In this document: positions 1 through 64,000 of the stretch, piece after piece
Layout of the letters: every line of letters starts with the position of its first letter
Position numbering within the stretch: position 1 is the stretch's first letter
DNA from: Candidatus Nomurabacteria bacterium
Lineage (GTDB): Bacteria; Patescibacteriota; Minisyncoccia; Phycocordibacterales; UBA918
Direction: 5' to 3'
Assembly: GCA_023898565.1 (NCBI GenBank)
Contig: CP060228.1
Location: 368,594-432,593, forward strand
Length of the DNA: 64,000 nucleotides
Notes under the pieces: model-generated
Database searches by the model: none
Seen by the model: only the letters and a program-made list of their open reading frames with translations
What the model was told of the DNA's origin: nothing
Translations under genes and position numbers: made by a program

Positions 1-99
1 TTCAATCTTTACGAGCGCATCATCCCAAAGCTGCTTTACATCTACTTGTTCGGTATGAACGATACTGTTGGTTGATGCTGTGTGTGAGATAGGGTTCAT
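1..99 (-). CDS. dnaA: Chromosomal replication initiator DnaA, N-terminal fragment (gene continues beyond window start)
   Basis: Reverse complement of 1-99 translates to MNPISHTASTNSIVHTEQVDVKQLWDDALVKIE, which resembles a DnaA N-terminus. It is divergent from rpmH-rnpA-yidC, the conserved origin-region arrangement. Confidence 0.45.
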   Translation of the reverse strand, partial: MNPISHTASTNSIVHTEQVDVKQLWDDALVKIE

Positions 100-315
100 A
101 ATCTAGGTGAATCGAACGGTGATTTGCATTATACCGCCGTGTGAAAAACTGTAAACAAGTTGACGAAAATATTTACCAATCAAAGCACATTTTTTGTTTC
201 AAAAAATGCAACTGTGTATAACTTGTGTATAAGAAGGTGTTAGATTTTTAAGAAATCTCTTCCCTATTGAAATATTTATATATTCCTGTATAGTTCTCGT
301 TACTAAAACACAGTT
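100..315. promoter_or_regulatory. Putative oriC / DnaA-box region between dnaA and rpmH
   Basis: AT-rich intergenic region with two tandem TGTGTATAA repeats at 214-222 and 225-233, one mismatch from the DnaA box TGTGGATAA. An AT-rich tract at 271-295 could be an unwinding element. The position between dnaA and rpmH is the classic origin location. Confidence 0.35.
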
Positions 316-465
316 ATGTCAAAAAGAACCTATCAACCAAGTAAGCGCAAGCGAGCAACAACCCACGGTTTTTTGGTGCGTTCAGCATCACCGACTGGTC
401 GCAAGATTATCCGTGCTCGTCGTCGTAAGGGCCGCGCACAACTTACTGTAAAAAAAGCTCGTTAG
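316..465 (+). CDS. rpmH: 50S ribosomal protein L34
   Basis: Translates to [49 protein letters not shown], a canonical L34. It is absent from the ORF track because it is under 60 aa. Confidence 0.9.
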
Positions 466-491
466 AGCTTTTTTTGTTAGACTAGTGAGAT

Positions 492-812
492 ATGTTTAAA
501 AAGCGCGAACGATTAACAAGGTCTGAATTTCAGGAGTATTTTAGGACGGGTACTAGACATCACAGTAAGCATGTAACACTCATCACCGCCACTTCATCTA
601 AAAGAAAAGTGGCGGTTGTAGTTGGTAAAAAAGTCGCCAAGAGTGCAGTAAAGCGGAATCTATACAAACGTAGGATTTTTGGGGTGTTACAAACTATCCC
701 CTGCACTGGAGTGTTGATTGTGATTGTAAAACCAACGTTTGCTACATTATCGCGCAAAACAGCAGCTGTAGTGCTAACGACTGAGGTTGCTCGGGTGTGT
801 AAAAGTGCGTAG
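492..812 (+). CDS. rnpA: Ribonuclease P protein component
   Basis: 106 aa basic protein with RnpA-like sequence (ERLTRSEFQEYF, KRNLYKRRIF), directly downstream of rpmH. Confidence 0.8.
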   Translation: MFKKRERLTRSEFQEYFRTGTRHHSKHVTLITATSSKRKVAVVVGKKVAKSAVKRNLYKRRIFGVLQTIPCTGVLIVIVKPTFATLSRKTAAVVLTTEVARVCKSA

Positions 813-824
813 AATAAGCCCACT

Positions 825-1553
825 ATGTTCAGTTTTATTTGGCACACGTTTTTCTTTGACCCGATTTATAACGCGCTGGTCTTTTTTATTGATGTTATTC
901 CTGGCGGTGACGTCGGTCTCGCTATTATTTTGACGGTACTTTTAGTAAAGACTATTCTCCTCCCTCTCTCGATTAAAGCTGCTAAAACCCAGCGAATTGT
1001 ACGTGAGATTGAGCCAAAATTGAAAGAGCTCAAAGAAAAGCATAAAGATGATAAACAACAGCAAGCGCAAGCAATGATGCTGGTTTATAAGGAAGCAGGA
1101 ATGAATCCATTTGCGAGTATTGCGCTAGTATTTTTACAGATTCCAATTGTGATTGCTTTGTATTTAGCAGTGTCTCGTGGTGGCGGGGTGCTTCTACCAG
1201 ATATTAACCTAGCGATACTCTATCCTTTTGTGGCGGCACCGCTTGAGGTGACGATGCATTTTCTTAACCTGATAGATATTACCGAGCGAAGTCTATTTTT
1301 GGCGATTGGAGCTGGTGTTACACAGTATGTATATGTTCATCTCACTATGCCCAAGCTTCCGCCGCGAGAAGCAGGTAAGGTGCTTGATATGAAAGAGGAG
1401 TTCATGCGGAATATGCAAACACAAATGAAGTATGTCATGCCATTTTTGATTGTGTTTATCTCGTACTCAATTTCTGCTGCAATTGCGCTCTACTTTATGG
1501 TGAGTAATCTAGTATCAATTGGACAAGAATATTTTGTGCGTAAACACCGGTAG
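825..1553 (+). CDS. yidC: Membrane protein insertase YidC/Oxa1 (short form)
   Basis: Multi-TM protein in the conserved rpmH-rnpA-yidC order. It has the YidC-like amphipathic and charged loop KLKELKEKHKDDKQQQAQAMMLVYKEAGMNP. Confidence 0.8.
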   Translation: MFSFIWHTFFFDPIYNALVFFIDVIPGGDVGLAIILTVLLVKTILLPLSIKAAKTQRIVREIEPKLKELKEKHKDDKQQQAQAMMLVYKEAGMNPFASIALVFLQIPIVIALYLAVSRGGGVLLPDINLAILYPFVAAPLEVTMHFLNLIDITERSLFLAIGAGVTQYVYVHLTMPKLPPREAGKVLDMKEEFMRNMQTQMKYVMPFLIVFISYSISAAIALYFMVSNLVSIGQEYFVRKHR

Positions 1554-1572
1554 TTTTGAGTCAGATTAAAGC

Positions 1573-1604
1573 AAAAAAACACCACCAGAAGGTGGTGTTT
1601 TTTA
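1573..1604. terminator. Bidirectional intrinsic terminator hairpin (acaccacc-agaa-ggtggtgt) flanked by A/T runs
   Basis: Perfect 8-bp stem with A-run and T-run flanks, between convergent yidC and the pilin-like gene. Confidence 0.5.
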
Positions 1605-1608
1605 AAAT

Positions 1609-2349
1609 CTAAATTGCATCGTAATAGCAGAAATTACGACCAGTGGTTGCGTCCGTAAAAAAGACTCCATTAAGTGTGCTTAAACTGCTGGTGCAGTGTG
1701 ATTTTGCAGCACTAAGTTCCATTGTTCCATAGTCATCTTTGATATTTTTTCCAGCAGGCCAGCTAAGACATACTGATCCATTTGGTCCAGAGTATAATTT
1801 TTGTTGTGGCGAGAGTGATGAAATTTTTGCTGGGCAAGAGTTGCTGAATAGTATTTGTTGCTCATTTCCAGCTGATGCAGGCATGGTTTTTGCAGTGACT
1901 CCTGAGGTCGGTGTGGTGGTGGTTATTTTGCTGGTATCAAGGGTTGTTGGAGTGGCTGCTGATCCAGAGTATGTTTTGTTTTTTAGGTGGTCAAAAGTTA
2001 GATTAACATTGGCTGTGTCAGGGTTTACTACGGTTAGAATCAAGACTGCTGCAAGAACCAGCAAGAGTCCAATTAGTGCCCCTTGAATATCCTTCTTTGC
2101 TTCCCCTTTTGAGGTTACTACATCAGTCATCATCCACTTCACTCCAGCGATGATAATCTTAATTACAGCTAGTAGAGCGGCAATGGTGATTGAAAATACA
2201 TAGAGCGCATTAATGTAGCTGTCAAAATCATTGTTTGCATCAACACCAGGAATACCAACAAGTGGGCGGTATACTGTCGGTTCAGCAGCAAAAATGGTGA
2301 GCGGTAAGCTAAGTAGTGCAGTGGCAGTGAGAGTGAATACTTTTTTCAT
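1609..2349 (-). CDS. T4SS pilin-like protein (VirB2/TrbC topology) fused to a Thr-rich linker and a Cys-containing C-terminal domain
   Basis: Signal peptide, then two hydrophobic helices separated by a charged loop (ALYVFSITIAALLAVIKIIIAGVKWMM / TDVVTSKGEAKKDIQ / GALIGLLLVLAAVLILTVV). This is classic VirB2/TrbC pilin architecture. It is followed by a TTTTPT linker and a ~110 aa domain with 4 Cys. Confidence 0.45.
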   Translation of the reverse strand: MKKVFTLTATALLSLPLTIFAAEPTVYRPLVGIPGVDANNDFDSYINALYVFSITIAALLAVIKIIIAGVKWMMTDVVTSKGEAKKDIQGALIGLLLVLAAVLILTVVNPDTANVNLTFDHLKNKTYSGSAATPTTLDTSKITTTTPTSGVTAKTMPASAGNEQQILFSNSCPAKISSLSPQQKLYSGPNGSVCLSWPAGKNIKDDYGTMELSAAKSHCTSSLSTLNGVFFTDATTGRNFCYYDAI

Positions 2350-2359
2350 ATGTAATTGA

Positions 2360-3538
2360 CTATTGCTCGTTACTAAACATCCATAAGTTACCTGTCGCTG
2401 TGTTGGTAAAGTAAATATGAGTGTCGTCTAGATTTGGCACTATCTCCGAGACTTCAATATTTCGTCCAGTTTCTGAACTAATGTCAACCAATTGCGTAAA
2501 TACAGCATTCTCTAAATCAAAGCTCCAGAGATTATCACTGAAGGTTGCTTCACCTTTGTACCAAAGATCAGGCATCTGATTTGAGTTTACATCACTGCTA
2601 CTACCACAAATCAATGCTGTAGTGGTGTACAGCGGCGAACATTTTTCAGGGATAGTACTGAGGAAAATATTGTTTGTCTCTCCAGTCTCTTCATTATACA
2701 AGTATGTATTGTAGCTGCCTTTTTCTTGCTTGCTGTACAACACACCAACACTGTTTCCTGTAGCTGAAATTCCGTAGCCAGCAGCTGGTAAGCGATGTAG
2801 TACACCATTTTTGCTGGCGTACACATACCCCTCAAATTGATTGGTTGCCTTTGGGTACACATAATGAGTTTCGTCCGCAGTTGATCCCCAATCAATAACA
2901 GCTTCTCTAAATGGAACAGTAAAGAGTGTCTTGGCTGTATCGCTTACAGGGTCATATTCTTTTGCGATTACAGTAGCGTTTGTTTTAACTGCGTACAAAA
3001 ATGTGTTATTGGTGGTAACACTGAAGTCTATAATTGGTTCAGTAATAGCTTTAGTCTCAAGTTGATCGGTTGAGCTGCTTAGGGTTCCAATTACAAAATC
3101 TGCACCAATTCCACTACCAGACTGGACAAGTACGTATAATCCGTTAGGCGTAATCGCAGCTTTGAAACTTGAAGGAATAGTGGTAGCTGAGATGCGCTTT
3201 TCCTCCCCTGTTTCAAGATTTAGAGCAAATATGTATCCGGTTCCGGCTGCTACGTAGTATACCGACGGCGATGAGCTCGCATTTTTTTTAACTTCCTGAT
3301 ATCCCACTACTGGTGTGGTGGTTAGTTGACGAAGTCGTTCAGGACCTTCGATATCAACGACAGGTTGTTCGTCATTTTGTATTGGTTCGTATGAGTTACT
3401 GGTGGTATCTCCTAAGTCAATAGTAGTGTAGGTATCATCAGTGCTGTTTGGGTTGCTAAAGAGAATAATGTACACCCAAACTCCTAGTAAAATAAGTACA
3501 ATGATTGCTCCAATAATGATGAAAAGTGGCCGTTTCAT
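2360..3538 (-). CDS. Membrane-anchored hypothetical protein (N-terminal TM, beta-rich extracytoplasmic domain)
   Basis: 392 aa ORF with an N-terminal TM helix and Ser/Thr/Gly/Tyr-rich repetitive beta-like sequence. It sits in the T4SS-like gene run. Confidence 0.5.
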   Translation of the reverse strand: MKRPLFIIIGAIIVLILLGVWVYIILFSNPNSTDDTYTTIDLGDTTSNSYEPIQNDEQPVVDIEGPERLRQLTTTPVVGYQEVKKNASSSPSVYYVAAGTGYIFALNLETGEEKRISATTIPSSFKAAITPNGLYVLVQSGSGIGADFVIGTLSSSTDQLETKAITEPIIDFSVTTNNTFLYAVKTNATVIAKEYDPVSDTAKTLFTVPFREAVIDWGSTADETHYVYPKATNQFEGYVYASKNGVLHRLPAAGYGISATGNSVGVLYSKQEKGSYNTYLYNEETGETNNIFLSTIPEKCSPLYTTTALICGSSSDVNSNQMPDLWYKGEATFSDNLWSFDLENAVFTQLVDISSETGRNIEVSEIVPNLDDTHIYFTNTATGNLWMFSNEQ

Positions 3539-3541
3539 AGA

Positions 3542-4510
3542 CTAGAAATTAACTTGGGTTGCACCTATCGCGCCTTGTAACACTTGGGTTGTATCTCGTA
3601 CATGGAAGCTGAGGTTGAGCACGCCACCAGATCCAGTGCGCTCTAATGTAACTTCGTAAGGGTTTCCTCCTCCAGTTTCAGCTATGGTATTCCCGAGCGT
3701 CCACTCAGTAATGGCAGGATTGTTATAAACCCTTGAGTCAAGGTAGTATGGCTCAGCTGCAACGACCAGGCTATTACCGATGAGTGAGATGCCTTCAGAA
3801 AGGGTTTTTTTACTCATACCAAAGAGAGCACTTACCTCATAGAAATGAATCTCTGGAGCAACTGAGGGGATTGAAATTGATCGGCTGGCAATGACACTGC
3901 CGTCAAGCGTAGCAACTTGGACACTGAGTGTTTCGTTGCTGTTGTTTGTGGTGGTAAATGAAACTTGATTGCGGCCACGGAGTGACCCCCCTTCTATAAC
4001 TTGTTGGCCAAATCGCCATGTGTAGATAAGGTCTGGGTTGCGAAAACCAGCGCCACTAATGAGTGCAGTAGCATTGACGGTGCTGCCAATGCTCGGTAGT
4101 GCTCGTCCAAGATAGTTTTCTGGAACGTGTGTTTGTGGCTCGATGATAATATCGAGGTAGATTGGCCGAATAACTGTCTGTAATGACTCTCGGCCACCGC
4201 CAGAGCGGGTTAAAATTACTTCAACTGATTGTGTTGTGCCGAGAGCGCCAGTCGTTACTTTCGCCTCGCGTTTATTTTCTGCCTCAGGAATAACTCTGCC
4301 GTCTAATACCCAGGTGATGTTTGCGCCGTAGCTACTTCCTCGGTAATCATTAATTGATAGTGTCACCTCTTCTCCTGGTGCTGGATATTTTGGTTGTATT
4401 TCAATACCAAATTCTGGTTGAGTGAAGGTGTTGTTGCTACTAAACTGCGCTGAAGCTGGAATGGCAGCAAGGCTTAAAATAAATATAAAAGTGGTGACGA
4501 TTGTCCGCAT
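3542..4510 (-). CDS. Secreted hypothetical protein
   Basis: 322 aa ORF with signal peptide MRTIVTTFIFILSLAAIPASA. No recognisable catalytic motifs. Confidence 0.5.
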   Translation of the reverse strand: MRTIVTTFIFILSLAAIPASAQFSSNNTFTQPEFGIEIQPKYPAPGEEVTLSINDYRGSSYGANITWVLDGRVIPEAENKREAKVTTGALGTTQSVEVILTRSGGGRESLQTVIRPIYLDIIIEPQTHVPENYLGRALPSIGSTVNATALISGAGFRNPDLIYTWRFGQQVIEGGSLRGRNQVSFTTTNNSNETLSVQVATLDGSVIASRSISIPSVAPEIHFYEVSALFGMSKKTLSEGISLIGNSLVVAAEPYYLDSRVYNNPAITEWTLGNTIAETGGGNPYEVTLERTGSGGVLNLSFHVRDTTQVLQGAIGATQVNF

Positions 4511-4643
4511 ATTAGTAATAATAACAGACGTGAATATGGTTTTGCGTGTTTAATAACCATATTATGTGGGGAAAGTAATCGGGTATATATTCTGTATAAA
4601 CAGCCTATTTTTTGAGGATAGACTGTGGAAATGGTGTGGAATA

Positions 4644-5654
4644 CTATTTTGGATTCTTCCAGACCGCTAATGTCCAGAAAATTGCCCACGGGAGTAGGTT
4701 GAAGATTGGTATTGACAGGCCGATGAATGCTAAAAGCAGCATGATTGGTTTCTGTCCCGAATTTCGCCCAAAAATCGGATTTATGAAAGTGAATTTATAA
4801 ATGAAGTATATAATCAAAAGTTGCAGGAGGAAGAGTCCTAGAAAAAGTCCGTATACTGCAAAAAACATACCTCCTGGGTGTAGATTTCCTAGATCAAATC
4901 CAAAAAATGTTTCACTAATGTAGTTTATTACTTCAAAAATGCTACTAAACACTTTTTTTGCCATGTTGAGTAATGTCACACCAAACCCTCCCGCTTTTTC
5001 TGATTCTACGCTACCGCTGCCAAAGATACTATCAACAGCAATACCAACTCCAAAAAAGACGGCAAGTAAAATACCAAGCGGAAGTTGTATAAAGATGTAG
5101 GCCGGAATCGACCATGACCAGATACTGTATGTTACTGTTGTGGCTTTGAGTTGTTTTGCGCTACGACGAAGAGTACTTGGTTTTCCGACGTGCCGCATTT
5201 GTTGTAGTTTTTTTAAACTACTCTTTCTGCGTGGCTGTGCAAATTCCTCTTCTTCAATGAAGGGTCGTTCTTCTTCAGGTGAGAGCTCTGGTGTTGGTGT
5301 GGCGTTTTGTGTCTCTCCAAGCTGAGTTGGCTGCATGCCTTTAGTGGCGTACTCAGCGATGAAGGCCTCATCAACTGTTTTCCGGTCGCTTCCCCGCTGG
5401 TTTCTTGGTGCACCAGGCATTGCAGAGGTACGAACGTTCTTCGTGATATTCCTTTGCAGAAGATCGCTACGGTCAGCTGAAGTACGTCTTACGCTGCCAG
5501 GCGACGGAACAGTGTTTTTGTTTTGAGTGCTAACATTTCGAATTGTTGATGATTGCCTTGCTAGGCCAATTTTGGTACCGAACTTTGCATCATTAACAGC
5601 TCCGCTAGTAGAGGTTTTTTCTACATTTCTAATTGCGTTTTCGCCAGCTGCCAT
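4644..5654 (-). CDS. Hypothetical polytopic membrane protein (disordered basic N-terminus, ~4 TM C-terminus)
   Basis: 336 aa ORF with a low-complexity Ser/Arg/Thr-rich N-terminal half and a hydrophobic multi-TM C-terminal half. It lies in the T4SS-like cluster. Confidence 0.45.
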   Translation of the reverse strand: MAAGENAIRNVEKTSTSGAVNDAKFGTKIGLARQSSTIRNVSTQNKNTVPSPGSVRRTSADRSDLLQRNITKNVRTSAMPGAPRNQRGSDRKTVDEAFIAEYATKGMQPTQLGETQNATPTPELSPEEERPFIEEEEFAQPRRKSSLKKLQQMRHVGKPSTLRRSAKQLKATTVTYSIWSWSIPAYIFIQLPLGILLAVFFGVGIAVDSIFGSGSVESEKAGGFGVTLLNMAKKVFSSIFEVINYISETFFGFDLGNLHPGGMFFAVYGLFLGLFLLQLLIIYFIYKFTFINPIFGRNSGQKPIMLLLAFIGLSIPIFNLLPWAIFWTLAVWKNPK

Positions 5655-5669
5655 ATTAGTAGCAGTATA

Positions 5670-7466
5670 CTACATTCGTGAAGCTTGCAGTTCTTCTCGA
5701 GCACGCTTAATTTGGAGGAGTTGCGATGGATCTGAGGTGATGATTTGATCTTCAGTGTACGACGCTATCACTTTTAATGCTACGTGTTTTAAGCCTGCAA
5801 AGAAGATACCCTCCCCTACGTTTGATTCTAAAAGCAAGAACTTTTCCTCGTCAGTGAGATTGAATGTTTTTTGAATATTATCAATCGCGGTTGGTGACTG
5901 CTTCATTAAGAACTGGATTGAAGAGTTGGTGATCATCGGCACTCCATATGGTGAGCGAAGGAAGTCGTCCACATCCTGGGTTATGGTGGCGATACCGAGA
6001 TAGTATTTTCGACCACGTTTCGCAAGAGAGAAGAGGAATGAAGCGGTGTCTTCGGATTTCATCATCCACCATGCCTCATCGATTACCATGAGACGTCTTG
6101 CAACGCGCCGTCTGATTGAGCTCCAAATGAAGTTGGTAATGATATACATCGCGATGGTTTTTAGCTCATCTTCCATGTCACGGAGAGAAAACACTACAAA
6201 CTTTTGGTTGATGTCGACGTTGGTTGGCTTATTCATGAAGCCGGCCCAAGTACCCGAAGTATACTTTTGCAGTCGGGTGATAAGTGAAGAGCTGCCGTCC
6301 ATACCAGCTAATACCATTTCGAAGTCAGTCAAAAGCGGTGGTTCCATGTCTCCAAAGTCAGCATCACCGGTGATGTCTTTGAGGGCGTATGTTTCTTGAA
6401 TGGCAAGATCGATTAACGTTTCTTCTTCTGGAGTGAGGCCGCCGAGCATAAGACGGAAAAGGCCTACTAGTTCAATCACATGAGTACGCAGCACATCGTG
6501 CGGATCCTCGTCCTCACTTGGCGGTGGTAGGTCAAATGGATTTACATGGTGGTTTGAAGAGAGTGAAATATTAAAGAAACGACCGCCAGTCGCGTCAGCT
6601 AAATATTCATATTCTCTTTCTGGGTCGAGCACAATAACCTCGGTCCCAAACATAAGCGAACGAAGGATTTCGAGTTTAAGGCCGTATGACTTCCCTGCTC
6701 CAGAGGTGGCGAAAGTCACTGAGTTATAGTTGGTAAGACTGTAGCGGTCGAAAAGTACGAGCGAAGAGTTGTGGCGGTTAATGCCGTACAAAATGCCAGT
6801 GTCCGCGGTTAGGTCGAATGAAGTAAATGGGAAAAAACTTGAAAGTGGTTCTGAGTTGAATTTGCTATGCACCAACAGTTCATCATTGGCGAGCGGCAAA
6901 ATACTCTTGAGTCCTTGCTCTTGTTGGAATAGAGCTGGTTTTACTGCTACGAGACGTGAGTCAAGGATGCCGCGAATTTCATTTTCTACTTTATTGATTT
7001 CGCTTTCGTTTTCGCCGTAAATAGAAAGATAGAAACCAACGTTAAAAAGCCGCTCTTCCGCTTGTTGTAGTTTATCGCGCAGATCTTCTAGGTTGCGATA
7101 CGCTGCTTCAAGTTGCGGGTCGCGTACTTCCCCTTTTTCAGCTTTGATATTGATTTGGCTCTGTACTTCGGCTACTTTCTTTTGGAATTTTTTGAGCGTT
7201 TCAGCTGTGTCGATGGGGTGTACGAAGATTGATACATCTAATTCTTTGGCTAGGTTTAGGACTGGTTCAATCCAGCCATCATTTAGAAAACGCGGGTATG
7301 AAACAGCATAATACACACGAGCATTAATGCCGCTGATGTTAATGCTGCGGGGAGTGATGCTGATTGCTGACGGTGCGATGATGTCGGTTAGAGTGAGTAG
7401 CTGATCGCTCACTTTCTCCTCATTGTTTCCGGTTGATTTTGGTTGTAGTGAATCTAAAAGGCCCAT
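5670..7466 (-). CDS. virB4: VirB4/TrbE/TraC-family conjugal-transfer ATPase (C-terminal 598 aa, contains the ATPase domain)
   Basis: Walker A FATSGAGKSY and Walker B RLMVIDEAWWMM. The overall sequence pattern is that of VirB4/CagE/TrbE ATPases. Confidence 0.8.
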   Translation of the reverse strand: MGLLDSLQPKSTGNNEEKVSDQLLTLTDIIAPSAISITPRSINISGINARVYYAVSYPRFLNDGWIEPVLNLAKELDVSIFVHPIDTAETLKKFQKKVAEVQSQINIKAEKGEVRDPQLEAAYRNLEDLRDKLQQAEERLFNVGFYLSIYGENESEINKVENEIRGILDSRLVAVKPALFQQEQGLKSILPLANDELLVHSKFNSEPLSSFFPFTSFDLTADTGILYGINRHNSSLVLFDRYSLTNYNSVTFATSGAGKSYGLKLEILRSLMFGTEVIVLDPEREYEYLADATGGRFFNISLSSNHHVNPFDLPPPSEDEDPHDVLRTHVIELVGLFRLMLGGLTPEEETLIDLAIQETYALKDITGDADFGDMEPPLLTDFEMVLAGMDGSSSLITRLQKYTSGTWAGFMNKPTNVDINQKFVVFSLRDMEDELKTIAMYIITNFIWSSIRRRVARRLMVIDEAWWMMKSEDTASFLFSLAKRGRKYYLGIATITQDVDDFLRSPYGVPMITNSSIQFLMKQSPTAIDNIQKTFNLTDEEKFLLLESNVGEGIFFAGLKHVALKVIASYTEDQIITSDPSQLLQIKRAREELQASRM

Positions 7467-7475
7467 ATGTGTAGC

Positions 7476-8114
7476 TTAATTATCAATAACCGGTGCTGAT
7501 CCAGTCGGATCGCCTGGGTTGTAGAGGTGGTAATAGAGTTCAACGAGGTCGTCTTTTTGTAGGGTGATAGTGCGGACGCCGACACGAGCGAGTCCTTCTG
7601 TTACCATGCCAACACGCTGTTCAAGTTGGATGCGATGTTCTTCAAATTGTGTATCGCTCGGGAGAGACGATCGATTTTGTCCAGGAGTGAAGAGGCTGGT
7701 GAGTCCTTTGGTAATACTTAACTTGGTTGGAGTATACGGCACAACCACAAAGAAGCTTTTGCTCATTACATCAACATCCTGTGTGAACGTGCGGATAAAC
7801 TCCATATACTCGCGAAGCTGCACGCGCATAAGGTCATTGTCCTGCCCTGCCTCCATTCCAGAGAGAAGGTCTAAATACGGCTCAATATTGAGACGGCGAG
7901 ATTGTACATAAATTTGTAGGGTAAAATCGAGGGTGTTGAGAAATTGTTGAAATTGCAACAAAATTACCTTTTGCTCATCGAGTGATTTAAGGGCGAAATT
8001 GACTGACGACGCCAAAAGCACCATATGCATCTGGCCATTCTTTTGCATCACCACATTATCGTTAATGTCGCGAATCGAAACAAAATCTTGAGTTGCTGCT
8101 TTTGGATTTGCCAT
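7476..8114 (-). CDS. VirB4 N-terminal region encoded as a separate 212 aa ORF
   Basis: The ORF is in the same frame as the 598 aa VirB4 ORF and separated from it only by TAA plus three codons. Together they total ~813 aa, a typical full-length VirB4. The sequence pattern fits VirB4 N-terminal regions; this is inference. Confidence 0.45.
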   Translation of the reverse strand: MANPKAATQDFVSIRDINDNVVMQKNGQMHMVLLASSVNFALKSLDEQKVILLQFQQFLNTLDFTLQIYVQSRRLNIEPYLDLLSGMEAGQDNDLMRVQLREYMEFIRTFTQDVDVMSKSFFVVVPYTPTKLSITKGLTSLFTPGQNRSSLPSDTQFEEHRIQLEQRVGMVTEGLARVGVRTITLQKDDLVELYYHLYNPGDPTGSAPVIDN

Positions 8115-8115
8115 A

Positions 8116-8529
8116 TTATTGTTCGGTCTTTTGGATTGCTTGTAATTCTAGTCGTCTCGCCAAAGAAGCGATGTTTTTCTTCTTTCCTGCACCGGCTGGT
8201 CCATCGCCGGTTGTTTGTGCTGCTGGTGCTGAATTTTTATGTACTACATCTTCATTGCGTCGCCAGAGGTATAGTTTTTGTTTGGTGATGTAGTTGAAGA
8301 GTGCTTCCAAGAAAAATGAGAAAGGGCGATTGTTAACAGGATAGAAAGAAAGTGCTCCAGACAACAGCGCGATTGGAATACCGAGTAGTGTAAACACTAC
8401 TAAGTTGGTGGTAATAAACAAAACTACTGCCATACCAAGTCCGCCACCGAGGTATAAGAATTGTCGCCAAGTAAGTGGGCCGAATATCTTGTCTTCTATT
8501 TCAATAAACTGTGGCACCTCAAAACGCAT
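8116..8529 (-). CDS. PrgI/VirB3-like small membrane protein
   Basis: 137 aa with N-terminal MRFEVPQFIEIEDKIFGPLTWRQFLYLGGG followed by two TM helices. This is the architecture of PrgI-family (VirB3-like) proteins, and it is immediately upstream of VirB4. Confidence 0.45.
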   Translation of the reverse strand: MRFEVPQFIEIEDKIFGPLTWRQFLYLGGGLGMAVVLFITTNLVVFTLLGIPIALLSGALSFYPVNNRPFSFFLEALFNYITKQKLYLWRRNEDVVHKNSAPAAQTTGDGPAGAGKKKNIASLARRLELQAIQKTEQ

Positions 8530-8715
8530 ACACCACCATTATACATGGTGGTGGTGCGTTGGTGTTATGTTGGTGTGCTTACTATCCCCATGAAGGAGCA
8601 CCATCTGTTCCTTCAGCCCACACTTCATAATTGTTCACACGTCCGATGTTTGCTGATTGATTCAGGCACTCATTCCCTGCGGACGCTCGCACTTATGAAG
8701 CGTGGGCTGAAGAGA

Positions 8716-9177
8716 TTAGCGCCCCGTTCGCCCTTCTTTTAGGATTGCTTCTTGAGTCGATGAGTAAACGGTCTCTTCGTTGCCTTGAAGCTTGGCTATA
8801 TCACCCGCCATGGTGCGGACTTGGGGATTTGGCTTTGCTGCTAGATTGCTGGGCTCTGGCGGTACTTGGTCTTTTGCTTCGGCAAGCATTTTCCCATCCA
8901 TGAAATCAATCAAGTCTCCGGTTATTTGTAGGGCTACTTGAGCAGTAACACCAACTTCTGCCTGGAGTGATTGTGGTAATTCAGAGCGGCGACGTAGGCC
9001 AAGCACCGTGTCGCCGGTGATTAACACCAAATGTGCAGTTTTCATATCTCCGAGCTGGTACTTTTTGGCAATAGTCTCTAAGCGCTGGCTACTTTCAGGT
9101 GAACTGCAGAGTTGTTTGGTTGACTCGGACGCTGCTTCATAGGCAGCGTCTCGTTGTTCGTTAGTGATTATTGGCAT
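8716..9177 (-). CDS. Hypothetical cytoplasmic protein in the T4SS-like cluster
   Basis: 153 aa ORF with no TM segments and no recognisable motifs. Confidence 0.4.
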   Translation of the reverse strand: MPIITNEQRDAAYEAASESTKQLCSSPESSQRLETIAKKYQLGDMKTAHLVLITGDTVLGLRRRSELPQSLQAEVGVTAQVALQITGDLIDFMDGKMLAEAKDQVPPEPSNLAAKPNPQVRTMAGDIAKLQGNEETVYSSTQEAILKEGRTGR

Positions 9178-9185
9178 GCTGGTTT

Positions 9186-11546
9186 TTACCTAGTGATCGG
9201 GTTTCCGTTTTGGTCTACGATTGGGTTGCCGCTATTTTGTGACCCCTGAGATTGATTGTTGCCGGTGTTATTCCCGACGGTGTTCCAGTTGCGGGCAGCG
9301 TTAAAGTTGGTGGTGATGTACTGCTTTGCGCTACTATTCTGGCCGCTTAAGATTGCGTCTCGGAGCTGATCGCGCTGTGCTGGGTCAAGCTTCTTATAGA
9401 GCTCATCCATATGTTTTGACTCAAGCTTGTTGATGGCTTCTGGGTTGTTTATGTAGGCTTCAAACGGCACAGCAGCAATCTCAGCTGGCTTACGATCGGC
9501 AAAGAAGGTTTCAAGTTCAGCGCCTTTAAATGCTTCAATCATCTGCTTTTTCCGGGCTCCCTGGTAATCGCCCTTCTGTCCGTCGGTGAAATTATCGCTC
9601 TTCATCAGGTCATCCATTTGCTTTTGGGTGAAGCGGTGGGCGTTTTCGCGAACAAAGTCATCACCGAGGTTTTCAATCTGCTTAGTGGTGAGGTTTTCGA
9701 GAGCTTTAAATGACACTTCCCCATTCTTTTCAACGGCTGCTTTTAGTGCATTTGTGCGAATAGTAGCGAGGTGATCTTTTTGTTCCTGATTGAAGTTCTT
9801 GCTGTTTGCCAAAGACTCATACTGTCCACCCTTAAGTTGACCAACAATCTCAGTGAAGTCGTCGGTGCGCTGGGTGAACATACGTTCAAGCTGTTCAGAA
9901 GTAAGACTGCCGATCTTGCTCTGCATAGCAGCCACGGTTTTGTTCATTTCTTTCATTTCATCAGCTGAAAGCTCAGGAACTTCCTGTGCTGCCCGCATTT
10001 CGGCCACCTGTTCTTGTAGTTTGAGGCGCTCTTCCATATCAATGTGTTCACCGCCCATTTCTACATCACCCCCAGCTAGCTTAGCTTCAGCTGCTTGACC
10101 TTCTTGAACGAGGCGTGCGCGATTTTCGTGTAGGTAGAGGTTGCGTCGTGCGTCAATTCCTTCAGCCACAACATCATTGGCACCAACTTGTGCGTTGATA
10201 GTGTCTTTGCGATTTTGTTCCTCGTCGCGAGTATATTTCATGCCAAACTTGGCGTTCTTGAGCTTGGTGCTACCCTCTCGGCGTAGATCATCAACCACTA
10301 CGCTATTTCCAACTTTTCGAGCCAATTTTCCAGCTACTGTGTTTTTGTTGGCATTTTGCATGCGGGAGATTTGTCGATCAAGAGCGGCTCCAGTGGCGTA
10401 TGAAAGTCGTCGCGCCCCCCGTCCGGCAGTGTTAGCAGCAGCAGATTTGGTGGTTCTGATGGCTGCACGCTGCAGGCTGCGCTGTGCCCGGCCCTGCAAA
10501 TTTTTACCAAAACCAATCATTGTTGAAGCGCCGTCTGCTCCCATTTTATTAGCTACTACTACAGCAGCAATCATAAAGATACAAGCTAACATGAATGGTG
10601 GTAGTGTTGAGCCAAAATTAGTTAAAGTTGCGCTTCCCATTCCAGAAAAAGTTTCTGGATAGTTTGGCTTCTGTCCATTAACACTCATAACTTTTGCCCA
10701 GGCATTAAGCAGGTAGATAGAGAAATAGACTAAAAGCAGGTAGATTGGTGCAAAAAATGATCTACCCAAAAACCCATGCCAGTACTTGCTGGTGATACTA
10801 GACATTTGTGGGAACACCCAGCTTAAGAACATTAGTGGTGACAGCACCATGTACAAACAGAGTGCTGCGTAGCGTATAAAAAGCATAATGGCGCCAGCTG
10901 CAAATACGAAGGCTGTCACAATAAACAGAATCATTGCGCCAAAAATGTACGCATAACCGGCTCCGTCAGTTTCAGTTTTTGGCATGGCGCTATCACCAGT
11001 GCTCAGAATATTTTGAATGCCGAAGGTGTCCATAAAACCAAGGCTAACAGTGAGGTCGCCAGTGCTAGCATCCTTTGGGAAGCCCTTAGCAATTTGGGTG
11101 GCCATGATGTTTGAAAAGTCGACAACTGTTTTGGTGATGTAGAGACTGAAGTTTACGAGGAGAGCGGCCATGATAAGGCTTACGAGCCAGCGTCGAGTAC
11201 CAGGATCATCGCTATTTAAAATCATCTTCAGACCAATAAAGACCAGGCCAAAAATGAAAGTGATGTTAAAAATATCACGTACTGCTACCCAGAGAATATC
11301 TACGGCGCCACCAATACCGCTGGTGAGAAAGTTGGTTCCAAAGCCAACGACGTACTCGTTGACACCCCAGTCAAGCGCAAGCCCTGCCAGACCAACTAAA
11401 CGGCCGAAGAATCCAACCACTAGACTCCACAAAGCCTGCTGGAACCAAGGAGCTTCACTTCCCTGTGCAAAGGACAACAGTGGAACAAGCATCAGCAGCG
11501 TGACGAGGATGGTGATTATGGTGATGTGGTGGGTTCGGCTAGACAT
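9186..11546 (-). CDS. VirB6/TrbL-like polytopic membrane protein with a long coiled-coil / low-complexity C-terminal extension
   Basis: 786 aa. The N-terminal ~350 aa contain multiple TM helices typical of VirB6/TrbL. The C-terminal ~400 aa are charged and Gln/Ala-rich, ending in an Asn/Gly/Gln-rich tail. Confidence 0.5.
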   Translation of the reverse strand: MSSRTHHITIITILVTLLMLVPLLSFAQGSEAPWFQQALWSLVVGFFGRLVGLAGLALDWGVNEYVVGFGTNFLTSGIGGAVDILWVAVRDIFNITFIFGLVFIGLKMILNSDDPGTRRWLVSLIMAALLVNFSLYITKTVVDFSNIMATQIAKGFPKDASTGDLTVSLGFMDTFGIQNILSTGDSAMPKTETDGAGYAYIFGAMILFIVTAFVFAAGAIMLFIRYAALCLYMVLSPLMFLSWVFPQMSSITSKYWHGFLGRSFFAPIYLLLVYFSIYLLNAWAKVMSVNGQKPNYPETFSGMGSATLTNFGSTLPPFMLACIFMIAAVVVANKMGADGASTMIGFGKNLQGRAQRSLQRAAIRTTKSAAANTAGRGARRLSYATGAALDRQISRMQNANKNTVAGKLARKVGNSVVVDDLRREGSTKLKNAKFGMKYTRDEEQNRKDTINAQVGANDVVAEGIDARRNLYLHENRARLVQEGQAAEAKLAGGDVEMGGEHIDMEERLKLQEQVAEMRAAQEVPELSADEMKEMNKTVAAMQSKIGSLTSEQLERMFTQRTDDFTEIVGQLKGGQYESLANSKNFNQEQKDHLATIRTNALKAAVEKNGEVSFKALENLTTKQIENLGDDFVRENAHRFTQKQMDDLMKSDNFTDGQKGDYQGARKKQMIEAFKGAELETFFADRKPAEIAAVPFEAYINNPEAINKLESKHMDELYKKLDPAQRDQLRDAILSGQNSSAKQYITTNFNAARNWNTVGNNTGNNQSQGSQNSGNPIVDQNGNPITR

Positions 11547-11552
11547 AGTGCG

Positions 11553-13322
11553 TTATGGTAGGATTGCGTCCCACTCAGTTTTTGAATTTGTAATATCAGC
11601 TTGTGTGTACAAGTCTAACTTCTGATAATCAGCAATGTAGATTATTTTGAGAGATTCTGAGCTAGCTGCTTCGTAGTTGGTGATAATATCAGTCAGCTTT
11701 GTAATCAGAGTGTTGGTTGTGTCGATAATATTTTGTGCATCGCCGGCAGCGGCAGTTGCGATGCTTGATGAAGCTGCTGGTGTGGTTGATGCACTGGCGT
11801 AGGTCTCAAGTTGTGGTTTGTAGAGCGAAGCGAGGTTCTTGTAGTCTTTTTGAGTTTGTAAATCAGCTTTCATTTGTACCAAAGTAGAATCTACGCTTGA
11901 AGCAGCTGCCTGATTAGCCGTAGTGATCACCGCGTTCCAAGAGCTCTTTGAAGCGTTTATGTCTGATTGTGTATGAAGTGGTAAGGCAGAATAGTCTTCC
12001 ATAACCTTAGCTTGGTCAGTAGCGTTTGTTGCTGCTGAATAATCAGATATTTGACTGTTTAGGTTCAACAAATTGCCTGTGGTGTCAGCAATAACGGTAT
12101 CGGTTTCAATGATAGCTGCGTTGGCAGCGGCTACAACAGAGGCTGAGGCGGTCGTGCTGGCTGCGATTGCTTGAAGTTCAATCTTTTTTGCGATGGCTAA
12201 ATCTCGATAGGCGATTTCGAGATCACGCGCATCTTCAAGTATTTTGAGGCCAGAATTAGCGGAAACAACTGAACTTTCAGACTGCATTTGTGCCAAGTAT
12301 GAGCCGCCGCTGAAGCCGGAATAGGTGAAGCCGGTTCCGCCAGAGAGGCCGAGCAGGCCAGCGGCTCCAGTAAACACAGTTTGTGCGAGCTGACCAAGTA
12401 GAGCAGAGATAATCTCGTTCATTTCATCAGCGGTAACGAGTGATTGACGGCCAGAGTCGAGGTTGAAAGAAAGTGCCTCTTCAATAATTTTCCCGGGCTT
12501 AGTGATGGCACATTCTTCAGTGTCACCATTGGCACCGCTTACTATTTGGCAGATTTCACCAGAAAGGAACCCATCTCCCCACTCGAGCTTAAATGCTTCT
12601 TCTCCCTTAGCATTTAGAATGCGCACGTGAGCACCAGTCTGGGCCGCTAACGTAGCACCATAGGGAGTGTAGGTCTCTGGCTGGGCGGTGATGTCAAACC
12701 AGTCATTCCAGCCACCTTCTCCGAAACTACCCTGTGCTCCGTCGAGGAAGCCGCTGATATTATCGATAATCCCTGAGAGGGTACAGGTTGGGGCTGGTTG
12801 GTCGACGCGGGAGCGTTGATATTGAAGCGCTAGGGCGATTTGGATATCGAGCTTGAACGGGTCACAAAGGAAAGAGCCAAGGCCACCAAGGTTTTGAATA
12901 TATTCCCCCATCACCCTGTCTGCAACGTCAGTTAGGAATCTAGACAAATCTTGTACAAACATTGGACTGCCTTTGAAGCCGGAGTTTATCCAATTCACCA
13001 GACTATCTACCATTGAAGAAATCACCGCTTTAGCAAGGGTCCAAGCGATGCTATCAAGCACGCTTTCCTTAATCCAAAGATTTTCTGTTGCCCACGACGT
13101 GACGTATGACCATCCTTCAATCAGCGTGTTCAAGGCATTAATAAAAATAAGTTCAATATTGTTGAACACTTGGGTGTGCTCTGTTGCCCTATCAACAGCT
13201 CCCCCCGCGTGTGCGTATTGAACCTTGTTCCAGTCCTGTGGAGTATAAGTCGCAGCTACGGCAAAAATCATAAAAATTGATGTAACAAGGACTTTCTTTA
13301 GGTATGTAAAAAAGGTTTCCAT
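11553..13322 (-). CDS. Large secreted or membrane-anchored hypothetical protein with an Ala/Ser/Thr-rich C-terminal region containing an internal repeat
   Basis: 589 aa with an N-terminal hydrophobic segment. Two related ~26 aa segments occur near the C-terminus: EDYSALPLHTQSDINASKSSWNAVI and ADYQKLDLYTQADITNSKTEWDAIL. Confidence 0.5.
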   Translation of the reverse strand: METFFTYLKKVLVTSIFMIFAVAATYTPQDWNKVQYAHAGGAVDRATEHTQVFNNIELIFINALNTLIEGWSYVTSWATENLWIKESVLDSIAWTLAKAVISSMVDSLVNWINSGFKGSPMFVQDLSRFLTDVADRVMGEYIQNLGGLGSFLCDPFKLDIQIALALQYQRSRVDQPAPTCTLSGIIDNISGFLDGAQGSFGEGGWNDWFDITAQPETYTPYGATLAAQTGAHVRILNAKGEEAFKLEWGDGFLSGEICQIVSGANGDTEECAITKPGKIIEEALSFNLDSGRQSLVTADEMNEIISALLGQLAQTVFTGAAGLLGLSGGTGFTYSGFSGGSYLAQMQSESSVVSANSGLKILEDARDLEIAYRDLAIAKKIELQAIAASTTASASVVAAANAAIIETDTVIADTTGNLLNLNSQISDYSAATNATDQAKVMEDYSALPLHTQSDINASKSSWNAVITTANQAAASSVDSTLVQMKADLQTQKDYKNLASLYKPQLETYASASTTPAASSSIATAAAGDAQNIIDTTNTLITKLTDIITNYEAASSESLKIIYIADYQKLDLYTQADITNSKTEWDAILP

Positions 13323-13339
13323 AGGTATTTTGTAATTAA

Positions 13340-14230
13340 TTAACTTTGAAAATCAGGACTAAAAACAACAAATAGTGCGGCAGGATCATCTTTTTTTATC
13401 AGGGGCGCGTAGGGCTCAAGGGAGGCATACATATTTTGCATAGCCAATCCCAAGCCTCGAACATCCTCCTGGTACCGCTTCAGCCTTAAAAGCGCAACAA
13501 CAGGATCGTCCAGGGCGATTGACATGGCTGCAATATCTGCGTGAATAGCAGTAAGCGTGTTTAGGAAGTCAAGGTGCTCCTTAACTAAAAAACTTGGAAC
13601 AGGAACCTTGAGAGTGTCCGTAATGTATCCTTCGTAGGCAACAGCAATGGCTTCTAACTCAGCAATTTTTTCCCTGTTTCCATTCACGACGACATCATTC
13701 ATAAGTGTAAGCTCATTCTCTGTTCCTGGAGTGCTGTTTTCTATTAAAATAGCCGCAAGCGTATTGGCGTAGTTTCGCACGTCTTGTTGATCCCAGTCGT
13801 TCATAATATCAATATCGGGAGTGTCATATAGTTCAATATTTGTTTGTTCAGCTAGGCTATTGACCGTATATTGCACTACTTCTTCTTCTGACTTACCAAA
13901 TGGTCCATAGTTCTTTGAACGAATAACGTCTTCAAGGAAATGAATACTCATTTGGCCAGTGAGCGTGGTTGGTTGCTCGTAGGTGCTGCTAGCTGAGTTA
14001 TTCAAAACGATCGGTTCTGTTGTCACGAAGTCGTCCCGCCAGTCTTCGATTCCGTTTTGATCTTCGTCATTGACTGCAATTGCTACACGTTCCGGTGCAA
14101 CCGCTCCAATAGCAGCTGGCTGTGAGACGGTCCGAGGATTATTGAGGCTGCTTAGTGTGTAGGCACCACCAATTAACGCAAAACCAATGATGGTCGCGCC
14201 AACGATTTTTGGGTTAATTTGCCCCTGCAT
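13340..14230 (-). CDS. Membrane-anchored hypothetical protein
   Basis: ORF 13340-14254; the likely start is the internal Met (MQGQINPKIVGATIIGFALIGG) at 14230. Single N-terminal TM, acidic extracytoplasmic domain. Confidence 0.45.
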   Translation of the reverse strand: MQGQINPKIVGATIIGFALIGGAYTLSSLNNPRTVSQPAAIGAVAPERVAIAVNDEDQNGIEDWRDDFVTTEPIVLNNSASSTYEQPTTLTGQMSIHFLEDVIRSKNYGPFGKSEEEVVQYTVNSLAEQTNIELYDTPDIDIMNDWDQQDVRNYANTLAAILIENSTPGTENELTLMNDVVVNGNREKIAELEAIAVAYEGYITDTLKVPVPSFLVKEHLDFLNTLTAIHADIAAMSIALDDPVVALLRLKRYQEDVRGLGLAMQNMYASLEPYAPLIKKDDPAALFVVFSPDFQS

Positions 14231-14320
14231 ACAGTAATAAGTATAGCAGTACAAATTCCTAATATCTGCAAAATATACTCACAAGTGTGTAAGTCTGTGA
14301 ATAACTCTGGGGATATGTGG

Positions 14321-15133
14321 CTAATTAGTGGTGTTTAGAGCATGTAGAGCTTGCGTAAGTTCAATCCACTTGGCAAGCGGGACATCTTCAGCGCGCACAT
14401 CAAGAGTGAGTCTGGTTTTTGTTAAGGCGACTTCAGCTGTTGTTCTTGGAAACGATTTGGAGAGATTGCCAAGGAGTTGTTTTCTTTTTTGCGCAAAACC
14501 CAGATGGATAACCTTAAAAAAATCGGCGTGGGAAATTTCTCCGACACGGTTCTTATGAATGTTTTTGACAGCAACAATAGCGGAGTCAACTTTTGGTGGA
14601 GGAGAAAAGTGGCTTCGTTTCACCGTACATATATATGAAGGATCGCCAAACACTTTGACTGAAAGCGAAAGCAGGGATTCTTTTTTATCGCGAGCGATGC
14701 GTTCTGCTACCTCTTTTTGAATTAAAAATACGAGCGTTTTAGGCTGGTTGGTAGTGTCGAGGAGTTGTCTAAAGAGATTCCCAGTAAGATAGTATGGGAT
14801 GTTAGATATGACGATATAGCTATGATTGGCAAGGCCAAATTGAGCAGGCTTAATAATTCGAGCGTCATGATGGTGGAGAGTTAGCTGACCGCGAGCAATT
14901 GCGTCAGCAAAAGTTTCTCGAAGAGACATAATTGCTCGCTCGTCAGCCTCCACCGCGATTACTCTTGCTCCTCGCGCCAAAATCTCTCTCGTCAGAGCGC
15001 CTGTCCCTGGACCAATTTCAAGCACTGTTTCTCCAGCAATGTCCCCCGCTGCAGCACACATTTGCCGTGGTACATAGTCACTGTTTAGAAAATTTTGTCC
15101 TAAGGACTTTTTGTGCTCGAATTTTTCAGCCAT
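14321..15133 (-). CDS. rsmA: 16S rRNA (adenine1518/1519-N6) dimethyltransferase
   Basis: KsgA signature residues LGQNFL, EIGPGTGALT and NIPY. Confidence 0.85.
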   Translation of the reverse strand: MAEKFEHKKSLGQNFLNSDYVPRQMCAAAGDIAGETVLEIGPGTGALTREILARGARVIAVEADERAIMSLRETFADAIARGQLTLHHHDARIIKPAQFGLANHSYIVISNIPYYLTGNLFRQLLDTTNQPKTLVFLIQKEVAERIARDKKESLLSLSVKVFGDPSYICTVKRSHFSPPPKVDSAIVAVKNIHKNRVGEISHADFFKVIHLGFAQKRKQLLGNLSKSFPRTTAEVALTKTRLTLDVRAEDVPLAKWIELTQALHALNTTN

Positions 15134-15199
15134 AGTGATTCAAGCCTACGGTATTTAGTGTAAATAAACAAGAAAAACCATGGTTGCCCGTGATTTTTC

Positions 15200-17158
15200 C
15201 TAATCTAGATAGACAGTAGTTTCGTAACCAGAACTATGACCACTTTCTGGCTCGGCGTGTTCAACATATTCAGTACTGATATCATTGAGGAATTCCGACG
15301 GCACGTTTACGCGTTGGCTACCAAAGATGGTGCGCATATGAGCGTAGGTGAGAAAGACCTTCTTTTCAGCACGTGTGAGTGCTACATAGAAGAGTCGGCG
15401 CTCTTCTTCATTATCAATCCGTCCGTCATCGAGTCGTTCGTGCGGGAATAGTCCCTGTTCAAGGCCGGTGATAAACACGTAGGCGAATTCTAATCCTTTC
15501 GCGGCATGAATGGTCATGAGACGAACTGCGTTTTGCTCTTCTTTTTCTTTTAGCTCATCTTGGTCACTTTGGAGCGCGGCGTTCTCAAGGAGTTGTTCAA
15601 CCGCTTCACTTGGTTCGAGGTGATTAAAGCGGCTTGCCAAAGTGACAAGTTCGCGGAGGTTTTCAAGTCGCTCCATTGCTTCCTCTGTTCCTTCTTCGCG
15701 AAGGGATCCTTCTATTTGGCTCCGCGACATAATGAATTTAATAGTGTCAGACAGTGGCTTTTCAACCGCTGCCTTTGCTATGTCCATCATGATATCGTCA
15801 AACACTTTTACTTTGGCAGCGGCTCCAGCGTTGAGCTCACTGCGTTTTCCTTCCACTACCTTCAGCATTGTCACTTTACCAATGCCGCGAGCAGGTTCGT
15901 TGATAATGCGAGTCAGATCAGCATTACTGCCGGGGTTTAGTGCTAGTCGGAGATACGACAAAACATCCTTAACTTCCTTTCGCTCAAAGAACTTAGTACC
16001 AAGGAGTTGGTATGGCACATCCATATTGATAAAAGCTTCTTCAAGTGAGCGAGATTGGAAATTAGTGCGGTAGAGAACAGCTATTGCAGCCGGATCTGCG
16101 CCATCAGCAATCAGGCTTTTGGCGGTTAAAGCGATATATTCAGCCTCGTCCGGTCCGGTCATTCCGGCATAGAGGGTGATTTTCTCGCCATCGTGGTTAT
16201 TGGTGAAGACATTCTTTTCAACGCGCTGTTTATTTTTTTTGATTACCTCATTTGAGGCGGCAATAATAGTTTTGGTTGAACGATAATTTTCTTCAAGAAG
16301 AATCGTTTTAACTCGTGGGGAATGGCGTTCAAATTGCAGTACATTTTTGATGTCGGCGCCCCGCCAAGAGTAAATATTTTGGTCGATGTCGCCGACGACG
16401 CAAATATTTTGGTCTTCGCTTGCGAGTAGCTCCATGATTGAAAACTGCACGCGGTTTGTGTCCTGGAATTCATCGACGTGAATATACTTATAGCGCTGCT
16501 GCAGTGTTTCGCGAATATCTTTATGGTTGCGTAGCAAGCGCAAGGTTTTGGCGAGCAAGTCATCGAAATCAAGAGCTTGTTCACTATGGAGTATCGTTTC
16601 ATATTTTTCCCACACTTCAGCGGCGACTTGTTCAGGGAATGAATTAGCAGCGTCCTTAAATTCAAGCACGGTCTTCGCGTCGCCTTTAGCGCGGGAAATT
16701 ATCGATAGCATTTTGCGTGGCTCAAATTCTTTCGGGTTGTACCCCGCTTGTTCAATCGCTTGCTTAATCGCTTTTTGACTGTCGCTGCGATCGTAAATGG
16801 TGAAGTGGCGCCGCAGATTCATGGTTTCATGGAATTCACGCAGCAGGCGGACGCCGAGTGAGTGAAACGTGGTAACAACCGGGTAGCTATCGATCACCGC
16901 TCGATCAGAGGGGAAGTATTTTTGTGTTAGTGCGACCACACGCTCCCTCATTTCTTTGGCAGCTTTATTGGTAAAAGTGACCGCGAGAATGTTGTGAGGA
17001 GCTACTCCTTGGTGAATGAGGTGGACAATGCGATGGGTAATGACACGTGTCTTTCCCGATCCGGCGCCAGCGAGAATCATTAGGGGTCCTTCTGTGTATA
17101 AAACAGCTTCCTTTTGTGGGTCGTTGAGGCCGTCAGTGTATGCTTGTGGTGCAGTCAT
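15200..17158 (-). CDS. UvrD/PcrA/Rep-family ATP-dependent DNA helicase
   Basis: GAGSGKTRVITHRIVHL Walker A and downstream UvrD-family helicase motifs. ORF 15200-17197; the probable start is Met at 17158 (MTAPQAYTDGLNDPQKEAV). Confidence 0.85.
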   Translation of the reverse strand: MTAPQAYTDGLNDPQKEAVLYTEGPLMILAGAGSGKTRVITHRIVHLIHQGVAPHNILAVTFTNKAAKEMRERVVALTQKYFPSDRAVIDSYPVVTTFHSLGVRLLREFHETMNLRRHFTIYDRSDSQKAIKQAIEQAGYNPKEFEPRKMLSIISRAKGDAKTVLEFKDAANSFPEQVAAEVWEKYETILHSEQALDFDDLLAKTLRLLRNHKDIRETLQQRYKYIHVDEFQDTNRVQFSIMELLASEDQNICVVGDIDQNIYSWRGADIKNVLQFERHSPRVKTILLEENYRSTKTIIAASNEVIKKNKQRVEKNVFTNNHDGEKITLYAGMTGPDEAEYIALTAKSLIADGADPAAIAVLYRTNFQSRSLEEAFINMDVPYQLLGTKFFERKEVKDVLSYLRLALNPGSNADLTRIINEPARGIGKVTMLKVVEGKRSELNAGAAAKVKVFDDIMMDIAKAAVEKPLSDTIKFIMSRSQIEGSLREEGTEEAMERLENLRELVTLASRFNHLEPSEAVEQLLENAALQSDQDELKEKEEQNAVRLMTIHAAKGLEFAYVFITGLEQGLFPHERLDDGRIDNEEERRLFYVALTRAEKKVFLTYAHMRTIFGSQRVNVPSEFLNDISTEYVEHAEPESGHSSGYETTVYLD

Positions 17159-17274
17159 GTCGGGACATGATAACACAACGAACAGTTTCACGATCAATCA
17201 AAATAGGTAATGGTACGCTCAGATGTCAACTATAAAAAATCCTTGAAGATGCTAAAAGTAAGTTACCTACAAAT

Positions 17275-17706
17275 ATGTTCCACTCATACGTTCGCTATTT
17301 AAAGCGGTCACTCTATGCGGATAAGTACGATATTGTTCGTCCCTACCATAAGGTGATTGATTTGCTTATCAAGTTAGCTGGTCTCGCTTTTGCATTTACG
17401 GGAGCGTATCTTATTTACACAGCTTCATTTTGCTACTTCAAGCTACACTACATAGAGGTTAGTCCGACGTGCCAAATGATATTTACTCAAATTAATATAA
17501 ATGGTTTTTTGGCTAGTCGTGATGTTGTTGAAGTGTTGGTGATGCGTTGGTTGTGGGGTGCGGGGAATCTGTTGATTGCGCTCTTCGCGTCACAGGTTCT
17601 GATTGTACGTCATTTAAATGAAACGCTGCCGGATCATATATACTTACGTTGTTTTGCTGATGAAGAGCATAAGCGAAAGCGGTTGTCGATTGATGATACA
17701 CTGTAG
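17275..17706 (+). CDS. Hypothetical small membrane protein
   Basis: 143 aa with 2-3 predicted TM helices. First gene of a three-gene plus-strand operon. Confidence 0.4.
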   Translation: MFHSYVRYLKRSLYADKYDIVRPYHKVIDLLIKLAGLAFAFTGAYLIYTASFCYFKLHYIEVSPTCQMIFTQININGFLASRDVVEVLVMRWLWGAGNLLIALFASQVLIVRHLNETLPDHIYLRCFADEEHKRKRLSIDDTL

Positions 17707-17729
17707 GCACGCAACCGTATCGTGAAGCG

Positions 17730-18371
17730 TTGTTGCCTGGTAGGTCGTGCATAGACCCGGTTTTTTTGCCGGAGATTGAACATTGGTCATCTTTTCGTTG
17801 CGGTTCTTACACTGCAGATTGGGTAGCAAAAGCAATTGGCATCACTCATCCACCTGCAAATTTACTCTTAATTGGACCAATTTGGTTTGATTTGTTTCGG
17901 CCAATTACACCCCGAGACATGATGGAGCTATTTAAGGCAAGAGGTATGAATACCGTACAGATATTCTTGTCAAAATTAAGCGATGCGGAAAGGCTGCGTT
18001 GGCTTAAGTATCAGATAGCCGTCAGAAGAAGGCCGCCGGTCCTTTTGATTCGAACAACCACGTTGCACTGGCTTGCTGTTGGTGGGTACGATGATGATAA
18101 AGAGGTGTTTTATGTGTACGACCCCAATGTTGGCAGGGTGTCCACTGATCCAGATTTACCTATCGGGAATTGCATGTACCGTTACGATAAACTGCTACGT
18201 GTCTGGCGCGGAAGGTGGTGGTTACGTTATCGCTCCATTTTGGTTACTGAAGTTTCTCCTCGAGATTTATCAAACGAGAAAAAAGAATTGGTGTTAAACG
18301 CATACGCTCGGGGTGAATTAGTACATCAAAATCCAATGATTGAGAAAAGTCTGCGCTCACTTAGTGATTAG
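17730..18371 (+). CDS. Peptidase C39-like (papain-fold cysteine peptidase) domain protein
   Basis: FRCGSYTADWVAKAIGI resembles the C39 catalytic Cys region. LHWLAVGGYDDDKEVFYVYDPNVG matches the C39-like His ... Asp-Pro motif. Confidence 0.5.
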   Translation: MLPGRSCIDPVFLPEIEHWSSFRCGSYTADWVAKAIGITHPPANLLLIGPIWFDLFRPITPRDMMELFKARGMNTVQIFLSKLSDAERLRWLKYQIAVRRRPPVLLIRTTTLHWLAVGGYDDDKEVFYVYDPNVGRVSTDPDLPIGNCMYRYDKLLRVWRGRWWLRYRSILVTEVSPRDLSNEKKELVLNAYARGELVHQNPMIEKSLRSLSD

Positions 18372-18415
18372 GTTACGGCGGGCAATAATACGTGTAGAAG
18401 TGATACCATACACAC

Positions 18416-19270
18416 ATGGAAACAAAGTTTAATTATCAAGAAGCATTTTTACGAAACATCGGGTTGGTGTCTGAAGCAGAGCAACAAAAAATTGCTTCTG
18501 CAGTAGTCGCCATTCCCGGAATGGGTGGCGGTGGTGGGTCAAATTTGATTGCGCTCGTTCGACAAGGATTTCAAAAGTTTAAAATTGCTGACCTTGATAC
18601 GTATGAGCTGAAGAATTTCAATCGCCAGTATGGGGCCAGGATGGATACACTTGGTCGAAGTAAGGTGGATGTGATGAAGGAAGAGGTGTTGAAAATTAAC
18701 CCTCAGTGTCAAATCGAAGTATTCTCTGATGGAATCAATGAAACGAATATCGCGCACTTTCTGGACGGTGTTGATTTGTCGGTCGATGCGCTTGATGCAT
18801 TTGCTGTTGATACACGGCGTTTATTTTTCAATCAATCTTTACAAAGAAACATACCAGTTATTACGGCCGGACCAATTGGTTTTGGATCAGCATTCTTGAT
18901 TTTTATGCCGGGCGGTCCAAATTTTGATGACTATTTTGCTATTCATGATGGTATGTCGTACCAAAAGAAACTCGTCTCATTTTTGGTTGGGTTAGTACCA
19001 GCGCTTTTACAGCGTCCGTACATGAAAAAGACGAATCTTGAGGAAAAGCGTGGTCCATCATCGATGGGTTCGATTAATATTGGTGCGGGCATCGTGGCTA
19101 TATATGCGGTCAAGGTTTTGCTTCGCAAAGGGGTAATCCGAGCAGTTCCCTACTATCATCAATTTGATGTGATGCGCGACAAGTATGTAGTGAAGAGGTT
19201 GTGGTTTGGAAACCGAAATCCAATCCAAAGACTAAAGATTGCTATTGCTCGATATTTGACCAGTGATTAA
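18416..19270 (+). CDS. ThiF/MoeB/E1-like adenylyltransferase-fold protein (no zinc CxxC motifs; possibly TcdA-like)
   Basis: Gly-rich Rossmann loop AIPGMGGGGGSNL and the E1 signature KIADLDTYELKNFNRQ. Only one Cys in the whole protein. Confidence 0.7.
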   Translation: METKFNYQEAFLRNIGLVSEAEQQKIASAVVAIPGMGGGGGSNLIALVRQGFQKFKIADLDTYELKNFNRQYGARMDTLGRSKVDVMKEEVLKINPQCQIEVFSDGINETNIAHFLDGVDLSVDALDAFAVDTRRLFFNQSLQRNIPVITAGPIGFGSAFLIFMPGGPNFDDYFAIHDGMSYQKKLVSFLVGLVPALLQRPYMKKTNLEEKRGPSSMGSINIGAGIVAIYAVKVLLRKGVIRAVPYYHQFDVMRDKYVVKRLWFGNRNPIQRLKIAIARYLTSD

Positions 19271-19304
19271 AAAGAGCGCGGCCCGAAGGGCCGCGCTCTT
19301 TTTA
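19270..19304. terminator. Intrinsic terminator hairpin aaaagagcgcggccc-gaa-gggccgcgctctttt
   Basis: Perfect 15-bp GC-rich stem flanked by A and T runs. Confidence 0.6.
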
Positions 19305-19689
19305 GTATTCGAACACATCGCTCGACCGTAACTTCAAATCATCATTTTCCTCGAATTTGTATACCAGAAAACCAAACTACGTATTTTAATACTGTCAATA
19401 ATATTTTTACGGCTTTGAATAAAGCCCGTTTGAGATTATTTTGAGTGACGGTAAAAAGTGTATTTCGTCAATTGCCTTCGTGGTTGGCTCCGGTAAAATA
19501 GCTGGCGTACCAAGTTGTTGGTGCGAACGGGAGCCGTTGTGCTCTCTTTCATTTTTCTAAGTACGGAAGTAACGACAGAACAGCGGTGAGACCTAACAAC
19601 AGCCTATTCAACCCAACCAACAGCCAACTGAAGATCTGACGCATAGAAAGATTCAGCAGTGTTCATATAGTGCTACATTTACTACACGT

Positions 19690-20700
19690 GTGCGTGTGGC
19701 TACTGAGCTAACCGTTCTTGCTCTTGCGGTAGCTGTGCCGGTATCGGTTCATGCCGGCTTTTTTAGTAAGTTATTTAATAAGGCGGCAGCGGAAGTTTCT
19801 TCCTCAGCCCTATCAGCTGGAGTATCAGCAGCCGATACTCCCCTTTTAATTGCATTGCAGAACCCGAATCCTTTAAGTGGTCGCGGCGGCGCGGAGATTA
19901 TTGTCGATAATGATGTGTTGGTTTCAACAGGGCCAGTTGGTGAAGATGAGATTGCCGAGCAAAAAACTGGCATGGGCGAAATTCGCGTGTACACTGTTCG
20001 TGAAGGTGACTCGCTTTCTCAAATTGCAGAAATGTTTGGTGTCACTGCCAATACCATTATGTGGGCCAATGATATAACTAAGGCAAGTGCTATCCAGCCG
20101 GGAGATACTCTTGTTATTTTGCCAATTGTTGGTGTTCGTCATGTGGTCAAGAGCGGTGATACGATTAGTACTATTGCTAAAAAGTATGAAGGGGATGTTG
20201 CTGAGATTTTGTCGTACAATCAACTAGTATCAGCAGATGAGCTCACTGTTGGGTCAACTATTATTATTCCTGGTGGCGCTATGCACGCTGCGCCGGCTCG
20301 TGTGGCTGCGGCTGTTTCACCAGTGCGAGTATCTGGAGCGGGAGCGGCTTCTGCAAGTGGTTACTTTTCACACCCAGCTCCAGGTTCAGTTAAAACTCAG
20401 GGTATCCACGGCTATAACGCCGTTGACTTAGCTGGAGCGTACGGTTCGTCAATCAGGGCTGCAGCTGCTGGTGAAGTAATCGTTTCTAAGAGTTCAGGGT
20501 GGAATGGTGGTTACGGACAATATGTTGTTATTCGTCATGGGAACGGTTCGCAGACACTATACGCTCATTTGATGCGTAACGATGTGGGCGTTGGGGAGTA
20601 TGTGTCACAAGGGGAAGTGATTGGTGGTATGGGCAGTACTGGAAAATCGACGGGTACACACGTCCACTTTGAAGTGCGTGGAGCAACAAATCCATTTTAG
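19690..20700 (+). CDS. LysM-domain peptidoglycan DD-endopeptidase, peptidase family M23
   Basis: Signal peptide, two LysM repeats (GDSLSQIAEMFGV..., GDTISTIAKKYEG...) and a C-terminal M23 domain (GYNAVDLAGAYGSSIRAAAAGEV ... YAHL ... GSTGKSTGTHVHFEV). Confidence 0.85.
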   Translation: MRVATELTVLALAVAVPVSVHAGFFSKLFNKAAAEVSSSALSAGVSAADTPLLIALQNPNPLSGRGGAEIIVDNDVLVSTGPVGEDEIAEQKTGMGEIRVYTVREGDSLSQIAEMFGVTANTIMWANDITKASAIQPGDTLVILPIVGVRHVVKSGDTISTIAKKYEGDVAEILSYNQLVSADELTVGSTIIIPGGAMHAAPARVAAAVSPVRVSGAGAASASGYFSHPAPGSVKTQGIHGYNAVDLAGAYGSSIRAAAAGEVIVSKSSGWNGGYGQYVVIRHGNGSQTLYAHLMRNDVGVGEYVSQGEVIGGMGSTGKSTGTHVHFEVRGATNPF

Positions 20701-20706
20701 GTTATA

Positions 20707-20743
20707 ACACAAGAGCGCGGCCCTTCGGGCCGCGCTCTTGTGT
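20707..20743. terminator. Bidirectional terminator hairpin acacaagagcgcggccc-ttc-gggccgcgctcttgtgt
   Basis: Same stem as the 19270 hairpin in inverted orientation, between convergent genes. Confidence 0.6.
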
Positions 20744-22251
20744 TATATAGCGACACGATATTGCAATGCTTCAAGGACGTGTGGAACGGTAATGTTTGTA
20801 GAACCCTCAAGATCCGCAATGGTTCGAGCTACCTTTAACAATCGGTGGTAACTGCGAGGGGAAAGATTCAGTCGTTGGCTTGAAGTTCTTAAAATTTCTG
20901 TGACAGCGGTGTCTAGGTGTATGTGTGACCCAACTTCTTTAGCTGTCATTTCGGAATTGGTTTTAGTCTCTGCAAATCTGCTTGTTTGTTTCTCGCGTGC
21001 TTTTGTTATTTGAGCGCGAGCAACGGCAGTTTCGTTTGTTGTGGTGGGAAGCTTTGTGAGAGTTTCGTATGGTACATGCGGCACTTCCACCCAGAGGTCA
21101 ATGCGATCAAGAATTGGTCCTGATACTTTGTTTTTATATGTTTCCTGCATGGCTCGGGCAAGGTCCGTGGTGCCGTTTTCACTACCGCGATAAGGGTTGA
21201 GAGCTGCCACTAAAAGAAAATTGGCAGGAAATTCTGCTGTGCCATGTACGCGAGAGATGGTTACTACCCGGTCTTCTAGCGGCTGGCGGAGCGCGTCAAG
21301 TGAGCGTCGTTCAAATTCTGGAAATTCATCCATAAAGAGAACGCCGTGATGAGCAAGGGTGATTTCTCCCGGCTTCGGGTGTGTGCCGCCGCCAACCAAG
21401 CTGGTATGGCTGGCGGTGTGGTGTGGGCTGCGAAACGGTGGTTGAGTGCTTACTTGATAGTTATTGCCAGTCAATGAGTGAATTGCAGTGACAGTAAGTG
21501 CCTCTTCTCGAGTGAGAGGTGGTAATATTGCGCGCAACGCTCGTGCAAGCATGGTCTTGCCAGTTCCTGGCGGGCCCACAAACATGATGTTGTGTTTCCC
21601 TGCGGCAGCGATGATAAGTGCGCGCTTAGCACTTTCTTGCCCTTTAATGTCTTCAAGTGAAACGGAGCTTTCGAACCAGCTACTTGATATTACTGTTGGT
21701 TCTTGTGCAGACAAAGTGAAGCTGTCTTTTTCTGATGGCGCAATGTGTTTAATGACCTCCTCAAGATTAGAAGCAGCACACACGGTAATTTTTTCAATGA
21801 GCGCAGCTTCGGTTGCGTTTTCTGCAGGAACAACAATTTCATCAAAACCAAACTTAGCTGCTTCTGAAACAGCGTTTAAAACGCCGCGCACTGGACGGAG
21901 AGCTCCGTCCAGCCCCAATTCGCCCACGAAACATCGCTTCTTCGTGTCGGTGGAAATTTCACCTGCAGCTAGTAAATATGCAATTGCAATTGGGAGATCA
22001 AACAGCGGACCTTCTTTTTTTAGGTCTGCTGGTGAAAGTGAGATAATAACCTTCTGATTTTTTGTTTTTGGCGATGCAAAACCAGTGTGTTTAATTGCGC
22101 TCCCAACACGATCTTTAGCTTCATCAATTGCTTTACCAGCCAAGCCAACGACAGAGAATGAGTGTAGACCTCTTGATATATCAGCCTCTATGCAAACGAC
22201 AGTGCCGCGCAAGACTTCTGGTTGAATGGTAAAAACCTTTGCAACTGACAT
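20743..22251 (-). CDS. YifB/ComM-family Mg-chelatase-like AAA+ ATPase
   Basis: N-terminal Lon-like ATP-independent domain, Walker A GPPGTGKTMLA and a C-terminal Mg-chelatase subunit ChlI-like region. Confidence 0.85.
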   Translation of the reverse strand: MSVAKVFTIQPEVLRGTVVCIEADISRGLHSFSVVGLAGKAIDEAKDRVGSAIKHTGFASPKTKNQKVIISLSPADLKKEGPLFDLPIAIAYLLAAGEISTDTKKRCFVGELGLDGALRPVRGVLNAVSEAAKFGFDEIVVPAENATEAALIEKITVCAASNLEEVIKHIAPSEKDSFTLSAQEPTVISSSWFESSVSLEDIKGQESAKRALIIAAAGKHNIMFVGPPGTGKTMLARALRAILPPLTREEALTVTAIHSLTGNNYQVSTQPPFRSPHHTASHTSLVGGGTHPKPGEITLAHHGVLFMDEFPEFERRSLDALRQPLEDRVVTISRVHGTAEFPANFLLVAALNPYRGSENGTTDLARAMQETYKNKVSGPILDRIDLWVEVPHVPYETLTKLPTTTNETAVARAQITKAREKQTSRFAETKTNSEMTAKEVGSHIHLDTAVTEILRTSSQRLNLSPRSYHRLLKVARTIADLEGSTNITVPHVLEALQYRVAI

Positions 22252-22257
22252 AAATAT

Positions 22258-22632
22258 TTACAACGGTAATTCCTTTTCTCGGTCTCGGTTAGCGATAGTG
22301 GTCCGGGCGGCAGGGTTTATCTGAAGTCTTTCTGGCTCAATCTCTAGGCCACTGATTTCACAAATGCCGTATGTTCCCAGCTTCATTTTTTCAAGCGCTC
22401 GGGTGATGTTGCGGTACCTTGTTTCTAATTGTTCAAGGAGCGCTGCGTGTGTCCCCCACTCTTCGGTTGCGTCGGCCACTACGTTTTCGTCGGCGCTCCC
22501 AGTGGTCTCGTCTTTGATTGAGGCTATCCAATCTCCAGTTTTATGGTCTTGCGTTGCAATCGTTTCAAGTTGTTCTGTAATTTGTGAAAGTTCTGCTTCA
22601 AGCGAAGTTTTGTACGTATCGTATTGTTGCAT
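22258..22632 (-). CDS. DksA/TraR-family-like protein with a degenerate zinc finger
   Basis: C-terminal GTYGICEISGLEIEPERLQINPAARTTIA resembles the DksA C4 finger region but retains only one Cys. Confidence 0.4.
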   Translation of the reverse strand: MQQYDTYKTSLEAELSQITEQLETIATQDHKTGDWIASIKDETTGSADENVVADATEEWGTHAALLEQLETRYRNITRALEKMKLGTYGICEISGLEIEPERLQINPAARTTIANRDREKELPL

Positions 22633-22646
22633 GTCTTCAGTATACC

Positions 22647-24491
22647 CTACTGCTGACTTTGGGAAGATATTCTTGAAAAGTCATCAGAAGCGCCAACAAT
22701 CAGAACTGAATTTTCAGACAAGAATCCATACACGAGCTTCTCGTCGCCACCAGCGTTTACCAGTACGCGCACATCAATATCATCAATCTTTTTGTCAACA
22801 AAGGAGGCAGTATTGCTATCAATATCTCCGTAGAAGATATTGAAATTGTTATACATATGAGGCTCCCACTGCAGTAAGCCGCCGCGAACCGCGTCTTCAT
22901 CAACGAAGCTAAGAATCAAGCCAGGCTTTGAATGATTGACTGAGACAAAGTGTGCGGCAGTGAGTGATTGTCGAAGATTTGCTTTGGTGTCGAAGTGTAG
23001 TATTTCAAAAAGATATGAAGGACTTACTTCGTCACCAACTCCTGACACTACGGCAAACTCAGTCACCTCCCCAGAGCTAGACGCTATTGCTTTAGATAAT
23101 AATACTGGAATTTGATTAAGAGTTTGTACGGTAATCGGTAGACCAGTTAGGTGTGCTGATGTGATAATCGGTTCTGATTTCACCGCTACCGCTTCAGTTT
23201 CTGTGCTGGTCTGATTTGTGACGTGGGTAAATAGCACTCGAGCGGCAAAGAATATTGCGATTGCGCCAACGATGCCAACGAGTAAAGTGATAGTAAGCGT
23301 ATTGGTGTCGGTTGAGTTTTTTGCTGAATATCCAATTGGTTGAGTTGGTGGTAAAAATATATCGCCTTCAGGTGCGTCTTCATATGCAGGAATCGTGAGT
23401 GGCGCCTCTGCAGCCGAAGGGTTGCCTTCGGTAGGTTCATAGCTAGCCGCCCAGCGAGCTTCTGCCAAGGTATTATCCAAAAGATCCGGTTCGGTGATCT
23501 TCGTTTCAATAAGGAAATCCTCTTCCTCAGCTTCTGCAACGTCAGAAGCTTCAGTTGGTGTTGGCTTTGGAATCGCTAATGTTGGATTATTTGGTTCAAT
23601 GAGTTGTGGCTTGCGTTTGTACTCTAAGACAACATTTTGTGTAGTGTCTGGCGTTTCTTCTGGTGATTCTAAAAGCGCGTACCCAGCCTCAGTAAATGGT
23701 GACCAAACAGTCTCTGGTTCTTCTTCCTCGAGTTCTTCTTGTATGCGACGACGACGAATCTGCTCACGCAAGGTTTCTGAGTCGGCTGTAAATATGGTTC
23801 CAGTTTTAGAAGTAGCGCGTTGGATAACCCCTTTTCTTCTTTCCGCTTCAGGAATAGTGTATTTCGGTGCCGCTTTCTTTTGTCTTTCAACTTTAAGTTT
23901 ACTGAACCACTTTTTGAGTGATGCAATCATCGAAGGAAATAGTTGAAAGCGGTCACTTTTCGTATCAGTGATGATAGTTGCGTCGTAGCCAATGTTTGGA
24001 CGCGGGACATTTTTAACTTTCTCCTTCTTCGAACTCTTCTTGGCAGAAACGCCTTTCGTGTCGTCTACAGTGAGATTTTCTTGAATACGCGAAACACTCT
24101 TCTGCAATTCATGAAAAGCAGGAATGGTTGAATTGGCAGTGCTTGCTATTGGTTTTTCAGCTGCCGGTTCAGTAATAACAATTGGAGCCTCTGAAATCTT
24201 TTTTAAAGTTTCTTTTCGTTCTGTTTCTTCCTTTTTTATTGCTGGTGTAGATTTAATTTTCTCAGGGTTAGGACGATCAAAACTTGCTGGCATTGCTTTT
24301 GGTACCGGCTGAGGTTTGGCTGTTGGTTCTGCTGAAGCTACGGCTGTAGTATCTGGAGTTGCACCACTTTTTTTCCGCACAGCGTCCATGTCTGCCGCAA
24401 AAGTGCGCATTTTTATCGGGTGCTTGTGCGAAGTGTCTGACATTTCTTCTAGTATCTCACGAAACTCTCTACTTGTGTGCGAGTTTTTCAC
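22647..24491 (-). CDS. Hypothetical bitopic membrane protein (long disordered charged N-terminus, single TM, C-terminal extracytoplasmic domain)
   Basis: 614 aa ORF with a single TM segment LTITLLVGIVGAIAIFFAARVLF near residue 400. Confidence 0.45.
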   Translation of the reverse strand: MKNSHTSREFREILEEMSDTSHKHPIKMRTFAADMDAVRKKSGATPDTTAVASAEPTAKPQPVPKAMPASFDRPNPEKIKSTPAIKKEETERKETLKKISEAPIVITEPAAEKPIASTANSTIPAFHELQKSVSRIQENLTVDDTKGVSAKKSSKKEKVKNVPRPNIGYDATIITDTKSDRFQLFPSMIASLKKWFSKLKVERQKKAAPKYTIPEAERRKGVIQRATSKTGTIFTADSETLREQIRRRRIQEELEEEEPETVWSPFTEAGYALLESPEETPDTTQNVVLEYKRKPQLIEPNNPTLAIPKPTPTEASDVAEAEEEDFLIETKITEPDLLDNTLAEARWAASYEPTEGNPSAAEAPLTIPAYEDAPEGDIFLPPTQPIGYSAKNSTDTNTLTITLLVGIVGAIAIFFAARVLFTHVTNQTSTETEAVAVKSEPIITSAHLTGLPITVQTLNQIPVLLSKAIASSSGEVTEFAVVSGVGDEVSPSYLFEILHFDTKANLRQSLTAAHFVSVNHSKPGLILSFVDEDAVRGGLLQWEPHMYNNFNIFYGDIDSNTASFVDKKIDDIDVRVLVNAGGDEKLVYGFLSENSVLIVGASDDFSRISSQSQQ

Positions 24492-26632
24492 TGCTCAACG
24501 GACATTTCGGCCTTAATTTGCGGTTTTAACCCCCGTTTCTCTGCAAAATGTTGGTCCGCTTGCTTAATTGAGAGTCCAATTTTTCCGTTTTCAACCTTAG
24601 AAATAACGACAGGGACACGTTCGCCTTCTTCTAGCACGCCATCCATTGTTTCTAATCTGAATGGAGCAATTTCAGAAATATGAATGAGTCCTTCATTGTG
24701 GGCGTCGAGTTTTGCAAAAGCACCAAATGTGGCGATACGGGTGATGGTGACCACGGCGTGCTCACCCACCTCGTATACTTTTGTAAGTGCGGCGATACGT
24801 TCCGCGGCTGCCTCAGCAGCACCATTTTTGCCAGTAATAAATACGACCCCATCTTCTTCAATGGTGATTTCTTCCACTCCTGTATCATCCTTGATTCCGT
24901 TAATGGTTTTCCCAGCACTACCGATTACCAGGCCGATTTGTTCAGGTTTGATTTTGAGTACGACAATTTTTGGTGCGCGCGGTGAAATATGTACGCGCGG
25001 TGAATCAATTTCCTTGGTGATGGTGTCGATAATTTGTAGTCTCGCTAAGCGCGCTTTTTCGAGTGCTTCTGCCAAAATTTTGACGGGCACACCGTCTACT
25101 TTTACGTCCATCTGAATGGCTGTAATACCTTCGACAGTGCCGGCGACTTTGAAATCCATGTCACCGAATTCATCCTCAGGTCCTTGAATGTCTGTGAGCA
25201 GTTGGTACTTATCACCGACAATCATAGCTCCCGAAGCAATGCCAGCCACTGGACGACTAATCGGAACTCCGCCATCCATGAGGGCTAAAGTTGAGGCGCA
25301 CACTGATCCCATTGAACTAGACCCGTTACTTGAAAGTGTTTCTGAAACGAGACGAATAGTGTAGGGAAATACTTCCTGTGGCGGGATAACAGGGGCAAGC
25401 GCTTTTTCGGCAAGTGCGCCGTGGCCAATCATGCGACGATTGAATCCTCCGACACGTCCTGTTTCCCCTACTGAAAACGGTGGAAAATTGTAGTGGTGCA
25501 TGAAACGCTTCTTTTCATCTTGAAGTTCGATTGTATCGATAATTTGTGCAGCTTCAGGCCCACCTAGGGTGAGTGCAGTAAATATATGTGTGCCACCTCG
25601 GTAGAAAACGCCTGATCCGTGAAGTACTGGAGAAATACCGCCAGACTTTGCATAGAGTTCTCGTACTTCGTCCATGCCTCGACCGTCAGCTCGCCTACCG
25701 TCTTCGACAGCACCTCGGTGGAGTTCATGGTCGATTGCCTCTTCGAAGTAATCGCTGGCAGCAGTTTCGTTGAGTCCTACTTCCTTGGCTGCTGTCGTAA
25801 ATTCTTTTTTTACCGCGTATATATGCGACTTCCCTGCTTTGCCGGAGAAGAGCGTTTCTGAGAGTTTTTCTTTGAATGAATGTTCAAAGAGAGTGATAAG
25901 TTCGACTGGTACTTCAAGCATGGGATCAGTCTGTTTCGGTTTGCCGATGGTCTTTACAATGTCATGCTGCCACGCTTCAATTTTCTGGTGTATTTCTACT
26001 GCTGCTTCTAGTACGGACACAATATCTTCCTCGCCCACTTCATGTGAAGCGGTCTCAATCATATTGATTGTATGATCCTTGCCGCAAGCAAGTACTTCAA
26101 AATCGAGTAGCCCTTCTTTTCGTTCAGCGTACGTTGGGTTGAAGATAATTTCTCCCGTCTCTTTATTGCGACCAATGCGCACTGCGGCAACCGGGCCACG
26201 CCACGGAATATCAGATACTGCGAGCGCTAGCGATGCGCCAATGACACCAAGCACATCGGGGTCGTCTTCGCCCATGGCGAGCACGGTTATAACCACTTGC
26301 ACATCATTGCGAATTTGCTGATTGAAGAGTGGGCGAATGGTGCGATCAACAATACGAGCCGAGAGCACTGCTTCATCACTCGGTTTTCCTTCGCGCCGCT
26401 GAAAGCGGTTGCCTAAAATTTGTCCGGCTGCATAGAACTTCTCTTCAAACTCTACCGAGAGAGGAAAGTAATTCATGCCAACATTTTCATGCTCGCCCAT
26501 AACAGCGGTAACTAAAATGGCTGTCTCGCCAAAGCGAAGAAGTACTGAGCCGTTGGTGTGAGCGGTGAGGTCGGTAAATTCTGCGGTCAGTGTCTTCCCC
26601 GCTAGCTCAAGTGAAAATGATTGTGATTGCAT
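24488..26632 (-). CDS. pnp: Polyribonucleotide nucleotidyltransferase (PNPase)
   Basis: Two RNase PH domains, KH and S1 domains, and PNPase-characteristic sequence throughout. ORF 24488-26653; the probable start is Met at 26632. Confidence 0.9.
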   Translation of the reverse strand: MQSQSFSLELAGKTLTAEFTDLTAHTNGSVLLRFGETAILVTAVMGEHENVGMNYFPLSVEFEEKFYAAGQILGNRFQRREGKPSDEAVLSARIVDRTIRPLFNQQIRNDVQVVITVLAMGEDDPDVLGVIGASLALAVSDIPWRGPVAAVRIGRNKETGEIIFNPTYAERKEGLLDFEVLACGKDHTINMIETASHEVGEEDIVSVLEAAVEIHQKIEAWQHDIVKTIGKPKQTDPMLEVPVELITLFEHSFKEKLSETLFSGKAGKSHIYAVKKEFTTAAKEVGLNETAASDYFEEAIDHELHRGAVEDGRRADGRGMDEVRELYAKSGGISPVLHGSGVFYRGGTHIFTALTLGGPEAAQIIDTIELQDEKKRFMHHYNFPPFSVGETGRVGGFNRRMIGHGALAEKALAPVIPPQEVFPYTIRLVSETLSSNGSSSMGSVCASTLALMDGGVPISRPVAGIASGAMIVGDKYQLLTDIQGPEDEFGDMDFKVAGTVEGITAIQMDVKVDGVPVKILAEALEKARLARLQIIDTITKEIDSPRVHISPRAPKIVVLKIKPEQIGLVIGSAGKTINGIKDDTGVEEITIEEDGVVFITGKNGAAEAAAERIAALTKVYEVGEHAVVTITRIATFGAFAKLDAHNEGLIHISEIAPFRLETMDGVLEEGERVPVVISKVENGKIGLSIKQADQHFAEKRGLKPQIKAEMSVEQ

Positions 26633-26798
26633 GTGAACGTGGTGAAGCTGCACACGATGAGATATTTGAATGCATCAAACATCCGCTCGTATGTAGCTTC
26701 AGTTAATTTTTTAACCTCATCACGATAGCAGACTAGATTAGAATGCGCCACATAGTAAAACTGGCCAACGCCTGCGGCGTTGGCCAGTTTTACTATCT

Positions 26799-27419
26799 CT
26801 AGAGTAGACCGTCAGTGTCTGCTCCAACCACTTTTGTCCCTACTGTTTTTTCGTTGCCATGATTCTTGCTGTTCGTTCCAGCACGACCACGTGTTTGTCT
26901 CTTTCGAATTGGTCGATAGCCAATTAGGAATTGTTTTGGATCCTCATCAAGATCAATGAAGTCGTCTACTACCGCGCGTAGTCCGGAAGACGATGAGCGA
27001 CCAAACGTAATTGCCTCAACCTGACAGCCCTGACTCTTCACGTACTCAACGAGTGGGATGAAGTCACCGTCACCGGTGGCGAGGATAATCGCGTCGACTT
27101 TGTGTGCGAGCTTAATTGCATCGACTGCAAGCCCAACATCCCAGTCGGCTTTCTTTGCACCGCCGTAGAAAATTTGTAAATCCTTTGTCTTGATTTCAAT
27201 ACCAACTTTTTCGAGTGCTTCAAAGAACGCACTCTCTTCCCCGCTCTCAGTGTTCACCACGTATGAGATGGCACGAATGAGTTTGCGATCTTGCACAGCT
27301 GCTTTTACTACTGCAGCAAAGTTTACTTTTGATTTGTATAAATTTTTTGCACTGTGATACAAATTTTGTGTATCGATGAGCATCGCGACGCGCTGCTCTT
27401 TGTGTCTAATGACTCCCAT
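26799..27419 (-). CDS. NYN-domain (LabA/DUF88-like) protein
   Basis: MLIDTQNLYHSAKNL ... AIILATGDGDF pattern typical of NYN/LabA-like nucleases. It lies between rpsO and pnp. Confidence 0.65.
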   Translation of the reverse strand: MGVIRHKEQRVAMLIDTQNLYHSAKNLYKSKVNFAAVVKAAVQDRKLIRAISYVVNTESGEESAFFEALEKVGIEIKTKDLQIFYGGAKKADWDVGLAVDAIKLAHKVDAIILATGDGDFIPLVEYVKSQGCQVEAITFGRSSSSGLRAVVDDFIDLDEDPKQFLIGYRPIRKRQTRGRAGTNSKNHGNEKTVGTKVVGADTDGLL

Positions 27420-27638
27420 ATAAAAATGAAAATTAGTTTGTTAATTTTTCGTATGAAAATATTCCGCACCAGACACTCCTCGAATCGCACGCTCCTTGCG
27501 CGCCCCAGCCAAACCCTCCCGCGCATAGTCGCTACTACCTGAGTAGTGTCTGGCGCGGAATTGGGCTGAGAAGTGTCTTTCTTAACTATACTCCAAGGCG
27601 AGTCCTCTTGCATCTGTTCTCCTTGTTTTGCTTAAAAA

Positions 27639-27665
27639 CAAAACTCGCTCAAGCTGAGCGAGTTT
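27639..27665. terminator. Hairpin aactcgctca-agc-tgagcgagtt, probable rpsO terminator / pnp-operon leader element
   Basis: Immediately downstream of the rpsO stop on the minus strand. Confidence 0.45.
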
Positions 27666-27675
27666 TAATGTTGGC

Positions 27676-27942
27676 TTAGCCCTTAAGGCCGAGCTTCTTG
27701 ATGAGGTCAGTGTATGACTTCTCATCTTTCTTCTGAAGATACTTCAGGTGCTTGCGGCGGTTAGCCACGAGCTGAAGCAGACCACGACGTGAGTGGAAGT
27801 CCTTCTTGTGCTTTCGTAGGTGCATAGAAAGTTCTTCAATCTGTCGAGTGATCAGTGCCACCTGAGCTTCTGGAGAACCAGTGTCAGAGTCGTGGCGCTG
27901 CACCTTCTTCAATTCATTTTCTTTTACTCGCTTTGATAGCAT
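27676..27942 (-). CDS. rpsO: 30S ribosomal protein S15
   Basis: MLSKRVKENELKKVQRHDSDTGSPEAQVALITRQIEELSMHLRKHKKDFHSRRGLLQLVANRRKHLKYLQKKD is a canonical S15. The track ORF 27676-28050 has a spurious N-terminal extension. Confidence 0.85.
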   Translation of the reverse strand: MLSKRVKENELKKVQRHDSDTGSPEAQVALITRQIEELSMHLRKHKKDFHSRRGLLQLVANRRKHLKYLQKKDEKSYTDLIKKLGLKG

Positions 27943-28162
27943 AGTGTATTTTGTTACGTGACCAATCGTGAGTCTCCACGCATACGTTTTGCAACATCGG
28001 TGGCACCATTGGAACGGAATAATAACCTGCGCCCCTTTGGCGTTAGCCAATGGAAGTACTCCTAGGGTGCTACGGTTCTGGCAATCATAGCATATTTTAA
28101 TGAAAAATCAAGGCGTGTCACGGGCCATGCAAAACAAAGTCGCGCCATAAGGCGCGACTGAA

Positions 28163-28555
28163 CTAAGAACCGAAACGTGCGAAGTGGTGACCGATGAGAG
28201 TTGCTCCGTGCAGATGGGAAAGATCTTCCGCTGCGGTTTCGTTGATGAACTGATCACTCGGCCGTCCTTTAGTGAGATGAATCTTCATCGTCGTCTTAGT
28301 TCCAACGGTAAAGAAGAGTGCAACGATATGCCAGTTGAGTGTTTTGTCTTCTAGCAAAACAAGCTCAGGCCAATCGCTCAAGTCCCGGTAACCGAGCTGC
28401 TCATTGTCGGCAGCAGGAACTTTGTTTCGCAGTCGATCAAAAACGATTTTTGATGCGTGGCCAAGATCGCGTGCCTTCTGTGTTTCAAAGAGTTCTGAAA
28501 CTAGATGGCGGCTGTGCTTTGGTCCGGTGATTAATACTCCAAGGTACGTATGCAT
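28163..28555 (-). CDS. Hypothetical protein (weak 2H-phosphoesterase-like HxS/HxT pair)
   Basis: 130 aa ORF followed by a terminator hairpin at 28137-28158. GHASK and IHLTK motifs are present, but the protein is too short for a confident assignment. Confidence 0.35.
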   Translation of the reverse strand: MHTYLGVLITGPKHSRHLVSELFETQKARDLGHASKIVFDRLRNKVPAADNEQLGYRDLSDWPELVLLEDKTLNWHIVALFFTVGTKTTMKIHLTKGRPSDQFINETAAEDLSHLHGATLIGHHFARFGS

Positions 28556-28663
28556 GGCTACCTCCTTTTGCAGTAGTCATCCTGAACTAATTAAATCACG
28601 TGCACCGAGTTTGTCTACGTTTCCTGCTGTCGCTAAACAGTCGTTTCACTTGCTATACTGCTA

Positions 28664-29581
28664 TTGATGAACACCCTTGTGGAACTGAAACGTCACTTTT
28701 TGGAGTACCTCGAAATCGAGCGGGGAAGAAGTGTGAAGACGGTTGAGAACTATGATCGCTACCTCGATCGCTTTTTTGCGTTTGCTAAGGTGACCAAACC
28801 AAGTGACCTGACTGAGGAACAGGTGCGTGAGTTTCGTCTTTTCCTTAATCGCCAGCCGGGTACAAAAGTTGGCGGTCGGCGCGAACCCATGAAACGTCGA
28901 ACGCAAAACTATTACCTGATTGCCCTGCGAGCATTTCTAAAGTATCTGCGAAAGCGGGATGTTGAATCGCTCAACCCAGAGCGGATTGAACTTGCAAAAG
29001 TGCCGGAGCGTTCACTCGATCTTATTTCGAGTGCGGAGCTGAAGCGACTGATGTCGGCGCCGGATGTGAAGACGCTCGAAGGGAAACGCGACAAAGCAAT
29101 TCTTGAACTCCTTTTCTCTACTGGTCTTCGTATCTCTGAGCTCTGCTCTCTCTCGATTGATGATGTTGATCTTACGCGTGACGAATTTTCAATTCGTGGT
29201 AAGGGAGACAAAGTGCGAGTGGTGTTTATTTCAGACTCAGCACGAACGGCGCTCCAGGAGTATCTCAAGAATCGAAAGGACATGGATGATGCGATGTTCG
29301 TGCGTTACGGACGAAAGCAAAATGATGGCGGTGATTTGCGTCTCTCGCCGCGCGCAGTGCAGCGACTCTTGAAAAAGTATGCAGCTGCGGCGGGCATCAC
29401 CCGTAAGGTAACGCCGCACGTTATTCGACACAGTTTCGCAACTGATCTTTTGCAAAATGGTGCGGACATCAGAAGTGTGCAAGCGCTGCTTGGACACGCG
29501 AGTATAAATACAACGCAGGTCTACACCCACGTCACTGACAAGCACTTACGAGAAGTGCATAAAAAATTTCACGGGAAGTAA
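28664..29581 (+). CDS. Tyrosine site-specific recombinase XerC/XerD family
   Basis: Conserved R...HxxR...Y catalytic pattern (LRISELCSL, HVIRHSFATDLL, GHASINTTQVYTHV). Confidence 0.85.
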   Translation: MMNTLVELKRHFLEYLEIERGRSVKTVENYDRYLDRFFAFAKVTKPSDLTEEQVREFRLFLNRQPGTKVGGRREPMKRRTQNYYLIALRAFLKYLRKRDVESLNPERIELAKVPERSLDLISSAELKRLMSAPDVKTLEGKRDKAILELLFSTGLRISELCSLSIDDVDLTRDEFSIRGKGDKVRVVFISDSARTALQEYLKNRKDMDDAMFVRYGRKQNDGGDLRLSPRAVQRLLKKYAAAAGITRKVTPHVIRHSFATDLLQNGADIRSVQALLGHASINTTQVYTHVTDKHLREVHKKFHGK

Positions 29582-29586
29582 AAAAA

Positions 29587-29637
29587 TAAAACACATCGGC
29601 CGCGAGCGAAGCTCGCGGCCGATGTGTTTTATTTTTT
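29587..29637. terminator. Bidirectional terminator hairpin containing 29-mer atcggccgcgagcgaagctcgcggccgat
   Basis: Long perfect palindrome with A and T flanks. The 29-nt core is exactly repeated at 30679-30707. Confidence 0.55.
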
Positions 29638-29643
29638 TACTTC

Positions 29644-30633
29644 TTACTTTTGCCAGACTTTCTTTACAAATTTTGTTACTAGTCTGATGACGATAATAAG
29701 TACGAGAAGATAGATGGTAATCCGGATAGTCCAGAGGAGGAAGATACCAAAGACGGTGGTAAGTCCGATCAAGGTGTCAGTTGTTTGATTCTGTAAATCT
29801 TTCCAGGCTTGCTGCCATTTCACTTTCGTTTCGTTCACCTGAATGGTGCTTAGTCGATAGACCGATACTTGGAATTCCACAACATCCATTCGCTCTTCAA
29901 GGTCAGCCGATTGCTGGTAGAGATTATTGAGTTGGGCGGTGAGTGAAATTTTCTGCTGCGTCAGTGTGTTGATGTTTTCAAATTTATAGCGCAGTGCTTC
30001 TGAAAGTGACTTGGCGTCTTTGGTCTCCCTAGCAAACTCGGCTAGCTCATCAAATTGCTGTTCGGCAAGTGTGAGTGATCGACTGACACTTTGTAGTTGA
30101 GCGGAGATAATTGCCGTCTGACTTTCGAGTCGTTGTTTGTGTCTGGTGACTGAAACGGTGTTGCGGGTGTACTCAACTCCAGAAGTTTTGGTGAGTGCTG
30201 CTAGTGTCGCGTCGGTTTTATCAAGTGGTGTGTAGAAGGTGGCGGTACAGCTATTGAGGTTTTCGGTTAGACTCTTGAAGTGAATCTGCGTATCGGTTTT
30301 TAGAGTAATAAGTGTGTCACAGAATGTGTCTAAATCGTTGGTGCGCCCGGTCAGGTTGTAGTTGGTTGTTTCGTATGACTCTAGATCACTGGTGTATCCT
30401 GGAGTACTTGGAATACCTGGAGCGGGATAGTAGTCCCCATCGGCTACTCGATTGTAGGCTATTCCCATTTCTGCCATGTCAGAATCAATCATCATAGTTG
30501 GTGCGTACGAATCACTAAGTCCAGTAGACTTACTTAGTGTGGTGAGCAAAACCATGACAGCAATAAAAATGAGAAAGAGTATTCCCAAGGTGGCGCCGCC
30601 AATTTTTATGTATTTATTTTGAAGCAAGGGCAT
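29644..30633 (-). CDS. DUF4349-like membrane protein (N-terminal TM, coiled-coil middle, C-terminal TM)
   Basis: Architecture and size match DUF4349 family proteins. Confidence 0.5.
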   Translation of the reverse strand: MPLLQNKYIKIGGATLGILFLIFIAVMVLLTTLSKSTGLSDSYAPTMMIDSDMAEMGIAYNRVADGDYYPAPGIPSTPGYTSDLESYETTNYNLTGRTNDLDTFCDTLITLKTDTQIHFKSLTENLNSCTATFYTPLDKTDATLAALTKTSGVEYTRNTVSVTRHKQRLESQTAIISAQLQSVSRSLTLAEQQFDELAEFARETKDAKSLSEALRYKFENINTLTQQKISLTAQLNNLYQQSADLEERMDVVEFQVSVYRLSTIQVNETKVKWQQAWKDLQNQTTDTLIGLTTVFGIFLLWTIRITIYLLVLIIVIRLVTKFVKKVWQK

Positions 30634-30676
30634 GGTGTAATTGTTAGGTGTATATGCGTATAGTGTAGCACTACAT

Positions 30677-30708
30677 AAATCGGCCGCGAGCGAAGCTCGC
30701 GGCCGATT
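30677..30708. repeat. Second copy of the ccgcgagc-gaa-gctcgcgg hairpin (29-nt exact direct repeat of 29595-29623)
   Basis: Exact sequence identity over 29 nt with the hairpin after xer. Confidence 0.55.
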
Positions 30709-30727
30709 TATGTAAAACCAAATTTGG

Positions 30728-31624
30728 CTATTCTTTATACATCTCTAAGACTGCTTCTGTTCCGGCTCGGTTTTTCTCCCACTCAGTACTAGTGCGAGAT
30801 CCAAGTTCTACGGTCACGGCAGGAATGCCGATTGAGGCGAGCCAGCCTTCAGAGTCGCCAGTTACTGGATAGGCATCGAAGGTTGCGACTGCGCCGTACT
30901 TTCCTGCGAGTGCATAGGTATTCATCAGTGTCAGTGTTTCTGGCAAGACGCCATTTTCACACTCTGATGCGTAGACGTTGCCGGCCATGCTGTGCCAGAA
31001 GACGACGGCTCTTGGTTCAATGGTGAGTACATAATCTCGAAGTGCCCTTGCTTCTGGTTCGGAGAAGGCGCTGTCTCCCGCATCAACCACCTTCCCTCGC
31101 CAGGAGCTTTCGGGTGCCCACTTGCAGGCAAAGTTGCGATTAAGGTCTACATCGTTCGCATTGAAGCGACCAGTTCCGCTGGTGTGCATCGCGTTTGAAG
31201 TAATGTTGTCTGCAGTGAATCTTCCCTCAAGTCCGGTGGCGGTAAAGAGTCCGTCAGGATTGAGGTTTGGAATGACGTGTACAGTCACGTTTTCTGGAAT
31301 TATTTCTGGATGACTGCGCAGATAGTCCATCATTTCATACGCAAGTAGAATGCTGTTCCACTCGTACCCTCCGTGGATACCGCCGACAAAGAGCAATGAG
31401 ACGTCTCCGGTCCCGAAGGTATAAGCCTCGATATCTCGTTGTTCAACTGATTGGCCGATGACTGCTTCGGTAGTGGTTGGTGTGTCTGTTTCCTCGAAAA
31501 TCACCGGCGGTAATTCAGCAGGCTCATCCGGCTCAGTTGGCGCCGGATGATTGGTGAGGAAGAGGAACACGCTGCCTGCAATCAGTAAGAATCCAACCAG
31601 CCAGAGAACACGTTTGAAAGGCAT
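30728..31624 (-). CDS. M14-family zinc carboxypeptidase (gamma-D-glutamyl-diaminopimelate peptidase-like), secreted
   Basis: Signal peptide, HGGYEWNS zinc ligand region, NPDG and DLNRNF motifs. Confidence 0.7.
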   Translation of the reverse strand: MPFKRVLWLVGFLLIAGSVFLFLTNHPAPTEPDEPAELPPVIFEETDTPTTTEAVIGQSVEQRDIEAYTFGTGDVSLLFVGGIHGGYEWNSILLAYEMMDYLRSHPEIIPENVTVHVIPNLNPDGLFTATGLEGRFTADNITSNAMHTSGTGRFNANDVDLNRNFACKWAPESSWRGKVVDAGDSAFSEPEARALRDYVLTIEPRAVVFWHSMAGNVYASECENGVLPETLTLMNTYALAGKYGAVATFDAYPVTGDSEGWLASIGIPAVTVELGSRTSTEWEKNRAGTEAVLEMYKE

Positions 31625-32511
31625 TACTCAGCGTATGCGTTAAGAATCGCTTGCACTCCGGCTAAGTTTTTTTCAAACTCTGAGCCTTCGTGTGTGGTGA
31701 GCAGCACGCTAATTGCTGGGATACCTTGCTTTGCCATCCAGTTCACCATATCGCCAGTGATGGCATACGCATCGAATTCTGCTTCAGCTGGGTAGCCTGC
31801 AGCACTCGCAAAAGTTGCGGCGAGAGTTACGGATGCCTTGCTTGGGGTACCCTCACAAGCTGATGGATAGACTTTTCCTTCAGCGCCAAACCATACCACG
31901 GCAGCAGCGGGGTCGTATGTGTTTACATAGTCACGCAGCGCAGCTGCTTCTGGTTCTGAGAAAGGTGCTGTTCCGCCACTTACTTCGCGGTTTTGCCACA
32001 CGCCAGTTGCACTCCAGTCGCAATCGAAGTTTCGATTCAAATCAACGTTATTTGCATTGAAGCGGCCGGCTGCACCACTCTTGGTTGCGCCGTCTGAGTT
32101 GAGGTTGGGAATAATAGTGAGAGTAAGATTACTTGGAATTTCAGATTCGTGAGTGCCGTAGTACGCCATTAGTTCGCTGGCGAGTTTGGCAGTGCTCGGT
32201 GAGTAGCCGCCGTGTACACCACCGACTAAGAGGATTTCCTTTTCGCCTTCTCCAAAGTGGTGAGCGATGATTTCGCTCCCGGACACTGAAGCACCGATAA
32301 GTGTGGTGTTACCACGTTCGGCCTGCTCAACTTCTGAAAGAGGTTCGGCCCCGTCGCCAATACCACCATCTGGTTCAACTGGTAACACGTCAACAGGCGC
32401 GTCGTCGATGTTTGGATTAGTCGCCTCTTCTTTATTGCTAAGGGTTAGCATTGCCACTGCGCCAATGAGCGCCAATACTAGTACGGTAATTACGATATTT
32501 TTTGCTTGCAT
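31624..32511 (-). CDS. M14-family zinc carboxypeptidase, tandem paralog
   Basis: Same motif set (VHGGYSPSTA, NSDG, DLNRNF) and colinear with the upstream paralog. Confidence 0.7.
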   Translation of the reverse strand: MQAKNIVITVLVLALIGAVAMLTLSNKEEATNPNIDDAPVDVLPVEPDGGIGDGAEPLSEVEQAERGNTTLIGASVSGSEIIAHHFGEGEKEILLVGGVHGGYSPSTAKLASELMAYYGTHESEIPSNLTLTIIPNLNSDGATKSGAAGRFNANNVDLNRNFDCDWSATGVWQNREVSGGTAPFSEPEAAALRDYVNTYDPAAAVVWFGAEGKVYPSACEGTPSKASVTLAATFASAAGYPAEAEFDAYAITGDMVNWMAKQGIPAISVLLTTHEGSEFEKNLAGVQAILNAYAE

Positions 32512-32618
32512 ACATATATATTGTATGTCAGACCAGAGCGGTTGGCCAATCTGGCTATGTATAAGGGTAAAAAGCCGCGGCCCCTTCGGGGCCGCGGCTT
32601 TTTACCAAACTACCAGTA

Positions 32619-35054
32619 TTAACCGATGGATAGCTCAGCTTCACTAAAATCAGCTTTTGTGAGCGAGATGGTGCCACCCTTCTGGACCTGTCCCGCAATA
32701 ATTTTTTGTGCCACTTTTTCTTCCACCAAGTCTTGCAGTACGCGTTGCATTGGTCTGGCACCAAACTCAGGACTGTATCCTTTTTGTACCAACACTTCGA
32801 GCAGTTCCTCCCCCACCTGGAGATCGTACCCCCGGTCTTTAATTCGTTCATACAAACCACTGAGCATGAGTGTGGCGACATCAGTTTGTTCTTCAATGGT
32901 GAGGGGTTCAAAGATGATGGTGTTGTCGAACCGGTTGATGAGCTCAGGTCGGTAGATACCTTCTTTGACAATATGATCAATAATTTCTTGCGCGAGCGTA
33001 TTGACCGCTTGACGCTGTTGTACGGTTCGTAAAATCAAACTGCTACCAGCATTTGAGGTGGCGATTACAATGGTATTTCGTGCGTTAACCTTAGTACCTC
33101 GTGCGTCGGTAAACATTCCTTCATCGAGAATCTGGAGAAATAAATCGTGGACTGGCCTAGTTGCTTTTTCAAACTCATCAACGAGTAGTACGCAGTATGG
33201 GTGTTCTCGAAGCATGTTGGGGAGGACTCCAGGCTCCTCTCCGTTGCCGATAAGTCGTTCTAGTGCGTCAGCACCACTGTATTCAGACATATCCAGTCGC
33301 TGTAATTTGTCTTCCCCCCCGAAGAAAACCTTTGCGAGAGCTTTGGCTGTTTCTGTCTTGCCGACTCCAGTTGGCCCTAGGAATAAGAACGAGCCAACGG
33401 GCTTATCGGCTGACTGTATACCGGCTCGCGCACGGCGCATGGTACGCGCGATAGCGTTTAGTGCGGCTTGTTGCCCGATAACTTGCTGGTGTAAACGGTC
33501 TTCAAGATGAAGGAGGAGGTCTCGCTCAGTATCACCAATGGCGCCAGTGGGTGCGCCTGTTTTTTCGCTCACGACTTGATGCACAAAATCCTCGGTAATA
33601 ATTTGTACGCCATCTTGCTGGGCTTTCGTGGCTACGTCGATTAAAAGCTCAATTGCTTTGTCCGGCATCGCTCCCTCGACAATAAATCTATCGGCCGCGG
33701 TCGTTACTGAGTGCAGTCCAGCATAGGTGAACATCACTTTATACTTATTCTCGTTGTAGAGGGCGACATTTTGTAATACGCGAGTGGTGGCAGTCAGGTC
33801 GGGAGTATCAATGAGTACTTCGGCAAACCGTCGTGAGAAGGCACCTAGTCGTTCGAGGTGTAGGTGGTAATTACCAGGTGTCTCGGTGGCGATGAACTGC
33901 AAGAGTGGTGACGCTAGATATTCATCAAGTAGTTCTGGAATAAAAACCCCCAGCGCTTCTGCTTCACGAATAAAGTTGCTGATATTTTCAATAACAATGA
34001 TGGTGTTTCCGGCTACGAGTGCCTCGTCAAACATTTTAATGAGGGTTAGTTCTAAGTCTTGCTTTTCGCTATGAACTGCAAAAATCATCCCAGTGTCGAG
34101 CACAACGATCTGTTTGCCAGCAATTGCATCAAGCGACTTTCCTGTAGCCATGCGCTTGGAAACTTCCATTACTAGGTCAATTTTACCGACTCCGGCTTCG
34201 CCAATAAGCAAAACGTTTGATGCTTTGGCGCGAGCGAGTGAGTGTTCTATCTCACTTACTTTTTCTTCAGCAAACGGTGTGTTGACTGCCAAGGTAGAAA
34301 AAACAGCACTAGTGCGAATGTCTCGGGAAAATTTTTGCAGTAAGTATGCGGTGCCGTATGCCCACTCTCGCCCGATGCCTGTAGTCCGTGAAAGGTTGTC
34401 CTTGCTCCACCAACGTTTAACTCGTTTTTCTTGATGATATGCTCCAATCATCCAACGAAGTGCACCATGGAATGTTTCTTCGGTAATGCCTGCGTTCTTG
34501 ATCATGTCACGAAAGCCAACATCGTGCGCAAGCAGGTGTTTTCCAAGTCCAATCAAACTAAAAATTTCTTTTTCAGGCAACATGACCATATTGGCGCTGA
34601 TTTTTTGTCGAGAGCCGCGAATAAATTCAGCGACTGTTTCAAGCGAGACACCCGCACGTAACAGAACCAATGAACCGAGATTGCTCATACAAAAAGCTAA
34701 CGTTACGTCATCTCGATACTTCAGTACGGCTTCAGCCACATCGTAGGTTGCTCCCGCGATAGGTTCTTCATCCAGTCCAATGAGAGAATTTAGTCCTTGA
34801 AAATAGTAGCTGTTATGATAACCATACGTCAGCATTTGCTCGAGCCAAACAGCACCAAATAGTAGCGACATACCAAGGAGTTGGTTGTAGTACTCTCCAC
34901 CTAAAAAATATGAGCTCGCTAGTGCGCCACCGCCACAAAGTGCTGCTCCTGTAAAACTTCCGATGCGTAGAAGTGACAGCGTCGATCGGTCAAATAGTTT
35001 GGTGAGTCGAATGGCCGGTGCGTATTGGTTGATGCTATCGTCAAGCGTATTCAT
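32619..35054 (-). CDS. Clp/Hsp100-family double AAA+ ATPase (ClpB-like, no obvious middle domain or IGF loop) with degenerate D1 nucleotide-binding motifs
   Basis: D2 is intact (GPTGVGKTE Walker A, LLVDEFEKA Walker B). D1 has GEAGVGKID in place of GxxGxGKT and IIVIENIS in place of hhhhDE. The N-terminal ~110 aa extension has a hydrophobic stretch before Clp_N-like repeats. Confidence 0.75.
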   Translation of the reverse strand: MNTLDDSINQYAPAIRLTKLFDRSTLSLLRIGSFTGAALCGGGALASSYFLGGEYYNQLLGMSLLFGAVWLEQMLTYGYHNSYYFQGLNSLIGLDEEPIAGATYDVAEAVLKYRDDVTLAFCMSNLGSLVLLRAGVSLETVAEFIRGSRQKISANMVMLPEKEIFSLIGLGKHLLAHDVGFRDMIKNAGITEETFHGALRWMIGAYHQEKRVKRWWSKDNLSRTTGIGREWAYGTAYLLQKFSRDIRTSAVFSTLAVNTPFAEEKVSEIEHSLARAKASNVLLIGEAGVGKIDLVMEVSKRMATGKSLDAIAGKQIVVLDTGMIFAVHSEKQDLELTLIKMFDEALVAGNTIIVIENISNFIREAEALGVFIPELLDEYLASPLLQFIATETPGNYHLHLERLGAFSRRFAEVLIDTPDLTATTRVLQNVALYNENKYKVMFTYAGLHSVTTAADRFIVEGAMPDKAIELLIDVATKAQQDGVQIITEDFVHQVVSEKTGAPTGAIGDTERDLLLHLEDRLHQQVIGQQAALNAIARTMRRARAGIQSADKPVGSFLFLGPTGVGKTETAKALAKVFFGGEDKLQRLDMSEYSGADALERLIGNGEEPGVLPNMLREHPYCVLLVDEFEKATRPVHDLFLQILDEGMFTDARGTKVNARNTIVIATSNAGSSLILRTVQQRQAVNTLAQEIIDHIVKEGIYRPELINRFDNTIIFEPLTIEEQTDVATLMLSGLYERIKDRGYDLQVGEELLEVLVQKGYSPEFGARPMQRVLQDLVEEKVAQKIIAGQVQKGGTISLTKADFSEAELSIG

Positions 35055-35055
35055 A

Positions 35056-35511
35056 TTATTGTGTGATTAAGATACCGAGGCCGAAAGTAAATAGAGCGAT
35101 AATAGCGAGTGGCGCTACAATCCAAAAGAGGTACAAGACAAAACCACTTACAATGCAAGCAAGTAAGCAAGTAGTTCCGATGATGATGAGTGCTGTGCGC
35201 AGTATAAATCCAATTAGGCGAGAAATGATGCCAATAACGATGTATCCAGCCAGGTCTTCTAAGTTCCACCTGTTTCCACGCGGTTCGATAATTCGTTTCC
35301 ATGGTGAAATCCAGGTACGAACGAGCTGTGGTAGTGAAAAAAAGTGCACGACAAACCATAACAGATTGAGCCAGACGTGAAAAATTTCCAAAAAAGCGCG
35401 TGAGTAGTGCCATAACAAATAGTGATGCACTATAGAAAGAAAGAGCATGGTACCTATAGTATAGCAGTAAAAAATTTGGCCGTGCGCCGCAAGGTGTTGA
35501 GGGATACACAA
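35056..35511 (-). CDS. Hypothetical polytopic membrane protein
   Basis: Strongly hydrophobic 151 aa ORF. The overlapping 168 aa ORF in another frame looks non-protein-like. Confidence 0.3.
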   Translation of the reverse strand: MCIPQHLAAHGQIFYCYTIGTMLFLSIVHHYLLWHYSRAFLEIFHVWLNLLWFVVHFFSLPQLVRTWISPWKRIIEPRGNRWNLEDLAGYIVIGIISRLIGFILRTALIIIGTTCLLACIVSGFVLYLFWIVAPLAIIALFTFGLGILITQ

Positions 35512-35537
35512 ATCGGTGTATACTGCGCAGAGAAAGA

Positions 35538-35852
35538 TTGATGGAGGTTCTCGCCATGAGTAATCATTTGTCTGGTACTATCACAGTGCATGATCTAAAT
35601 GATGTTACTGTGCGTTTTTCTTTTGGTCGCGGCTATATTTATTTGCCTGGAGAACTAACGCTGTCTGATCGTCTCCTTCGGGCGGCCGCCCATTTGATTG
35701 CGGATGAAATCGGGTTGACGGTAGTGTGGCAGGATATGTCTGGGTGCAAGCACCATGTATTTCCACACGACAGCATCGACAAGAGTTTTCTGGATGCGTC
35801 AGTTGATCCGCGTAATCATCACGGAATAGGTCTGGAACAGCCGCTGTGCTGA
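35538..35852 (+). CDS. Hypothetical protein
   Basis: 104 aa ORF followed by the hairpin terminator at 35862-35885. No recognisable motifs. Confidence 0.3.
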   Translation: MMEVLAMSNHLSGTITVHDLNDVTVRFSFGRGYIYLPGELTLSDRLLRAAAHLIADEIGLTVVWQDMSGCKHHVFPHDSIDKSFLDASVDPRNHHGIGLEQPLC

Positions 35853-35899
35853 TATATAAAAACACCCCGTGTAAACGGGGTGTTTTCAAGTGCGGTTAT

Positions 35900-36100
35900 T
35901 TACGCAGCCTTTCGTACGTTTGTCGCAGCAGGACCCTTAGGACCTTCTTCAACATCGAATGTAACAGCGTCACCTTCGTTAAGCTCGTCGAAAGTTACGT
36001 CTACTACCGCTGAAGCGTGAAAGAAAACATCCTTCTCACCCGCTTCTGGCTTGATGAACCCGTAACCTTCTGTGCGCTTGCGTACAACTGAACCCTTCAT
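35900..36100 (-). CDS. Cold-shock protein (CspA family)
   Basis: GYGFIKP ... VFFHASAV RNP-like motifs of the cold-shock domain. Confidence 0.85.
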   Translation of the reverse strand: MKGSVVRKRTEGYGFIKPEAGEKDVFFHASAVVDVTFDELNEGDAVTFDVEEGPKGPAATNVRKAA

Positions 36101-36320
36101 ATATATGTATGATTTATTTTTCTAACCAAAACTTCACTGCACCTGATCTTCTGCACTTCAAGAGGAGCTTCGTTTCGTAATTGCATTAAAGCACAGCGGT
36201 GAAGAAACGCAAGGGGGTGTGTGCCCCCAAAAGACCGGCCGCGAAGCGGCCGGTCTTTTGGGGTCATTCTTTCCCTCGATTATCTCTCACATAGGTCGCA
36301 AAGCAAAAAATGAATTAGTG

Positions 36321-36404
36321 TGCTGGAGAGAGGACTTGAACCTCCACGAGATTACTCCCACTACGACCTGAACGTAGCGCGTCTACCAATTTCGCCACTC
36401 CAGC
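36321..36404 (-). tRNA. tRNA-Leu (anticodon CAG), class II with long variable arm; CCA not encoded
   Basis: Manual fold: acceptor GCTGGAG/CTCCAGC, anticodon stem CTACG/CGTAG with loop TTCAGGT, long variable arm, T-loop TTCAAGT. Confidence 0.8.
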
Positions 36405-36431
36405 AAGGACGTTTCGTATTTAAGCACAGAT

Positions 36432-37181
36432 TTATAATTTCCGCAGCACCACATTTGGCGTTGCTCCGTATGGATCTGGCCAAAATTCAAGAGATGTCCA
36501 CCTGGTATTTTTAACTAGCTTTTGTATAACCTCCTCAGTGTCTATGTCTGATTCCATGTAGAGAGTGCCGCCCGGCAGTAAGAAGTCCCATGCTTGTTCA
36601 ATCAAAATACGGTGAAATTCATGACCATTCTCGTGTGCAAAAAAGGCCAAGTGCGGTTCGTAGTCAATCATTTCTTTGTCTAGTTCAGGCAAGGCTTCGT
36701 ATGGCACGTATGGAGGAATGGCGAAAATGGCGTTATATTTTCCCGTCAATCCGTCAAGATTGCTGGCAGTAATTAGATTGACACGCTCTGATGAGATGTT
36801 GTTTCGCTCCAAACTTAGCGCTTGTTGGCGCTTTAATGCGGGGTCAATGTCACAGATATCTACCGTACAGTTTGACAAGTTGTGCAGCAGAGCGATGCCG
36901 GCATTGCCCGAGCCTGCGTACACATCGGCTAGTCTAAGACTCTCTTCCCTATGGCTGAGTTCCTCAATCGCTCGCTTAATCCAAAACGCGCTTTCTGGCC
37001 GTGGAATCATTGGTTTTAACGAAAGGTCGATGACAGCTCCTATAAATTCAGTGTGCCCAAGCACATATTCATACGGCTCTCCCGCTTCGAGCCGTGCTTT
37101 ATCATGCAAAAACGCCTCGGTTTCAAGGCCGTGATACTTCTCTGTCAGTAATTTTACCTGCAACAGTTCCAAGTGAGACAT
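36432..37181 (-). CDS. prmC: HemK/PrmC-family protein-(glutamine-N5) methyltransferase-like protein
   Basis: N-terminal GEPYEYVLGHTEFIGAVIDLS ... IPRPESAF pattern of PrmC, and SAM motif VYAGSGNAGIAL. The motif IV is IPPY rather than NPPY. Confidence 0.55.
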   Translation of the reverse strand: MSHLELLQVKLLTEKYHGLETEAFLHDKARLEAGEPYEYVLGHTEFIGAVIDLSLKPMIPRPESAFWIKRAIEELSHREESLRLADVYAGSGNAGIALLHNLSNCTVDICDIDPALKRQQALSLERNNISSERVNLITASNLDGLTGKYNAIFAIPPYVPYEALPELDKEMIDYEPHLAFFAHENGHEFHRILIEQAWDFLLPGGTLYMESDIDTEEVIQKLVKNTRWTSLEFWPDPYGATPNVVLRKL

Positions 37182-37406
37182 ATATAATTCGGTATATTCG
37201 CATACTGTGCCTTAATTGCAAACGTTGATGAGTAAGATGAGGTGTGGATGTTCCAAGCAGTTTGATCTTTGGAGTTTCTAATGAAACCGTTTCCCTGGGC
37301 ACTGACTTATTCGGGGTAAATACTTTCATGTTTCCGGTAAATATCGGCATTGCGTGGATTCTCTCGCGAGTTTCATATTTAAGCATAGATACAGTAGACT
37401 AGGCTT

Positions 37407-38207
37407 ATGAAAATCTACTCATGGAACATGAACGGCATTCGTGCTGTGCAGAAAAAAGGTTTATTAGAGCCATTTATTGCTAAACACCAGCCAGACGTGC
37501 TCTGTATTCAAGAAACTAAAGCTAGCCAAGATCAAATTGATGTTGATTTAGACGAGTATGAAGAATACTGGTGTTCTGCAGAGCGCAAGGGTTACTCTGG
37601 GACTGCTATTTTTACCAAGCATGCTCCAAGCGATGTAATCATTGGGCTACCTAAAGAGATTGCAGATAAATATGAGCTTGTAGATGAGTATGGTGACACG
37701 ACAAAGGAGGGACGGGTAATTACAGCCGAGTTTGACGCGTTTTACATCAGCACTGTTTATACTCCGAACGCTAAAGACGACCTCTCGCGTATCCCTATGC
37801 GTCAGCAGTGGGATCCTGCCTATCTCGAGTACATGGATAGATTACAGCAGAAGAAGCCCGTTATATTCTGCGGCGACTTCAATGTAGCGCACAAGGAGAT
37901 TGATCTCGCTAGACCAAAGCCGAACATTGGGAAGAAAGGATTCACTAATGAAGAACGAGCTGGTTTTGATGAAATGATTAAGAAAGGTTTCGTTGATACT
38001 CTTCGGCACTTACATCCAGACACCCCTAACCTGTACACTTGGTGGAGTCATTTTGGCGCAGCTCGTGAACGTAATGTTGGGTGGCGTATTGACTACGTAA
38101 TGGTGAGTGAGGCTTTGACATCAATTTTAAAAAGCGCAAGGATTCACCCTGATGTGCTCGGTAGTGACCACTGCCCAGTTTCAATTGAGCTAACAATAGA
38201 GCCATAA
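37407..38207 (+). CDS. xth: Exodeoxyribonuclease III (AP endonuclease, Xth family)
   Basis: MKIYSWNMNGIRA ... QETK ... GDFNVAH ... SDHCPV, all canonical ExoIII motifs. Confidence 0.9.
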   Translation: MKIYSWNMNGIRAVQKKGLLEPFIAKHQPDVLCIQETKASQDQIDVDLDEYEEYWCSAERKGYSGTAIFTKHAPSDVIIGLPKEIADKYELVDEYGDTTKEGRVITAEFDAFYISTVYTPNAKDDLSRIPMRQQWDPAYLEYMDRLQQKKPVIFCGDFNVAHKEIDLARPKPNIGKKGFTNEERAGFDEMIKKGFVDTLRHLHPDTPNLYTWWSHFGAARERNVGWRIDYVMVSEALTSILKSARIHPDVLGSDHCPVSIELTIEP

Positions 38208-38662
38208 ATTACTGATCTTACGGAATGATTACAACAACACGAAACACAATTTAGTCAAATTATTCTATAAAGGACAAGTTATCCCCACATATACACAACA
38301 GTGTCCTTTACCTTGTCTTTTATAGGATGTATATTATTGGCAGGCCCAGAGAGGGCGAGCAGGACCTTCCAGAGAGTTGAGCGGAATTAAGTTTCTGACC
38401 AGCTCCCTGGAAGAATCCCCTTAAAGAGATCTTCCAAAACCAACAAATGAGTATTACCTCCAAGAGCCTAAAAGCTCTTTACTCAAAACGTTCATAACAT
38501 CCCACCCTATTAGAGAGAGTACAGACATTGCAACTCTACAGACGCAAAGTCAAAAAACGTACATCTCTCAGTACAACATAGAGCTTCGGAATTGGTTAGC
38601 TTCATAGATAAGCGCCATCTTGGATTACCATAATCCTCCAAAACAAAAGCTCATTTTACACA

Positions 38663-38727
38663 AGGCCTGAAGGCACCGGCAGCTGATCACCACCACGATT
38701 GGCTCCCGATTCCTTCAGGCCTTTTTT
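38663..38727 (+). terminator. Strong intrinsic terminator (10-bp stem ggcctgaagg/ccttcaggcc with large loop, followed by TTTTTT)
   Basis: Perfect stem plus a 7-nt U-tract on the plus strand. It lies inside an ORF-free 690 bp convergent intergenic region. Confidence 0.45.
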
Positions 38728-38900
38728 ATTTGAGAAAAGTAGTCTGTAGGCGACTATGCGGTCAAACTCAATATATCTGAGAACAAGTTTTGTGTTGCTT
38801 CTCAATTTTAATATTAATGTATGTCGCATTAGCTGAATACTTACCACCACAACCTAACATCAATAAAACGGCCCAGTTGGGTCGTTTTTCATATTGTCCT

Positions 38901-40373
38901 TTAGTTAACTCGATGTTCGCGAGCTATGTCCTTTAAGGCCAGGGCCTCTTCCTCAGCTTGTTTTTGCTTACCTGCATCAGCCAGAGCTATTAATTTCTCT
39001 TCTGATAACGCAAGAAGTTCCAGGGTTCTCCTTTCGAGGTATTCTGCAGTGTTTTTAGACGAGTCTTCTAGGGCTTCTTCGAGTAAAGCGTGCAAAATAT
39101 AGCCTAATTTACGTCCTGGCTTCTCTCCCGAGAGCTCCATAATGCGAGTACCATCTATCTTAAGCATTTTGACAGAGATTGGATCACGCAAGGCTTCATC
39201 CACCATGGCTTTATATTTGCGAAAGCGAAATGGTTCTTCCTTTGGTCGCCCCATACCAATTCGGTCGCAAACGCGTAGATTAAGGAGCTCTTCAATATGA
39301 TTCTCCCCCACTCGCGTGATGGTTCGGCGCACTGCAGATAATGAAATTTCCTCTGTATCAGCGAAAAACATGTGCCAACGGACCAAATTAGTGACTTCCT
39401 CGACTGTTTCGCGTGGCATTTTAAGTCGGTCAAGGATTTTTTTAGTCATCTTCGCACCTACTACTTCATGACCGAAGAAAGTGTATTGCTTGTTTTTCCC
39501 CCCTTCGCGGCGGGTTTGTGGCTTTGCAATATCGTGAAAAAGCCCAGCCAAGCGCATGTTCACCGAATATTCTTTATCAGCTGCCGCTTGCATGGTACGG
39601 AGGAGGTGTTCGTACACATCATATTTATGCGCCCCGCCTTGTTCCACCCCCACACAAATGAGAAGCTCGGGGATGAAATGTTGCAATAAACCAAGTTTTT
39701 CCATGAAAACAATGCCTTGCATAGGGGTTGGAGAAGCAATGGTGCGCAAAAACTCACTTGAGATACGTTCTATAGATATTTTGGTAAGTTGCTCGTGATT
39801 TGCCAAAATGGCTGCCATAGTATTGGTCTCAATGACAAAATCAAGCTCTGCTGCTAAGCGTACGGCACGCATCATACGGAGTGCATCCTCAGAAAAGCGT
39901 TCGTTTGCATCACCAACAGCCTTAAGTCGCTTGTTCTGGAGGTCCTCTACTCCGTCAAATAAGTCCACCATAGTATTGGTTGAAATTCGATATGCGAGTG
40001 CATTTACGGTAAAGTCGCGGCGCTTAAGGTCTTCCTCAAGTGATACACCAAAGGTGACAGAGTCAGGTCGGCGCGCATCAGTGTAACCGCTTTCAGTGCG
40101 ATATGGCGTTATTTCTACAACTTTCAGTGTTGTGTCTTCAGATTCTGTTTTTACACCGACAGTGCCGAAGTCATTATTAGCGTAGTGCTCAGGGAAAAGA
40201 GCTTGAATCTGCTCGGGGTGTGCGTTGGTGGTGAGATCCCAGTCTTTTGGCGTCTTTCCAAGAAGCAGGTCTCTGGTGCAGCCACCTACGACAAACGCCT
40301 CAAAACCATTAGTTTCAAGCGTATGTGCAATTTGTCGGACTTCTAGTGGAATCTTGTCTGCGCTAATATTCAT
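38901..40373 (-). CDS. cca: CCA-adding tRNA nucleotidyltransferase with HD domain
   Basis: Nucleotidyltransferase head GGCTRDLLLG ... DWDL and HD motif LFHDIAKP. Consistent with all tRNA genes here lacking an encoded CCA. Confidence 0.8.
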   Translation of the reverse strand: MNISADKIPLEVRQIAHTLETNGFEAFVVGGCTRDLLLGKTPKDWDLTTNAHPEQIQALFPEHYANNDFGTVGVKTESEDTTLKVVEITPYRTESGYTDARRPDSVTFGVSLEEDLKRRDFTVNALAYRISTNTMVDLFDGVEDLQNKRLKAVGDANERFSEDALRMMRAVRLAAELDFVIETNTMAAILANHEQLTKISIERISSEFLRTIASPTPMQGIVFMEKLGLLQHFIPELLICVGVEQGGAHKYDVYEHLLRTMQAAADKEYSVNMRLAGLFHDIAKPQTRREGGKNKQYTFFGHEVVGAKMTKKILDRLKMPRETVEEVTNLVRWHMFFADTEEISLSAVRRTITRVGENHIEELLNLRVCDRIGMGRPKEEPFRFRKYKAMVDEALRDPISVKMLKIDGTRIMELSGEKPGRKLGYILHALLEEALEDSSKNTAEYLERRTLELLALSEEKLIALADAGKQKQAEEEALALKDIAREHRVN

Positions 40374-40441
40374 AAAGCTATTCTAGCAGAAAACCATTGA
40401 TTTTTCGCCATATACCACGTATGATGATGACCACAGAAATG

Positions 40442-40513
40442 CACCCATGGTGAAATGGATATCACAACTGACTTCGGATCAGTCGTTCTGGGTTCGAGTC
40501 CTGGTGGGTGCAC
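40442..40513 (+). tRNA. tRNA-Arg (anticodon TCG)
   Basis: Manual fold: acceptor GCACCCA/TGGGTGC, D-stem GTGA/TCAC, anticodon stem ACTGA/TCAGT with loop CTTCGGA. Followed by a terminator hairpin at 40521-40549. Confidence 0.75.
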
Positions 40514-40548
40514 TAATAATAAAAACCAGCAATAGATGCTGGTTTTTA

Positions 40549-40833
40549 TTATTCCCGTCTCTCCTGCTTGTTCTTATGTAGCACGAGCAGCAGTACGGCC
40601 AAACAGCCAACGAAGTTTATTGATGCGACCGTGAATAGCAGCCAATCCTCAACGGCGGTATAGATATATAGAACTGAAATAACGCTTGTGTAGGTCCAAA
40701 TTGTCCAGCTTGGAGTTGAAAAATTTTTCGCCGCCCCACTGGTGGTAAGCAGCTTTGTGATTTGCGGAAGATACGCCATTAGTGCGAATAAGCTGTTGCC
40801 AGCATAGAGCCACGTAATAATCTCAAGTGTCAT
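40549..40833 (-). CDS. Small 3-TM membrane protein, PQ-loop / SemiSWEET-like
   Basis: 94 aa, three hydrophobic helices, with a PQ motif (AYLPQITKLL) in the first helix. Confidence 0.35.
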   Translation of the reverse strand: MTLEIITWLYAGNSLFALMAYLPQITKLLTTSGAAKNFSTPSWTIWTYTSVISVLYIYTAVEDWLLFTVASINFVGCLAVLLLVLHKNKQERRE

Positions 40834-40910
40834 ACATTAATCCTAGCATGAGTCCTAGTGTTAATTAGTAAAAGGAAACATATGTATGTAGTATATAATA
40901 TACAGTATTT

Positions 40911-41585
40911 ATGGTTCGAAATGAGGCAATGATGGAGCAGGTGCGAGGCTTGCGCTCTCGGGGCTTTACGCTTGCAGAGATTGCCAAGTATTGTGGTGTT
41001 TCAAAGTCAACGGTTTCAAAATGGTTGAAAAATAACGCTCTTTCAGGTGAAGTGACTAAGCAAAATAAGCGTCGGGCGGGCCAAGAAAATGCTAAGCGAC
41101 TAAAGCTTATTAACAAGGCTCGTGGTTCCGAACGTGCTTTGCGGCTTGCTGAGCAGCTGAGGACCGCTGAGACGGAGTATAAGCACTACAAGCAAAACGC
41201 CCTCTTTATGGCCGCTATAGCTATATATATGGCCTCTGGTGACCTCAGTGAGGGTGGAACGATCAGGCTTTCGACTAAACGCAGTGAAGTGCATGCAATT
41301 TTCATACGCTTTGCTGAGGAGTACCTAGGTGTCACAAAAACAAAGGTGCGATTCTGGCTACTGTTGCATGAAACACATGATGAAGAACGGTGTATGAAGC
41401 ATTGGAAAAAGAAAACTCGCCTCACCTACCAGCAGTTCAAGAAAAATCAGGTGCTGAAGAGTGGCGTCTCACAAAAACCATTGCATTATGGCGTAGGAAA
41501 TACTATAATCGGCAGCACAGTTTTGAAGCAGAAGCTTAGCCACTGGATTAAGCTATCTGTGAAAGATCTGTCAGCTTTAAAGTAA
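40911..41585 (+). CDS. Hypothetical HTH DNA-binding protein
   Basis: N-terminal HTH (GFTLAEIAKYCGVSKSTVSKWLKN). The stop codon abuts the first base of tRNA-Gly. Confidence 0.4.
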   Translation: MVRNEAMMEQVRGLRSRGFTLAEIAKYCGVSKSTVSKWLKNNALSGEVTKQNKRRAGQENAKRLKLINKARGSERALRLAEQLRTAETEYKHYKQNALFMAAIAIYMASGDLSEGGTIRLSTKRSEVHAIFIRFAEEYLGVTKTKVRFWLLLHETHDEERCMKHWKKKTRLTYQQFKKNQVLKSGVSQKPLHYGVGNTIIGSTVLKQKLSHWIKLSVKDLSALK

Positions 41586-41656
41586 GCGGCCATGGTTAAG
41601 TGGTATAATGAGTCCTTGCCAAGGATTAGTCGGGAGTTCGATTCTCCCTGGCCGCA
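41586..41656 (+). tRNA. tRNA-Gly (anticodon GCC)
   Basis: Manual fold: acceptor GCGGCCA/TGGCCGC, anticodon stem AGTCC/GGATT with loop TTGCCAA, T-loop TTCGATT. Confidence 0.8.
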
Positions 41657-41809
41657 CATCGCAAATATTCTCGTGAAAAGCACCTGTAAAACAGGTGCTT
41701 TTCACATGGTGGTAACTGTGGATAAAACAGTGGATAGGTGGATAAAGGACAATCCACAGTTCTCAAGTATATCTGTCTTTTATAAAGGACAGTGCTATAA
41801 TTAAAGCTA

Positions 41810-42545
41810 TATCGGCACGTGGTTGTGATTCCTTAGATACAAAAGACTTTTGACGTGCCACGTGAAACGTTACCTATAGTTACACATGAAACAAGACCAG
41901 AAACAGGGTGATAAAAACAAAACGGGAGCAATTGGTGAGCAAATTGCAGCTAATTACCTTAAACGACAAGGTTTTACCGTTATTGAGGTAAATTACCTTA
42001 AAAAGTGGGGAGAAATTGATATTGTTGCACGTGGCACAGAAAAAATACACTTTATTGAGGTAAAAACAGTTTCATATGAAACAAAACAGCAGTTGCGCAC
42101 TGCAATTTCACGTGGAACTTGGCGACCAGAAGAGAATGTTCACTATAATAAGCTCCAAAGACTTAATCGTGCTATTGAATCGTGGCTAATCGAAAATAAC
42201 TCGACTGCTGACTGGCAGATAGATATTATCGCGGTAAGAATTGTTACACGTGAAAAGGCCGGGACGATAAAGTATATTCCTAACGTTATTTTGTAGATGT
42301 GTGTCACATGAAACGCCATGATCATCGTTTCGTGTGTAACGGTGCTATACTGGTTTCATATGGAACAGTCTTTTCTAGGAAAGTATCGCCACTACAAAGG
42401 AGGCATGTATGAAGTTAGTGGTATAGCGAAACATTCAGAATCACTAGAATTGAGGGTATTCGACAGCCTAGGTTCGCAAGGCTGAATGAGTATGCGTGAG
42501 TGTGTTCCATGTGTAACTAAAGTAGTGTTTCACGTGAAACAAATT
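41810..42545. repeat. Array of at least 11 copies or half-copies of a 14-bp palindrome GTTTCAYRTGAAAC, over and flanking the YraN-like gene
   Basis: Perfect palindromes GTTTCATATGAAAC (42069-42082) and GTTTCACGTGAAAC (42527-42540). Variants at 42327, 42353, 42504, 42243 and 42106. Half-sites CACGTGAAAC (41859) and CACATGAAAC (41883, 42305). Confidence 0.5.
41886..42296 (+). CDS. YraN/UPF0102-family (PD-(D/E)xK-like) endonuclease
   Basis: IGEQIAANYLKRQGFTVIEVNY ... GEIDIVAR ... IHFIEVK matches the conserved YraN motifs. Confidence 0.55.
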   Translation: MKQDQKQGDKNKTGAIGEQIAANYLKRQGFTVIEVNYLKKWGEIDIVARGTEKIHFIEVKTVSYETKQQLRTAISRGTWRPEENVHYNKLQRLNRAIESWLIENNSTADWQIDIIAVRIVTREKAGTIKYIPNVIL

Positions 42546-42881
42546 CAGTTGTGCTGCTGTCATTATCCGAGTGTGGAGCGGCCCCGTGCTCAAGCCAGTC
42601 CGTAGTGACATTAGTGATAACTGCTACAAATTTATGTGCTACTAAGCTGTTTGGGTTAACTGGAGTTGAGGCTCGTGTGCTGTAGAAGTAGTGGGTTGGT
42701 GTAGATTAAGACTCGCTTTTTTTAAAGATAGATGGTATATTTTGCGAACTTAAATCACGTAAGGTGGTTTTGGTCGAGTGATTCGCGGCTGGTAGCTGTC
42801 TACAGTCGTGAGAGTGTAAGTAAAACTTCCGCTCCTCGTTCGAAGCTTAGATGTAAGTAACCTTCCATTTATCTTCTCACT

Positions 42882-42952
42882 CGGGGTGTAGCATAATGGT
42901 AGTGTACGCGGTTTGGGACCGTGTGGCCCGGGTTCGATTCCCGGCTCCCCGA
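42882..42952 (+). tRNA. tRNA-Pro (anticodon TGG)
   Basis: Manual fold: anticodon stem CGCGG/CCGTG with loop TTTGGGA, T-arm CCGGG-TTCGATT-CCCGG, acceptor with one T-T mismatch. Followed by a terminator at 42958-42994. Confidence 0.65.
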
Positions 42953-42996
42953 CAACAAACATAAAAGCCTCAGGATTCTGAGGCTTTTATGTTAGG

Positions 42997-43929
42997 ATGC
43001 TCCGTATGATTAATTACTATTTTCGAACAGTAAAAGATGCTGAAATTAAAGAAATCGATGGCATTCGAAATGGGGTATGGGTGCACGCTGAAAACCCTAC
43101 AGACACTGAATTTGCAGAGCTTACGGCTACACTTAAGCTCGATGAGGGGATTATGGAAGACGCCAAGGACTTCTTTGAGGTGCCGCGTCTCGAGCGCTCC
43201 GAAGGAAACACGTATTTCTTTACGCGGTATTCATATAATGAGCAGTCAGAAGATATCGATACGGCACCACTCCTTATCGTGATGGGGGAGTCGTTTGTGC
43301 TTACGGTCTCACTGCGTCCCGTGTCGCAGCTGGAGTATATTCGACGGAGTCCAAAAAGCATCTATACAACCCAAAAAACAAAGCTTTTTATCAATATTAT
43401 GGAGGAAATTACCAATGCGTTTGAGCGGCAGTTGATTGGACTACGTCGGGCGGTGCACCGTGATCGAGCCCAGCTCCGGAAGATTGGCAATAAGGAAATT
43501 GTGCGGTTTGTGAACTACGAACACCGTATCAATGATATGGTAGCAGCCTTGGTGCCAACGAATGTGGCACTCCTTAAAGTGATGAATGGGCACTATTTTT
43601 CAATCTACGAGGACGACAGGGAAGAGGTGGAAGACTTGCGTATCGCCAATGAGCAGGCGGTCGATTCGGCTCGCATTCTCCTTAAAACGATTCAGAATGT
43701 GCGGTCTGCGTCGGAGGCAATTCTCACTAATAACCTTAACAACCGTATTAAAACTCTGACGGTTTTAACGATTTTGCTCACAGTACCGACAATTGTTTCT
43801 TCGCTCTTTGGTATGAATGTGCCGCTGCCGCTCGAAGATAATCAGTATGCATTTGAGTTTGTAATTGCGGTGGTGCTTGGAGTCGTTGCACTGGCGGTGT
43901 GGTATTTTAAGAGGAATGAATGGCTCTAA
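42997..43929 (+). CDS. corA: CorA-family magnesium/cobalt transporter
   Basis: C-terminal two TM helices with the GMN signature (SSLFGMNVPLP). Confidence 0.8.
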   Translation: MLRMINYYFRTVKDAEIKEIDGIRNGVWVHAENPTDTEFAELTATLKLDEGIMEDAKDFFEVPRLERSEGNTYFFTRYSYNEQSEDIDTAPLLIVMGESFVLTVSLRPVSQLEYIRRSPKSIYTTQKTKLFINIMEEITNAFERQLIGLRRAVHRDRAQLRKIGNKEIVRFVNYEHRINDMVAALVPTNVALLKVMNGHYFSIYEDDREEVEDLRIANEQAVDSARILLKTIQNVRSASEAILTNNLNNRIKTLTVLTILLTVPTIVSSLFGMNVPLPLEDNQYAFEFVIAVVLGVVALAVWYFKRNEWL

Positions 43930-43933
43930 TTCT

Positions 43934-44548
43934 ATGAAACAGCAGGTTTTTTATATCCATGGTGGGGAAGGGTTCCTTAATCATGAGGACTTCTTGGAAA
44001 GATTGCGAACACAAGCACTCTGGCATTTACCGACAAGTAACAGCTTTGTGTCTAAAAAGTGGACCGATTCATTAGCAGATGATTTAGGTGCTGATTTTGA
44101 GGTGGTTGCACCAGCGATGCCTAATAAACAAAATGCAAAGTTTGAGGAATGGAAAATTTGGTTTGAACGACATTTTGAGTATCTGCATGATGATGCGATT
44201 TTAATTGGGTATTCACTTGGTGCCATGTTTTTAGTTAAGTATCTAGCTAATTACGATTTGCCTTTTGTCCCTAAGAAAGTGTTTCTGATGGCAGGCGCGT
44301 ACGAGTTGCCTGGTTTTGTGGATGATAGTTGTGGCGATTTCTTAATTGCGCCTGAAAAAGTAGCAACTATTCAAGAAAAACTAAAGAATATCGTTATTTT
44401 TCACTCAAAAGATGACTTTGTGGTGCCGTTTGCGCATGGCGAGGCCCTAGCGAAGGCACTGCCGGAGGCAAAATTTGTGGTATTTGAGAATAAGAACCAC
44501 TTTTTGATCGAGGAATTCCCGGAATTGTTGGCGGAAATTAGGGGTTAG
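43934..44548 (+). CDS. Alpha/beta-hydrolase (YdeN/RBBP9-like serine hydrolase)
   Basis: GYSLGA nucleophile elbow, with ~200 aa size and layout typical of the Ser_hydrolase family. The start was chosen at Met 43934. Confidence 0.55.
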   Translation: MKQQVFYIHGGEGFLNHEDFLERLRTQALWHLPTSNSFVSKKWTDSLADDLGADFEVVAPAMPNKQNAKFEEWKIWFERHFEYLHDDAILIGYSLGAMFLVKYLANYDLPFVPKKVFLMAGAYELPGFVDDSCGDFLIAPEKVATIQEKLKNIVIFHSKDDFVVPFAHGEALAKALPEAKFVVFENKNHFLIEEFPELLAEIRG

Positions 44549-44597
44549 GGGAGAAAAGGGCGGATGCGCGAGCGCATCCGCCCTTTTCTCGATACCA

Positions 44598-45266
44598 GTG
44601 AGTTACCCCGTGAAAGAAAGTGCCGTTTCGTTCGTCTACGTATATAATGGTCATTACATGGAAGGGAAGGATTCGACTGACAACCTAAGTGACCACGAAG
44701 CGCGTTTTTTGAAAGCTTTCGATGAGTATAACGATGCCTTGTTCCGGCACGCGTACTTACGAGTGAGTAATCGCGAGAAAGCCATTGATTTGGTGCATGA
44801 TGCGTACACAAAAGTATGGTCATACATCCGCGATGGTTACCAAATTGATTCATTCCGCCCCTTTTTATACAAAGTCCTCAACAATTTAATCATTGACGAG
44901 TACCGTAAGCGGAAAGAAGCATCGCTCGATGCGCTGATGGAGCAAGAGGGTGTTGATGAAGGATCGTTTGATGATTTGTCAGAAAACACTGTTGAAATGC
45001 TTGCGGCTACCATTGATGGACGAAAAGCCTTCGACTTGCTGGAGGAACTGCCAGATCAATACCGCGAAGTGATTATCTATCGCTTCGTCGACCAGCTCGG
45101 TCCGCGCGAAATCAGCGAGCTTATCGAAGAAAGTGAAAATGTCATATCGGTACGGATTCATCGTGGTCTAAAGTTGCTGCGGCAGAAAATTGAAGCAAAC
45201 GATGAATATGCCGAAGAGCGTCGCAAAGCAAAGCAAAAGAAAAAACAAACAAATTTACACACATGA
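44598..45266 (+). CDS. ECF-type RNA polymerase sigma-70 factor
   Basis: Region 2 (LVHDAYTKVWSYI) and region 4 HTH (LGPREISELIEESENVISVRIHRGLKLL). The true start may be the internal Met at 44658. Confidence 0.7.
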   Translation: MSYPVKESAVSFVYVYNGHYMEGKDSTDNLSDHEARFLKAFDEYNDALFRHAYLRVSNREKAIDLVHDAYTKVWSYIRDGYQIDSFRPFLYKVLNNLIIDEYRKRKEASLDALMEQEGVDEGSFDDLSENTVEMLAATIDGRKAFDLLEELPDQYREVIIYRFVDQLGPREISELIEESENVISVRIHRGLKLLRQKIEANDEYAEERRKAKQKKKQTNLHT

Positions 45267-46687
45267 AGCAATTCAGCCAACAACTACATAAAAAAGCTGA
45301 AACGACTGTAAAACTACAGGCGGCTGAGTGTCGTGAGCTTCGGGAGCGCGTCGTTGCGTATATGGAGTATCATCCGCTTCCAGCTAATCTTAAAGCTGAA
45401 AAAGCAGTACAGACACCAGCTTCACTCGCTACGGATGCGTATCAGGTGGTGCTGGTACCATTTCGTGCATTGTTTAAGTATGGAGCTGTCGCAGCGGCGG
45501 TAGTTTTGGTGCTGGTGCCATTTATGGCTGAGAAGGCTGTGCCTGGCGATGTTCTCTACGCAGTAAAGGTGCAGTTTAACGAAGAAGTACGTAGCACACT
45601 AACGTTCGATAGCTTTGAGAAAGTTGAGTGGGAGACGGAGCGACTTAATCGCCGCATTGCGGAAGCTCGCTTGCTTGCAAGCGAGGGGCGTCTGACAGAA
45701 GAAGTTGAGGCAGAGGTGGCTGATGCTGTGCGCATTCACACCGAGAATGCTAAAAGAGAAATTGAAACACTTCGTGCCGAGGACGCTGATGAGGCGACTA
45801 TTGCGTCTATTGCGCTCGATACTACTCTAGAAGTGCAATCAACTTCGCTTAAGGGTGATGATGTCGAGGTTGCTCGAATGATGGCGGTGACTGAAGTGAG
45901 TCGACCTGTGAGTTTGATTGCTACCGCGCTTGATGAATCTCGTGGTGAGTCTGAGGTGGTGAATGCTTCAACTACGCCTGCGTATAGTAAACTAATTGCT
46001 CGAGTGGAACAAAACACAACAAGGATTTATGAGTTGCGTGATCAGTTGCGTGAAGTTGCGCCAACAGCTGAACTGGGCGAGGTGGATCGTCGCGTGGCTG
46101 ATATTGAGCGGGCCATTTCAGAGGCTGTTGCTATGGCTGTGGATGACGAAGTCGGTGCTAGAAAGTCTTTGGTAGAGGTATTGCAACGCACACAGCGACT
46201 CATTGTCTTTATGACTGAGATTGAAGTATCCGAAACAGTTGATATTGAGACATATGTGCCGGTTGTGTTAACGAGTGAAGAGAAGCAGGAAATTATTGCT
46301 AGTTCGACAAAGGCAGTGCGTGACATGATGGAAATAGTCACTGAGCGTTTGGTTACTGTAGATGATCAGGCGCTGCTTGATAAAGCTTTGGCTGGCCAGA
46401 AGGCGCTGGCCGCATTATCTGAGAGAATGGCCTCAACATCAGCTGATTTTGAAACATTTGTTGCTTTGTACGAAGAGGCGGTAGTAATGGCTGCTGATAT
46501 TGAAATGTTGCTTGCACAACAGGAATTGCCAATTGTTATTGATGAGGTCGCAACATCGTCTTCGCTGGTGGCTACTAGTACTGAGTCGATGGCCATTGGT
46601 ACATCGACTGCTAGTAGTACTGAGGTTTTTTCCGAGACGTCCTCAACAACTGACGATTTTGATGTTTCAGTTGACACTAGTCTATAA
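45263..46687 (+). CDS. Putative anti-sigma factor / membrane-anchored protein with large extracytoplasmic coiled-coil domain
   Basis: Overlaps the sigma stop by 4 nt. A ~60 aa cytoplasmic N-terminus, single TM (AVAAAVVLVLVPF) and acidic helical C-terminal domain. Confidence 0.4.
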   Translation: MKQFSQQLHKKAETTVKLQAAECRELRERVVAYMEYHPLPANLKAEKAVQTPASLATDAYQVVLVPFRALFKYGAVAAAVVLVLVPFMAEKAVPGDVLYAVKVQFNEEVRSTLTFDSFEKVEWETERLNRRIAEARLLASEGRLTEEVEAEVADAVRIHTENAKREIETLRAEDADEATIASIALDTTLEVQSTSLKGDDVEVARMMAVTEVSRPVSLIATALDESRGESEVVNASTTPAYSKLIARVEQNTTRIYELRDQLREVAPTAELGEVDRRVADIERAISEAVAMAVDDEVGARKSLVEVLQRTQRLIVFMTEIEVSETVDIETYVPVVLTSEEKQEIIASSTKAVRDMMEIVTERLVTVDDQALLDKALAGQKALAALSERMASTSADFETFVALYEEAVVMAADIEMLLAQQELPIVIDEVATSSSLVATSTESMAIGTSTASSTEVFSETSSTTDDFDVSVDTSL

Positions 46688-46977
46688 TCACGTATATTTG
46701 CTGTATGCAACGCGCACACGTACAAATCAATCAAGTAAACGAAGGAACATCAGTATGGTTTTTCTTCTTTACTTTTATCGCCTGGGGCGGGTTGGTTATG
46801 ATGAGTGCGTAAAGAAACTCAAAAACCGGCTCGCCCTAGGCGAGCCGGTTTTTGTTTTAGTTGGTTCGCCGGGAAAATATTTGAAGGCTTTCAAATATTT
46901 TCCCGGCTCGTCAGAGTCTGGAAACTGCTTTTTATCTAAAAAGATGAGTGTTGTTCTTTACTATCGGAGGTGAATCA

Positions 46978-47586
46978 ATGGACGCGGCAATTTGTCGTAA
47001 TGTATATGATGATGTGAGCGCCCGACTGGGCGTGAGTTTTATCACTCCCAAACAGATTGAGGAGGTATTTGGGTGGAAATATTCGGCAGAGCAACACGAT
47101 ACTCTGTTGGCGGCTTTGTCGGATGACGTGGTTGAGACGGCGTTGCAAAGCGACGCTTTGTTGCTACCGCTGCCGCCCACGGTTCGGAGTCTCTATGCAC
47201 TTTTTTCTCTTGGTCGTGAGGGGATGGTCTATCGCTACCGTAATTATCGGTATGCGAATGAGACATTTACTCGCGAAGGTGCATGGCTGCTGTTCCCAAA
47301 ACGGCCTAACTCCAATTCTGTTGGTCTGGCGTATGAAGATCAGTGCAAGCTTTTGGTGCCAGGTGAGGTGATTCCCAATGCTGCTGAGATTGCGTACGTG
47401 ATTGTTGCCTTTCGAGCGGTGCATAAGGAACATTGCTATGTCGGAGTGTATCTCCGTTCAAGCACGCAGTATATGCTTGACTGCAATGTGGCCGTAGGTT
47501 GTTCTGAAGGTGAGATTTCGATGCAGGACATGTACAATGGTGCTCGACTCGAAAATGTACAATTTGCAGCCGCTACGTTCATTTAA
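46978..47586 (+). CDS. Hypothetical protein
   Basis: GGAGG Shine-Dalgarno 7 nt upstream of ATG 46978. 203 aa with no recognisable motifs. Confidence 0.4.
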   Translation: MDAAICRNVYDDVSARLGVSFITPKQIEEVFGWKYSAEQHDTLLAALSDDVVETALQSDALLLPLPPTVRSLYALFSLGREGMVYRYRNYRYANETFTREGAWLLFPKRPNSNSVGLAYEDQCKLLVPGEVIPNAAEIAYVIVAFRAVHKEHCYVGVYLRSSTQYMLDCNVAVGCSEGEISMQDMYNGARLENVQFAAATFI

Positions 47587-47662
47587 ATGATTTTCAATAC
47601 ACCAAACGCCTTGCGTCTTGGTGTATTTTTTTTATTATGTATAGCTCTCAGATTGGGTCAGT

Positions 47663-48403
47663 ATGAAATCTAAAATTTTAAGTATTCAGTTTAGAACTAA
47701 TCTGCAAGCACTAGCTATGGAGCGGGCAAGTATAGTGCGTGAACTCGCTGATGTGCCAGTCGATTTTGTGAATGTGTGGTCAAGCGAAATCGATTGGCAG
47801 CAGCCGGCCAGTTATATGCCTCAATATAGTGGGGTAATTTTGGGTGGATCTGGCGAGTATGATTTTGATGGTAATCGCAAGGAGGATGATCCAGCGCGTC
47901 TTGCTTCGTATGAATTATTAGAAAAACTGCGCCCACTATTTTCGTATCTTTTCGAGCATGATATTCCCACGCTAGGGATTTGCTATGGACATCAATTGCT
48001 TGGAGCTTTTGCTGGAGCGACAGTGAGGTGCGATAGTTCTCAGCGCAAGACGTGTACACATGCGCTCAAATTTATTGTTGATAAGCAGGAACATTTTTTA
48101 TTTGCTGATATTCCAGAGGATTTTACTGCTCACTATGGACACAAAGATTCCTTAGATCGTGTCCCAGACGGAGCTGTATTGCTTGTTACGGGTGGTGAGC
48201 AGTGTCAATTTTCTGCTTTGCAATACCAAAAAAATATTTACTCAACCCAATTTCATCCAGAACTTACTATTGCAGATATTATCTTACGAGTTGGGGCTAC
48301 ACCAGGATATTTACCAGAGGGCGCTTTGGTGGAAGAAATATTCAACGAGGCGCCGCATGCTAATAAAATATTGCGAAACTTTGGGAAATTTATTTCACGG
48401 TAG
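47663..48403 (+). CDS. Class I glutamine amidotransferase-like protein
   Basis: GICYGHQLL nucleophile-elbow motif and a downstream His-Pro-Glu triad region. Confidence 0.65.
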   Translation: MKSKILSIQFRTNLQALAMERASIVRELADVPVDFVNVWSSEIDWQQPASYMPQYSGVILGGSGEYDFDGNRKEDDPARLASYELLEKLRPLFSYLFEHDIPTLGICYGHQLLGAFAGATVRCDSSQRKTCTHALKFIVDKQEHFLFADIPEDFTAHYGHKDSLDRVPDGAVLLVTGGEQCQFSALQYQKNIYSTQFHPELTIADIILRVGATPGYLPEGALVEEIFNEAPHANKILRNFGKFISR

Positions 48404-48641
48404 CTGCTGAACGAGCATGTTGAGGTAAGATAGTATGAGAAAAACCGCCTAGTCCCATCCAAGCGGTTTTCTCTAACTAACGTTAGTGAAAGAACAATCA
48501 CCCTCGGTTTTTGTGTGCATTTCCCACCGAGGAACAAACATAGTACGAGCTAAGGGCTGGAGACTCAAGTAAATACCTGTGCATATTGCTCATCCTGCTC
48601 AGTTTGATAGGGTAGAAGGGTATTAGTTAATCAGTTGTGAC

Positions 48642-49754
48642 ATGTTTGATTCGTTTTCTGCTAGTGCGATTGCTAGCTCGATGCCTGCGTTGGTGTATAC
48701 AGTGCCGTTTTTAGGCGAGACTAATTTCGGTTTGGCACTGGCGTCAGTGGTCACCTTTCTTGGGCTTACATTTTGTTTTTGGCTGGTTCGGGCAGTGCTG
48801 TTGGTGCATCTTAAGTCTTTGGCAAAGCATACTATTGGCTCGCTTGATGATACGCTGGTGGCGGCAGTTGAGGGCATCAGGACATGGGTATACTCGTTGG
48901 TGGCTCTGTACGCTGCGCTACAGTTTTTTGTTTTACCGCCACTGCTTGATACTATTATTACTGGCGGATTTTTCTTTGTGGTGGTGTGGCAAGCGATCGA
49001 AATTGCCACCTGTTTTCTTGAGTACTTCGTTTCAACCTACCTAGAAAAGGACGAAGATGGAGATGGGGTGGTAGATCCAAACGCGGCCACTGCTTCGCAC
49101 ATGGTAACGTTGATTGCACGGATTATGCTGTGGGCGCTCGGTATTCTCTTTGTGCTTTCAAATATGGGTATTGAAGTGACGTCACTTATTGCTGGACTTG
49201 GCATTGGCGGGGTTGCGGTTGCGTTTGCGCTGCAAGGAGTACTCAGTGATTTATTTGCTTCGTTTTCTCTGTACTTTGATAAACCTTTTCGTATTGGCGA
49301 TTTTATCATTATTGGTGCTGATATGGGTACTGTTGAGAAGATTGGTATTAAAACCACGCGCATTCGTACGTTGCAAGGGGAAGAGTTAGTGGTTTCAAAC
49401 ACGGAGCTTACCACTGCTCGAGTACAGAACTTTAAGAAGATGCAGGAACGGCGTATTGTGATGCAGTTTGGTATTACATATGAAACGCCACAAAGTCGCG
49501 TGCAAGAAGTGCCTGGTGTGGTAACGAGCATTTTTGAAGCACTTGAAGGCGGCCGGCTTGATCGAGTTCACTTTACTTCGTTTGGTGATTCAGCGTTGAT
49601 TTTTGAGGTGGTGTACTATGTTGAGTCGCCAGATTACGCAGTGTACCTTGATATTCAACAGCAATTTAACTTTGCTCTGATGGCTCGGTTCACTGAGCTG
49701 GGAGTTGATTTTGCGTATCCTACGCAAACCATTTACACGAAGACGGTTAGCTAA
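48642..49754 (+). CDS. Small-conductance mechanosensitive channel (MscS family)
   Basis: Three N-terminal TM helices, the pore helix GIEVTSLIAGLGIGGVAVAFALQ, and the MscS beta domain. Confidence 0.8.
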   Translation: MFDSFSASAIASSMPALVYTVPFLGETNFGLALASVVTFLGLTFCFWLVRAVLLVHLKSLAKHTIGSLDDTLVAAVEGIRTWVYSLVALYAALQFFVLPPLLDTIITGGFFFVVVWQAIEIATCFLEYFVSTYLEKDEDGDGVVDPNAATASHMVTLIARIMLWALGILFVLSNMGIEVTSLIAGLGIGGVAVAFALQGVLSDLFASFSLYFDKPFRIGDFIIIGADMGTVEKIGIKTTRIRTLQGEELVVSNTELTTARVQNFKKMQERRIVMQFGITYETPQSRVQEVPGVVTSIFEALEGGRLDRVHFTSFGDSALIFEVVYYVESPDYAVYLDIQQQFNFALMARFTELGVDFAYPTQTIYTKTVS

Positions 49755-49796
49755 AACAAAAAGCGCGGCACCCAAAGGGTGCCGCGCTTTTTGTTC

Positions 49797-50891
49797 CTAT
49801 GCCCCGGCCTGTTGCAGCAAGGTTAGCAAGAACGGTGCCAGCGTAGTGGCAAAAATAGAAGCGCGATAGGGCAAATTTCCGCTAATATTCTGCGCCAAGG
49901 TAAAACCAGTTTCTTCATGTATGGTGCGTTCAATATGCGAAAGAGTGATAGCGCGTAAGCTACCTAATCCATCAAGAGTGTCGTCCCCACGAGTAACGAT
50001 AATGCCGATTACCTGACCGCTTTCGTTTATGATAGGTCCGCCAGAAGCTCCCTCTGCACCAACAGCGCTGCCACGAATGGAAATCACATCTGCATAATTA
50101 GAGCCAAAGGTGTAGAGTTCTGAAATAGTAGAACTGGCTTCCTGTGGAATGAGGTCAGCGCTTGGGCCGTTAACTAAAAGATTCGTGGCCGGATATCCTG
50201 CTGCGGTCACTGTAGCTTCACGCATGGTTACTGGAAGCAGGGCGGTGTCGACGCTGAGGGCAGGGAAAGCCGCTGGAAGCGGCTCACCGTCGATGCTGTC
50301 CTTCACATACAAGAGTGCGTAATCACGTTCACCGGTGCCCATTGGAACGGCTTGATGCATCTCATCAGCGTTATCGAGTACCCACGCTGGTGAGATGTAA
50401 AGCAAATCTGCTTCATATCGCGGAGCAGCTGGAGTGCCAGCTCGAACAATACATTCGGTGTCGCCTCCTTCGTGCGTTGTTTCAAGGAGAAGGAATTGCG
50501 CAACGTGCGCGTTGGTCAAAATAACCCCATCAGGATCAATGAAAAAACCAGTGCCGGTAGTGGTTCTGATGTAGCTGTCAGTAATGTAGGTGCAGTAAAT
50601 ATTTACGATTGCATCAAGAGGGTTTTCTGCTGTTTCGCCAGTAAGACCTGCTGCTGCGCCAAGTGCTGCACGCTGGTAATCAGCGCTCTTCAAGAGAATG
50701 TCTGGAATGGTTCGTTCAAGCCGGCTTGGTAAAAATGAGAGGGTAGAATTGTCGGGTTCAATTTCCTCACTGATGGTGGTTGGCAACTCTTCTGTGTTAG
50801 TCAGCCAAGTACTGATTCGATTGGCGATGCTGTTGGTAAACAGCATATAGGCCATCAAAATACCGATGAGCAAGTCAGCTAGAAAATGCAT
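49797..50891 (-). CDS. Trypsin-like serine protease (S1C / HtrA-like), membrane-anchored, no obvious PDZ
   Basis: GTGFFIDPDGVILTNAHV (His region) and GASGGPIINESGQVIGII (Ser region). Confidence 0.7.
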   Translation of the reverse strand: MHFLADLLIGILMAYMLFTNSIANRISTWLTNTEELPTTISEEIEPDNSTLSFLPSRLERTIPDILLKSADYQRAALGAAAGLTGETAENPLDAIVNIYCTYITDSYIRTTTGTGFFIDPDGVILTNAHVAQFLLLETTHEGGDTECIVRAGTPAAPRYEADLLYISPAWVLDNADEMHQAVPMGTGERDYALLYVKDSIDGEPLPAAFPALSVDTALLPVTMREATVTAAGYPATNLLVNGPSADLIPQEASSTISELYTFGSNYADVISIRGSAVGAEGASGGPIINESGQVIGIIVTRGDDTLDGLGSLRAITLSHIERTIHEETGFTLAQNISGNLPYRASIFATTLAPFLLTLLQQAGA

Positions 50892-51160
50892 GTTATGAAC
50901 AAGTATACCATTTTGGCTCTAGCCACATTAGGTTGTGGTGGTATAGTGAAAAAGTCGACGGATATCCGCCAGACACTTCTTGAGTTCTTTTTCAGGAGAA
51001 GCATGATGGATACCAAGCGCTACATTGGTGACGACGATGACGGCTTCGACCGCGGCTACAACTAAGCAGTAACCCTCCTCCGACTTTACCGGTGCGCAAC
51101 GTGCACCGGTTTTGTTTTATGTTTATTAAATAGACAAAACCGCTGAAAGCGGTTTTTTGT

Positions 51161-51231
51161 GTGCGGGTGAGAAGAATCGAACTCCCGACCACTGCTTGGA
51201 AGGCAGTTGTTTTACCACTAAACTACACCCG
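51161..51231 (-). tRNA. tRNA-Gly (anticodon TCC)
   Basis: Manual fold of the reverse complement: acceptor GCGGGTG/CACCCGC, anticodon stem ACTGC/GCAGT with loop CTTCCAA, T-loop TTCGATT. Confidence 0.8.
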
Positions 51232-51409
51232 CGAGTGAGTAAGATAATGCCAAGCTGGCTTGAGCATTAGTCTTACGAGTGAAGCGGTTGTATCGCTAGA
51301 TACACCCGCGAGCGAAAATCACTCGCACCTCAGAAGCATCTGCCTTGAAGTGAAACGATTCTAGCACAGTGGTCGAGGAAAACAAGCAATTGGTATACAA
51401 TGTATTGGT

Positions 51410-51811
51410 ATGAAACAGAAACTATCCTTAGTGACGCTCGGTGTGTCTGACTTAATGGCAGCGCGAACATTTTATGAAGACGTTCTGGGTTTTGAACCAG
51501 CACCTGAAAGTAGCGAATCGGTGGCCTTTTATGACATGCAGGGCACGTGGCTGGGGTTGTACTTGGCTGACGCTTTGGCTGAAGATGCGCAAGTGGCTCC
51601 AGAAAGCGATGGCTTTAGACAGGTTACCTTGGCTCACAATGAATCCAGTCGTGAGGCAGTAGATTCGCTATTTGATGATTTGCGGAATCAGGGAGTGGAA
51701 ATTGTAAAGGAGCCACAGGAAACATCTTGGGGCGGATACTCAGGCTACTTCGCTGACATTGATGGTCACTTGTGGGAGGTGGCGTACAATCCCTTCATGG
51801 ATCTGACGTAA
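51410..51811 (+). CDS. VOC/glyoxalase-bleomycin-resistance family protein
   Basis: 133 aa paired beta-alpha-beta-beta-beta module with the typical sequence pattern (LSLVTLGVSDL ... HLWEV). Confidence 0.65.
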   Translation: MKQKLSLVTLGVSDLMAARTFYEDVLGFEPAPESSESVAFYDMQGTWLGLYLADALAEDAQVAPESDGFRQVTLAHNESSREAVDSLFDDLRNQGVEIVKEPQETSWGGYSGYFADIDGHLWEVAYNPFMDLT

Positions 51812-52016
51812 GGTTGGTTCAGCGCTTCCATAGATACGTAAAAGCCCCCGGCTACAGGGGCTTTTACTTTTGTGGTGGGAAATAGCAAATTACTTTGCAT
51901 CTCCGCGTTCATAGCGTATTACCTCCGCTACGTTAGTAATTATATCATATTGATTAGGAGAGAGAAAAGCGGCGGGTCCTTTGGACCCGCCGCTTTTCTT
52001 AGATAGGAGCAGTGCT

Positions 52017-52289
52017 CTATTTTACCGCATCCTTCAGTGCCTTTGCAGCGCGGAACTTTGGTACGCGCATTGCAGGAACTTTCACCGTCTCACCAGTGCG
52101 TGGGTTGCGAGCTTCGCGAGCAGCTCGAGTCTTTGCCTCGAAGATGCCGAAACCTGCGACTGATACCTGGCCACCATCCTTCATGGTTGCTTCGATGCTG
52201 TCGAATACTGCGTCGACTGCTCGTTCTGCGTCAGCCTTAGTGGTACCAAGTACTTCATGCACTTTGCTGATGATGTCTGCTTTGTTCAT
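52017..52289 (-). CDS. hup: DNA-binding protein HU
   Basis: MNKADIISKV ... GFGIFEAKTRAAREARNPRTGETVKVPA is a canonical HU arm. Confidence 0.9.
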   Translation of the reverse strand: MNKADIISKVHEVLGTTKADAERAVDAVFDSIEATMKDGGQVSVAGFGIFEAKTRAAREARNPRTGETVKVPAMRVPKFRAAKALKDAVK

Positions 52290-52475
52290 AGATCAGATGT
52301 TTATGCTAAGAGCGGTTAATGTGTGGTGAGCGATAAACTCAAGCACGTTGCCGTAAAATGGCTTGAAAACATTATATAGCAACACATATTCCCTGCAACG
52401 ACTACACAAGTGCGTTTTGTGTGTTGTAGTATTTTTTGAGCTAAAAAAGAAAAACGACCGATTGGTCGTTTTTCT

Positions 52476-54005
52476 CTAGCGTGCGTAACTGACGACGCGA
52501 GTTTCGCGAATAACGTGCACTTTAATTTCGCCTGGATAGCGTAGCTGAGCTTCGATATTGGTGGCGATAGTTCGGGCGAGTTGGCTTGCCTCGAAGTCGT
52601 TTAGCGTTGTTGGGTTTACCAGTACGCGGACTTCGCGACCAGCTGAGATGGCGAAGGCGCGTTCGACGCCGCTTAAGCTGGTGGCGATATTCTCAAGATC
52701 TGAGAGTCGCTTGATATAGTTCTCTAGTGAGTCGCGACGCGCACCAGGACGTCCGCCTGAGATAGCATCGGCTACCTGTACGATGATAGATTCTGGAGTT
52801 TCGTACGGATACTCTTCGTGATGCGCGCGCATAGCGAGAATAACCTGTTGATCCACGCCGTATTTTTCAAGTATGCGAATACCAATCTCGACGTGTGTAC
52901 CAGCTACTTCATGACTAACGGTCTTGCCAATATCATGGAGTAGGGCGCCGGCGCGTGCGGTGGCGACATTAGCGCCGACTTCTTCGGCGAGGACGGCAGC
53001 AATGTGTGCCATCTCGACTGAGTGCCACAGTACATTCTGACCGTAGCTGGTGCGGAAGTGCAGACGACCAAGAATGGTGATGAGGTCTGGGTGGAGGTTT
53101 GGCACATTGGCTTCGTACGCTGCCTTTTCGCCCATAGCACGAACGGTCTTGGCGACTTCGCTGCGGGCCTTTTCGACTGATTCCTCAATCTTGGCTGGTT
53201 GGATTCGACCGTCCTTGAGAAGTGACTCTAGTGCTACGCGCGCAATTTCGCGGCGAATTGGGTCAAAGGAAGAGAGGACGATATACCCAGGCGATTCGTC
53301 GATGAGGACGTCCACGCCGGTAGCGCGTTCAAACGCACGTACGTTACGACCCTCCTTTCCGATTACCTTACCCTTCAGATCGTCGCTTGGAATCTCTACG
53401 TGTGCCGTCATGAGATTTGGCGCCATGGTGTTACCGAGGCGATGAATCGCTGCGAGCAATAGGTTTTGAGCTTTTGCTTCGTAGTGTTCCTCGCCAAAGC
53501 GATCAATTTTTTCGATGCGGCCACGGAGGTCTTCAGCTCGCTCGTTTTCTATTTTGTGTATGAGCTGTTCGTACGCTTCGTCTTTTGAAAGACCGGCGGC
53601 GGCTTCGATTTTCTTTTCAATTTCGCCGGTACGCTCATCGAGCTGTGATTTGATTGATTTAATCTGTTCAACCTTGCCGCGCAGGTCTTCTTTTTGTGAC
53701 TCAATGTCAATTTGGCGCTCATCGAGCACTTCTTCACGCTTGTCTAAACGTGTTTCTTTTTGTTCAAGCTTTTCTTCTAAATGTTTTCGCTCAGCTTTTG
53801 CTTCGTTCTCGATCTTTTCTGCTTTCTGTTCCGCTTCTTCTACAATTGAAAGCGCCTTTTTTTCTGCCGTAATCTCTCGCTCTTTGAGTTCCAGTTCAAT
53901 CGAATTTTTCTTAGATTGTGCATGGAGATAACGCAGTCCGTAACCGGCTCCTATACCAAGAAACAAAGCCCCTGCCAACGATATCGTAAATAGGATTGGT
54001 GGCAT
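52476..54005 (-). CDS. rny: Ribonuclease Y
   Basis: N-terminal TM, long coiled coil, KH domain and HD domain (LLHDIGK). Confidence 0.85.
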   Translation of the reverse strand: MPPILFTISLAGALFLGIGAGYGLRYLHAQSKKNSIELELKEREITAEKKALSIVEEAEQKAEKIENEAKAERKHLEEKLEQKETRLDKREEVLDERQIDIESQKEDLRGKVEQIKSIKSQLDERTGEIEKKIEAAAGLSKDEAYEQLIHKIENERAEDLRGRIEKIDRFGEEHYEAKAQNLLLAAIHRLGNTMAPNLMTAHVEIPSDDLKGKVIGKEGRNVRAFERATGVDVLIDESPGYIVLSSFDPIRREIARVALESLLKDGRIQPAKIEESVEKARSEVAKTVRAMGEKAAYEANVPNLHPDLITILGRLHFRTSYGQNVLWHSVEMAHIAAVLAEEVGANVATARAGALLHDIGKTVSHEVAGTHVEIGIRILEKYGVDQQVILAMRAHHEEYPYETPESIIVQVADAISGGRPGARRDSLENYIKRLSDLENIATSLSGVERAFAISAGREVRVLVNPTTLNDFEASQLARTIATNIEAQLRYPGEIKVHVIRETRVVSYAR

Positions 54006-54067
54006 GTTTTCTTATTAATTAACGTTCGTAACAGTACAGATGAACTGTACTAGAGTTTTGGGGGAAT

Positions 54068-54108
54068 GTAAAACAGCGGGCGGGCCCTATGGGCCCGCCC
54101 GCTGTTTT
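54068..54108. terminator. GC-rich hairpin agcgggcgggccc-tat-gggcccgcccgct (member of a repeated hairpin family)
   Basis: Perfect 16-bp stem with A/T flanks. A near-identical copy occurs at 56668-56708 and a variant at 55455-55489. Confidence 0.55.
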
Positions 54109-54229
54109 ACATTTACTCGACCTATTCCCGTATAGCATATTTCGAGCGTCCGCGAGGATTACGGGCAATACCAGCTCGGCATACATCGGAGCGTGTGAGA
54201 AATATGCTATACGGGAATAGGTGTTATTC

Positions 54230-54814
54230 CTACTTGTAAATCTTATCTACAATACCGTAGGTTTTTGCTTCTTCTGCATCCATGAAGAAGTCACGATCAA
54301 CATCTTTTTCAATTTGCGTTAACTTTTGACCAGTGGCTTTAGCAAGCATTTTATTAAGCTTCTCGCGGGTCTTGAGGATCCAGCGAGCGGTAATGTCGAT
54401 GTCAGATGCCTGACCGTGCGCGCCGCCTGAAGGTTGGTGAATCATTACTTCGGCGTTTGGCAAAATGTAGCGTTTGCCTTTCGCGCCTTGTGAGAGGATC
54501 AATGCGCCCATAGAAGCGGCGAGACCGACACACACTGTGGCGACGTCAGGCTTGATGTGGTGCATGGTGTCGATGATAGAGAGTCCTGCGGTAACACTCC
54601 CGCCCGGTGAATTGACGTACAGAAAGATGTCTTTCTTTGGGTCTTCGGCTTCGAGGAAGAGTAATTGCGCCACGATAAGATTGGCCGTGTAGTCTTCGAT
54701 TGGTCCAGTGACAAAGATAATTCGTTCCTTTAAGAGGCGAGAGTATATATCGAAGGCGCGTTCGCCTCCCACGGTTTTTTCAATCACCATTGGCACCAAG
54801 GTATTATGTGGCAT
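54230..54814 (-). CDS. clpP: ATP-dependent Clp protease proteolytic subunit
   Basis: [23 protein letters not shown] ... catalytic Ser in GLAASMGA ... His in MIHQP. ORF 54230-54916; the start was chosen at Met 54814. Confidence 0.9.
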
Positions 54815-54955
54815 GTGGTGCTCTTTTTCAGATTTCATAAAAGTTTCAGTTTCAAAATATCCAATAGATGTACTACTTAGTACTTGCGTATCGTAACAAA
54901 ATTGCAGAAAAAGCAAAGCCGCCCATCTAGTGGGCGGCTAATTGCGCGTTGGAGC

Positions 54956-55249
54956 TTACGCGGAGCAGCAGCAACTGTTGGAAAATTCCACATGCTGCAG
55001 TTCAACTCTGAGTTGATGATAGTGGGACGACTGCCTTGACAGGCACGCCACTGACTCACTGCTTACAGGACATTTTTTGCCTTCTTGCTTCTTCTGACAT
55101 TTGCTGTGGTTCGGTGCTCGATTGCAGGTAAAAGTTTGCAGCTGTTGGCGAAGCTGCAGCACCTTTGGTGCTTGGCAGTCACAGAGTGTTTCTGGCTGCT
55201 GCGTGGTTACTGCATCCAGTCCAGAATCGTCAGTTACTCGTTGTAGCAT
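54956..55249 (-). CDS. Small Cys-rich hypothetical protein (97 aa, 9 Cys, ends ...SNSCCCSA) in its own transcription unit
   Basis: GGAG Shine-Dalgarno 8 nt upstream of ATG. Flanked by hairpins at 54909-54950 and 55455-55489. No signal peptide. Confidence 0.3.
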   Translation of the reverse strand: MLQRVTDDSGLDAVTTQQPETLCDCQAPKVLQLRQQLQTFTCNRAPNHSKCQKKQEGKKCPVSSESVACLSRQSSHYHQLRVELQHVEFSNSCCCSA

Positions 55250-55496
55250 GATGCTATCTCCTTATAAAGAACAATTTAGAACAAAAAACCGGCGAATCGC
55301 CGGATGATACTTCTTGATTTTGCAAATCACATTTACGCATCCGGCGAAACAACTCCCTCATTCACGAGGAGTAGATTCTGTAGAAACATAAATGTAATAT
55401 GCATATTTTTATACTACTCCTGTTGGCAAATAATGCAAATCTATGATGTGTTTAAAAAGCCGGCAGGCCCTATGGGCCTGCCGGCTTTTAAATTAT

Positions 55497-56621
55497 TTAC
55501 TTCTCTTCTAGTTGCTTCATCACTTCTTCATTTAGAAGTACCGAAGCAACATAGAGTCGTACACGATGTTCGTCTGCATCCTTGAAACGTTCCATGAGCG
55601 CCTTGGTCTGCTCATTTACTTTCTCGACGTCGGGGACAATTTCTTCTTTCTTCGCAATTTCGTTCAGTACAAGCTGGAGCTTGGCTCGCTTTTCGGCGGC
55701 TGGGGTCCACTCGGCGACAAGGTCTTCTTTGGTCTTCTTGATGTGAGTGAGGTAGTCATCCATCTTGAGATTGGCGCGATCGAGATCTTCCTGCATCTGC
55801 GCAAACATCTGATTGATTTCAGAGTCGATGAGTACCTTTGGAAGCACTATCTCAGTTTTTTCAATCACGGCATCAGTAATATCTGCGCGATGCTTGGCAG
55901 CGTTGTTTTGCTTCTTCTCAATTTCAAGATGTTCTTTAATCTTTGCCTTAAAGTCTGCGACGGTTTCAAACTGACCAGGCTGACCAAGGGTTTTGACGTA
56001 CTCGTCTGTGAGCTCTGGAAGTGGTGCGTCTTCAGTATCTGCCTCCTTCGCTGCTTTGCTTTCTGGAGTCGGTAAATCACCTCCTTCGGTCTTAGCTGCT
56101 GCTTTCTGCTGGAGGCGTTCGTAAGCAGCTTTCTGGCGCTGAATATCTTTGATTTGCGTATCGATTTCTTCCTCAGTCACTTCATCACTTGGACGATTTT
56201 TGTTGATATCCTTAGAGATTTTTTCGTAGTCAGGGAGAGAGAAGGTTGGGATTACTGCTACCGTAATAGTGAATGCGAGTGGATTTTGTGGGGCGATTTT
56301 CGTCACTTCAATTTGTGGATGGCCAATTGCTTCGATTTGGTGCTCTTCAATAATATGTGGGTATGAGTGTGCAATGGCTCGCTCTGCCATCTCACCGAGG
56401 ATTGCCATCTCACCGAGGTGCTTTTCAAGAATCGGGGTAGGGATATGACCCTTGCGGAAACCTGAAATTTCAACGTTTTTCCCCAGTGCTACCAAAGCAG
56501 CCTTACGTTCGCTTTCAAGCTCAACGTACGGAAGTTCGCCAGTAATTTTTACTTGTGAACCCTCAAGTACTTCGACTTTGAAGGCTTCTTTAAAATCTAC
56601 AGAATGTGAATGATGTGCCAT
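55497..56621 (-). CDS. tig: Trigger factor (short form)
   Basis: N-terminal ribosome-binding GFRKGHIP motif. ORF 55497-56642; the probable start is Met at 56621. Confidence 0.75.
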   Translation of the reverse strand: MAHHSHSVDFKEAFKVEVLEGSQVKITGELPYVELESERKAALVALGKNVEISGFRKGHIPTPILEKHLGEMAILGEMAERAIAHSYPHIIEEHQIEAIGHPQIEVTKIAPQNPLAFTITVAVIPTFSLPDYEKISKDINKNRPSDEVTEEEIDTQIKDIQRQKAAYERLQQKAAAKTEGGDLPTPESKAAKEADTEDAPLPELTDEYVKTLGQPGQFETVADFKAKIKEHLEIEKKQNNAAKHRADITDAVIEKTEIVLPKVLIDSEINQMFAQMQEDLDRANLKMDDYLTHIKKTKEDLVAEWTPAAEKRAKLQLVLNEIAKKEEIVPDVEKVNEQTKALMERFKDADEHRVRLYVASVLLNEEVMKQLEEK

Positions 56622-56713
56622 AGTGCCCGCTAGTGTACGCACTTAGAGGGAAAATGCAACCAAAATTATAAAAGCGGGCGGGCCCTATGGGCCCGCCCGC
56701 TTTTATAAAGTGC

Positions 56714-57130
56714 TTACTGTGCCTCTGCCGCAGCATCAAGTTCGGCTTCGATAGCGGTCATTTCGGCATCAAGACTATCAAGATTGGTTGCTTCAATGTC
56801 AGCTTCAATAGCCTCAATTTCGTCAGATGGACTAGTGGCTGACATAACTTCTACTTGAGCCTCCGCAGTGGTACTTTCAGGCTCGTTGTTCTCTTCGATA
56901 GTTGGCCGTTCCATCATGGGTGTCGGAGTAGTTGGTGTCAGAGTGGAAAACCAGTAGTAGAGACCTCCTAGAATCGCGATGAGAGCGATCGCAAGCAGTA
57001 GAAGCACAGGCCCACTAATCATATTTGGTTCTTCAGCGGCGGTGTCCTCGGTAGTTGTGGCGGCATTTTCTGGCATTTTCATTTCTTCGCCTGCGTAGTT
57101 TGGAGCTTGAATATTTTGATCGTCATTCAT
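56714..57130 (-). CDS. Hypothetical acidic single-TM membrane protein
   Basis: 138 aa ORF with one central TM helix. Confidence 0.35.
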   Translation of the reverse strand: MNDDQNIQAPNYAGEEMKMPENAATTTEDTAAEEPNMISGPVLLLLAIALIAILGGLYYWFSTLTPTTPTPMMERPTIEENNEPESTTAEAQVEVMSATSPSDEIEAIEADIEATNLDSLDAEMTAIEAELDAAAEAQ

Positions 57131-57160
57131 GGTAGTTTACGTTTAAGGGTTTGCAAAATG

Positions 57161-57955
57161 CTAAGAAGCCGCTTCAGGTGTGTCGTTCTCCTCTTCAGTT
57201 GCGTTTGATTCTGGTACGGTTGAGGTTTCATCTTCTGACATTCTCATACGAACTGCTTCGCTAGAGCCGGCGCCGTACCCGGCTGCTGAAATGGCTGCTT
57301 TAAGTGCAGCAACGGTATTGCGCAGCTCAGTGTGGGCAGTCTTGATGTGGTCACGAATAGCAGTGTATTGCGCTTTTGTTTCAGCCCAGCCAGCACGAGC
57401 ATCTTCGGCGCCCACTGCGTCGGCTACGGCGGTGTCAATGTTGGCAATTAGCTGTGCCGCAGCATCAACAGATAGTTTCGCTGAGGCGAGCGCGGCATTT
57501 GCCTCTTCTGTATCGATGCCAGCTTCAGTAAGCTTGCTGATACGAGTTTCAAGTCTGTCGATGATGTTATTCAAGCGCCCAATAACTGCATCCATGCGGT
57601 TGCTCATGTTTGCGGCAAGATTTGTGATACGTTCCTGGGCCCGCTCTTGAAGTTCTGTGCGGCGTTCTTCAACGCGCTCTTTGATTTCCGCTCGCTTTGC
57701 GTCAGTAGAAGAGGCAATCTCGGCACGCTTGTTTTCCATTTCTTCACGACGCTCGTCCATGTTTTCTTGGAACTCAGCACGTTTTGCTTCTGTGGTAGAA
57801 GCAAATTCTGCTTTTCTTTCAGCTATAGTTGCCTGCATCTCTGCGCGACGGTCTGTCGGAGAGCTGGTTTCTTCTTCTGCTAAGGCATATGCCGCTCCTG
57901 CAAACAGAGCCAGAAATAAAGCATGAGTAATAAGAATATTAGTAATAGTTTTCAT
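57161..57955 (-). CDS. Secreted coiled-coil repeat protein (tandem ~26 aa KRAE-type repeats)
   Basis: Signal peptide and repeated RKAEFASTTEAKRAEFQE / KRAEIASSTDAKRAEIKE units. Confidence 0.4.
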   Translation of the reverse strand: MKTITNILITHALFLALFAGAAYALAEEETSSPTDRRAEMQATIAERKAEFASTTEAKRAEFQENMDERREEMENKRAEIASSTDAKRAEIKERVEERRTELQERAQERITNLAANMSNRMDAVIGRLNNIIDRLETRISKLTEAGIDTEEANAALASAKLSVDAAAQLIANIDTAVADAVGAEDARAGWAETKAQYTAIRDHIKTAHTELRNTVAALKAAISAAGYGAGSSEAVRMRMSEDETSTVPESNATEEENDTPEAAS

Positions 57956-58075
57956 AAAATTAACTAGTTCAAAACCTCCATTGAGGACTGATTAGGTCTA
58001 ACATACATAAGTATAGCGCCGCTGGGGCTTTTGCCCCAGCGGCGCTATACACAGAATATATCCTTATTCCAAAGC

Positions 58076-58594
58076 CTACTTCGCAGCTTCGTAGACAGCG
58101 CGGCTTTTTTCAAAAGCAGCCTTGGCTTCAGTAGCGCCGTGCCACTCGCCAACCTCTACCTCCTTCTTCTGCACTTTCTTGTAGGTTTCGAAGAAGTGTG
58201 ACATTTCCTTGATAAAATGTTTGTTGATGTCTTCGAGATCTTTCACCTCCTCAAAGCGTGGGTCGTCCACCGGGACAGCCACCACTTTGTCATCACGTTC
58301 ACCGCCATCAACCATTTCCATAATTGCTACTGGGCGAGCCTTCACGAGAATGCCGGGAGCAAGTGGGTAGGTGGTGAGGAGTACTACATCGAGTGCATCG
58401 CCATCATCAAAGAGAGTTTGTGGCACAAAGCCGTAGTCGAATGGATAGTCCTGGGCGGTGTGCATCACGCGATCAAGCGCAATCATCCCGGTTTCTTTGT
58501 CGATTTCGTACTTGTTTTTAGAAAACTTCGGAATTTCAATAATAACGTTCATTTCGTCAGCTGAACCAGCTGGAATGTCGTGAAGTAAGTTCAT
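58076..58594 (-). CDS. ppa: Inorganic pyrophosphatase (family I)
   Basis: DGDALDVVLL and surrounding conserved PPase residues. Confidence 0.9.
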   Translation of the reverse strand: MNLLHDIPAGSADEMNVIIEIPKFSKNKYEIDKETGMIALDRVMHTAQDYPFDYGFVPQTLFDDGDALDVVLLTTYPLAPGILVKARPVAIMEMVDGGERDDKVVAVPVDDPRFEEVKDLEDINKHFIKEMSHFFETYKKVQKKEVEVGEWHGATEAKAAFEKSRAVYEAAK

Positions 58595-58696
58595 ATTCTA
58601 CGTATATTTAATTAGCCTGGTTATAGTAACGCTTTCTCTAATAAATGCAAAAAATGGGCGGGTCCGTACGGACCCGCCCATTTTTTCTAAAAAGCC

Positions 58697-60193
58697 TTAT
58701 TTTGCGTCTTCTTTTTCAACTTCTTCAGCAATTTCTTCGTCAATTGCCGGAGCGAGTTCTTCTTCGGCTTCCTCTGGAGTGTCGATTTCATCCTCCTCGT
58801 CAGAATCTTCGGTCATGTCGCGGTCGCTGGTTTCGTCAGCTTCCTCGAGCACTTCCTCGATGTCTGGTTTGGTGGTAGTAGCATCTTCGTTTTCCAGCGC
58901 TTCATCGTCTTCGCCGGCCGCAGTATCGGCTGGCGCCTCAAGGGTCACCTTGCCGTCTGCATCAGCTTCGGCAAGATCCTCGCCAGTGTTGGCTGACACG
59001 ATATCAATCTTCCAGCCAGTGAGCTTTGCTGCGAGGCGCACGTTCTGGCCGCCGCGACCAATGGCAAGTGATTGTTGGTCGGGTGAAACTTCAGCAATGG
59101 CATGTCCGCGTTCGCCAGCTTCGGTATCTGGTTCAGCTTCAATGCGGATGTCGAGTACCTGAGCTGGTGAGAGAGCATCTTCAATAAATTCCGCTGGTTC
59201 TGGTGACCATTCAATAATATCGATTTTTTCACCACCGAGTTCACTCATGACAGTCGATACGCGAACTCCGCGCTGTCCGACGAGTGACCCAACGGGATCG
59301 ATGTGGTCGTCGTGGGCGTAGACAGCAATCTTAGTGCGTGCGCCGGCTTCACGAGCCACTGACTTCACTTCTACAGTGCCAGACTGGAGTTCTGGTGCCT
59401 CAATAGTGAAGAGAGCAACCAGGAAGTCTGGGTGTGAGCGAGAGAGCTTAAGGAAGATACCACGTGGGGTTTCTTCTACGGCGAGCAAGATGGCACGAAT
59501 GCGTTCTCCTGGCTTGAATCGTTCGCCGGGAATTTGTTCGTCGTACGGCATAATCGCAGTGACGCGGCCGAGATCGACGTAGAGATTGCCTCGCTCAAAG
59601 CGCTGGACGTGTCCCATTACGATATCACCAGCTTTCTGGCCGAATTCTGCCAAGGCTGATTCTTTTTCCGCTTCACGAATCTTTTGCATGATTACTTGTT
59701 TGGCGGTCTGGGCTGCAATACGGCCAAAATCATCCTTAGATTCAAGTGGGAAGACGAGTTCTTCACCGAGCTCGACATCCTTTTTAATCATGCGGGCAGT
59801 GCTAATCATGATGTGTTTTTCTTCGTCGAAGCGTACTTTCTTTTCGCCCTCTTCCTCTGTTTCTTCTTCCTCCTCTTCGTCTTCAATCGGGTTGCCTTCT
59901 TCGTCGAGTTCTGGGTCAGGCTTCAGCATGCTCTCATCCACCACGATCTTAATTTGATTAAAGGTGGTAGTGCCGGTTTCCATATCGAAGGCACAGGTCA
60001 CAATCTGGCCGCGCTTTCCGAATTCTTTCTTATAGGCGGTGGCGAGTGATTGCTCAATTGCGTCAATCATCTTCGCGCGGGGAATTCCGCGCTCTTCTTC
60101 CATTTCTGCTAAGACAGAATTAATCACTTTTAGGTCAAACATTGTATTTCTTATTACGTGCCGCATCATGACTTGTGTCATGTGATACGGCAC
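58697..60193 (-). CDS. nusA: Transcription termination/antitermination factor NusA with long acidic C-terminal tail
   Basis: NusA N-terminal domain, S1 and two KH domains. The C-terminal ~120 aa are Glu/Asp-rich. Confidence 0.85.
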   Translation of the reverse strand: MPYHMTQVMMRHVIRNTMFDLKVINSVLAEMEEERGIPRAKMIDAIEQSLATAYKKEFGKRGQIVTCAFDMETGTTTFNQIKIVVDESMLKPDPELDEEGNPIEDEEEEEETEEEGEKKVRFDEEKHIMISTARMIKKDVELGEELVFPLESKDDFGRIAAQTAKQVIMQKIREAEKESALAEFGQKAGDIVMGHVQRFERGNLYVDLGRVTAIMPYDEQIPGERFKPGERIRAILLAVEETPRGIFLKLSRSHPDFLVALFTIEAPELQSGTVEVKSVAREAGARTKIAVYAHDDHIDPVGSLVGQRGVRVSTVMSELGGEKIDIIEWSPEPAEFIEDALSPAQVLDIRIEAEPDTEAGERGHAIAEVSPDQQSLAIGRGGQNVRLAAKLTGWKIDIVSANTGEDLAEADADGKVTLEAPADTAAGEDDEALENEDATTTKPDIEEVLEEADETSDRDMTEDSDEEDEIDTPEEAEEELAPAIDEEIAEEVEKEDAK

Positions 60194-60384
60194 CCTTTTA
60201 TTAAGTTGTTTTCTTCAGGGCGGGGTTTTGCCTAGCTTTGCCGGGCAAAACCCCGCCCCACCTTACAAAAGCTGCTCGGCCAAAGGCCGAGCAGACAGTC
60301 ATCAGATGGTGAGAGTGTACCCTTCGAGACGATAAAAGTCAAAAAGAAAAGCCGAGCGCGTGCTCGGCCTTTGATGTCCTGGCT

Positions 60385-60795
60385 TTAGGGCTTTTGAAGC
60401 CCCGGTCTATTTTCGCAAGCACTGGCAACGACGTTGCGCGGATCATCAACTGCTCCAAAGGCCGAAGTAATCGCACCCCAGGAATGGGAAGTGATACTGG
60501 TCACCGAAGGGAAGTGTGTCGTGTCGTAAAACGCTCCGCCCACATAGCCTGAGGTGTTGTCTCGTGTGCCGCCATGGCCGGTCACGTAGATGAACGACTT
60601 GTCGTAGCGGTGGTACTCGACGGTATTGCAGGTCATACTGCCCACGTTGGTGGTGAGCACCGCTTCTGTCTCGGTCACCCATGCCAGCTTGCCGGCTGCG
60701 TACATGGTTGGCCCGGTTACTGCCATGATGCCGAGAACGAAGATGCAGGCGACCGCCGAGTAGAACTGGCGGCCAGACAATGTTTTGGTTTGCAT
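60385..60795 (-). CDS. Small secreted hypothetical protein
   Basis: 136 aa ORF with signal peptide; Gly/Thr/Ser-rich mature region with 3 Cys. Confidence 0.4.
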   Translation of the reverse strand: MQTKTLSGRQFYSAVACIFVLGIMAVTGPTMYAAGKLAWVTETEAVLTTNVGSMTCNTVEYHRYDKSFIYVTGHGGTRDNTSGYVGGAFYDTTHFPSVTSITSHSWGAITSAFGAVDDPRNVVASACENRPGLQKP

Positions 60796-61084
60796 TGATT
60801 TCTCCTTGGCTTGGTGGGAGGAGGCCCCACCTCTAATACATATTATACATGCAAATTGTATTATGTCAAATTTTGCACTGGCGTCTGTTCCATATGTTCT
60901 CCGTGAACATCTTCGGTCTCTTGGTTTGAGTGGATGTTATAATAGCCACAACAAGTACCGGAGGTAAGGTTCGTTTTTGTCTGTGTGGGTGTGTACTAAG
61001 TGTTCCAGCGATTTGACCTAGGGAGGGGTCAAATCGGGAACTAAATTCAACATAGTCGTTACACTCCTTGTTTCATTTAATTTA

Positions 61085-62833
61085 ATGCGAATTCAAGACG
61101 AACAACTCAAACGATTCATTCTCGACGCGGGTCTTATTACTAAAGCTGACATCACTGCGGCAGAGAAAATTGCTAAAGAAGAAGAGCGCACACTCAGTGA
61201 AGCACTGATTGCACATGGCCACATGACCGAAGATGACATGCGCCGGGTGGAGTCATATGTGCTTGGCATTCCGTTCGTGTCGCTCAAAGGCATGAAGATT
61301 GATTTTGAAACACTCACGCTTGTTCCGGAACCTGTCGCTCGTGCCCATAATATTATTGCGTATAAGAAATCTGAGGACACCCTTGAAGTAGCGATGCTCG
61401 ACACGGCCGATTTGCCGGCGATTGATTTTATCAAGAAAAAGGTTGATTTGCGCATCCAGCCACGTCTTACTGATACTGAATCAATGCGTACGGCGCTCCG
61501 TCAATACCAAAAGACGCTCAAGGATGAGTTTGGAGACATCATCATGAAGGATGCGGCTGAACTCAAGGTAGTCAATGAGGACGGCGAGCAGATGAGCGAG
61601 CAAGAGCTCAAGAAAATGGCGGAAGATCTGCCGGTAGTGCGTATTGTCGATACGCTCCTTCGCCATGCGATTATTCAAGGCGCATCAGATATTCATATTG
61701 AGCCGAGCGAGACTGAGGTGTTGGTGCGATATCGGACGGACGGCATTTTGCACGACGCAATGAAACTGCCGAAGATTGCAGCCGACAGTATCGTGGCTCG
61801 ACTTAAAGTGTTGTCGAGCTTAAAACTTGACCAGAAGCGCTTGCCGCAGGATGGTCGTTTCAAGATGGAAATGGATGGACAGAAGGTGGCGTTCCGCGTA
61901 TCCATGCTTCCGGTATTTTATGGTGAAAAGGTGGTAATGCGTCTGTTGCGAGAAAATCGCAGCGGCTACTCGCTTGAGGGTATTGGTTTTCACGGCAGTA
62001 CCCTTGATCGCGTGCATCGCGCAACTCGGGCCACCACTGGCATCATCTTAGTAACTGGTCCGACCGGGTCGGGTAAGTCTACGACGCTCTATACTATTCT
62101 TGACCTTTTAAATACTCCGGAGGTAAATATTTCTACGATTGAGGACCCAATTGAGTATCAAATGCCGCGCATTAATCAGTCGCAGGTAAAACCAGAAATC
62201 GGCTTCACCTTTGCGGCCGGACTACGTTCACTCATGCGTCAGGATCCAGACATTATCATGGTGGGGGAAATCCGTGATGAGGAGACGGCGAGTTTGGCAA
62301 TTAACGCCGCCCTTACAGGACACTTAGTATTAGCAACGCTTCACACCAACTCGGCAGCGGGCACCATCGCGCGTCTTATCGATATGGGTGCCGAATCATT
62401 CTTACTCGTTTCAACTCTTCGTGTAGCTGTTGGTCAGCGTTTGGTCCGTAAACTTTCAGATGATCGTATGCCGTATACGCTCACTAAAGCAGAACGTGAA
62501 GACTTGGGGGAAAAGGTTGATCTTGATCACGTGCTTAAAACACTCAAAGAGGAAGGAATTGTGAAAAATGACGCAACCTGGAATGACGTGCAGTTTTATC
62601 ATCCGAAAGAGAAGGGTGAAACTGAAGATGGATACCACGGACGAATGGGTATTCATGAAGTACTCGAAATATCGCCGACTATTAAAGACATGGTGATGCA
62701 GGGGAAGACCGGTGATGAAGTAGAGGCGCAGGCGAGAAAGGAGGGTATGCTGACGATGATTGAAGACGGCATCTTTAAAGCAGCTCAAGGACTCACGAGT
62801 ATCGAGGAAGTATTACGAGTCGTTAACGAGTAA
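61085..62833 (+). CDS. pilB: Type IV pilus assembly ATPase PilB (GspE family)
   Basis: Walker A VTGPTGSGKSTT, Asp box, Walker B IMVGEIRD and His box LVLATLHTN. Confidence 0.85.
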   Translation: MRIQDEQLKRFILDAGLITKADITAAEKIAKEEERTLSEALIAHGHMTEDDMRRVESYVLGIPFVSLKGMKIDFETLTLVPEPVARAHNIIAYKKSEDTLEVAMLDTADLPAIDFIKKKVDLRIQPRLTDTESMRTALRQYQKTLKDEFGDIIMKDAAELKVVNEDGEQMSEQELKKMAEDLPVVRIVDTLLRHAIIQGASDIHIEPSETEVLVRYRTDGILHDAMKLPKIAADSIVARLKVLSSLKLDQKRLPQDGRFKMEMDGQKVAFRVSMLPVFYGEKVVMRLLRENRSGYSLEGIGFHGSTLDRVHRATRATTGIILVTGPTGSGKSTTLYTILDLLNTPEVNISTIEDPIEYQMPRINQSQVKPEIGFTFAAGLRSLMRQDPDIIMVGEIRDEETASLAINAALTGHLVLATLHTNSAAGTIARLIDMGAESFLLVSTLRVAVGQRLVRKLSDDRMPYTLTKAEREDLGEKVDLDHVLKTLKEEGIVKNDATWNDVQFYHPKEKGETEDGYHGRMGIHEVLEISPTIKDMVMQGKTGDEVEAQARKEGMLTMIEDGIFKAAQGLTSIEEVLRVVNE

Positions 62834-62837
62834 TTTT

Positions 62838-64000
62838 ATGGCAAAGTTTACGTACACAGGAGAGGATAAGGAAGGCAATAAGATTGAGAATACTGTTGAG
62901 GCTGATGATCGTTTTGCTGTGTACGCCATCGCTCGTAATCAGGGGCATACTGTTTCAACGATTGAAGCAGAGGGAAAATTTAGTGCAAAAAAATGGCTTA
63001 ATATTGAACGGCTAAACTATCTTATCAACCGTGTTAAGGATGATGAGTTGGTGATGGTGACACGAAATCTCGGTTCGATGCTGGTGGCAGGGCTGACCGT
63101 TTCGCGCGCGCTATCAGTAATTGAACGACAGAGTAAAAACCCACGACTCAAAGGAGTGATTAAGCGAGTGATCGAGCGTATCAATCAAGGAGATTCTTTT
63201 TACGATACGCTTAAAGAGTTTCCAGAAACGTTTGATAATTTGTACGTTGCCATGATTCGCGCCGGAGAAGAGAGTGGTAATCTGGCTGAATCACTCAAGA
63301 CACTCTCCATCCAAATGGAGCGCGCTTCAAATCTTAAGAAGAAAATCAAAGGCGCAATGATTTATCCAGCAATCGTCATCACCGTGCTGGTAGTGATTGG
63401 TATCTTGATGATGATTTACGTGATGCCACAAATCACTGGCGTGTTTGAGGGGATGGATAAGGAGTTGCCAACGGCAACACAGGTTTTGATTGCTACAAGT
63501 AACTTCTTGGTAGAGTATACGTTCCTCGCAATCGGTAGCATGATTGCAGTAATCGCTGGCTTTATCTATTTTTTGCGAACCAAATGGGGCAAGATTTGTT
63601 CTTCGTGGACGGTAGTACGGCTGCCGGTAATCGGCAACTTGGCTAAGGAGACTAACGCTGCTCGCACCGCACGCACGCTCTCATCGCTGCTGAACTCAGG
63701 TGTGGATGTGATTCAATCGCTCACAATCACCGAGGAGGTGCTACAAAATGTGTTTTACAAAGAGATTTTGCGCGATGCTGCTAAGCGTGTTGAGAAGGGA
63801 ACGGCTTTGTCAGAAACGTTCATTGAGCGGGAAGATTTGTACCCAATTCTCGTGGGAGAAATGATTTTGGTGGGTGAAGAGACGGGTCAGATTGCCGGCA
63901 TGCTCGGTGAGATGGCAATTTTTTATGAAACTGAAGTCGAGCGAAAAACCAAAGACCTCTCGACAATCATTGAACCGATTCTAATGGTGGTTATTGGTGC
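62838..64000 (+). CDS. pilC: Type IV pilus inner-membrane platform protein PilC (GspF family), 3' end beyond window
   Basis: Two GspF-type repeats and TM helices. The gene starts 5 nt after the pilB stop. Confidence 0.8.
   Translation, partial: MAKFTYTGEDKEGNKIENTVEADDRFAVYAIARNQGHTVSTIEAEGKFSAKKWLNIERLNYLINRVKDDELVMVTRNLGSMLVAGLTVSRALSVIERQSKNPRLKGVIKRVIERINQGDSFYDTLKEFPETFDNLYVAMIRAGEESGNLAESLKTLSIQMERASNLKKKIKGAMIYPAIVITVLVVIGILMMIYVMPQITGVFEGMDKELPTATQVLIATSNFLVEYTFLAIGSMIAVIAGFIYFLRTKWGKICSSWTVVRLPVIGNLAKETNAARTARTLSSLLNSGVDVIQSLTITEEVLQNVFYKEILRDAAKRVEKGTALSETFIEREDLYPILVGEMILVGEETGQIAGMLGEMAIFYETEVERKTKDLSTIIEPILMVVIG

Follow-up and report, generated by a model that had tools for sequence, protein, structure and literature searches.

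A T4SS-like gene cluster beside dnaA in a Paceibacteria genome as a probable instance of the vertically inherited Patescibacteria system

Patescibacteria T4SS genes have been catalogued in 2,407 assemblies, and were found to form an MPF-FATA-derived clade that encodes TrsD, PrgI, VirB6, and VirB2-like pilins and no relaxase (Quinonero-Coronel et al., 2025, Microb Genom; PMC12102498). A chromosomal position near dnaA, dnaN, rnpA, rpmH, and ksgA is the pattern of Paceibacteria and Microgenomatia, and in the Paceibacteria system the gene for an MPF-FATA VirB4 adjoins those for TrsD and PrgI/VirB3 and has a VirB6 homologue and a VirB2-like pilin encoded nearby, with neither relaxase nor T4CP in its vicinity (PMC12102498). 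A Saccharibacteria counterpart, SEML1_0004/0006-0019 of Southlakia epibionticum ML1, adjoins dnaA-dnaN-recF on the opposite strand and is essential for epibiotic growth, with most of the T4SS genes scored as essential by Tn-seq (Wang et al., 2023, Cell; PMC10633639). A chromosomal T4SS-like machine is carried by most of the ultra-small Patescibacteria, in several classes beside the replication origin, and is biologically important.

The window analysed here is a stretch of 64,000 nucleotides from a Paceibacteria (Parcubacteria) genome of roughly 0.95 Mb. Eleven co-directional genes on its minus strand (1609-14230) form a T4SS-like cluster encoding a VirB2-type pilin, a VirB4 divided over two genes, a PrgI/VirB3 protein, a VirB6-like protein, and six lineage-specific proteins, placed between dnaA/rpmH-rnpA-yidC and ksgA-uvrD. 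The cluster shows no essential difference from the published Paceibacteria system and matches that report feature for feature (PMC12102498); it is an instance of a system whose description dates from 2023-2025, which makes the finding a rediscovery and the pattern not new. The original prediction had recognized the run of VirB2-like pilin, VirB4, PrgI/VirB3, and VirB6-like genes, which family searches bore out; it had ended the run at 13322, too short by one conserved gene, g11, with which the cluster reaches 14230.

The near flank comprises rpmH (316-465), rnpA (492-812), and a short yidC (825-1553) on the plus strand, preceded by the first 34 codons of dnaA on the minus strand (102-1), which near-identical contigs extend to a full 461-aa DnaA followed by DnaN. 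At the other end the cluster runs, as had been noted, into ksgA (14321-15133) and uvrD/pcrA (15200-17197). Two TTATACACA boxes at 213-232, together with a GC skew that is positive over the entire window, suggest that oriC lies near the cluster; of the location beside oriC that had been proposed, the adjacency to dnaA/rpmH-rnpA-yidC is observed directly and oriC itself is deduced from these two signals. The 90 nt that separate ksgA from g11 contain a promoter-like site (TTCACA-18-TATATT, 14272..14301, minus strand), a consensus match only, which probably marks the start of the T4SS transcription unit; a TATACT box precedes the g11 ATG by 9 nt. A bidirectional terminator-like hairpin with T-runs on both strands (1583..1597) separates the convergent yidC and pilin genes.

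The best conserved component of the locus is VirB4 (median identity 71-76%, vs 45-65%), a P-loop ATPase of 598 aa (5670..7466, minus strand) that matches the NCBIfam CD1110-family VirB4 (NF045971) with 355.5 bits against a cutoff of 325 (E 5.6e-106), as well as PF19044 (E 1.4e-25) and the VirB4 of PDB 4AG5 (E 8e-40). Its Walker A (SGAGKS) and Walker B (VIDEAW) motifs are intact in the translation, and over its full length it is 66-92% identical to the VirB4 of 80 Patescibacteria species representatives, in a search for relatives that confirmed 570 of 600 candidates. By family score and identity it can be assigned to the MPF-FATA type, grouping with other Patescibacteria VirB4s. The adjoining 212-aa reading frame (7476..8114, minus strand), previously listed as an unknown protein, instead encodes a TrsD-like, free-standing N-terminal VirB4 domain, matching residues 99-233 of the Mbov_0397 VirB4 (E 5.8e-8) and residues 1-113 of the CD1110-family VirB4 and carrying a precomputed PF26593 TraC-like assignment. 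VirB4 is therefore the product of two genes, and this split is kept in all 84 loci over which gene presence was counted, the TrsD-like protein measuring 206-227 aa in all but one of them, where the call is truncated to 144 aa.

Also adjoining virB4 is the gene for a small PrgI/VirB3-like membrane protein of 137 aa (8116..8529, minus strand; PF12666, E 6.2e-10, above cutoff), present in 83 of the 84 loci. Upstream of it, at 8530..8715 on the minus strand and extending to g8, lies a highly structured intergenic RNA with an inverted repeat (MFE -83.8 kcal/mol, z -7.9; no match in an Rfam search), composed of a near-perfect hairpin of ~100 nt and a second hairpin that contains TGTATAAT and abuts the prgI ATG. 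The extended VirB6/TrbL-like polytopic membrane protein (786 aa; 9186..11546, minus strand) matches PF04610 (TrbL) weakly in the window (E 1.9e-3) and the Mbov_0396 family NF045889 at E 7e-4; TrbL is matched by 11 of 60 orthologues, at best with 3.6e-8. A TM scan gives it a signal-like N-terminus and ~7 TM segments followed by a hydrophilic C-terminal region of ~450 aa.

The window contains one pilin-like gene, as judged from a core-profile search of all its ORFs. The VirB2/TrbC-type protein it encodes (246 aa; 1609..2349, minus strand) matches NF045849 and, slightly under the gathering score, PF18895 (E 4.6e-5), with PF18895 found in 57 and TrbC/VirB2 in 11 of 61 orthologues. A signal peptide is followed by a two-helix hydrophobic hairpin, a Thr/Ser-rich linker, and a C-terminal domain with four Cys; among orthologues the core is conserved, total length ranges from 111 to 473 aa, and the Cys-rich C-terminal extension is hypervariable. 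A VirB2-type filament may not easily accommodate an extension of 130 aa on each subunit, so the pilin-like protein could be a membrane-anchored carrier instead of a polymerising pilin. To our knowledge, no monoderm T4SS is yet known to form a pilus.

The six unassigned proteins had all been described as secreted or membrane proteins, which holds for five of them, g8 being soluble. Signal peptides or membrane anchors occur in this group, as do conserved pairs of Cys and modules of the propeller, Ig, or lectin type. The 392-aa g2 (2360..3538, minus strand; 68 of 84 loci) combines an N-terminal membrane anchor with an extracytoplasmic TolB-like β-propeller, to which a profile of 63 orthologues matches with E 8e-6 to 3e-5 over 11 PDB sequences, and has an invariant Cys pair, C300/C311. 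It is followed by g3 (322 aa; 3542..4510, minus strand; 77 of 84 loci), a secreted protein with a signal peptide ending ...PASA|Q and tandem Ig-like domains, matched by a profile of 69 orthologues to the Hoc Ig-like domains of PDB 3SHS (E 1.5e-6). Two genes gave no family match in Pfam or NCBIfam: g4 (336 aa; 4644..5654, minus strand), in which a disordered and basic N-terminal half precedes 3-4 TM helices that a TM scan places in the C-terminal part, and which occurs in 20 of 84 loci, all of a close subclade, distant loci having no gene at this place; and the poorly conserved g8 (153 aa; 8716..9177, minus strand), detected in 17 of 84 loci and replaced by different genes in other species.

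The largest of the six, the bitopic g10 (589 aa; 11553..13322, minus strand), joins a conserved N-domain of ~330 aa, in which four Cys are near-invariant, to a C-terminal part that is variable and rich in Ala, Ser, and Thr, and it has no Pfam or PDB match; an AF2 model failed (pLDDT 43). Orthologues carry discoidin domains (4 of 45), bacterial-surface Ig-like domains (2 of 45), or single PKD or Big_7 domains, and the family numbers 5230 representatives at 50% identity (E<=1e-3), all of them unannotated. We regard g10 as a candidate surface or adhesin component. The last gene, g11 (296 aa; 13340..14230, minus strand), encodes a bitopic protein anchored by an N-terminal TM helix, with an extracytoplasmic, all-helical domain that forms a four-helix bundle. 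It is not VirB8-like, and the cluster yielded no VirB8-like (NTF2) component in the searches made for one. No peptidoglycan hydrolase is encoded inside the cluster; a LysM-M23 peptidase gene lies 5.5 kb beyond it.

The locus resembles that of S. epibionticum in adjoining the dnaA region on the opposite strand, in its PF18895 pilins, in the absence of a recognisable relaxase or coupling protein from the cluster, and in a collinear core that runs VirB6, one further gene, PrgI, TrsD-like, and VirB4, and then exported Ig-like proteins (PMC10633639). The two differ in content: in S. epibionticum six pilin genes stand in tandem, and lysozyme-like, DD-peptidase, and NTF2-like (VirB8-like) proteins are encoded, whereas the window has a single pilin gene, whose product bears a long C-terminal extension, lacks hydrolase and NTF2-like genes in the cluster, and adds a TolB-like propeller, g10, and g11. 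Essentiality was demonstrated for the Saccharibacteria system only, the cluster of the window being known from sequence.

Homologous VirB4, TrsD-like, PrgI, and VirB6-like proteins are also found in conjugative MPF-FATA T4SSs (pGO1 TrsD; pCF10 PrgH/PrgI/PrgJ; the CD1110-family VirB4 of CTn2), and the Mycoplasma ICE families Mbov_0395, 0396, and 0397 (pilin-like, TM protein, and VirB4) were each matched below threshold. This homology is what would favor an integrated conjugative element or its decaying remnant, a reading that we consider highly improbable. Conjugative MPF-FATA systems are mobile and transfer DNA, and besides a relaxase and a T4CP they encode VirB1-type hydrolases and VirB8-like proteins; all these parts are absent here, where the cluster occupies a fixed chromosomal place. 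Among window ORFs of at least 150 aa, with five short or overlapping ones set aside, Pfam gave no match to T4CP/VirD4, relaxase, or VirB11, and Pfam and NCBIfam gave none to an outer-membrane core (VirB7, VirB9, VirB10); flanking repeats are limited to chance-level ones of 16-33 nt, and the only tyrosine recombinase of the window (28664-29581) is Xer-like and lies 15 kb from the cluster. The search for T4CP and relaxase covered the 64-kb window and ~4 kb to its left, where dnaA, dnaN, and a PBP are encoded and no relaxase, T4CP, integrase, or att repeat was found. The lack of mobility genes that had been claimed is thereby upheld; the lack of a coupling protein holds for the window and not as a wider pattern, since most Patescibacteria genomes carry VirD4-like genes at a distance from virB4 (PMC12102498).

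Instead of the patchy distribution or variable insertion site of an ICE, gene order and position between yidC and ksgA recur in about 80 species-representative genomes. VirB4 identity correlates with that of uvrD (rho 0.88), ksgA (0.83), and yidC (0.75), and this co-divergence with flanking housekeeping genes argues for a vertically inherited host machine and against an ICE. All reading frames of the cluster are intact, the VirB4 motifs are conserved, and the GC content of 0.43-0.48 is inside the range of the window. The cluster is probably a vertically inherited chromosomal Patescibacteria T4SS of the Paceibacteria layout, derived from a monoderm (MPF-FATA) conjugation apparatus that has lost its DNA-processing parts and acting as a pilus or channel in host contact. 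The host-encoded, non-conjugative nature originally proposed is supported by these data.

In the model that we propose, the VirB6-like channel protein, PrgI/VirB3, and the two-piece VirB4 motor would form a membrane translocon, and the polymer subunit is likely to be the Sec-exported pilin of VirB2 type. From its docking place on PrgI and VirB6, VirB4 would pull pilin from the membrane into a pilus or tube, and the anchored TolB-like propeller, the secreted tandem Ig-like protein, g10, and the four-helix-bundle protein would make up the outward-facing part. Pilus or tube and variable surface modules may then contact or penetrate the host cell of the epibiont, and macromolecules may pass through with no relaxase involved and no coupling protein encoded by the cluster. 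It is conceivable that the organelle serves adhesion only, as a pilus with adhesins for host attachment and no substrate transfer, given its variable surface modules (lectin, Ig, Cys-rich) and the fact that VirB4 by itself is enough for known systems to build a pilus (PMC12102498); this is improbable, however, as type IV pili already provide adhesion in Patescibacteria (a T4P ATPase gene lies at 61085-62833 of the window) and the extended VirB6 channel protein is retained and conserved.

Helicobacter pylori ComB and archaeal Ced are DNA importers that lack a relaxase, a coupling protein, and VirB11, and ComB acts with ComEC across a diderm envelope. Both have chromosomal host functions, and the VirB2, VirB3, VirB4, and VirB6 set of the window mirrors Ced, and ComB minus its outer-membrane parts, with homology limited to the shared T4SS core. 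A competence machine of this type, bringing in DNA from the environment or the host to serve transformation or supply nucleotides, would agree with a weak and partial match to CedB (E 7.9e-10; the Ced system is also mentioned in PMC12102498), a ComM/YifB gene at 20743-22251, and the linkage of T4SS loci to comF, recG, and radA in the class ABY1. However, neither comEC nor comF was found in or adjoining the cluster in a scan of window ORFs, and transformation in S. epibionticum requires ComEC and type IV pili, with comEC deletion abolishing competence and leaving the cells viable (PMC12857230, PMC10633639). ComEC-dependent competence is thus separable from the essential T4SS function in the one Patescibacterium tested, which argues against plain DNA uptake for transformation and leaves this reading with little probability.

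Effector or protein export, in which Sec-exported or cytoplasmic proteins (toxins, hydrolases, host-manipulating factors) are pushed into or onto the host, follows the usual direction of T4SSs and was the function suggested for the Saccharibacteria system (Wang et al., 2023; PMC10633639). T4CP-less exporters are known (PMC12102498), the systems likened to this one being Ptl and Brucella VirB, and in two related species the pilin-like protein ends in SLT or CHAP-like peptidoglycan hydrolase domains. Against this, neither a candidate effector nor a secretion signal was identified in the cluster, and the very high, housekeeping-like conservation of VirB4, like the occurrence of the system in ~80% of Patescibacteria genomes, is more easily reconciled with a core nutritional role than with an effector arsenal that varies, so that we hold export to be possible but unlikely. 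Uptake of host material, whether nucleic acid or other cytoplasmic macromolecules, appears somewhat likelier and is tentatively preferred, at less than even probability; tubular structures entering the host and uptake of host RNA have been described in a cultured relative (bioRxiv 10.64898/2026.06.21.733656). The choice between DNA uptake and effector delivery with which the original prediction ended is accordingly not established, and the first, taken as plain uptake for transformation, is opposed by the genetics cited above.

Modest additions to the published description come from the accessory genes and the pilin. The catalogue reports no adhesins and describes no TolB-like propeller, tandem Ig-like protein, or g10 family (PMC12102498), the last being large and unannotated with variable lectin and Ig ends. 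Long, variable pilin C-terminal extensions such as the hypervariable Cys-rich one found here, and strain-level block swaps, are likewise absent from that account. Among strains that are 97-99% identical, swapped blocks affect the C-domain of the pilin, the N-terminal half of g4, g8, and parts of VirB6.

The minus strand carries a head-to-tail run of eleven genes between positions 1609 and 14230. Family searches and translations uphold the co-directional T4SS-like gene run of the original prediction and carry it past 13322, where it had been taken to end, to include one further gene, g11. In transcription order, the genes encode g11 (13340-14230), g10 (11553-13322), a VirB6/TrbL-like protein (9186-11546), g8 (8716-9177), PrgI/VirB3 (8116-8529; PF12666, E 6e-10), a 212-aa TrsD-like protein (7476-8114), VirB4 (5670-7466), g4 (4644-5654), g3 (3542-4510), g2 (2360-3538), and a VirB2-type pilin-like protein (1609-2349), the g-numbered products being lineage-specific proteins without a family name. 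VirB4 matches the NCBIfam CD1110-family VirB4 model above its curated cutoff (E 5.6e-106), as well as Pfam P-loop_TraG (E 1.4e-25) and the VirB4 structure 4AG5 in the PDB (E 8e-40), and its translation retains intact Walker A and Walker B motifs. The original prediction needs a correction here: the 212-aa open reading frame corresponds to TrsD and to the N-terminal portion of VirB4 proteins of full length, the ATPase gene covers the remainder, and VirB4 is thus encoded as two pieces. A frameshift artefact was considered and rejected because the split is kept in 84 of 84 related loci. A search with the TrsD-like protein found no match among PDB sequences. The VirB6 and pilin assignments are weak in the window itself and are confirmed through orthologues, of which 11 of 60 match TrbL and 57 of 61 match T4SS_pilin, respectively.

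The pilin has a well conserved core, comprising a signal peptide, an LVGIPG motif, and a pair of hydrophobic helices connected through a basic loop. Its orthologues range from 111 to 473 aa in total, the difference in length residing in a C-terminal extension that contains between 0 and 21 cysteines. In the window this extension occupies 1609-1980 on the minus strand (residues ∼125-246), and by topology it is predicted to be extracytoplasmic. In the related locus L076 (14792-15778), an SLT lytic transglycosylase domain (E 4e-6, above cutoff) forms the extension, and in another, L034 (15299-16270), the extension has a weak CHAP-like match. The pilin hairpin looks like a carrier of variable ectodomains. 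A pilin-core profile run against the window's open reading frames found no second pilin gene or array, whereas Saccharibacteria possess pilin arrays.

Orthologues of the remaining proteins were collected from the related loci, and their alignments were used as search profiles. The g2 protein is a TolB-like β-propeller (E about 1e-5 against eleven TolB structures) and carries an N-terminal membrane anchor and an invariant cysteine pair. The g3 protein consists of a signal peptide followed by tandem Ig-like domains with a match to Hoc (E 1.5e-6), and parallels SEML1_0005, the essential exported Ig-like protein of the Saccharibacteria system. In g10, a single N-terminal transmembrane helix precedes a conserved domain of ∼330 aa with four near-invariant cysteines and a variable C-terminal part, which in other species bears discoidin, bacterial-surface Ig-like, PKD, or Big_7 domains. 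At the 50% identity level, the family defined by this N-terminal domain numbers 5,230 representatives (E<=1e-3), or 2,184 at E<=1e-30; it lacks a Pfam domain and is unnamed in every source checked. An AF2 model of the domain from a 61-sequence alignment was unusable (pLDDT 43), and neither the g10 nor the g11 profile matched PDB sequences. The g4 protein, found in closer relatives only, has a basic, disordered N-terminal half and three to four transmembrane helices. Most of these proteins are secreted or membrane-bound, as had been proposed for six or more of the cluster's products, but g8 is soluble; it is also poorly conserved and returned no match.

Variation within the locus is also apparent between strains. 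Contigs L081, L082, L083, and L084 match the window at 97-99% identity through most of the locus and cannot be aligned with it in discrete blocks, located in the pilin C-domain (1617-1826), the N-terminal half of g4 (4883-5622), and g8 together with the C-terminal region of VirB6 (9015-9544 and 9926-10233). Among these near-identical strains the pilin C-domains share 39% protein identity, compared with 100% for the core. Similarity between the N-terminal half of g4 in the window and that of a near-identical strain is undetectable, although the same half shares 46% identity with that of a different species (L025), which favors cassette exchange over local mutation. The variable parts need not all be surface-exposed, since a K/R-rich stretch past the last transmembrane helix of VirB6 suggests that its long C-terminal region is probably cytoplasmic.

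VirB4 counterparts with 66-92% identity are present in at least 80 species-representative genomes, and at least 570 of 600 VirB4 candidates were confirmed; among the matches listed, the counterparts are labelled Paceibacteria/Parcubacteria, Kaiserbacteria, Nomurabacteria, Saccharibacteria (the label of many of the TPA assemblies), or plain Patescibacteria. NCBI protein H6780_01885 of 'Candidatus Nomurabacteria bacterium' matches g11 with 100% identity. When 17 window proteins were searched by tblastn against the 84 loci, a single conserved order emerged, rpmH-rnpA-yidC, pilin-g2-g3-(g4)-VirB4-TrsD-PrgI-(g8)-VirB6-g10-(g11), ksgA-uvrD, in which the sole local variation is that some species have the pilin gene between g3 and g2 and that g4, g8, and g11 are restricted to closer relatives. 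VirB4 identity co-varies with that of UvrD (rho 0.88), KsgA (0.83), and YidC (0.75), and its median of 71-76% is the highest of the locus (UvrD, 65%; KsgA, 50%; YidC, 45%). At 0.43-0.48, the cluster's GC content stays inside the range of the window. Conserved position and order, co-divergence of VirB4, and GC content together demonstrate that the cluster is inherited vertically under strong purifying selection, and they all but exclude an ordinary integrated conjugative element. The cluster had been called host-encoded and non-conjugative on first inspection, and both the comparison of loci and the literature agree.

The surroundings of the cluster are those of a chromosomal housekeeping region. 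To its left lie rpmH (316-465), rnpA, and a short yidC on the plus strand and the first 34 codons of dnaA on the minus strand, running off the window's left end; in contigs with an identical VirB4, a complete dnaA is followed by dnaN and a penicillin-binding protein gene. To its right, ksgA and uvrD/pcrA directly adjoin. Two TTATACACA boxes in the dnaA-rpmH spacer and a GC skew that is positive over the whole window fit a replication origin at the left end, without amounting to proof. Far from dnaA, the stretch 41717-41745 contains a perfect DnaA box (TTATCCACA) with a one-mismatch copy 20 nt away; a tRNA gene lies ∼60 nt upstream.

No coupling protein, relaxase, or VirB11 emerged across the 64 kb when the window's other open reading frames of at least 150 aa, less five that are short or overlapping, were scanned with Pfam, which bears out within the window the absence first noted by eye. 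A search for att-like repeats flanking the cluster likewise returned short chance matches only, as anticipated, and a Xer-like recombinase is encoded 15 kb away. An unannotated 614-aa open reading frame (22647-24491) was weighed as a divergent T4CP and rejected, as it lacks a Walker A motif and contains just one transmembrane helix. Inside the cluster, neither an NTF2/VirB8-like protein nor a hydrolase is encoded. A protein with two LysM domains and a Peptidase_M23 domain is found ∼5.5 kb past the cluster (19690-20700), and it is possible that this peptidase replaces the absent VirB1-type wall hydrolase.

The window's cluster is an instance of a system that has already been published, and its make-up, the missing relaxase, and the position near the origin are known (PMC10633639, PMC12102498, PMC12857230); the non-conjugative, host-encoded interpretation matches this literature and is not new. 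VirB4 was reported in 2,417 of 3,035 Patescibacteria assemblies, with nearly all sequences forming one clade nested within MPF-FATA and with TrsD, VirB3/PrgI, VirB6, and VirB2-like pilins as neighbors (Quinonero-Coronel et al., 2025; PMC12102498). Relaxases are very rare in these assemblies, T4CP genes are mostly distant from virB4, and in Paceibacteria and Microgenomatia the commonest neighbors are dnaA, dnaN, rnpA, ksgA, and rpmH (PMC12102498). The Saccharibacteria counterpart, SEML1_0006-0019, lies directly past dnaA-dnaN-recF on the opposite strand, and Tn-seq found most of it essential in epibiotic growth, the NTF2-like gene SEML1_0012 being a non-essential exception (Wang et al., 2023; PMC10633639 and its tables). 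The core of the window's cluster is collinear with the Saccharibacteria order, namely VirB6, NTF2-like, x, PrgI, TrsD-like, VirB4, x, lysozyme-like, and exported Ig-like protein.

The cluster retains a conserved translocon of VirB6, VirB3, and VirB4, together with a pilin and a set of extracytoplasmic partners, and DNA-processing parts have been lost both from it and from the window. In the mechanism we propose, VirB4 would power pilin extraction and the assembly of a pilus or tube where the epibiont contacts its host, the variable modules would contribute to recognition or wall penetration, and macromolecules would travel through the structure. Lacking a T4CP and a relaxase, the cluster resembles the importers ComB and Ced in make-up. 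Uptake of material from the host is our preferred, if tentative, reading of the direction of transport, as it fits this resemblance, the housekeeping-like conservation of the cluster, the metabolic dependence of the lineage on its host, and a 2026 preprint in which a cultured relative takes up host RNA by a mechanism left unresolved there and tubular structures, possibly T4SS pili, penetrate the host (bioRxiv 10.64898/2026.06.21.733656). Movement of macromolecules through the structure might instead take the form of effector export, a possible and only somewhat less likely alternative. A role of the system in adhesion only appears improbable, and DNA uptake for transformation is similarly improbable; deletion of comEC abolishes competence and leaves viability unaffected (PMC12857230).

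A more specific and rather speculative form of the host-uptake reading is a 'feeding tube', in which a VirB4-driven VirB2-type tube would pierce the host envelope and import host RNA or other cytoplasmic macromolecules, with host range set by exchangeable surface cassettes. If so, the cassettes would comprise the pilin's C-terminal domains, whether Cys-rich or enzymatic, the lectin/Ig ends of g10, and possibly the variable segments of g4 and VirB6, recombining even among strains otherwise 97-99% identical. The system occurs in about 80% of Patescibacteria genomes and is essential in the sole lineage tested, and it is the leading candidate for host material exchange by these biosynthetically crippled epibionts. 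The accessory folds of two conserved proteins, the very large unannotated g10 family tied to the cluster, the variable pilin ectodomain, and the strain-level segment swaps add leads on host specificity and an aid to annotation and experiment design rather than a new kind of system.

As for putative expression signals, a promoter-like site precedes g11, TATAAT-/TATACT-like boxes stand 7-9 nt ahead of the ATG of g11, prgI, g4, and g3, and no Shine-Dalgarno motif occurs upstream of the start codons of the cluster genes and their neighbors (1609-17197), a combination that hints at leaderless or short-leader mRNAs. The 186-nt g8-prgI spacer (8530-8715, minus strand) is predicted to fold very stably (MFE z -7.9) into a near-perfect hairpin of ∼100 nt and a second one that contains TGTATAAT and ends 1 nt ahead of the prgI ATG. 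Rfam returned no match in a permissive search of 8450-8780 and tRNAs only across the entire window. Equally strong hairpins occupy the same position in only two of 12 other short-spacer species (L004 and L011) and are non-homologous, and a conserved RNA family is not proposed.

Several other loci in the window merit mention. Past uvrD, two unannotated open reading frames (143 and 213 aa) precede a ThiF-family E1-like protein (18416-19270), and this region (17275-19270) may represent a small module of ubiquitin-like or defence type. A T2SSE ATPase at 61085-62833 is identified by its MshEN domain as a type IV pilus PilB-type protein; with it, a locus for type IV pili begins at the window's right edge. 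On the minus strand, the PNPase gene (24488-26653) shares a 4-nt overlap with that of the 614-aa single-TM protein and is followed by an NYN-domain RNase gene (26799-27419), while RNase Y is encoded at 52476-54005; these genes are noteworthy because the 2026 preprint connects PNPase with host RNA feeding in the phylum.

Follow-up and report, generated by a model that had tools for sequence, protein, structure and literature searches.

Type IV secretion systems (T4SS) have VirB4 as their main ATPase. In the 64,000-nucleotide stretch of the Candidatus Nomurabacteria bacterium contig CP060228.1 analysed here (the window), two neighbouring reading frames, ORF-N and ORF-C, are very probably both genuine genes resulting from a conserved fission of virB4, with the TAA codon between them being a real stop. 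The original prediction had described a VirB4 ATPase interrupted by this in-frame TAA and had named a split gene, a pseudogene and read-through as options. Of these, the split gene holds, while the comparison of 80 related species, the eight assemblies and the pattern of selection outlined below speak against the other two.

Anatomy of the gene pair

ORF-N occupies positions 8114..7476 of the minus strand and codes for a stand-alone VirB4 N-terminal-domain protein of 212 aa (TrsD-like; by a precomputed match, Pfam PF26593 'TraC-like'). It ends with a TAA at 7478-7476 (minus strand), here regarded as the genuine gene end, which is followed on the same strand by an intergenic spacer of 9 nt, GCTACACAT (7475-7467, reading GCT ACA CAT), without any further stop in frame. 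ORF-C extends, again on the minus strand, from its ATG at 7466 to 5670 and codes for a VirB4 ATPase of 598 aa (TrsE-like; CD1110 family) that is devoid of the first N-terminal subdomain. The coordinates confirm the earlier claims that both ORFs lie in one frame with only the TAA and the codons GCT ACA CAT between them, and that their joint length comes to about 813 aa (212 + 3 + 598 = 813 codons).

With two ORFs in frame, the TAA plus three codons apart and jointly as long as a full VirB4, the locus would be compatible with a pseudogene, in which a recent nonsense mutation to TAA has truncated a once complete virB4 of this genome that is now in decay. The in-frame arrangement, and nothing more, would also suit a sequencing or assembly error that introduced a spurious stop into an unbroken gene, and the permissive frame together with the stop-free 9-nt spacer would suit programmed read-through or recoding of the TAA, giving rise to a fused VirB4 either alone or beside two separate products.

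It had also been pointed out correctly that the ATG of ORF-C has no Shine-Dalgarno-like motif 5' of the start. However, among the 45 long ORFs in the window a single one has such a motif and 44 lack it, and on this basis the missing Shine-Dalgarno sequence is a trait of the whole genome. Since a shared frame is a one-in-three chance and the absence of Shine-Dalgarno sequences is genome-wide, neither is informative with respect to an interruption. An alternative genetic code was rejected as well, because TAA, TAG and TGA terminate 22, 19 and 3, respectively, of 44 long ORFs in the window. TAA is therefore the commonest ordinary stop codon here, which speaks against its being read through at the end of ORF-N.

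ORF-C encodes the VirB4 ATPase

In agreement with the description of a Walker-motif VirB4 ORF at 5670-7466, the translation of ORF-C contains a Walker A (TSGAGKS) and a Walker B (LMVIDEAW) motif. ORF-C passes the cut-off of the NCBIfam model conju_CD1110 (355.5 bits versus 325; positions 176-733 of 752) and aligns to positions 278-893 of 894 in VirB4_plasma as well as to positions 258-724 of 792 in VirB4_CagE (TIGR00929), where 98 bits do not reach the cut-off of 643. In Pfam it matches P-loop_TraG (E = 1.4e-25), AAA_10 and DUF87, and in the PDB the VirB4 C-terminal domain 4AG5 (E = 8e-40) and TrwK (E = 1.5e-5). Judged by these sequence matches, ORF-C carries the RecA-like P-loop ATPase domain of the VirB4 family. 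It has no complete N-terminal domain, as it begins only at position 176 of CD1110, 278 of VirB4_plasma and 258 of VirB4_CagE, and the absent part is supplied by ORF-N.

ORF-N corresponds to the N-terminal domain of VirB4

When both ORFs are aligned to full-length VirB4 models, they cover non-overlapping and colinear stretches, and together with the fused homologue described below this agrees with the claim that the two jointly make up one full-length VirB4. ORF-N matches positions 99-233 of 894 in VirB4_plasma (E = 6e-8), 1-113 of 752 in conju_CD1110 and 13-68 of 201 in the NCBIfam model TrsD, and its relatives cover positions 8-174 of VirB4_CagE and 13-200 of TrsD.

With 14.1 bits (E = 0.03), ORF-N fails the 200-bit cut-off of the NCBIfam TrsD/TraD model (NF041427), which is matched, far under the cut-off, by 40 of 41 ORF-N family members (best E = 3.6e-10). 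Because of these 14 bits against a cut-off of 200, the link of ORF-N to the staphylococcal TrsD family is a remote and profile-based one. In hhalign, a diverse profile of 41 ORF-N sequences was required to find pSK41 TrsD with a probability of 92% (E = 6.7e-7, 17% identity; 168 columns, with profile columns 14-202 aligned to TrsD 38-216 of 227), while a shallow profile gave a probability of 2.5%. On the strength of this profile alignment, homology of ORF-N to the prototype TrsD is detectable along most of the protein.

The predicted fold points in the same direction. A model of ORF-N computed with AF2 from an alignment of 74 diverse sequences has a pLDDT of 88.4, an earlier prediction from 16 sequences of at least 74% identity (pLDDT 53) having been discarded. 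The best 14 Foldseek matches of this model in the PDB are all TrwK/VirB4 chains of R388 (probability 1.00, E = 4e-4 to 2e-2, TMq 0.50-0.57); beyond these no PDB match was significant, the next having a probability of at most 0.28. Sequence searches of the PDB with ORF-N (phmmer) and with the 74-sequence profile (hmmsearch) yielded no VirB4, so that the fold comparison alone succeeded. As the Foldseek results do not include the matched TrwK residues, the placement of ORF-N within the VirB4 N-terminal domain rests on sequence colinearity.

In the original prediction it was considered that the 212-aa ORF might be simply an adjacent gene if it were without homology to VirB4 N-terminal regions and its homologues were always separate genes. 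The latter is indeed the case, and a local Pfam scan of ORF-N with models that did not include PF26593 gave no match even at E <= 10. A match to PF26593 'TraC-like' is precomputed for P0001, a protein identical to ORF-N, as well as for each of the 120 homologues listed. However, in three independent models of full-length VirB4 it is the N-terminal part to which ORF-N and its relatives align, they also match TrsD, the predicted fold matches VirB4 only, and a fused colinear homologue exists. It is thus exceedingly unlikely that ORF-N is an unrelated neighbour. Rather, as claimed earlier and as supported by family models, fused homologue and predicted fold, ORF-N encodes the N-terminal domain of VirB4 as a protein of its own.

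The C-terminal tail varies within the ORF-N family in length as well as in sequence, which fits a true protein end and is not what read-through would predict. Some family members have long disordered C-terminal tails of up to 443 aa, and these would fit added functions of the free N-domain.

The split is conserved amongst related species

Of 2308 ORF-N homologues in total, the best 120 (74-100% identity), from which lengths were read, are all 208-221 aa long, and among the 150 best cluster representatives, which extend to 33% identity, 149 have the stand-alone form. At 80 loci from related species, all of them Patescibacteria MAGs, there are invariably two separate genes with a stop between them (57 TAA, 22 TAG and 1 TGA at the end of the ORF-N homologue), and the downstream gene always begins at the position aligned to residue 1 of ORF-C, with an ATG in 79 of the 80. 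The continuous ORF that had been proposed as a check in sister genomes was accordingly found at none of these orthologous loci.

The frame of the downstream relative to the upstream gene is distributed randomly over the 80 loci (24/30/26; chi-square p = 0.70), and the shared frame in this genome is a one-in-three coincidence. The spacer ranges from 1 to 403 nt with a median of 7 nt, neither its length nor its frame being conserved; spacers of 42-403 nt occur, in two species a whole gene sits in the spacer, and 7 of the 24 in-frame loci have extra in-frame stops there. Since two genes are present in all 80 species, with random frames and spacers of 1-403 nt, the split is ancient and conserved and is no interruption, a term that was therefore misleading in the original prediction. 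Random frames, long or gene-containing spacers, additional stops and the aligned ATG likewise argue against programmed read-through, which is very unlikely, although the fused protein from Colwellbacteria (see below) indicates that such a form is viable. As far as the sequence alone can tell, read-through at a low level may occasionally take place in this one species.

Despite saturated synonymous sites, the proteins of the pair are 57-85% identical among the relatives. This saturation left few pairs for which dN/dS was computable, with an omega of 0.015-0.05; dN amounts to 0.11-0.27 for the N half and to 0.05-0.12 for the C half. Both halves of VirB4 are thus under strong purifying selection. 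This would not be expected of a decaying gene, and both halves are intact. A pseudogene is highly improbable, given that all 80 related species share the split, as do practically all homologues to as low as 33% identity, that the downstream ATG is conserved, and that the homologous N-piece has been reported to be essential in Ca. S. epibionticum (PMC12102498).

An identical 212-aa protein and an identical 60-nt junction were furthermore recovered in eight independent contigs, assembled from separate runs and samples (ENA, Logan); two of these contigs represent variant strains and differ at 11-12 places in the rest of the pair. A false stop due to sequencing or assembly can hence be dismissed almost with certainty.

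The pair is part of a chromosomal T4SS-like cluster

ORF-N and ORF-C reside in a co-directional, tightly packed chromosomal cluster of T4SS-like genes on the minus strand (1609..13322, as judged by the ORF list and the gaps). Directly upstream, a gene for a small membrane protein of the PrgI family (VirB3-like; 8116..8529, minus strand; Pfam PF12666 PrgI, E = 6e-10) terminates 1 nt before ORF-N, resulting in the order prgI - ORF-N - ORF-C, the intervening gaps being 1 and 9 nt. Further members code for a VirB6/TrbL-like polytopic membrane protein of 786 aa (9186..11546, minus strand), which shows weak matches to Pfam TrbL (E = 0.0019, under the cut-off) and NCBIfam ICE_Mbov_0396_TM (E = 7e-4) and the homologue of which in L083 is precomputed as TrbL_3, marked weak, and for a T4SS pilin-like (VirB2-like) protein of 246 aa (1609..2349, minus strand), also with weak matches to Pfam T4SS_pilin (E = 4.6e-5, just under the cut-off) and the NCBIfam pilin-like Mbov_0395 (E = 3.6e-5). 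ORF-C is thus encoded beside mating-pair-formation genes, i.e. prgI and the genes with weak TrbL/VirB6-like and pilin-like matches. Pfam and NCBIfam scans revealed no relaxase or VirD4 match among the cluster ORFs and left several of them without a family assignment. The cluster is flanked on one side by rnpA (492-812) and yidC (825-1553), and on the other by ksgA (14321-15133) and a gene for a UvrD-type helicase (15200-17197). It is a chromosomal relaxase-less T4SS typical of Patescibacteria, whose T4SS has been reported to be indispensable for Ca. Southlakia epibionticum to grow as an epibiont.

Fused and split forms of VirB4 in other systems

The domain content of the fused ATPases of the VirB4/TrwK/TraC/CD1110 family equals that of ORF-N and ORF-C together, the difference being that in the window the first N-terminal subdomain forms a polypeptide of its own. 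Fusions of VirB3 and VirB4, the reverse of the ORF-N/ORF-C split, are known in some systems. Three Colwellbacteria MAGs encode a fused homologue of 797 aa that is colinear with ORF-N plus ORF-C, has 42% identity to ORF-N and matches VirB4_CagE continuously over positions 18-725. This protein could represent either a secondary fusion or the retained ancestral state, and as a naturally fused form it argues that the two VirB4 pieces work together.

The split is also found on plasmids of Bacillota, e.g. in Pontibacillus, where a gene for a 274-aa protein overlaps that for a CD1110 VirB4 of 621 aa. In the conjugative plasmids pSK41/pGO1 of staphylococci (MPF_FATA, pGO1 subclass), the gene order trsC-trsD-trsE (in pSK41 25492-25899, 25886-26569 and 26584-28602, respectively) corresponds to prgI - ORF-N - ORF-C, a gene for a protein of about 210-230 aa being located, as here, directly between the small VirB3-like gene and a shortened virB4. 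pSK41 TrsE matches ORF-C with a BLASTP E of 1e-35, and TrsD resembles ORF-N very distantly (17% identity when aligned by hhalign). Unlike the plasmid-borne trs genes, the cluster in the window is chromosomal, lies beside rnpA-yidC and ksgA, and is without a relaxase or VirD4 match. Nevertheless, the pair corresponds to TrsD and VirB4 (TrsE) of the pGO1/pSK41-type conjugation systems of monoderms.

The word TrsD is absent from the main text of Guglielmini et al. 2014 (PMC4027160). Quinonero-Coronel et al. 2025 (PMC12102498), however, counted 2,272 TrsD homologues in Patescibacteria with the CONJScan/MacSyFinder TrsD profile, 1,664 of them adjoining virB4, and found them to be the most abundant T4SS component in this group. 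According to the same work, TrsD-virB4 is accompanied by PrgI/VirB3, VirB6 and VirB2-like pilins, the T4SS clusters are often near rnpA, ksgA and dnaA, and TrsD shows remote homology to the N-terminal part of VirB4 and is an essential protein of Ca. S. epibionticum ML1. The arrangement described there is the same as that of the pair in the window, with no essential difference.

Implications for the Patescibacteria T4SS

Under a fission of virB4, ORF-N would encode the first about 200 residues of canonical VirB4, i.e. the first N-terminal subdomain, and ORF-C the remainder of the N-terminal domain together with the RecA-like ATPase domain, with translation presumably starting at a conserved ATG of its own, 9 nt past the stop of ORF-N. 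We infer that the products of ORF-N and ORF-C associate without a covalent link to form a working VirB4. In it, the N-piece would take the role of the N-terminal domain of fused VirB4 proteins and dock the ATPase to the VirB3-like PrgI and the membrane complex. Spacers as short as these (median 7 nt), together with the gene order prgI - N - C in the operon, may aid balanced co-expression.

As the pairing of TrsD with virB4 in Patescibacteria is already known (PMC12102498), the biology presented here goes little beyond published work. What is added, for one clade, are the colinear complementarity with full-length VirB4, the random frames, the spacer statistics, the Colwellbacteria fusion and the fold match. 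With respect to annotation, the locus should be called as two genes, one for a TrsD-like VirB4 N-terminal-domain protein and one for a VirB4 ATPase, and flagging it as a frameshifted or interrupted pseudogene would be wrong; nor is the in-frame TAA evidence of recoding in Patescibacteria. The results further support that TrsD, to which no function has been assigned in the literature, is the missing N-terminal piece of the neighbouring short VirB4. A more speculative and rather doubtful possibility is that the fission is not simply neutral and that the free TrsD-like N-domain acts as a separately dosed assembly adaptor from PrgI/VirB3 to the ATPase hexamer, maybe with a differing stoichiometry or in an exchangeable manner. 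If true, such an adaptor role could be part of the repurposing of the essential relaxase-less T4SS of Patescibacteria from conjugation.

A split VirB4 encoded by consecutive genes

On the minus strand, ORF-N (212 aa, 8114..7476) ends in a TAA at 7478-7476, and a 9-nt spacer (GCT ACA CAT, 7475-7467) separates this stop from the ATG at 7466 of ORF-C (598 aa), which extends to 5670 in the same frame. Re-reading of the minus strand showed this layout in the original prediction, i.e., the ORF coordinates, the common frame and the TAA followed by three codons, to be accurate. It had been interpreted there as a VirB4 ATPase interrupted by an in-frame TAA, be it a split gene, a pseudogene or a case of read-through.

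Judged by its sequence, ORF-C is a VirB4-type ATPase: its translation contains Walker A (TSGAGKS) and Walker B (LMVIDEAW) motifs, has Pfam matches to P-loop_TraG, AAA_10 and DUF87, scores 355.5 bits against NCBIfam conju_CD1110 (exceeding the cut-off of 325), and matches the solved VirB4 C-terminal domain 4AG5 (E 8e-40) as well as TrwK of R388 (E 1.5e-5). Full-length VirB4 models cover ORF-C from an internal position only (CD1110 176-733/752, VirB4_plasma 278-893/894, VirB4_CagE 258-724/792). The matches of ORF-N and its relatives span positions 1-113 (relatives up to 1-133), 99-233 and 8-174 of these models, respectively, and 13-200/201 of the TrsD/TraD model. Because the models match the ORF-N family in front and ORF-C behind, alignment to full-length VirB4 identifies the two as complementary, colinear pieces.

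The VirB4 N-terminal character ascribed early on to the 212-aa ORF is borne out by these colinear spans, by the predicted fold and by a fused homologue. The AlphaFold2 model of ORF-N, based on an alignment of 74 diverse homologues, has a mean pLDDT of 88.4, and in a Foldseek search against the PDB TrwK/VirB4 chains took all of its top 14 places (probability 1.00, TMq 0.50-0.57), with no significant match to anything else. A protein identical to ORF-N carries the recorded annotation Pfam PF26593 'TraC-like'. Some representatives of 300-443 aa, including the homologues P0133 and P0190, have long, proline/alanine/glutamine-rich and apparently disordered C-terminal extensions behind the conserved TrsD-like domain of ~205 aa.

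The fused form is a VirB4 of 797 aa including the TrsD-like part, found in three Candidatus Colwellbacteria MAG proteins (P0164, P0271, P0272); its N-terminus is 42% identical to ORF-N and leads into colinear sequence resembling ORF-C, and VirB4_CagE covers the protein without a break from 18 to 725. This form may be a re-fusion or an ancestral state. The protein is the sole fusion among the best 150 cluster representatives of ORF-N homologues (identity down to 33%), the other 149 being stand-alone, and provides a Rosetta-stone type argument for an interaction of the N-piece with the ATPase. VirB4 has undergone a conserved fission into an N-terminal-subdomain protein and an ATPase (predicted sizes ~24 kDa and ~68 kDa) encoded by consecutive genes. 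The two polypeptides would assemble non-covalently, and the N-piece would take the role that the VirB4 N-terminal domain has in fused systems. In the R388 structures attributed to Mace et al. in 2022, this domain is reported to be in contact, at the membrane, with VirB3 and the tails of VirB8.

Interruption or gene boundary

Every comparative test agrees that the junction between the two genes is a normal gene boundary. The 212-aa protein and the 60-nt junction recur unchanged in eight contigs that stem from different sequencing runs, L083 and L084 among them being strain variants that differ elsewhere in the pair; a sequencing or assembly error as origin of the TAA is therefore ruled out. In ORF-C codons ~327-336 (~6460-6490) these two variants have nine third-codon differences from the window within 28 nt, as a short patch of recombination or gene conversion might leave, and beyond this stretch they differ at 2-3 scattered sites; the other six contigs, covering less of the pair, show no differences.

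ORF-N has 2308 homologues, and throughout the best 120 (74-100% identity) the length is 208-221 aa. In 80 loci, one from each of 80 species-level genomes (Patescibacteria MAGs without exception, under labels including Kaiserbacteria, Nomurabacteria and Paceibacteria), no continuous ORF was found: the N gene always ends in a stop (57 TAA, 22 TAG, 1 TGA), and the C gene, with the consensus start MG[ILF][LF]D, always begins at the equivalent of ORF-C residue 1, with ATG in 79 loci. The description of VirB4 as interrupted is therefore not upheld, all 80 relatives having two genes with a stop and a separate C start.

The C gene lies in the three possible frames relative to N in 24, 30 and 26 loci (chi-square p = 0.70), and that the two genes share a frame here is a coincidence expected one time in three. 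The spacers range from 1 to 403 nt (median 7), and 7 of the 24 in-frame loci contain extra in-frame stops. Programmed read-through is rejected on the basis of these frames, spacers and stops; judged by sequence alone, occasional low-level read-through of the TAA in this one species is conceivable at most. Among the stops of the window's long ORFs, TAA is the most frequent (22 of 44).

A pseudogene is likewise rejected, given the split in all 80 species, low dN alongside saturated synonymous sites, and intact C genes. In comparisons of the window with 28 of the 30 nearest species of this set (ambiguous bases removed the other two pairs), dN amounted to 0.11-0.27 (N) and 0.05-0.12 (C), with omega at 0.015-0.05 in the few computable pairs, and all C genes of the compared species are intact (596-603 aa). 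Hence, of the three readings proposed originally, only that of a split gene holds.

It is also correct that a Shine-Dalgarno motif is missing before the ORF-C ATG. However, such a motif (GGAG/GAGG/AGGA, -18 to -6) precedes only 1 of 45 long ORFs in the window (the positions upstream of 7466, 8114 and 8529 being among those covered), so that its lack before ORF-C is uninformative and no sign of interruption; the genome appears to start translation essentially without such sites.

In two loci, L059 and L064 (MAG titles: a Kaiserbacteria-related UBA918 and 'uncultured Saccharibacteria'), an insert of ~400 nt (L059:4640-5036, L064:4637-5039) occupies precisely the gap that separates the TrsD-like gene from virB4. 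The insert contains a complete gene for a 119-aa 23S-rRNA-intervening-sequence protein (PF05635, E 8e-36), is edged by ~20-nt inverted repeats (TTTTTAGTTGTCAGTT...ACTGACAACTAAAAA) and resembles a small cassette, mobile or IVS-like, located outside rRNA.

Genomic context

A PrgI-family (VirB3-like) gene ends 1 nt upstream of ORF-N, giving the order prgI - N - C, and the pair lies in a co-directional T4SS cluster; VirB6/TrbL-like and pilin-like matches in it are weak. The neighbours of the cluster are rnpA (492-812) and yidC (825-1553) at one end, and ksgA (14321-15133) with a UvrD/PcrA-type helicase gene (15200-17197) at the other. The literature describes such an origin-proximal-type housekeeping context for Patescibacteria T4SS, with rnpA, ksgA and dnaA near virB4 (PMC12102498). 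Pfam and NCBIfam scans, in which some cluster ORFs matched nothing, gave no relaxase or VirD4 match among these ORFs. The cluster is chromosomal, and in these respects it agrees with the published picture of the Patescibacteria T4SS. Five ORFs on the minus strand in or beside the cluster (392, 322, 336, 589 and 304 aa; 2360-5654 and 11553-14254) had no match in either database and are candidates for lineage-specific T4SS components, e.g., VirB8-/VirB1-like or surface proteins.

The 186-nt spacer between a 153-aa ORF and prgI (8530-8715, minus strand) has a minimum free energy of -76.4 kcal/mol, compared to -50.5 kcal/mol for shuffles (z -5.5), and folds into a long-range stem of ~20 bp and a 9-bp hairpin without mismatches (8531-8553), whose end is 2 nt away from the prgI ATG. 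The equivalent spacers in relatives measure 41-224 nt, and 11 of 28 have z < -3. The window's spacer has no Rfam match and may act within the T4SS cluster as an element for processing, attenuation or termination. Elsewhere in the window, two tandem Peptidase_M14 (zinc carboxypeptidase) paralogues overlap by 1 nt (30728-31624 and 31624-32511, minus strand), and a PilB/GspE-type T2SSE ATPase with an MshEN domain (61085-62833, plus strand; E 6e-120) is probably part of a type IV pilus system of the same genome.

Relation to known TrsD and VirB4 systems

According to Quinonero-Coronel et al. 2025 (PMC12102498), no T4SS component was more abundant in Patescibacteria than TrsD, with 2,272 homologues, of which 1,664 are associated with VirB4; they list the Ca. 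Southlakia epibionticum homologue among essential genes. The gene order prgI - ORF-N - ORF-C has its counterpart in trsC - trsD (227 aa) - trsE (672 aa) of the staphylococcal plasmid pSK41; the pSK41 TrsD aligns with a 41-sequence ORF-N family profile (hhalign probability 92%, 168 columns), and the pSK41 TrsE matches ORF-C at 1e-35. The same split occurs in Bacillota plasmids (366 records, mostly Bacillus), with the two genes overlapping in a Pontibacillus plasmid. The curated NCBIfam cut-off for TrsD is 200 bits, whereas ORF-N reaches only 14 bits; by these profile comparisons it is a remote TrsD relative outside NCBIfam's narrowly defined subfamily.

ORF-N and ORF-C are the ordinary, already described TrsD-like and VirB4 gene pair of Patescibacteria T4SS, and in the annotation two genes should be called here, with neither a pseudogene nor a recoding site.

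Follow-up and report, generated by a model that had tools for sequence, protein, structure and literature searches.

According to a 2025 review, natural-product biosynthesis outside of RiPP pathways has no validated ThiF-like enzymes other than those of the OxzB type (PMC12596934). In the OxzA/OxzB system of Pseudoalteromonas rubra a ThiF domain adenylates and cyclises an N-acyl amino acid, and the partner protein is an N-acyl amino acid synthase (de Rond et al., bioRxiv 10.1101/2020.06.11.147165). The ThiF part of OxzB, and likewise that of TyzB and TrzS from the TyzA/TyzB/TyzC and TrzA/TrzS systems of Mycobacterium tuberculosis, activates the N-acyl amino acid at its carboxylate by ATP-dependent adenylation, and the adenylate is then closed to a 5(4H)-oxazolone (bioRxiv 10.1101/2020.06.11.147165; PMC10404671; PMC12856293). 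In TrzS cyclisation takes place before desaturation, and disabling the oxidase leads to the release of the saturated cyclised intermediate (PMC12856293). The mycobacterial Tyz/Trz systems always include a flavin-dependent oxidase, and they lack a papain-like component as well as an ACP, a PlsC-type acyltransferase and a MacB exporter. The stieleriacine-type N-acyl dehydrotyrosine clusters of the Planctomycetota contain an N-acyl amino acid synthase, a methyltransferase, a ThiF protein and a nitroreductase (PMC12479983). In the literature cited here, the oxazolone pathway is described for Pseudomonadota, Actinomycetota and Planctomycetota only (bioRxiv 10.1101/2020.06.11.147165; PMC10404671; PMC12856293; PMC12479983).

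We analysed a stretch of 64,000 nucleotides from a Candidatus Nomurabacteria bacterium (contig CP060228.1), in the following called the window, which harbors a trio of genes encoding a small membrane protein, a papain-like protein and a stand-alone ThiF protein. A previous sequence-only reading had described this trio and connected the pairing of a cysteine peptidase and an E1-like protein with ubiquitin-like conjugation, anti-phage defence or RiPP maturation. This interpretation is partly supported, as the folds and the conserved pairing were right, but the proposed functions find no support. The three plus-strand open reading frames with the motifs quoted at that time are indeed present (Table 1). 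The trio is ended by an intrinsic terminator immediately 3' of the ThiF stop codon, which has a stability of -33.6 kcal/mol (z -8.13, 0 of 200 shuffles as stable) and was in part also found by a terminator scan. The surroundings of the trio are housekeeping genes and no defence island. A search for a conserved intergenic element gave nothing convincing in Rfam and a folding z-score of about 0 on either strand.

Table 1. Features of the trio locus (positions within the window).
Feature	Position	Strand	Description
Small membrane protein gene	17275..17706	+	143 aa ORF
Papain/C39-like protein gene	17730..18371	+	213 aa ORF, CGSYTADW...HWLAVGGYDDDKEVFYVYDP
ThiF gene	18416..19270	+	284 aa ORF, GMGGGGGS...NFNRQ
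Intrinsic terminator hairpin	19266..19306	+	perfect 19-bp stem, 3-nt loop, T-run

The 284 aa protein matches the Pfam family PF00899 with an E-value of 1.5e-38, and its ThiF domain comprises residues 13-260. It contains only one cysteine, C98, and no catalytic cysteine, and due to this single cysteine CxxC zinc motifs are absent, so that the earlier description as an E1/ThiF-like fold without zinc motifs was correct. Against the NCBIfam model NF006077 (PRK08223) the protein reaches 348 bits, where 266 are required, and 312 bits are obtained for the ThiF part of the PRK14851 model. The family model of Rv1355c (TrzS) is matched only weakly with 59 bits, and the scores for the MoeB and ThiF equivalog models are far under the respective cut-offs. 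Orthology to TcdA/CsdL (tRNA ct6A dehydratase), which the sequence-only reading had taken into consideration, was rejected, since the score for NF011696 is 67.7 bits, far short of the 304 required, and the alignment is limited to the N-terminal 155 residues. The window protein keeps every one of the 44 columns with a conservation of 95% or more across 88 family members. The invariant residues of the family are G35, G37, G40, R70, K83, D124, and D127, and the nucleotide-binding glycine motif, the Arg finger and the Mg/alpha-phosphate Asp are intact. The AlphaFold model (pLDDT 91) has a ThiF/MoeB/MccB-like fold with AclA (9egb) as top structural neighbour and PaaA and MccB also among the neighbours; a literature search for AclA gave nothing useful. 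Judged from its sequence, the protein is clearly an intact enzyme of the ThiF-family type, predicted to be adenylating and belonging to the PRK08223 family.

An E1-like fold could also belong to a ubiquitin-like conjugation or deconjugation system, or to an anti-phage module consisting of an E1 and a deubiquitinase-like protein. Some deubiquitinases with a papain fold are found in the lower part of the structural match list of the papain-like protein, and PADLOC yields weak and partial matches of at most 33 bits to the E1 domain of E1-E2 proteins, the architecture of CBASS Cap2/Bil-like anti-phage systems. However, PADLOC is silent on the papain-like and the 143 aa protein, and neither a Ubl nor an E2 or JAB gene is present in the window or among the families conserved across related loci. 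Furthermore, the ThiF protein has neither a catalytic cysteine nor a zinc motif, its orthologues carry fused flavin oxidases, and the genomic context is that of housekeeping genes. Such a function, as it had been proposed earlier, is therefore largely refuted and extremely improbable.

Outside of the CPR bacteria and DPANN archaea, the ThiF orthologues occur as fusions with flavin-dependent nitroreductases or as neighbours of these and of FeeM-type N-acyl amino acid synthases. Using a nitroreductase HMM built from stand-alone nitroreductases, we found the nitroreductase fused to ThiF in 22 of 66 such loci, within 300 bp in 27, and within 10 kb in 55, and FeeM within 10 kb of ThiF in 50 of the 66; the identities of these neighbours are confirmed by Pfam. 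The window ThiF is 42-49% identical to the ThiF domain of the 22 fusions. One of them, L042, matches PRK14851 over its full length with 809 bits and the Rv1355c (TrzS) family with 313 bits. Many of the retrieved ThiF-related loci are planctomycetal and have the stieleriacine-type layout. The window ThiF is homologous to the ThiF (cyclase) domain of fusions with OxzB/TrzS architecture, the link to OxzB and TyzB running via NCBIfam models, fused orthologues and literature rather than a direct sequence alignment. [quoted passage not shown]

Similar to OxzB, the orthologues of the window ThiF share the ThiF-nitroreductase architecture and have FeeM adjacent. Unlike OxzB, the window protein itself is stand-alone, with neither a nitroreductase domain or gene nor an N-acyltransferase in 64 kb. 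Moreover, it is partnered by a papain-fold protein and a small membrane protein, and its host is a CPR bacterium and not a proteobacterium. A stand-alone ThiF cyclase is also found in TyzB (PMC10404671). The saturated oxazolone known from TrzA/TrzS (PMC12856293) is the species that is proposed here as a putative substrate of the papain-like enzyme, and D217 of TrzS, the adenylation-motif Asp mutated in D217A, probably corresponds to D127 of the window ThiF, as matched by motif and not by direct alignment. In contrast to the window, the stieleriacine-type clusters have a nitroreductase and no papain-like gene, and lead to ring-opened dehydrotyrosine products (PMC12479983).

The papain-like protein of 213 aa is predicted to be cytoplasmic. 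It is a rare uncharacterised accessory that is confined to tiny symbiotic CPR bacteria, a search of 5.8 billion proteins yielding no more than 13 close homologues, and a metagenome scan for further loci yielded 3 short contigs only. Cys24, His113 and Asp131 are invariant in the family and nearly invariant in remote relatives, with His or Gln18 at the oxyanion position. Peptidase_C39_2 (PF13529) was found in 26 of 35 scanned sequences, comprising the papain-like protein and 34 remote relatives and counting matches at E-values up to 0.01, and BtrH_N (PF14399) in 17 of the 35. The protein itself remains below the PF13529 cut-off of 24 with 15.6 bits (E 0.025), does not match PF03412, and is below threshold for BtrH_N as well (E 0.27). 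Its AlphaFold model is of moderate confidence (pLDDT 76.5), and the top Foldseek matches are 6mpz, PCAT1 and ComA, which are C39 peptidase domains, and phytochelatin synthase. The matches to the C39 domains have an E-value of about 5e-4 and a TM of 0.45-0.7 on the target. Thus, of the earlier papain/C39-like assignment, the fold and the Cys-His-Asp triad hold true on the basis of the Pfam matches of relatives and the AlphaFold/Foldseek results, but PF13529 is not reached by the protein itself. An extra C-terminal helical extension (residues 180-212) is missing in shorter family members.

With the C39/C39_2 leader peptidases LahT150, PCAT1 and ComA, the papain-like protein shares the Cys-His-Asp triad and the oxyanion Gln/His. 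Unlike these, it has no ABC transporter fusion and no evident leader-peptide substrate, and it lies below the Pfam gathering thresholds. That its best structural matches are leader peptidases and not transferases is an observation that speaks against the explanation we favour below. The structural proximity to the double-glycine leader peptidases 6mpz, PCAT1 and ComA would rather fit a RiPP module, in which ThiF would modify a ribosomal peptide at its C-terminus, as MccB, PaaA, IndF and EnfB do, and the C39-like protease would cut the leader. RiPP clusters often encode ThiF-like enzymes, in some cases together with a peptidase (PMC12596934), and PaaA and MccB were found close to the ThiF model. 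However, no conserved small open reading frame adjoins the trio and none has a GG end, and also the inspection of 19270-19690, as suggested by the sequence-only reading, revealed no small reading frame ending in GG. The search for a conserved precursor peptide was negative; the gene families that recur in the neighbourhood are those of FeeM, ACP, PlsC-type acyltransferase, nitroreductase and methyltransferases, without any precursor peptide, YcaO or C39-ABC fusion among them, and the MacB-type exporters in relatives are not fused to C39. In addition, the ThiF protein of 284 aa, with its domain at residues 13-260, has no extra N-terminal peptide-binding domain, and its orthologues include ThiF-nitroreductase fusions whose substrates are small molecules. 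RiPP maturation is therefore very improbable.

Phytochelatin synthase and BtrH of the butirosin pathway are papain-fold enzymes as well, in which a cysteine nucleophile forms an acyl-enzyme that is passed to an amine. BtrH is an ACP:aminoglycoside acyltransferase (PMC10318531), and the papain-like model has acyl-enzyme structures of phytochelatin synthase among its best structural matches. Unlike BtrH, the papain-like protein does not have the BtrH C-terminal domain, and its proposed donor would be a ThiF-activated carboxylate and not an ACP thioester. An ACP gene is located directly upstream of the papain-like gene in L001, L002 and L091. A role as ACP loader was rejected for the papain-like protein, since nitroreductase clusters contain ACP and FeeM without a papain-like gene.

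Members of the ThiF family occur widely among CPR bacteria and DPANN archaea, and in the former there is a sub-variant in which a papain-fold cysteine enzyme is located beside ThiF and the flavin desaturase is usually missing. ThiF is found no more than 4 kb away from the papain-like gene in all ten lineages whose flanks are long enough, so that the pairing, the neighbourhood conservation of which the sequence-only reading had proposed to examine, is indeed conserved. The pairing occurs in two separate ThiF clades and is even kept for P0139, a relative with only 27% identity. The nitroreductase is absent from all nine loci that were retrieved via the papain-like protein, whereas it is present in four of the six CPR loci retrieved via ThiF, most of which have no papain-like gene. 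Since L013 has both, nitroreductase and papain-like gene are not strict alternatives, a point against the explanation preferred below. In six sister loci (L003, L007, L008, L001, L091, L077) the genes for a phosphopantetheinyl transferase, an ACP and a PlsC-type acyltransferase are found beside the papain-like gene and ThiF. Four of these (L001, L003, L007, L008) and also the sister loci L092 and L094 contain FeeM, and several of the six a MacB-type exporter. The larger lipid cluster of the CPR relatives also holds GDSL lipases and a DedA-like protein, and methyltransferases accompany the ThiF clusters of CPR. The dedicated ACP and phosphopantetheinyl transferase suggest that the acyl donors of these CPR relatives are ACP-linked rather than CoA-linked.

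The trio of the window is conserved together across relatives. The 143 aa protein, for which no match was obtained in Pfam, NCBIfam or PADLOC, has two hydrophobic segments at about residues 27-52 and 85-112 according to hydropathy, corresponding to two predicted transmembrane helices, and was hence correctly recognised as a membrane protein. In L003-L007 and L090 a homologue immediately precedes the papain-like gene, whereas in L077 it immediately precedes ThiF. The alignment of seven homologues revealed a conserved C-terminal juxtamembrane motif, VVRHLNETLPDHIYLRCF, followed by a variable C-terminal tail. As this tail is not conserved, the protein was rejected as a candidate for a C-terminal adenylation substrate.

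In contrast to the sister lineages, the window contains the trio only. FeeM, ACP, phosphopantetheinyl transferase, PlsC-type acyltransferase, nitroreductase, methyltransferases, GDSL lipase, FAD_binding_4, a VTT/DedA-like protein, an AMP-binding enzyme, and an ABC exporter were all searched for with tblastn and HMMs, and none was found in the 64 kb. A query with FeeM of L007 gave nine matches, none of them on the 951,832-bp contig of this genome, in a word-indexed search of low sensitivity that needs shared 5-mers. The lipid-cluster genes of the sister lineages are either located elsewhere in this genome or absent. The layout of L006 is likewise that of the trio only, and the methyltransferase gene that lies there between the papain-like gene and ThiF is deleted in the window. 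The papain-like gene starts with ATG in L006 and in the 99%-identical L090, whereas in the window this codon is ACG (17709-17711). Since the ancestral ATG is changed, translation in the window starts either at the TTG at 17730 or at a non-canonical codon. Both the missing partner genes and the altered start codon speak against the explanation preferred here. Together with the deleted methyltransferase gene, they could mean that the trio is a decaying remnant without function, left after the loss of the lipid cluster. This is quite improbable, because the three open reading frames are intact and under purifying selection compared to the trio of L006 (dN 0.18, 0.19 and 0.08, respectively, with saturated synonymous sites), every catalytic and family-conserved residue is kept, and the terminator is intact.

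On balance it is probable, albeit only moderately so, that the trio represents a split-off part of a lipid pathway for N-acyl amino acids that is specific to CPR, and not a system of protein tagging. The window ThiF would activate an N-acyl amino acid as the characterised homologues do. Since there is no nitroreductase to stabilise the ring and ThiF has no nucleophilic cysteine of its own, Cys24 of the papain-fold protein may attack the reactive adenylate or the saturated oxazolone. An acyl-enzyme thioester would then be formed on Cys24 and passed to an amine or hydroxyl acceptor or to water, comparable to BtrH and phytochelatin synthase. The membrane protein with its two helices may tether the reaction at the membrane, or supply or accept lipid there. 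In the sister lineages the substrate would be made by the neighbouring phosphopantetheinyl transferase, ACP, FeeM and PlsC-type acyltransferase, and exported via the MacB pump. From gene context, fold and chemical logic we infer that the role of the papain-like protein is to capture or open the ThiF-activated acyl-amino acid via its cysteine.

Within the same pathway, the papain-like protein could also be purely hydrolytic, acting as an amidase or thioesterase without making any new bond, for example by opening the oxazolone, de-acylating N-acyl amino acids or acyl-ACP, or freeing substrate from host lipopeptides. A papain fold with a Cys-His-Asp triad is typical for hydrolases, and oxazolones are labile in water. 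Moreover, the planctomycete products are ring-opened N-acyl dehydrotyrosines, with the role of ThiF being termed enigmatic (PMC12479983), and the GDSL lipases of the CPR clusters point to lipid scavenging. However, an ATP-driven activation that is followed by mere hydrolysis would be futile, and the relatives BtrH_N and phytochelatin synthase transfer rather than hydrolyse. Since the nitroreductase clusters keep ACP and FeeM without a papain-like gene, this gene is dispensable for substrate supply. A purely hydrolytic role is hence possible, though on the unlikely side.

A further-reaching version of the capture by Cys24 is that ThiF and the papain-like protein form a small-molecule E1-to-thiol relay, in which the lipo-amino acid is ligated from the Cys24 thioester onto a membrane acceptor at the two-helix protein. 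Candidates for such an acceptor are a lipid head group, a second amino acid or a protein. With the ubiquitin-like E1-to-E2 relay this would share the chemical logic of carboxylate adenylation by a ThiF fold followed by capture through a cysteine thiol. It would differ in that the predicted substrate is a lipid-like small molecule and not a beta-grasp protein, that the cysteine resides on a papain-fold protein and not on the E1 or a UBC-fold E2, and that Ubl, E2, E3 and JAB genes are missing. CPR bacteria, which are unable to make fatty acids, would thereby gain an ATP-driven way of building or remodelling aminolipids from scavenged acyl chains. We regard this relay as a rather doubtful, speculative idea.

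New here is the presence of the same ThiF family in CPR, where it is clustered with a dedicated ACP, a phosphopantetheinyl transferase, a PlsC-type acyltransferase, lipases, a DedA-like protein and a MacB exporter. The analysis also corrects the tempting mis-annotation of an "E1 plus cysteine peptidase" as ubiquitin-like signalling. If the capture of an acyl-amino acid by the papain-like protein holds true, it would represent a new enzymatic use of a biological azlactone and would help to understand how ultra-small symbionts that lack fatty-acid synthesis build their surface lipids.

The ThiF protein of the trio matches the Pfam ThiF family (E 1.5e-38) and exceeds the NCBIfam cut-off for PRK08223 (348 versus 266 bits), a family that is named only "hypothetical protein", with further matches to the ThiF part of the longer families PRK14851 (679 aa) and PRK14852 (989 aa). 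It lies far below every cut-off of the NCBIfam TcdA, MoeB, ThiF and SAMP-E1 models. TcdA identity, which together with a peptidase gene not conserved beside it in relatives would, on the sequence-only reading, have made the peptidase/E1 linkage coincidental, is ruled out by this score and does not apply. The protein is 100% identical to the database protein P0014, keeps all 44 columns with at least 95% conservation over 88 distinct family members and shares 42-49% identity with the ThiF domain of ThiF-nitroreductase fusions. One of these fusions, from locus L042, matches PRK14851 end to end, with an oxidase half that matches the Rv1355c (TrzS) and Acg flavin-oxidoreductase families. The AlphaFold model (pLDDT 91) has an ordinary ThiF/MoeB/MccB-like adenylation fold; the solved structure nearest to it is AclA of Tenacibaculum discolor (PDB 9egb/9egc, "in complex with substrate", released 2025). 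As the protein contains a single cysteine, it has neither a zinc site nor a catalytic Cys, in line with the lack of zinc motifs noted earlier.

The chemistry of this family is known from published homologs. In Pseudoalteromonas rubra, the ThiF-nitroreductase enzyme OxzB, together with the N-acyltransferase OxzA, converts N-acyl tyrosine/phenylalanine into oxazolones in an ATP-dependent manner (bioRxiv 10.1101/2020.06.11.147165). In M. tuberculosis, the stand-alone ThiF homolog TyzB performs the ATP-dependent cyclization and TyzC the desaturation (PMC10404671). TrzS cyclizes before it desaturates, and its saturated cyclized intermediate builds up under limited oxygen or when the oxidase is crippled (PMC12856293). 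According to a 2025 review, the OxzB type is the only validated natural-product ThiF-like enzyme outside RiPP pathways (PMC12596934). The planctomycetal stieleriacine clusters combine ThiF and nitroreductase genes with those for a synthase and a methyltransferase (PMC12479983), which is the layout of many planctomycete loci retrieved here.

A scan of species-representative genomes gave 80 loci with ThiF relatives of 39-70% identity, spanning CPR bacteria, DPANN archaea, Planctomycetota, Desulfobacterales, Pelagibius/Kiloniellaceae, Methylococcales, Bdellovibrionales and Omnitrophota. All neighboring ORFs were clustered, family HMMs were built from the clusters, and the identities of the nitroreductase and the N-acyl amino acid synthase FeeM were verified by Pfam. 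Outside CPR and DPANN (66 loci), 22 loci encode ThiF as a fusion with a nitroreductase-family domain and 27 have a stand-alone nitroreductase at most 300 bp away from it, and within 10 kb of ThiF a nitroreductase is found in 55 and a FeeM-type synthase in 50. With this nitroreductase and FeeM context, ubiquitin-like conjugation, anti-phage E1 signaling and RiPP processing, which had been proposed from the peptidase/E1 pairing, are most unlikely to be the function of the trio; the spacer downstream of ThiF was also scanned for small ORFs ending in Gly-Gly, and none was found. Judged from the NCBIfam models, the fused orthologs and the literature, the window protein is probably a ThiF of the oxazolone-pathway family, and on the most economical reading it would adenylate an N-acyl amino acid at its carboxylate. 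In DPANN loci (Woesearchaeota/Pacearchaeota), a gene for an AMP-binding, acyl-CoA/ACP synthetase-like protein directly precedes and overlaps ThiF (L015 8421-10846, L029 8424-10858, L016). These loci have neither ACP nor phosphopantetheinyl transferase, and FeeM in only one of eight; the arrangement seems to be an additional, archaeal form of the pathway.

The linkage of the papain-like gene to ThiF, anticipated from the window alone, extends across genomes. Wherever a lineage offers 3 kb or more of flank (window/L090, L006, L007, L003-5, L001-2, L091, L077, L008-9, L013, L094-5), a PRK08223-type ThiF lies at most 4 kb from the papain-like gene; this includes L094-5 with a papain-like relative of only 27% identity. 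P0144, a bona fide C39_2 protein slightly more distant in sequence, is not linked to ThiF. Since the papain-linked ThiFs belong to two well-separated clades of the ThiF tree, the pairing is not merely one inherited arrangement. A nitroreductase occurs in none of the nine loci found via the papain-like protein and in four of the six CPR loci found via ThiF; L013 is one locus that has both nitroreductase and papain-like gene. Nitroreductase-bearing clusters contain ACP and FeeM and no papain-like gene, which argues that the papain-like protein is dispensable for ACP loading and N-acyl amino acid synthesis; most plausibly, its role has to do with what becomes of the ThiF product. In a second clade of papain-linked clusters, a flavoprotein of about 540 aa (FAD_binding_4, PF01565) adjoins the papain-like gene (L008 2178-3779, L077 4171-5820, L094 554-2182) and may stand in for the missing nitroreductase-type desaturase.

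The papain-like protein is rare, with 13 homologs among 5.8 billion clustered proteins, one of them named (Candidatus Moranbacteria), and 6 hits at E ≤1e-30 and 162 at E ≤1e-3 in a profile search of 1.84 billion representatives. The window protein itself is below the Pfam thresholds; together with 34 remote relatives, 26 of the 35 sequences match Peptidase_C39_2 and 17 match BtrH_N. Cys24, His113 and Asp131 are invariant, and nearly so in the remote set, and position 18, the place of the oxyanion-hole residue in papain-like enzymes, is His or Gln. For the AlphaFold model (pLDDT 76.5), the best structural matches are C39 leader-peptidase domains, followed by phytochelatin synthase acyl-enzyme structures and staphopain. 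Having no N-terminal hydrophobic segment, the protein is probably cytoplasmic. Its homologs are 220 aa long and start with an ATG 2 nt past the stop of the upstream gene, suggesting translational coupling. In the window, positions 17709-17711 read ACG where the 99% identical L090 and L006 have ATG, so that translation must begin at the next in-frame start, TTG at 17730, or at a non-canonical codon. All three plus-strand ORFs lie where they had been placed before (see table); the one detail that departs from the earlier gene model is the start of the papain-like gene.

Features of the trio and its flanks in the window
Feature	Position	Strand	Basis
Gene of 143 aa protein	17275-17706	+	ORF
Papain-like gene (213 aa)	17730-18371	+	ORF
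ThiF gene (284 aa)	18416-19270	+	ORF
RsmA-type methyltransferase and UvrD-type helicase genes	upstream of trio	-	annotation in syntenic locus L006
LysM/M23 peptidase gene	at 19690, downstream of trio	+	Pfam
Long ORF	beyond LysM/M23 gene	-	
Hairpin, perfect 19 bp, with T-run	19266-19306, after ThiF stop codon		-33.6 kcal/mol, z -8.1

With the hairpin and T-run past the ThiF stop, the trio is set off at its 3' end as a transcription unit of its own. The 143 aa protein carries two hydrophobic segments and, in the alignment of homologs, a strongly conserved C-terminal juxtamembrane motif, followed by a tail that differs among them. Across the three genes dN is 0.08-0.19 against L006 with synonymous sites saturated, and all three are under purifying selection. 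In the spacer that runs from the ThiF terminator to the LysM/M23 gene, about 200 nt (19440-19640) are ~95% identical to L006 10346-10571, in a setting where the flanking genes are saturated at synonymous sites and their proteins only 74-87% identical. This block matches no Rfam family, and on neither strand is its predicted folding better than that of shuffled sequence; in window and L006 alike it is overlapped by several short ORFs. The block may serve as a small RNA, or as a leader or regulatory sequence for the M23 peptidase gene.

CPR ThiF clusters are richer than the trio. They contain phosphopantetheinyl transferase, ACP, FeeM, a PlsC-type acyltransferase, one or two GDSL lipases, a DedA/VTT-like membrane protein, SAM methyltransferases and a MacB/ABC/adaptor exporter, and some keep a nitroreductase beside ThiF (L010, L011, L014). 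L010, L011, L013 and L014 have a phosphopantetheinyl transferase, an ACP, a PlsC-type acyltransferase, a pair of GDSL lipases, a DedA/VTT-like protein and a MacB exporter of their own, and neither a fatty-acid synthase nor an acyl-ACP synthetase. Among the pathway families tested, the 64-kb window holds the trio only: no FeeM, ACP, phosphopantetheinyl transferase, PlsC-type acyltransferase, nitroreductase, FAD_binding_4 protein, pathway methyltransferase, GDSL lipase, VTT/DedA-like protein or ABC exporter was found. L006, the closest relative of the window, shares the synteny (RsmA, UvrD, 141 aa protein, papain-like gene, ThiF). In L006 (8643-9302), L003 and L007, the papain-like gene and ThiF are separated by a UbiE-type methyltransferase gene in antisense orientation, which is cleanly absent from the window and L090, leaving in the window a 44-nt spacer (18372-18415). 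As the full cluster adjoins the trio in the next sister lineages L007 and L003, the trio-only state is derived.

The trio comprises an intact adenylating ThiF, an intact Cys-His-Asp papain-fold protein and a two-helix membrane protein, with strict coupling of papain-like gene and ThiF. Going by the published homologs, ThiF and ATP would turn an N-acyl amino acid via the acyl-adenylate into a 5(4H)-oxazolone. Without a desaturase, the saturated azlactone or the adenylate would be a reactive acyl donor; with no ThiF cysteine to trap it, Cys24 of the partner could attack to form a thioester, from which the N-acyl-aminoacyl group would be transferred onto the amine or hydroxyl of an acceptor or else hydrolyzed off, and the membrane protein might position the reaction or handle the lipid. 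Such a transfer would resemble that of phytochelatin synthase and of the ACP:aminoglycoside acyltransferase BtrH, a close relative of C39 (PMC10318531). We propose this transfer role tentatively, as one possibility that falls short of an even chance, and consider the overall picture of ThiF assignment plus transfer role slightly favored. The gene linkage is real and meaningful, and the trio is probably a variant of the recently described N-acyl-amino-acid/oxazolone lipid pathway in CPR, with a papain-fold cysteine enzyme beside the ThiF cyclase. A literature search for N-acyl amino acid synthases or oxazolones in Patescibacteria or the candidate phyla radiation returned nothing relevant. As far as the searched literature goes, what is new is not the ThiF chemistry, which had been described before, but its CPR/DPANN distribution, the ACP-based cluster and the pairing of ThiF with a papain-fold protein.

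Follow-up and report, generated by a model that had tools for sequence, protein, structure and literature searches.

A dense cluster of parS-like sites in and around yraN is the probable centromere of a Candidatus Nomurabacteria chromosome

The chromosomal parS sites of ParABS systems, of the type read by Spo0J in Bacillus subtilis and ParB in Caulobacter crescentus, are copies of a 16-bp palindrome, TGTTTCACGTGAAACA, and lie in the neighborhood of the origin, with most model species carrying a handful of them over tens to hundreds of kb. This string recurs across published papers; it is quoted as the "consensus parS" by Jalal et al., and a review of ParB proteins gives it for several species in a Table where the parS consensus is written tGTTNCACGTGAAACa (PMC7022226). 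In the case of Myxococcus xanthus, which has a 9.1-Mb genome and the consensus TGTTCCACGTGGAACG (PMC7022226), 22 parS sites form a dense tandem array near oriC within a 3.12-kb fragment. Corynebacterium glutamicum has a single cluster, parS1-10, which extends over 35 kb at a distance of 73 kb from oriC, where it is both the tip of the folded chromosome and an SMC loading zone; nine of the ten sites are intergenic, with parS1 inside trpCF, and no ParB was recruited at sites with three or more mismatches. The sopC centromere of the F plasmid consists of 12 tandem repeats of a 43-bp unit, each with a SopB site, next to sopAB; a single partition complex is nucleated on these many closely placed sites, which are bound by a ParB-family protein. 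A further palindrome read by a ParB-family protein is the Noc-binding site (NBS; TATTTCCCGGGAAATA), which has a similar half-site architecture and differs from parS at half-site positions 1 and 6 (Jalal et al.). A literature search for parS or ParB work on Patescibacteria, CPR, Parcubacteria, or Saccharibacteria found nothing relevant.

The window analyzed here is a 64-kb stretch of the 951,832-bp contig of a Candidatus Nomurabacteria bacterium, and its features are collected in Table 1. An initial annotation, made from the letters alone, had described at least 11 full or half copies of one palindromic motif, in intergenic DNA as well as inside a yraN-like coding sequence. The count stands, being made up of ten sites with at most two mismatches, the more degenerate site at 42024, and two outlying partial copies (CACGTG, the core alone, at 41816 and half of a site at 41700), and the site positions confirm that copies lie both between genes and within yraN, the identity of which is borne out by Pfam and NCBIfam models. 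Both of the perfect palindromes it named, at 42069 and 42527, are present, and the yraN start codon at 41886 does fall within a copy. The density claimed for the motif is likewise well above chance: searching the 64-kb window for the 14-mer GTTTCAYRTGAAAC with up to two mismatches gave 13 matches, ten of them inside 41855-42540, compared with a mean of 1.03 and a maximum of 5 in 100 dinucleotide shuffles of the window, none of which reached 13. The array also holds six of the seven CAYRTGAAA strings in the window, eight of its nine CAYRTGDAAC strings, and six of its 15 CACGTG hexamers.

Table 1. Features of the window at the origin-proximal end and at the yraN locus, in window coordinates. Mismatches of sites are to the 14-bp core unless stated; the last column gives the share of 70 non-redundant relatives with a site of at most two mismatches at that position.
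Feature	Coordinates	Strand	Sequence and context	Relatives with site
dnaA 5' end and dnaA-rpmH intergenic region	1..315	-	two TGTGTATAA boxes (213-232); marks oriC region	
Clade-specific HTH protein, ~222 aa	40911..41585	+	syntenic with array; not ParB-like	
tRNA-Gly(GCC)	41586..41657	+	followed by terminator hairpin 41673-41705; left border of conserved block	
DnaA-box cluster	41717..41759	-	TGTGGATAA, AGTGGATAG, GGTGGATAA, inverted ATCCACA	
Extended -10-like promoter element	41794..41802	+	TGCTATAAT; read from sequence; upstream of first two parS-like sites and yraN	
parS-like site 1	41855..41868	.	GTGCCACGTGAAAC, 2 mismatches; between yraN promoter and start codon	
parS-like site 2	41879..41892	.	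GTTACACATGAAAC, 1 mismatch; holds yraN ATG (cACATGAAACA); encodes M-K-Q	
yraN (UPF0102)	41886..42296	+	Pfam PF02021 E = 4e-20; NCBIfam YraN models; hosts four parS-like sites, start codon within a fifth	
Degenerate parS-like site	42024..42037	.	GTTGCACGTGGCAC, 3 mismatches; in yraN, V-A-R-G-T	59%
Perfect 14-bp palindrome	42069..42082	.	GTTTCATATGAAAC; in yraN, V-S-Y-E-T	97%
parS-like site	42105..42118	.	ATTTCACGTGGAAC, 2 mismatches; in yraN, I-S-R-G-T	70%
parS-like site	42243..42256	.	GTTACACGTGAAAA, 2 mismatches; in yraN, V-T-R-E-K	61%
parS-like site	42301..42314	.	GTGTCACATGAAAC, 1 mismatch; 5 bp past yraN stop codon	
parS-like site	42327..42340	.	GTTTCGTGTGTAAC, 2 mismatches; 26 bp to each neighboring site	
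Second extended -10-like box	42341-42349		TGCTATACT; with parS-like site at 5' end of DUF1653 remnant ORF	
parS-like site	42353..42366	.	GTTTCATATGGAAC, 1 mismatch; just downstream of second -10-like box; over internal Met codon (42360, M-E-Q) of DUF1653 remnant ORF	
parS-like site	42504..42517	.	GTTCCATGTGTAAC, 2 mismatches	
Perfect canonical 16-bp parS	42526..42541	.	TGTTTCACGTGAAACA, 0 mismatches; contains palindrome GTTTCACGTGAAAC at 42527	

Judged by its sequence, the array motif is the core of the canonical chromosomal parS. The last site of the array matches the 16-bp consensus exactly, and ten more sites lie within 0 to 3 mismatches of its 14-bp core. A matrix built from 584 sites in 83 related loci has the consensus tGTTNCAYRTGAAACa, which is the published parS consensus together with a frequent CATATG-centered variant. 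Its first half-site is G1 92%, T2 100%, T3 91%, T4 64% (with C at 22%), C5 98%, and A6 95%, and the center Y7/R8 is CG in 56% and TA in 43% of sites; the mixed position 4 is the known degenerate position of parS, and the bases on either side of the searched 14-mer, which are unbiased by the search, are T and A at 51% each. The initial suggestion of clustered sites for a dimeric DNA-binding protein holds and can be made more specific, the motif being the canonical site of ParB/Spo0J. The NBS was considered as a candidate and rejected, since its half-site (ATTTCCCGGGAAAT core) has A in the first position and C in the sixth, where the clade matrix has the G and A of the parS type.

In total the array comprises about 11 sites, two of them perfect and the others with one to three mismatches, at irregular spacing in which intervals of ~25 bp recur. 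Five of the 11 overlap the coding sequence of yraN, four lying inside it and the fifth over its start codon. With only two sites perfect, and given the failure of C. glutamicum sites with at least three mismatches to recruit ParB, some copies, the weakest ones, may be weak or nonfunctional. The two end modules of the array, 41855-41893 and 42503-42541, are inverted copies of each other (parS, ~10 bp, parS), with a 97% match over 35 bp in the strain variants L007-L011, which suggests duplication or gene conversion between the array ends.

The position of the array on the chromosome can be given relative to the origin. At the left edge of the window rpmH, rnpA, and yidC on the plus strand diverge from dnaN-dnaA on the minus strand, with dnaN-dnaA visible in the 10 kb to the left; the oriC region corresponds to window positions 1-1553 and to positions 6800-9608 of L104. 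The cumulative GC skew has its minimum in the dnaA-dnaN spacer and the skew is positive over the whole window. Because dnaA lies at the left edge and the skew minimum at dnaA-dnaN, the array is placed ~43.5 kb from oriC, or 4.6% of the contig, and it is therefore origin-proximal, which is the usual territory of parS. No second parS-like cluster was found in the 84 kb examined around oriC (the window and 10 kb on each side), and the array is for this reason the only candidate centromere seen. Directly beside the origin, on the minus strand at 1609-13322, lies a cluster of type IV secretion/conjugation-like genes, with a TraG/VirB4-like P-loop ATPase at 5670-7466 and, in identical contigs, PrgI-, TraC-, and TrbL-like products; several of its large ORFs have no Pfam match.

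Taken together, we consider it very probable that the array is the centromere of this chromosome, a dense ParB-loading cluster of parS sites that is partly dual-coded with yraN. By analogy with the established ParABS/SMC pathway, ParB dimers would recognize each palindrome through their HTH domains and would then close as CTP-dependent clamps and slide onto the flanking DNA. The partition complex so built, ~43.5 kb from oriC, would segregate the origin region, via ParA if present, and would load SMC, and having many sites in 0.7 kb would raise the rate of ParB loading at one point of the ~0.95-Mb chromosome. As for ParB itself, tblastn with approximate Spo0J and Soj queries found no parB or parA in the window and the 10 kb on either side of it, or in ~105 related loci. 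Because no parB lies in the 84 kb of the contig so covered, we infer rather than observe that the genome encodes a ParB that binds the array.

The same evidence bears on a group of explanations that we regard as most improbable, namely that this is a replication origin, whether iteron-type or secondary, or a target cluster for restriction-modification, or a side effect of repeated codons or peptides. DnaA boxes do adjoin the array, and its CACGTG and CATATG cores are of a kind that type II restriction enzymes typically recognize. An iteron-type origin, however, is made of direct repeats of a 17-22-bp Rep site by a rep gene at the start of replication, and here the repeats are palindromes that occur in both orientations, there is no rep gene, and the skew minimum is ~43.5 kb away, at dnaA-dnaN and not at the array. 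Of the earlier phrase "replication or partition-type iteron", it is accordingly the partition half that survives, with the motif being that of parS, and the iteron half that does not. The proposal of a restriction or methylation cluster also has to be given up: such targets would be constrained over 4-8 bp only, with avoidance or enrichment across the genome, but here 14-16 bp are conserved, not just a 6-bp core, and in dozens of species the array keeps to a single locus. The idea of codon or peptide repeats is countered by the sites themselves, half of which lie outside coding sequence, with frozen synonymous positions in the coding ones.

Indeed, there is DNA-level selection on the sites inside yraN, and in this stretch gene and centromere sequence are dual-coded. 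Identity at third codon positions reaches 0.82 within the sites, compared with 0.52 outside them (Mann-Whitney p = 3e-8). In the case of the 42069 site, where V-S-Y-E-T is encoded in the window by GTT TCA TAT GAA ACA, the codons of V62, S63, Y64, and E65 are fixed as GTT in 100%, TCA in 87%, TAT in 97%, and GAA in 100% of 70 non-redundant genes, compared with 30-80% for the major codon at other conserved residues. The residues of YraN that are invariant lie over sites (M1-K2-Q3, V47-A-R, V62-S63-Y64-E65-T66, and V120-x-R-E), and M1, K2, and Q3 are invariant in 33 close homologues. The YraN proteins of L075, L080, and L087 carry in-frame insertions of 10-24 codons that contain a second "VSYET", encoded by a further perfect GTTTCATATGAAAC, so that centromere sites within the gene appear to have been gained as translated insertions. 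Conversely, the YraN of the distant locus L001 is without these peptides and without internal sites. This, together with the codon fixation and the VSYET insertions, argues that the DNA element constrains YraN and not the reverse, a direction that follows also from the frozen synonymous positions and from the half of the sites that encode nothing. The dual coding therefore accounts for the invariant M-K-Q, V-S-Y-E-T, and V-x-R-E/G-x peptides of these proteins, and the invariance of MKQ and VSYET would reflect centromere sequence rather than catalytic residues, which matters for how conservation in YraN is read. More generally, the locus offers a clean natural example of dual coding in which an array of binding sites constrains a protein sequence. 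Downstream of yraN, the ORF at 42318-42485 is a truncated DUF1653 gene of 55 aa that matches profile positions 1-27 of 62; L017 has an intact 76-aa DUF1653 gene after yraN.

Throughout a whole class of Patescibacteria the sites have kept their positions, which answers the question of orthologous conservation raised at the outset. The orthologous set consists of 84 loci of related Patescibacteria in which YraN is 44-79% identical to that of the window. In the 80 of these loci that came from a metagenome scan (YraN 44-73% identical), 554 sites occur in 85.6 kb around yraN (6.5/kb), compared with 100 in 393 kb of flanking sequence (0.25/kb), at a mean of 7.2 sites per locus (range 2-10); the peptide EVKTVSYE was one of two seeds for the scan, and it biases the loci toward the VSYET residues at one site, though not toward a codon choice there or toward other sites. 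In four relatives with YraN 66-73% identical, examined over 12 kb each, all matches with at most two mismatches fall on yraN or within ~300 bp of it, at common offsets: two sites immediately ahead of the ATG or overlapping it, then +138, +183, +219, and +357, and two or three past the stop codon. A site at -21 to -32 from the ATG is found in most relatives, one at offset -7, the counterpart of 41879-41892, recurs among them, and sites downstream of yraN are present in nearly all. The strain-level contigs L002-L016 are 99-100% identical, with 12 SNPs in 1.4 kb and none in a 14-mer, and are too close to test conservation.

Scanning genome contigs added one distant locus, L001, from a Patescibacteria member whose YraN is 41% identical. 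It has six parS-like sites (764-1307) inside cca, the gene for the CCA-adding enzyme, and one perfect parS (2939) with two DnaA boxes ahead of yraN; the locus has been kept and the host gene of the array changed. In more distant genomes the array is extended or shifted upstream. In the window, tRNA-Arg(TCG), tRNA-Gly(GCC), and tRNA-Pro(TGG) bracket the HTH gene and the array (40441-42953), and L001, L017, L018, and L020 have this trio of tRNAs around the locus as well. Searches with Rfam returned only tRNAs at gathering thresholds, and only sub-threshold noise when E-value thresholds were applied to 41600-42900; the 336-nt non-coding stretch at 42545-42880 folds no better than its shuffles (z = -0.9).

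The HTH gene that precedes the array provides a second explanation, in which the palindromes are operators of its product, which would regulate yraN and its neighbors or replace ParB as the reader of the sites. The gene abuts tRNA-Gly with no spacer, it is found upstream of the array in 44 of the ~49 loci with enough upstream sequence and also in NCBI/JGI relatives, and no parB is seen near the array. In addition, an AlphaFold model of the protein (pLDDT 88) has an N-terminal HTH followed by a 50-residue helix, through which it could dimerize, and a C-terminal α/β domain. Against this, the site agrees over all 16 bp with the ParB site found across bacteria, down to the positions at which variation is tolerated, which makes it unlikely that an unrelated HTH protein has converged on it, the distance between gene and array varies from 259 to 4242 bp, the upstream region of the HTH gene has no such site, and the order tRNA-Arg, HTH, tRNA-Gly, yraN, tRNA-Pro may be merely ancestral. 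Pfam and NCBIfam assign the protein to generic HTH models only, a PDB profile search gave nothing, and the best match of the model in a Foldseek search of the PDB (E = 7e-3, TM 0.28) is not significant. Neither the profiles nor the structure model contain a ParB N-terminal domain, and the initial annotation's tentative suggestion of this protein as the binder is therefore not upheld. We consider the operator explanation very unlikely, and the HTH protein an unlikely reader of sites identical to parS, though its conserved synteny leaves room for some role at the array locus.

The region between tRNA-Gly and yraN is of interest in its own right, since it contains a DnaA-box cluster that includes TGTGGATAA, the sole perfect DnaA box (TTATCCACA) in the window. 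In 59 of 61 relatives, two DnaA boxes in the same orientation and spaced by 20 bp are found 100-200 bp upstream of yraN, and DnaA boxes there reach 5.2/kb, compared with 0.29/kb in the flanks. From its sequence, 41717-41759 may be a secondary DnaA-binding locus beside the centromere. An origin at this point, which the boxes might suggest, was rejected, with the skew switch lying at dnaA-dnaN instead. The -10-like element downstream of the boxes aligns with TGCTATAAT / TGCTATACT in L018 and L022; having no -35 match, it is missing from a consensus promoter scan. Between the DnaA boxes and the -10-like element, at 41745-41792, is a conserved 8-bp inverted repeat, AAAGGACA ... TGTCCTTT (TGTCTTTT in the window), which is also present in L017, L018, L020, and L022.

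With two parS-like sites between the -10-like element and the ATG, ParB bound there may also damp transcription of yraN. A precedent exists in Pseudomonas aeruginosa, where ParB at intergenic parS (parS3/4) represses adjacent genes (PMC7022226). This precedent, the position of the two sites, and the conserved pair of DnaA boxes directly upstream would fit a third explanation, in which the array serves chiefly for ParB-dependent transcriptional control or for control linked to DnaA, for instance by silencing yraN or as a DnaA-titrating, ParB-coupled checkpoint, and not as a segregation centromere. As the principal function we think this very improbable: for regulation 7-11 sites would be superfluous, as would those downstream of the gene, and the array is the one candidate centromere in the 84 kb around oriC. 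Control and centromere roles are, moreover, not mutually exclusive. A more ambitious version, which we put forward as speculation and find doubtful, is that tRNA-Gly, the DnaA-box pair, the promoter, the parS array in and around yraN, and the preceding HTH gene form, by function and not by historical accident, a composite centromere unit, fixed class-wide in Paceibacteria-like Patescibacteria, in which the loading of ParB, the binding of DnaA, and the expression of yraN, as a nuclease gene, are mechanistically coupled, for instance through DnaA titration or handover at the centromere, or through a nuclease dosage set by ParB occupancy. In its extreme form, the HTH protein and not a canonical ParB would read the sites.

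If the array is the centromere, it locates that element, and with the skew minimum on the dnaA side also the origin, in an uncultured candidate-phylum bacterium with a chromosome of ~0.95 Mb. As a landmark it would also be of practical use in orienting Patescibacteria assemblies and in reading Hi-C data, and the conserved DnaA-box pair beside it is a lead on the coupling of replication and segregation in minimal cells.

A parS centromere is an element of a known kind, and what is noteworthy here is the very high density of sites, their placement within the coding sequence of yraN throughout the class, and the conserved pair of DnaA boxes directly upstream. The array shares with the chromosomal parS of ParABS systems the same 16-bp palindrome, the same degenerate position, and proximity to the origin, but it differs from them in packing ~11 sites into 0.7 kb, in having the CATATG-centered variant as commonly as CACGTG, and in lacking adjacent parAB. 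Its sites share with the NBS a palindromic design read by the ParB family, though at the two distinguishing positions they are parS. In the case of F sopC, the likeness lies in the many close sites proposed to nucleate one partition complex, but sopC is a regular repeat of a different site, whereas the array described here is irregularly spaced, chromosomal, and without an adjacent par operon. The C. glutamicum cluster is similar in being single and away from oriC, and its parS1 shows that genic sites such as those in yraN have a precedent; the density here is ~50 times higher, however, and five of the 11 sites are over coding sequence. Finally, the M. xanthus array is comparable as a dense chromosomal array of parS near oriC, from which the one described here differs in being laid over a conserved protein-coding gene, with the dual-coding constraints that this brings.
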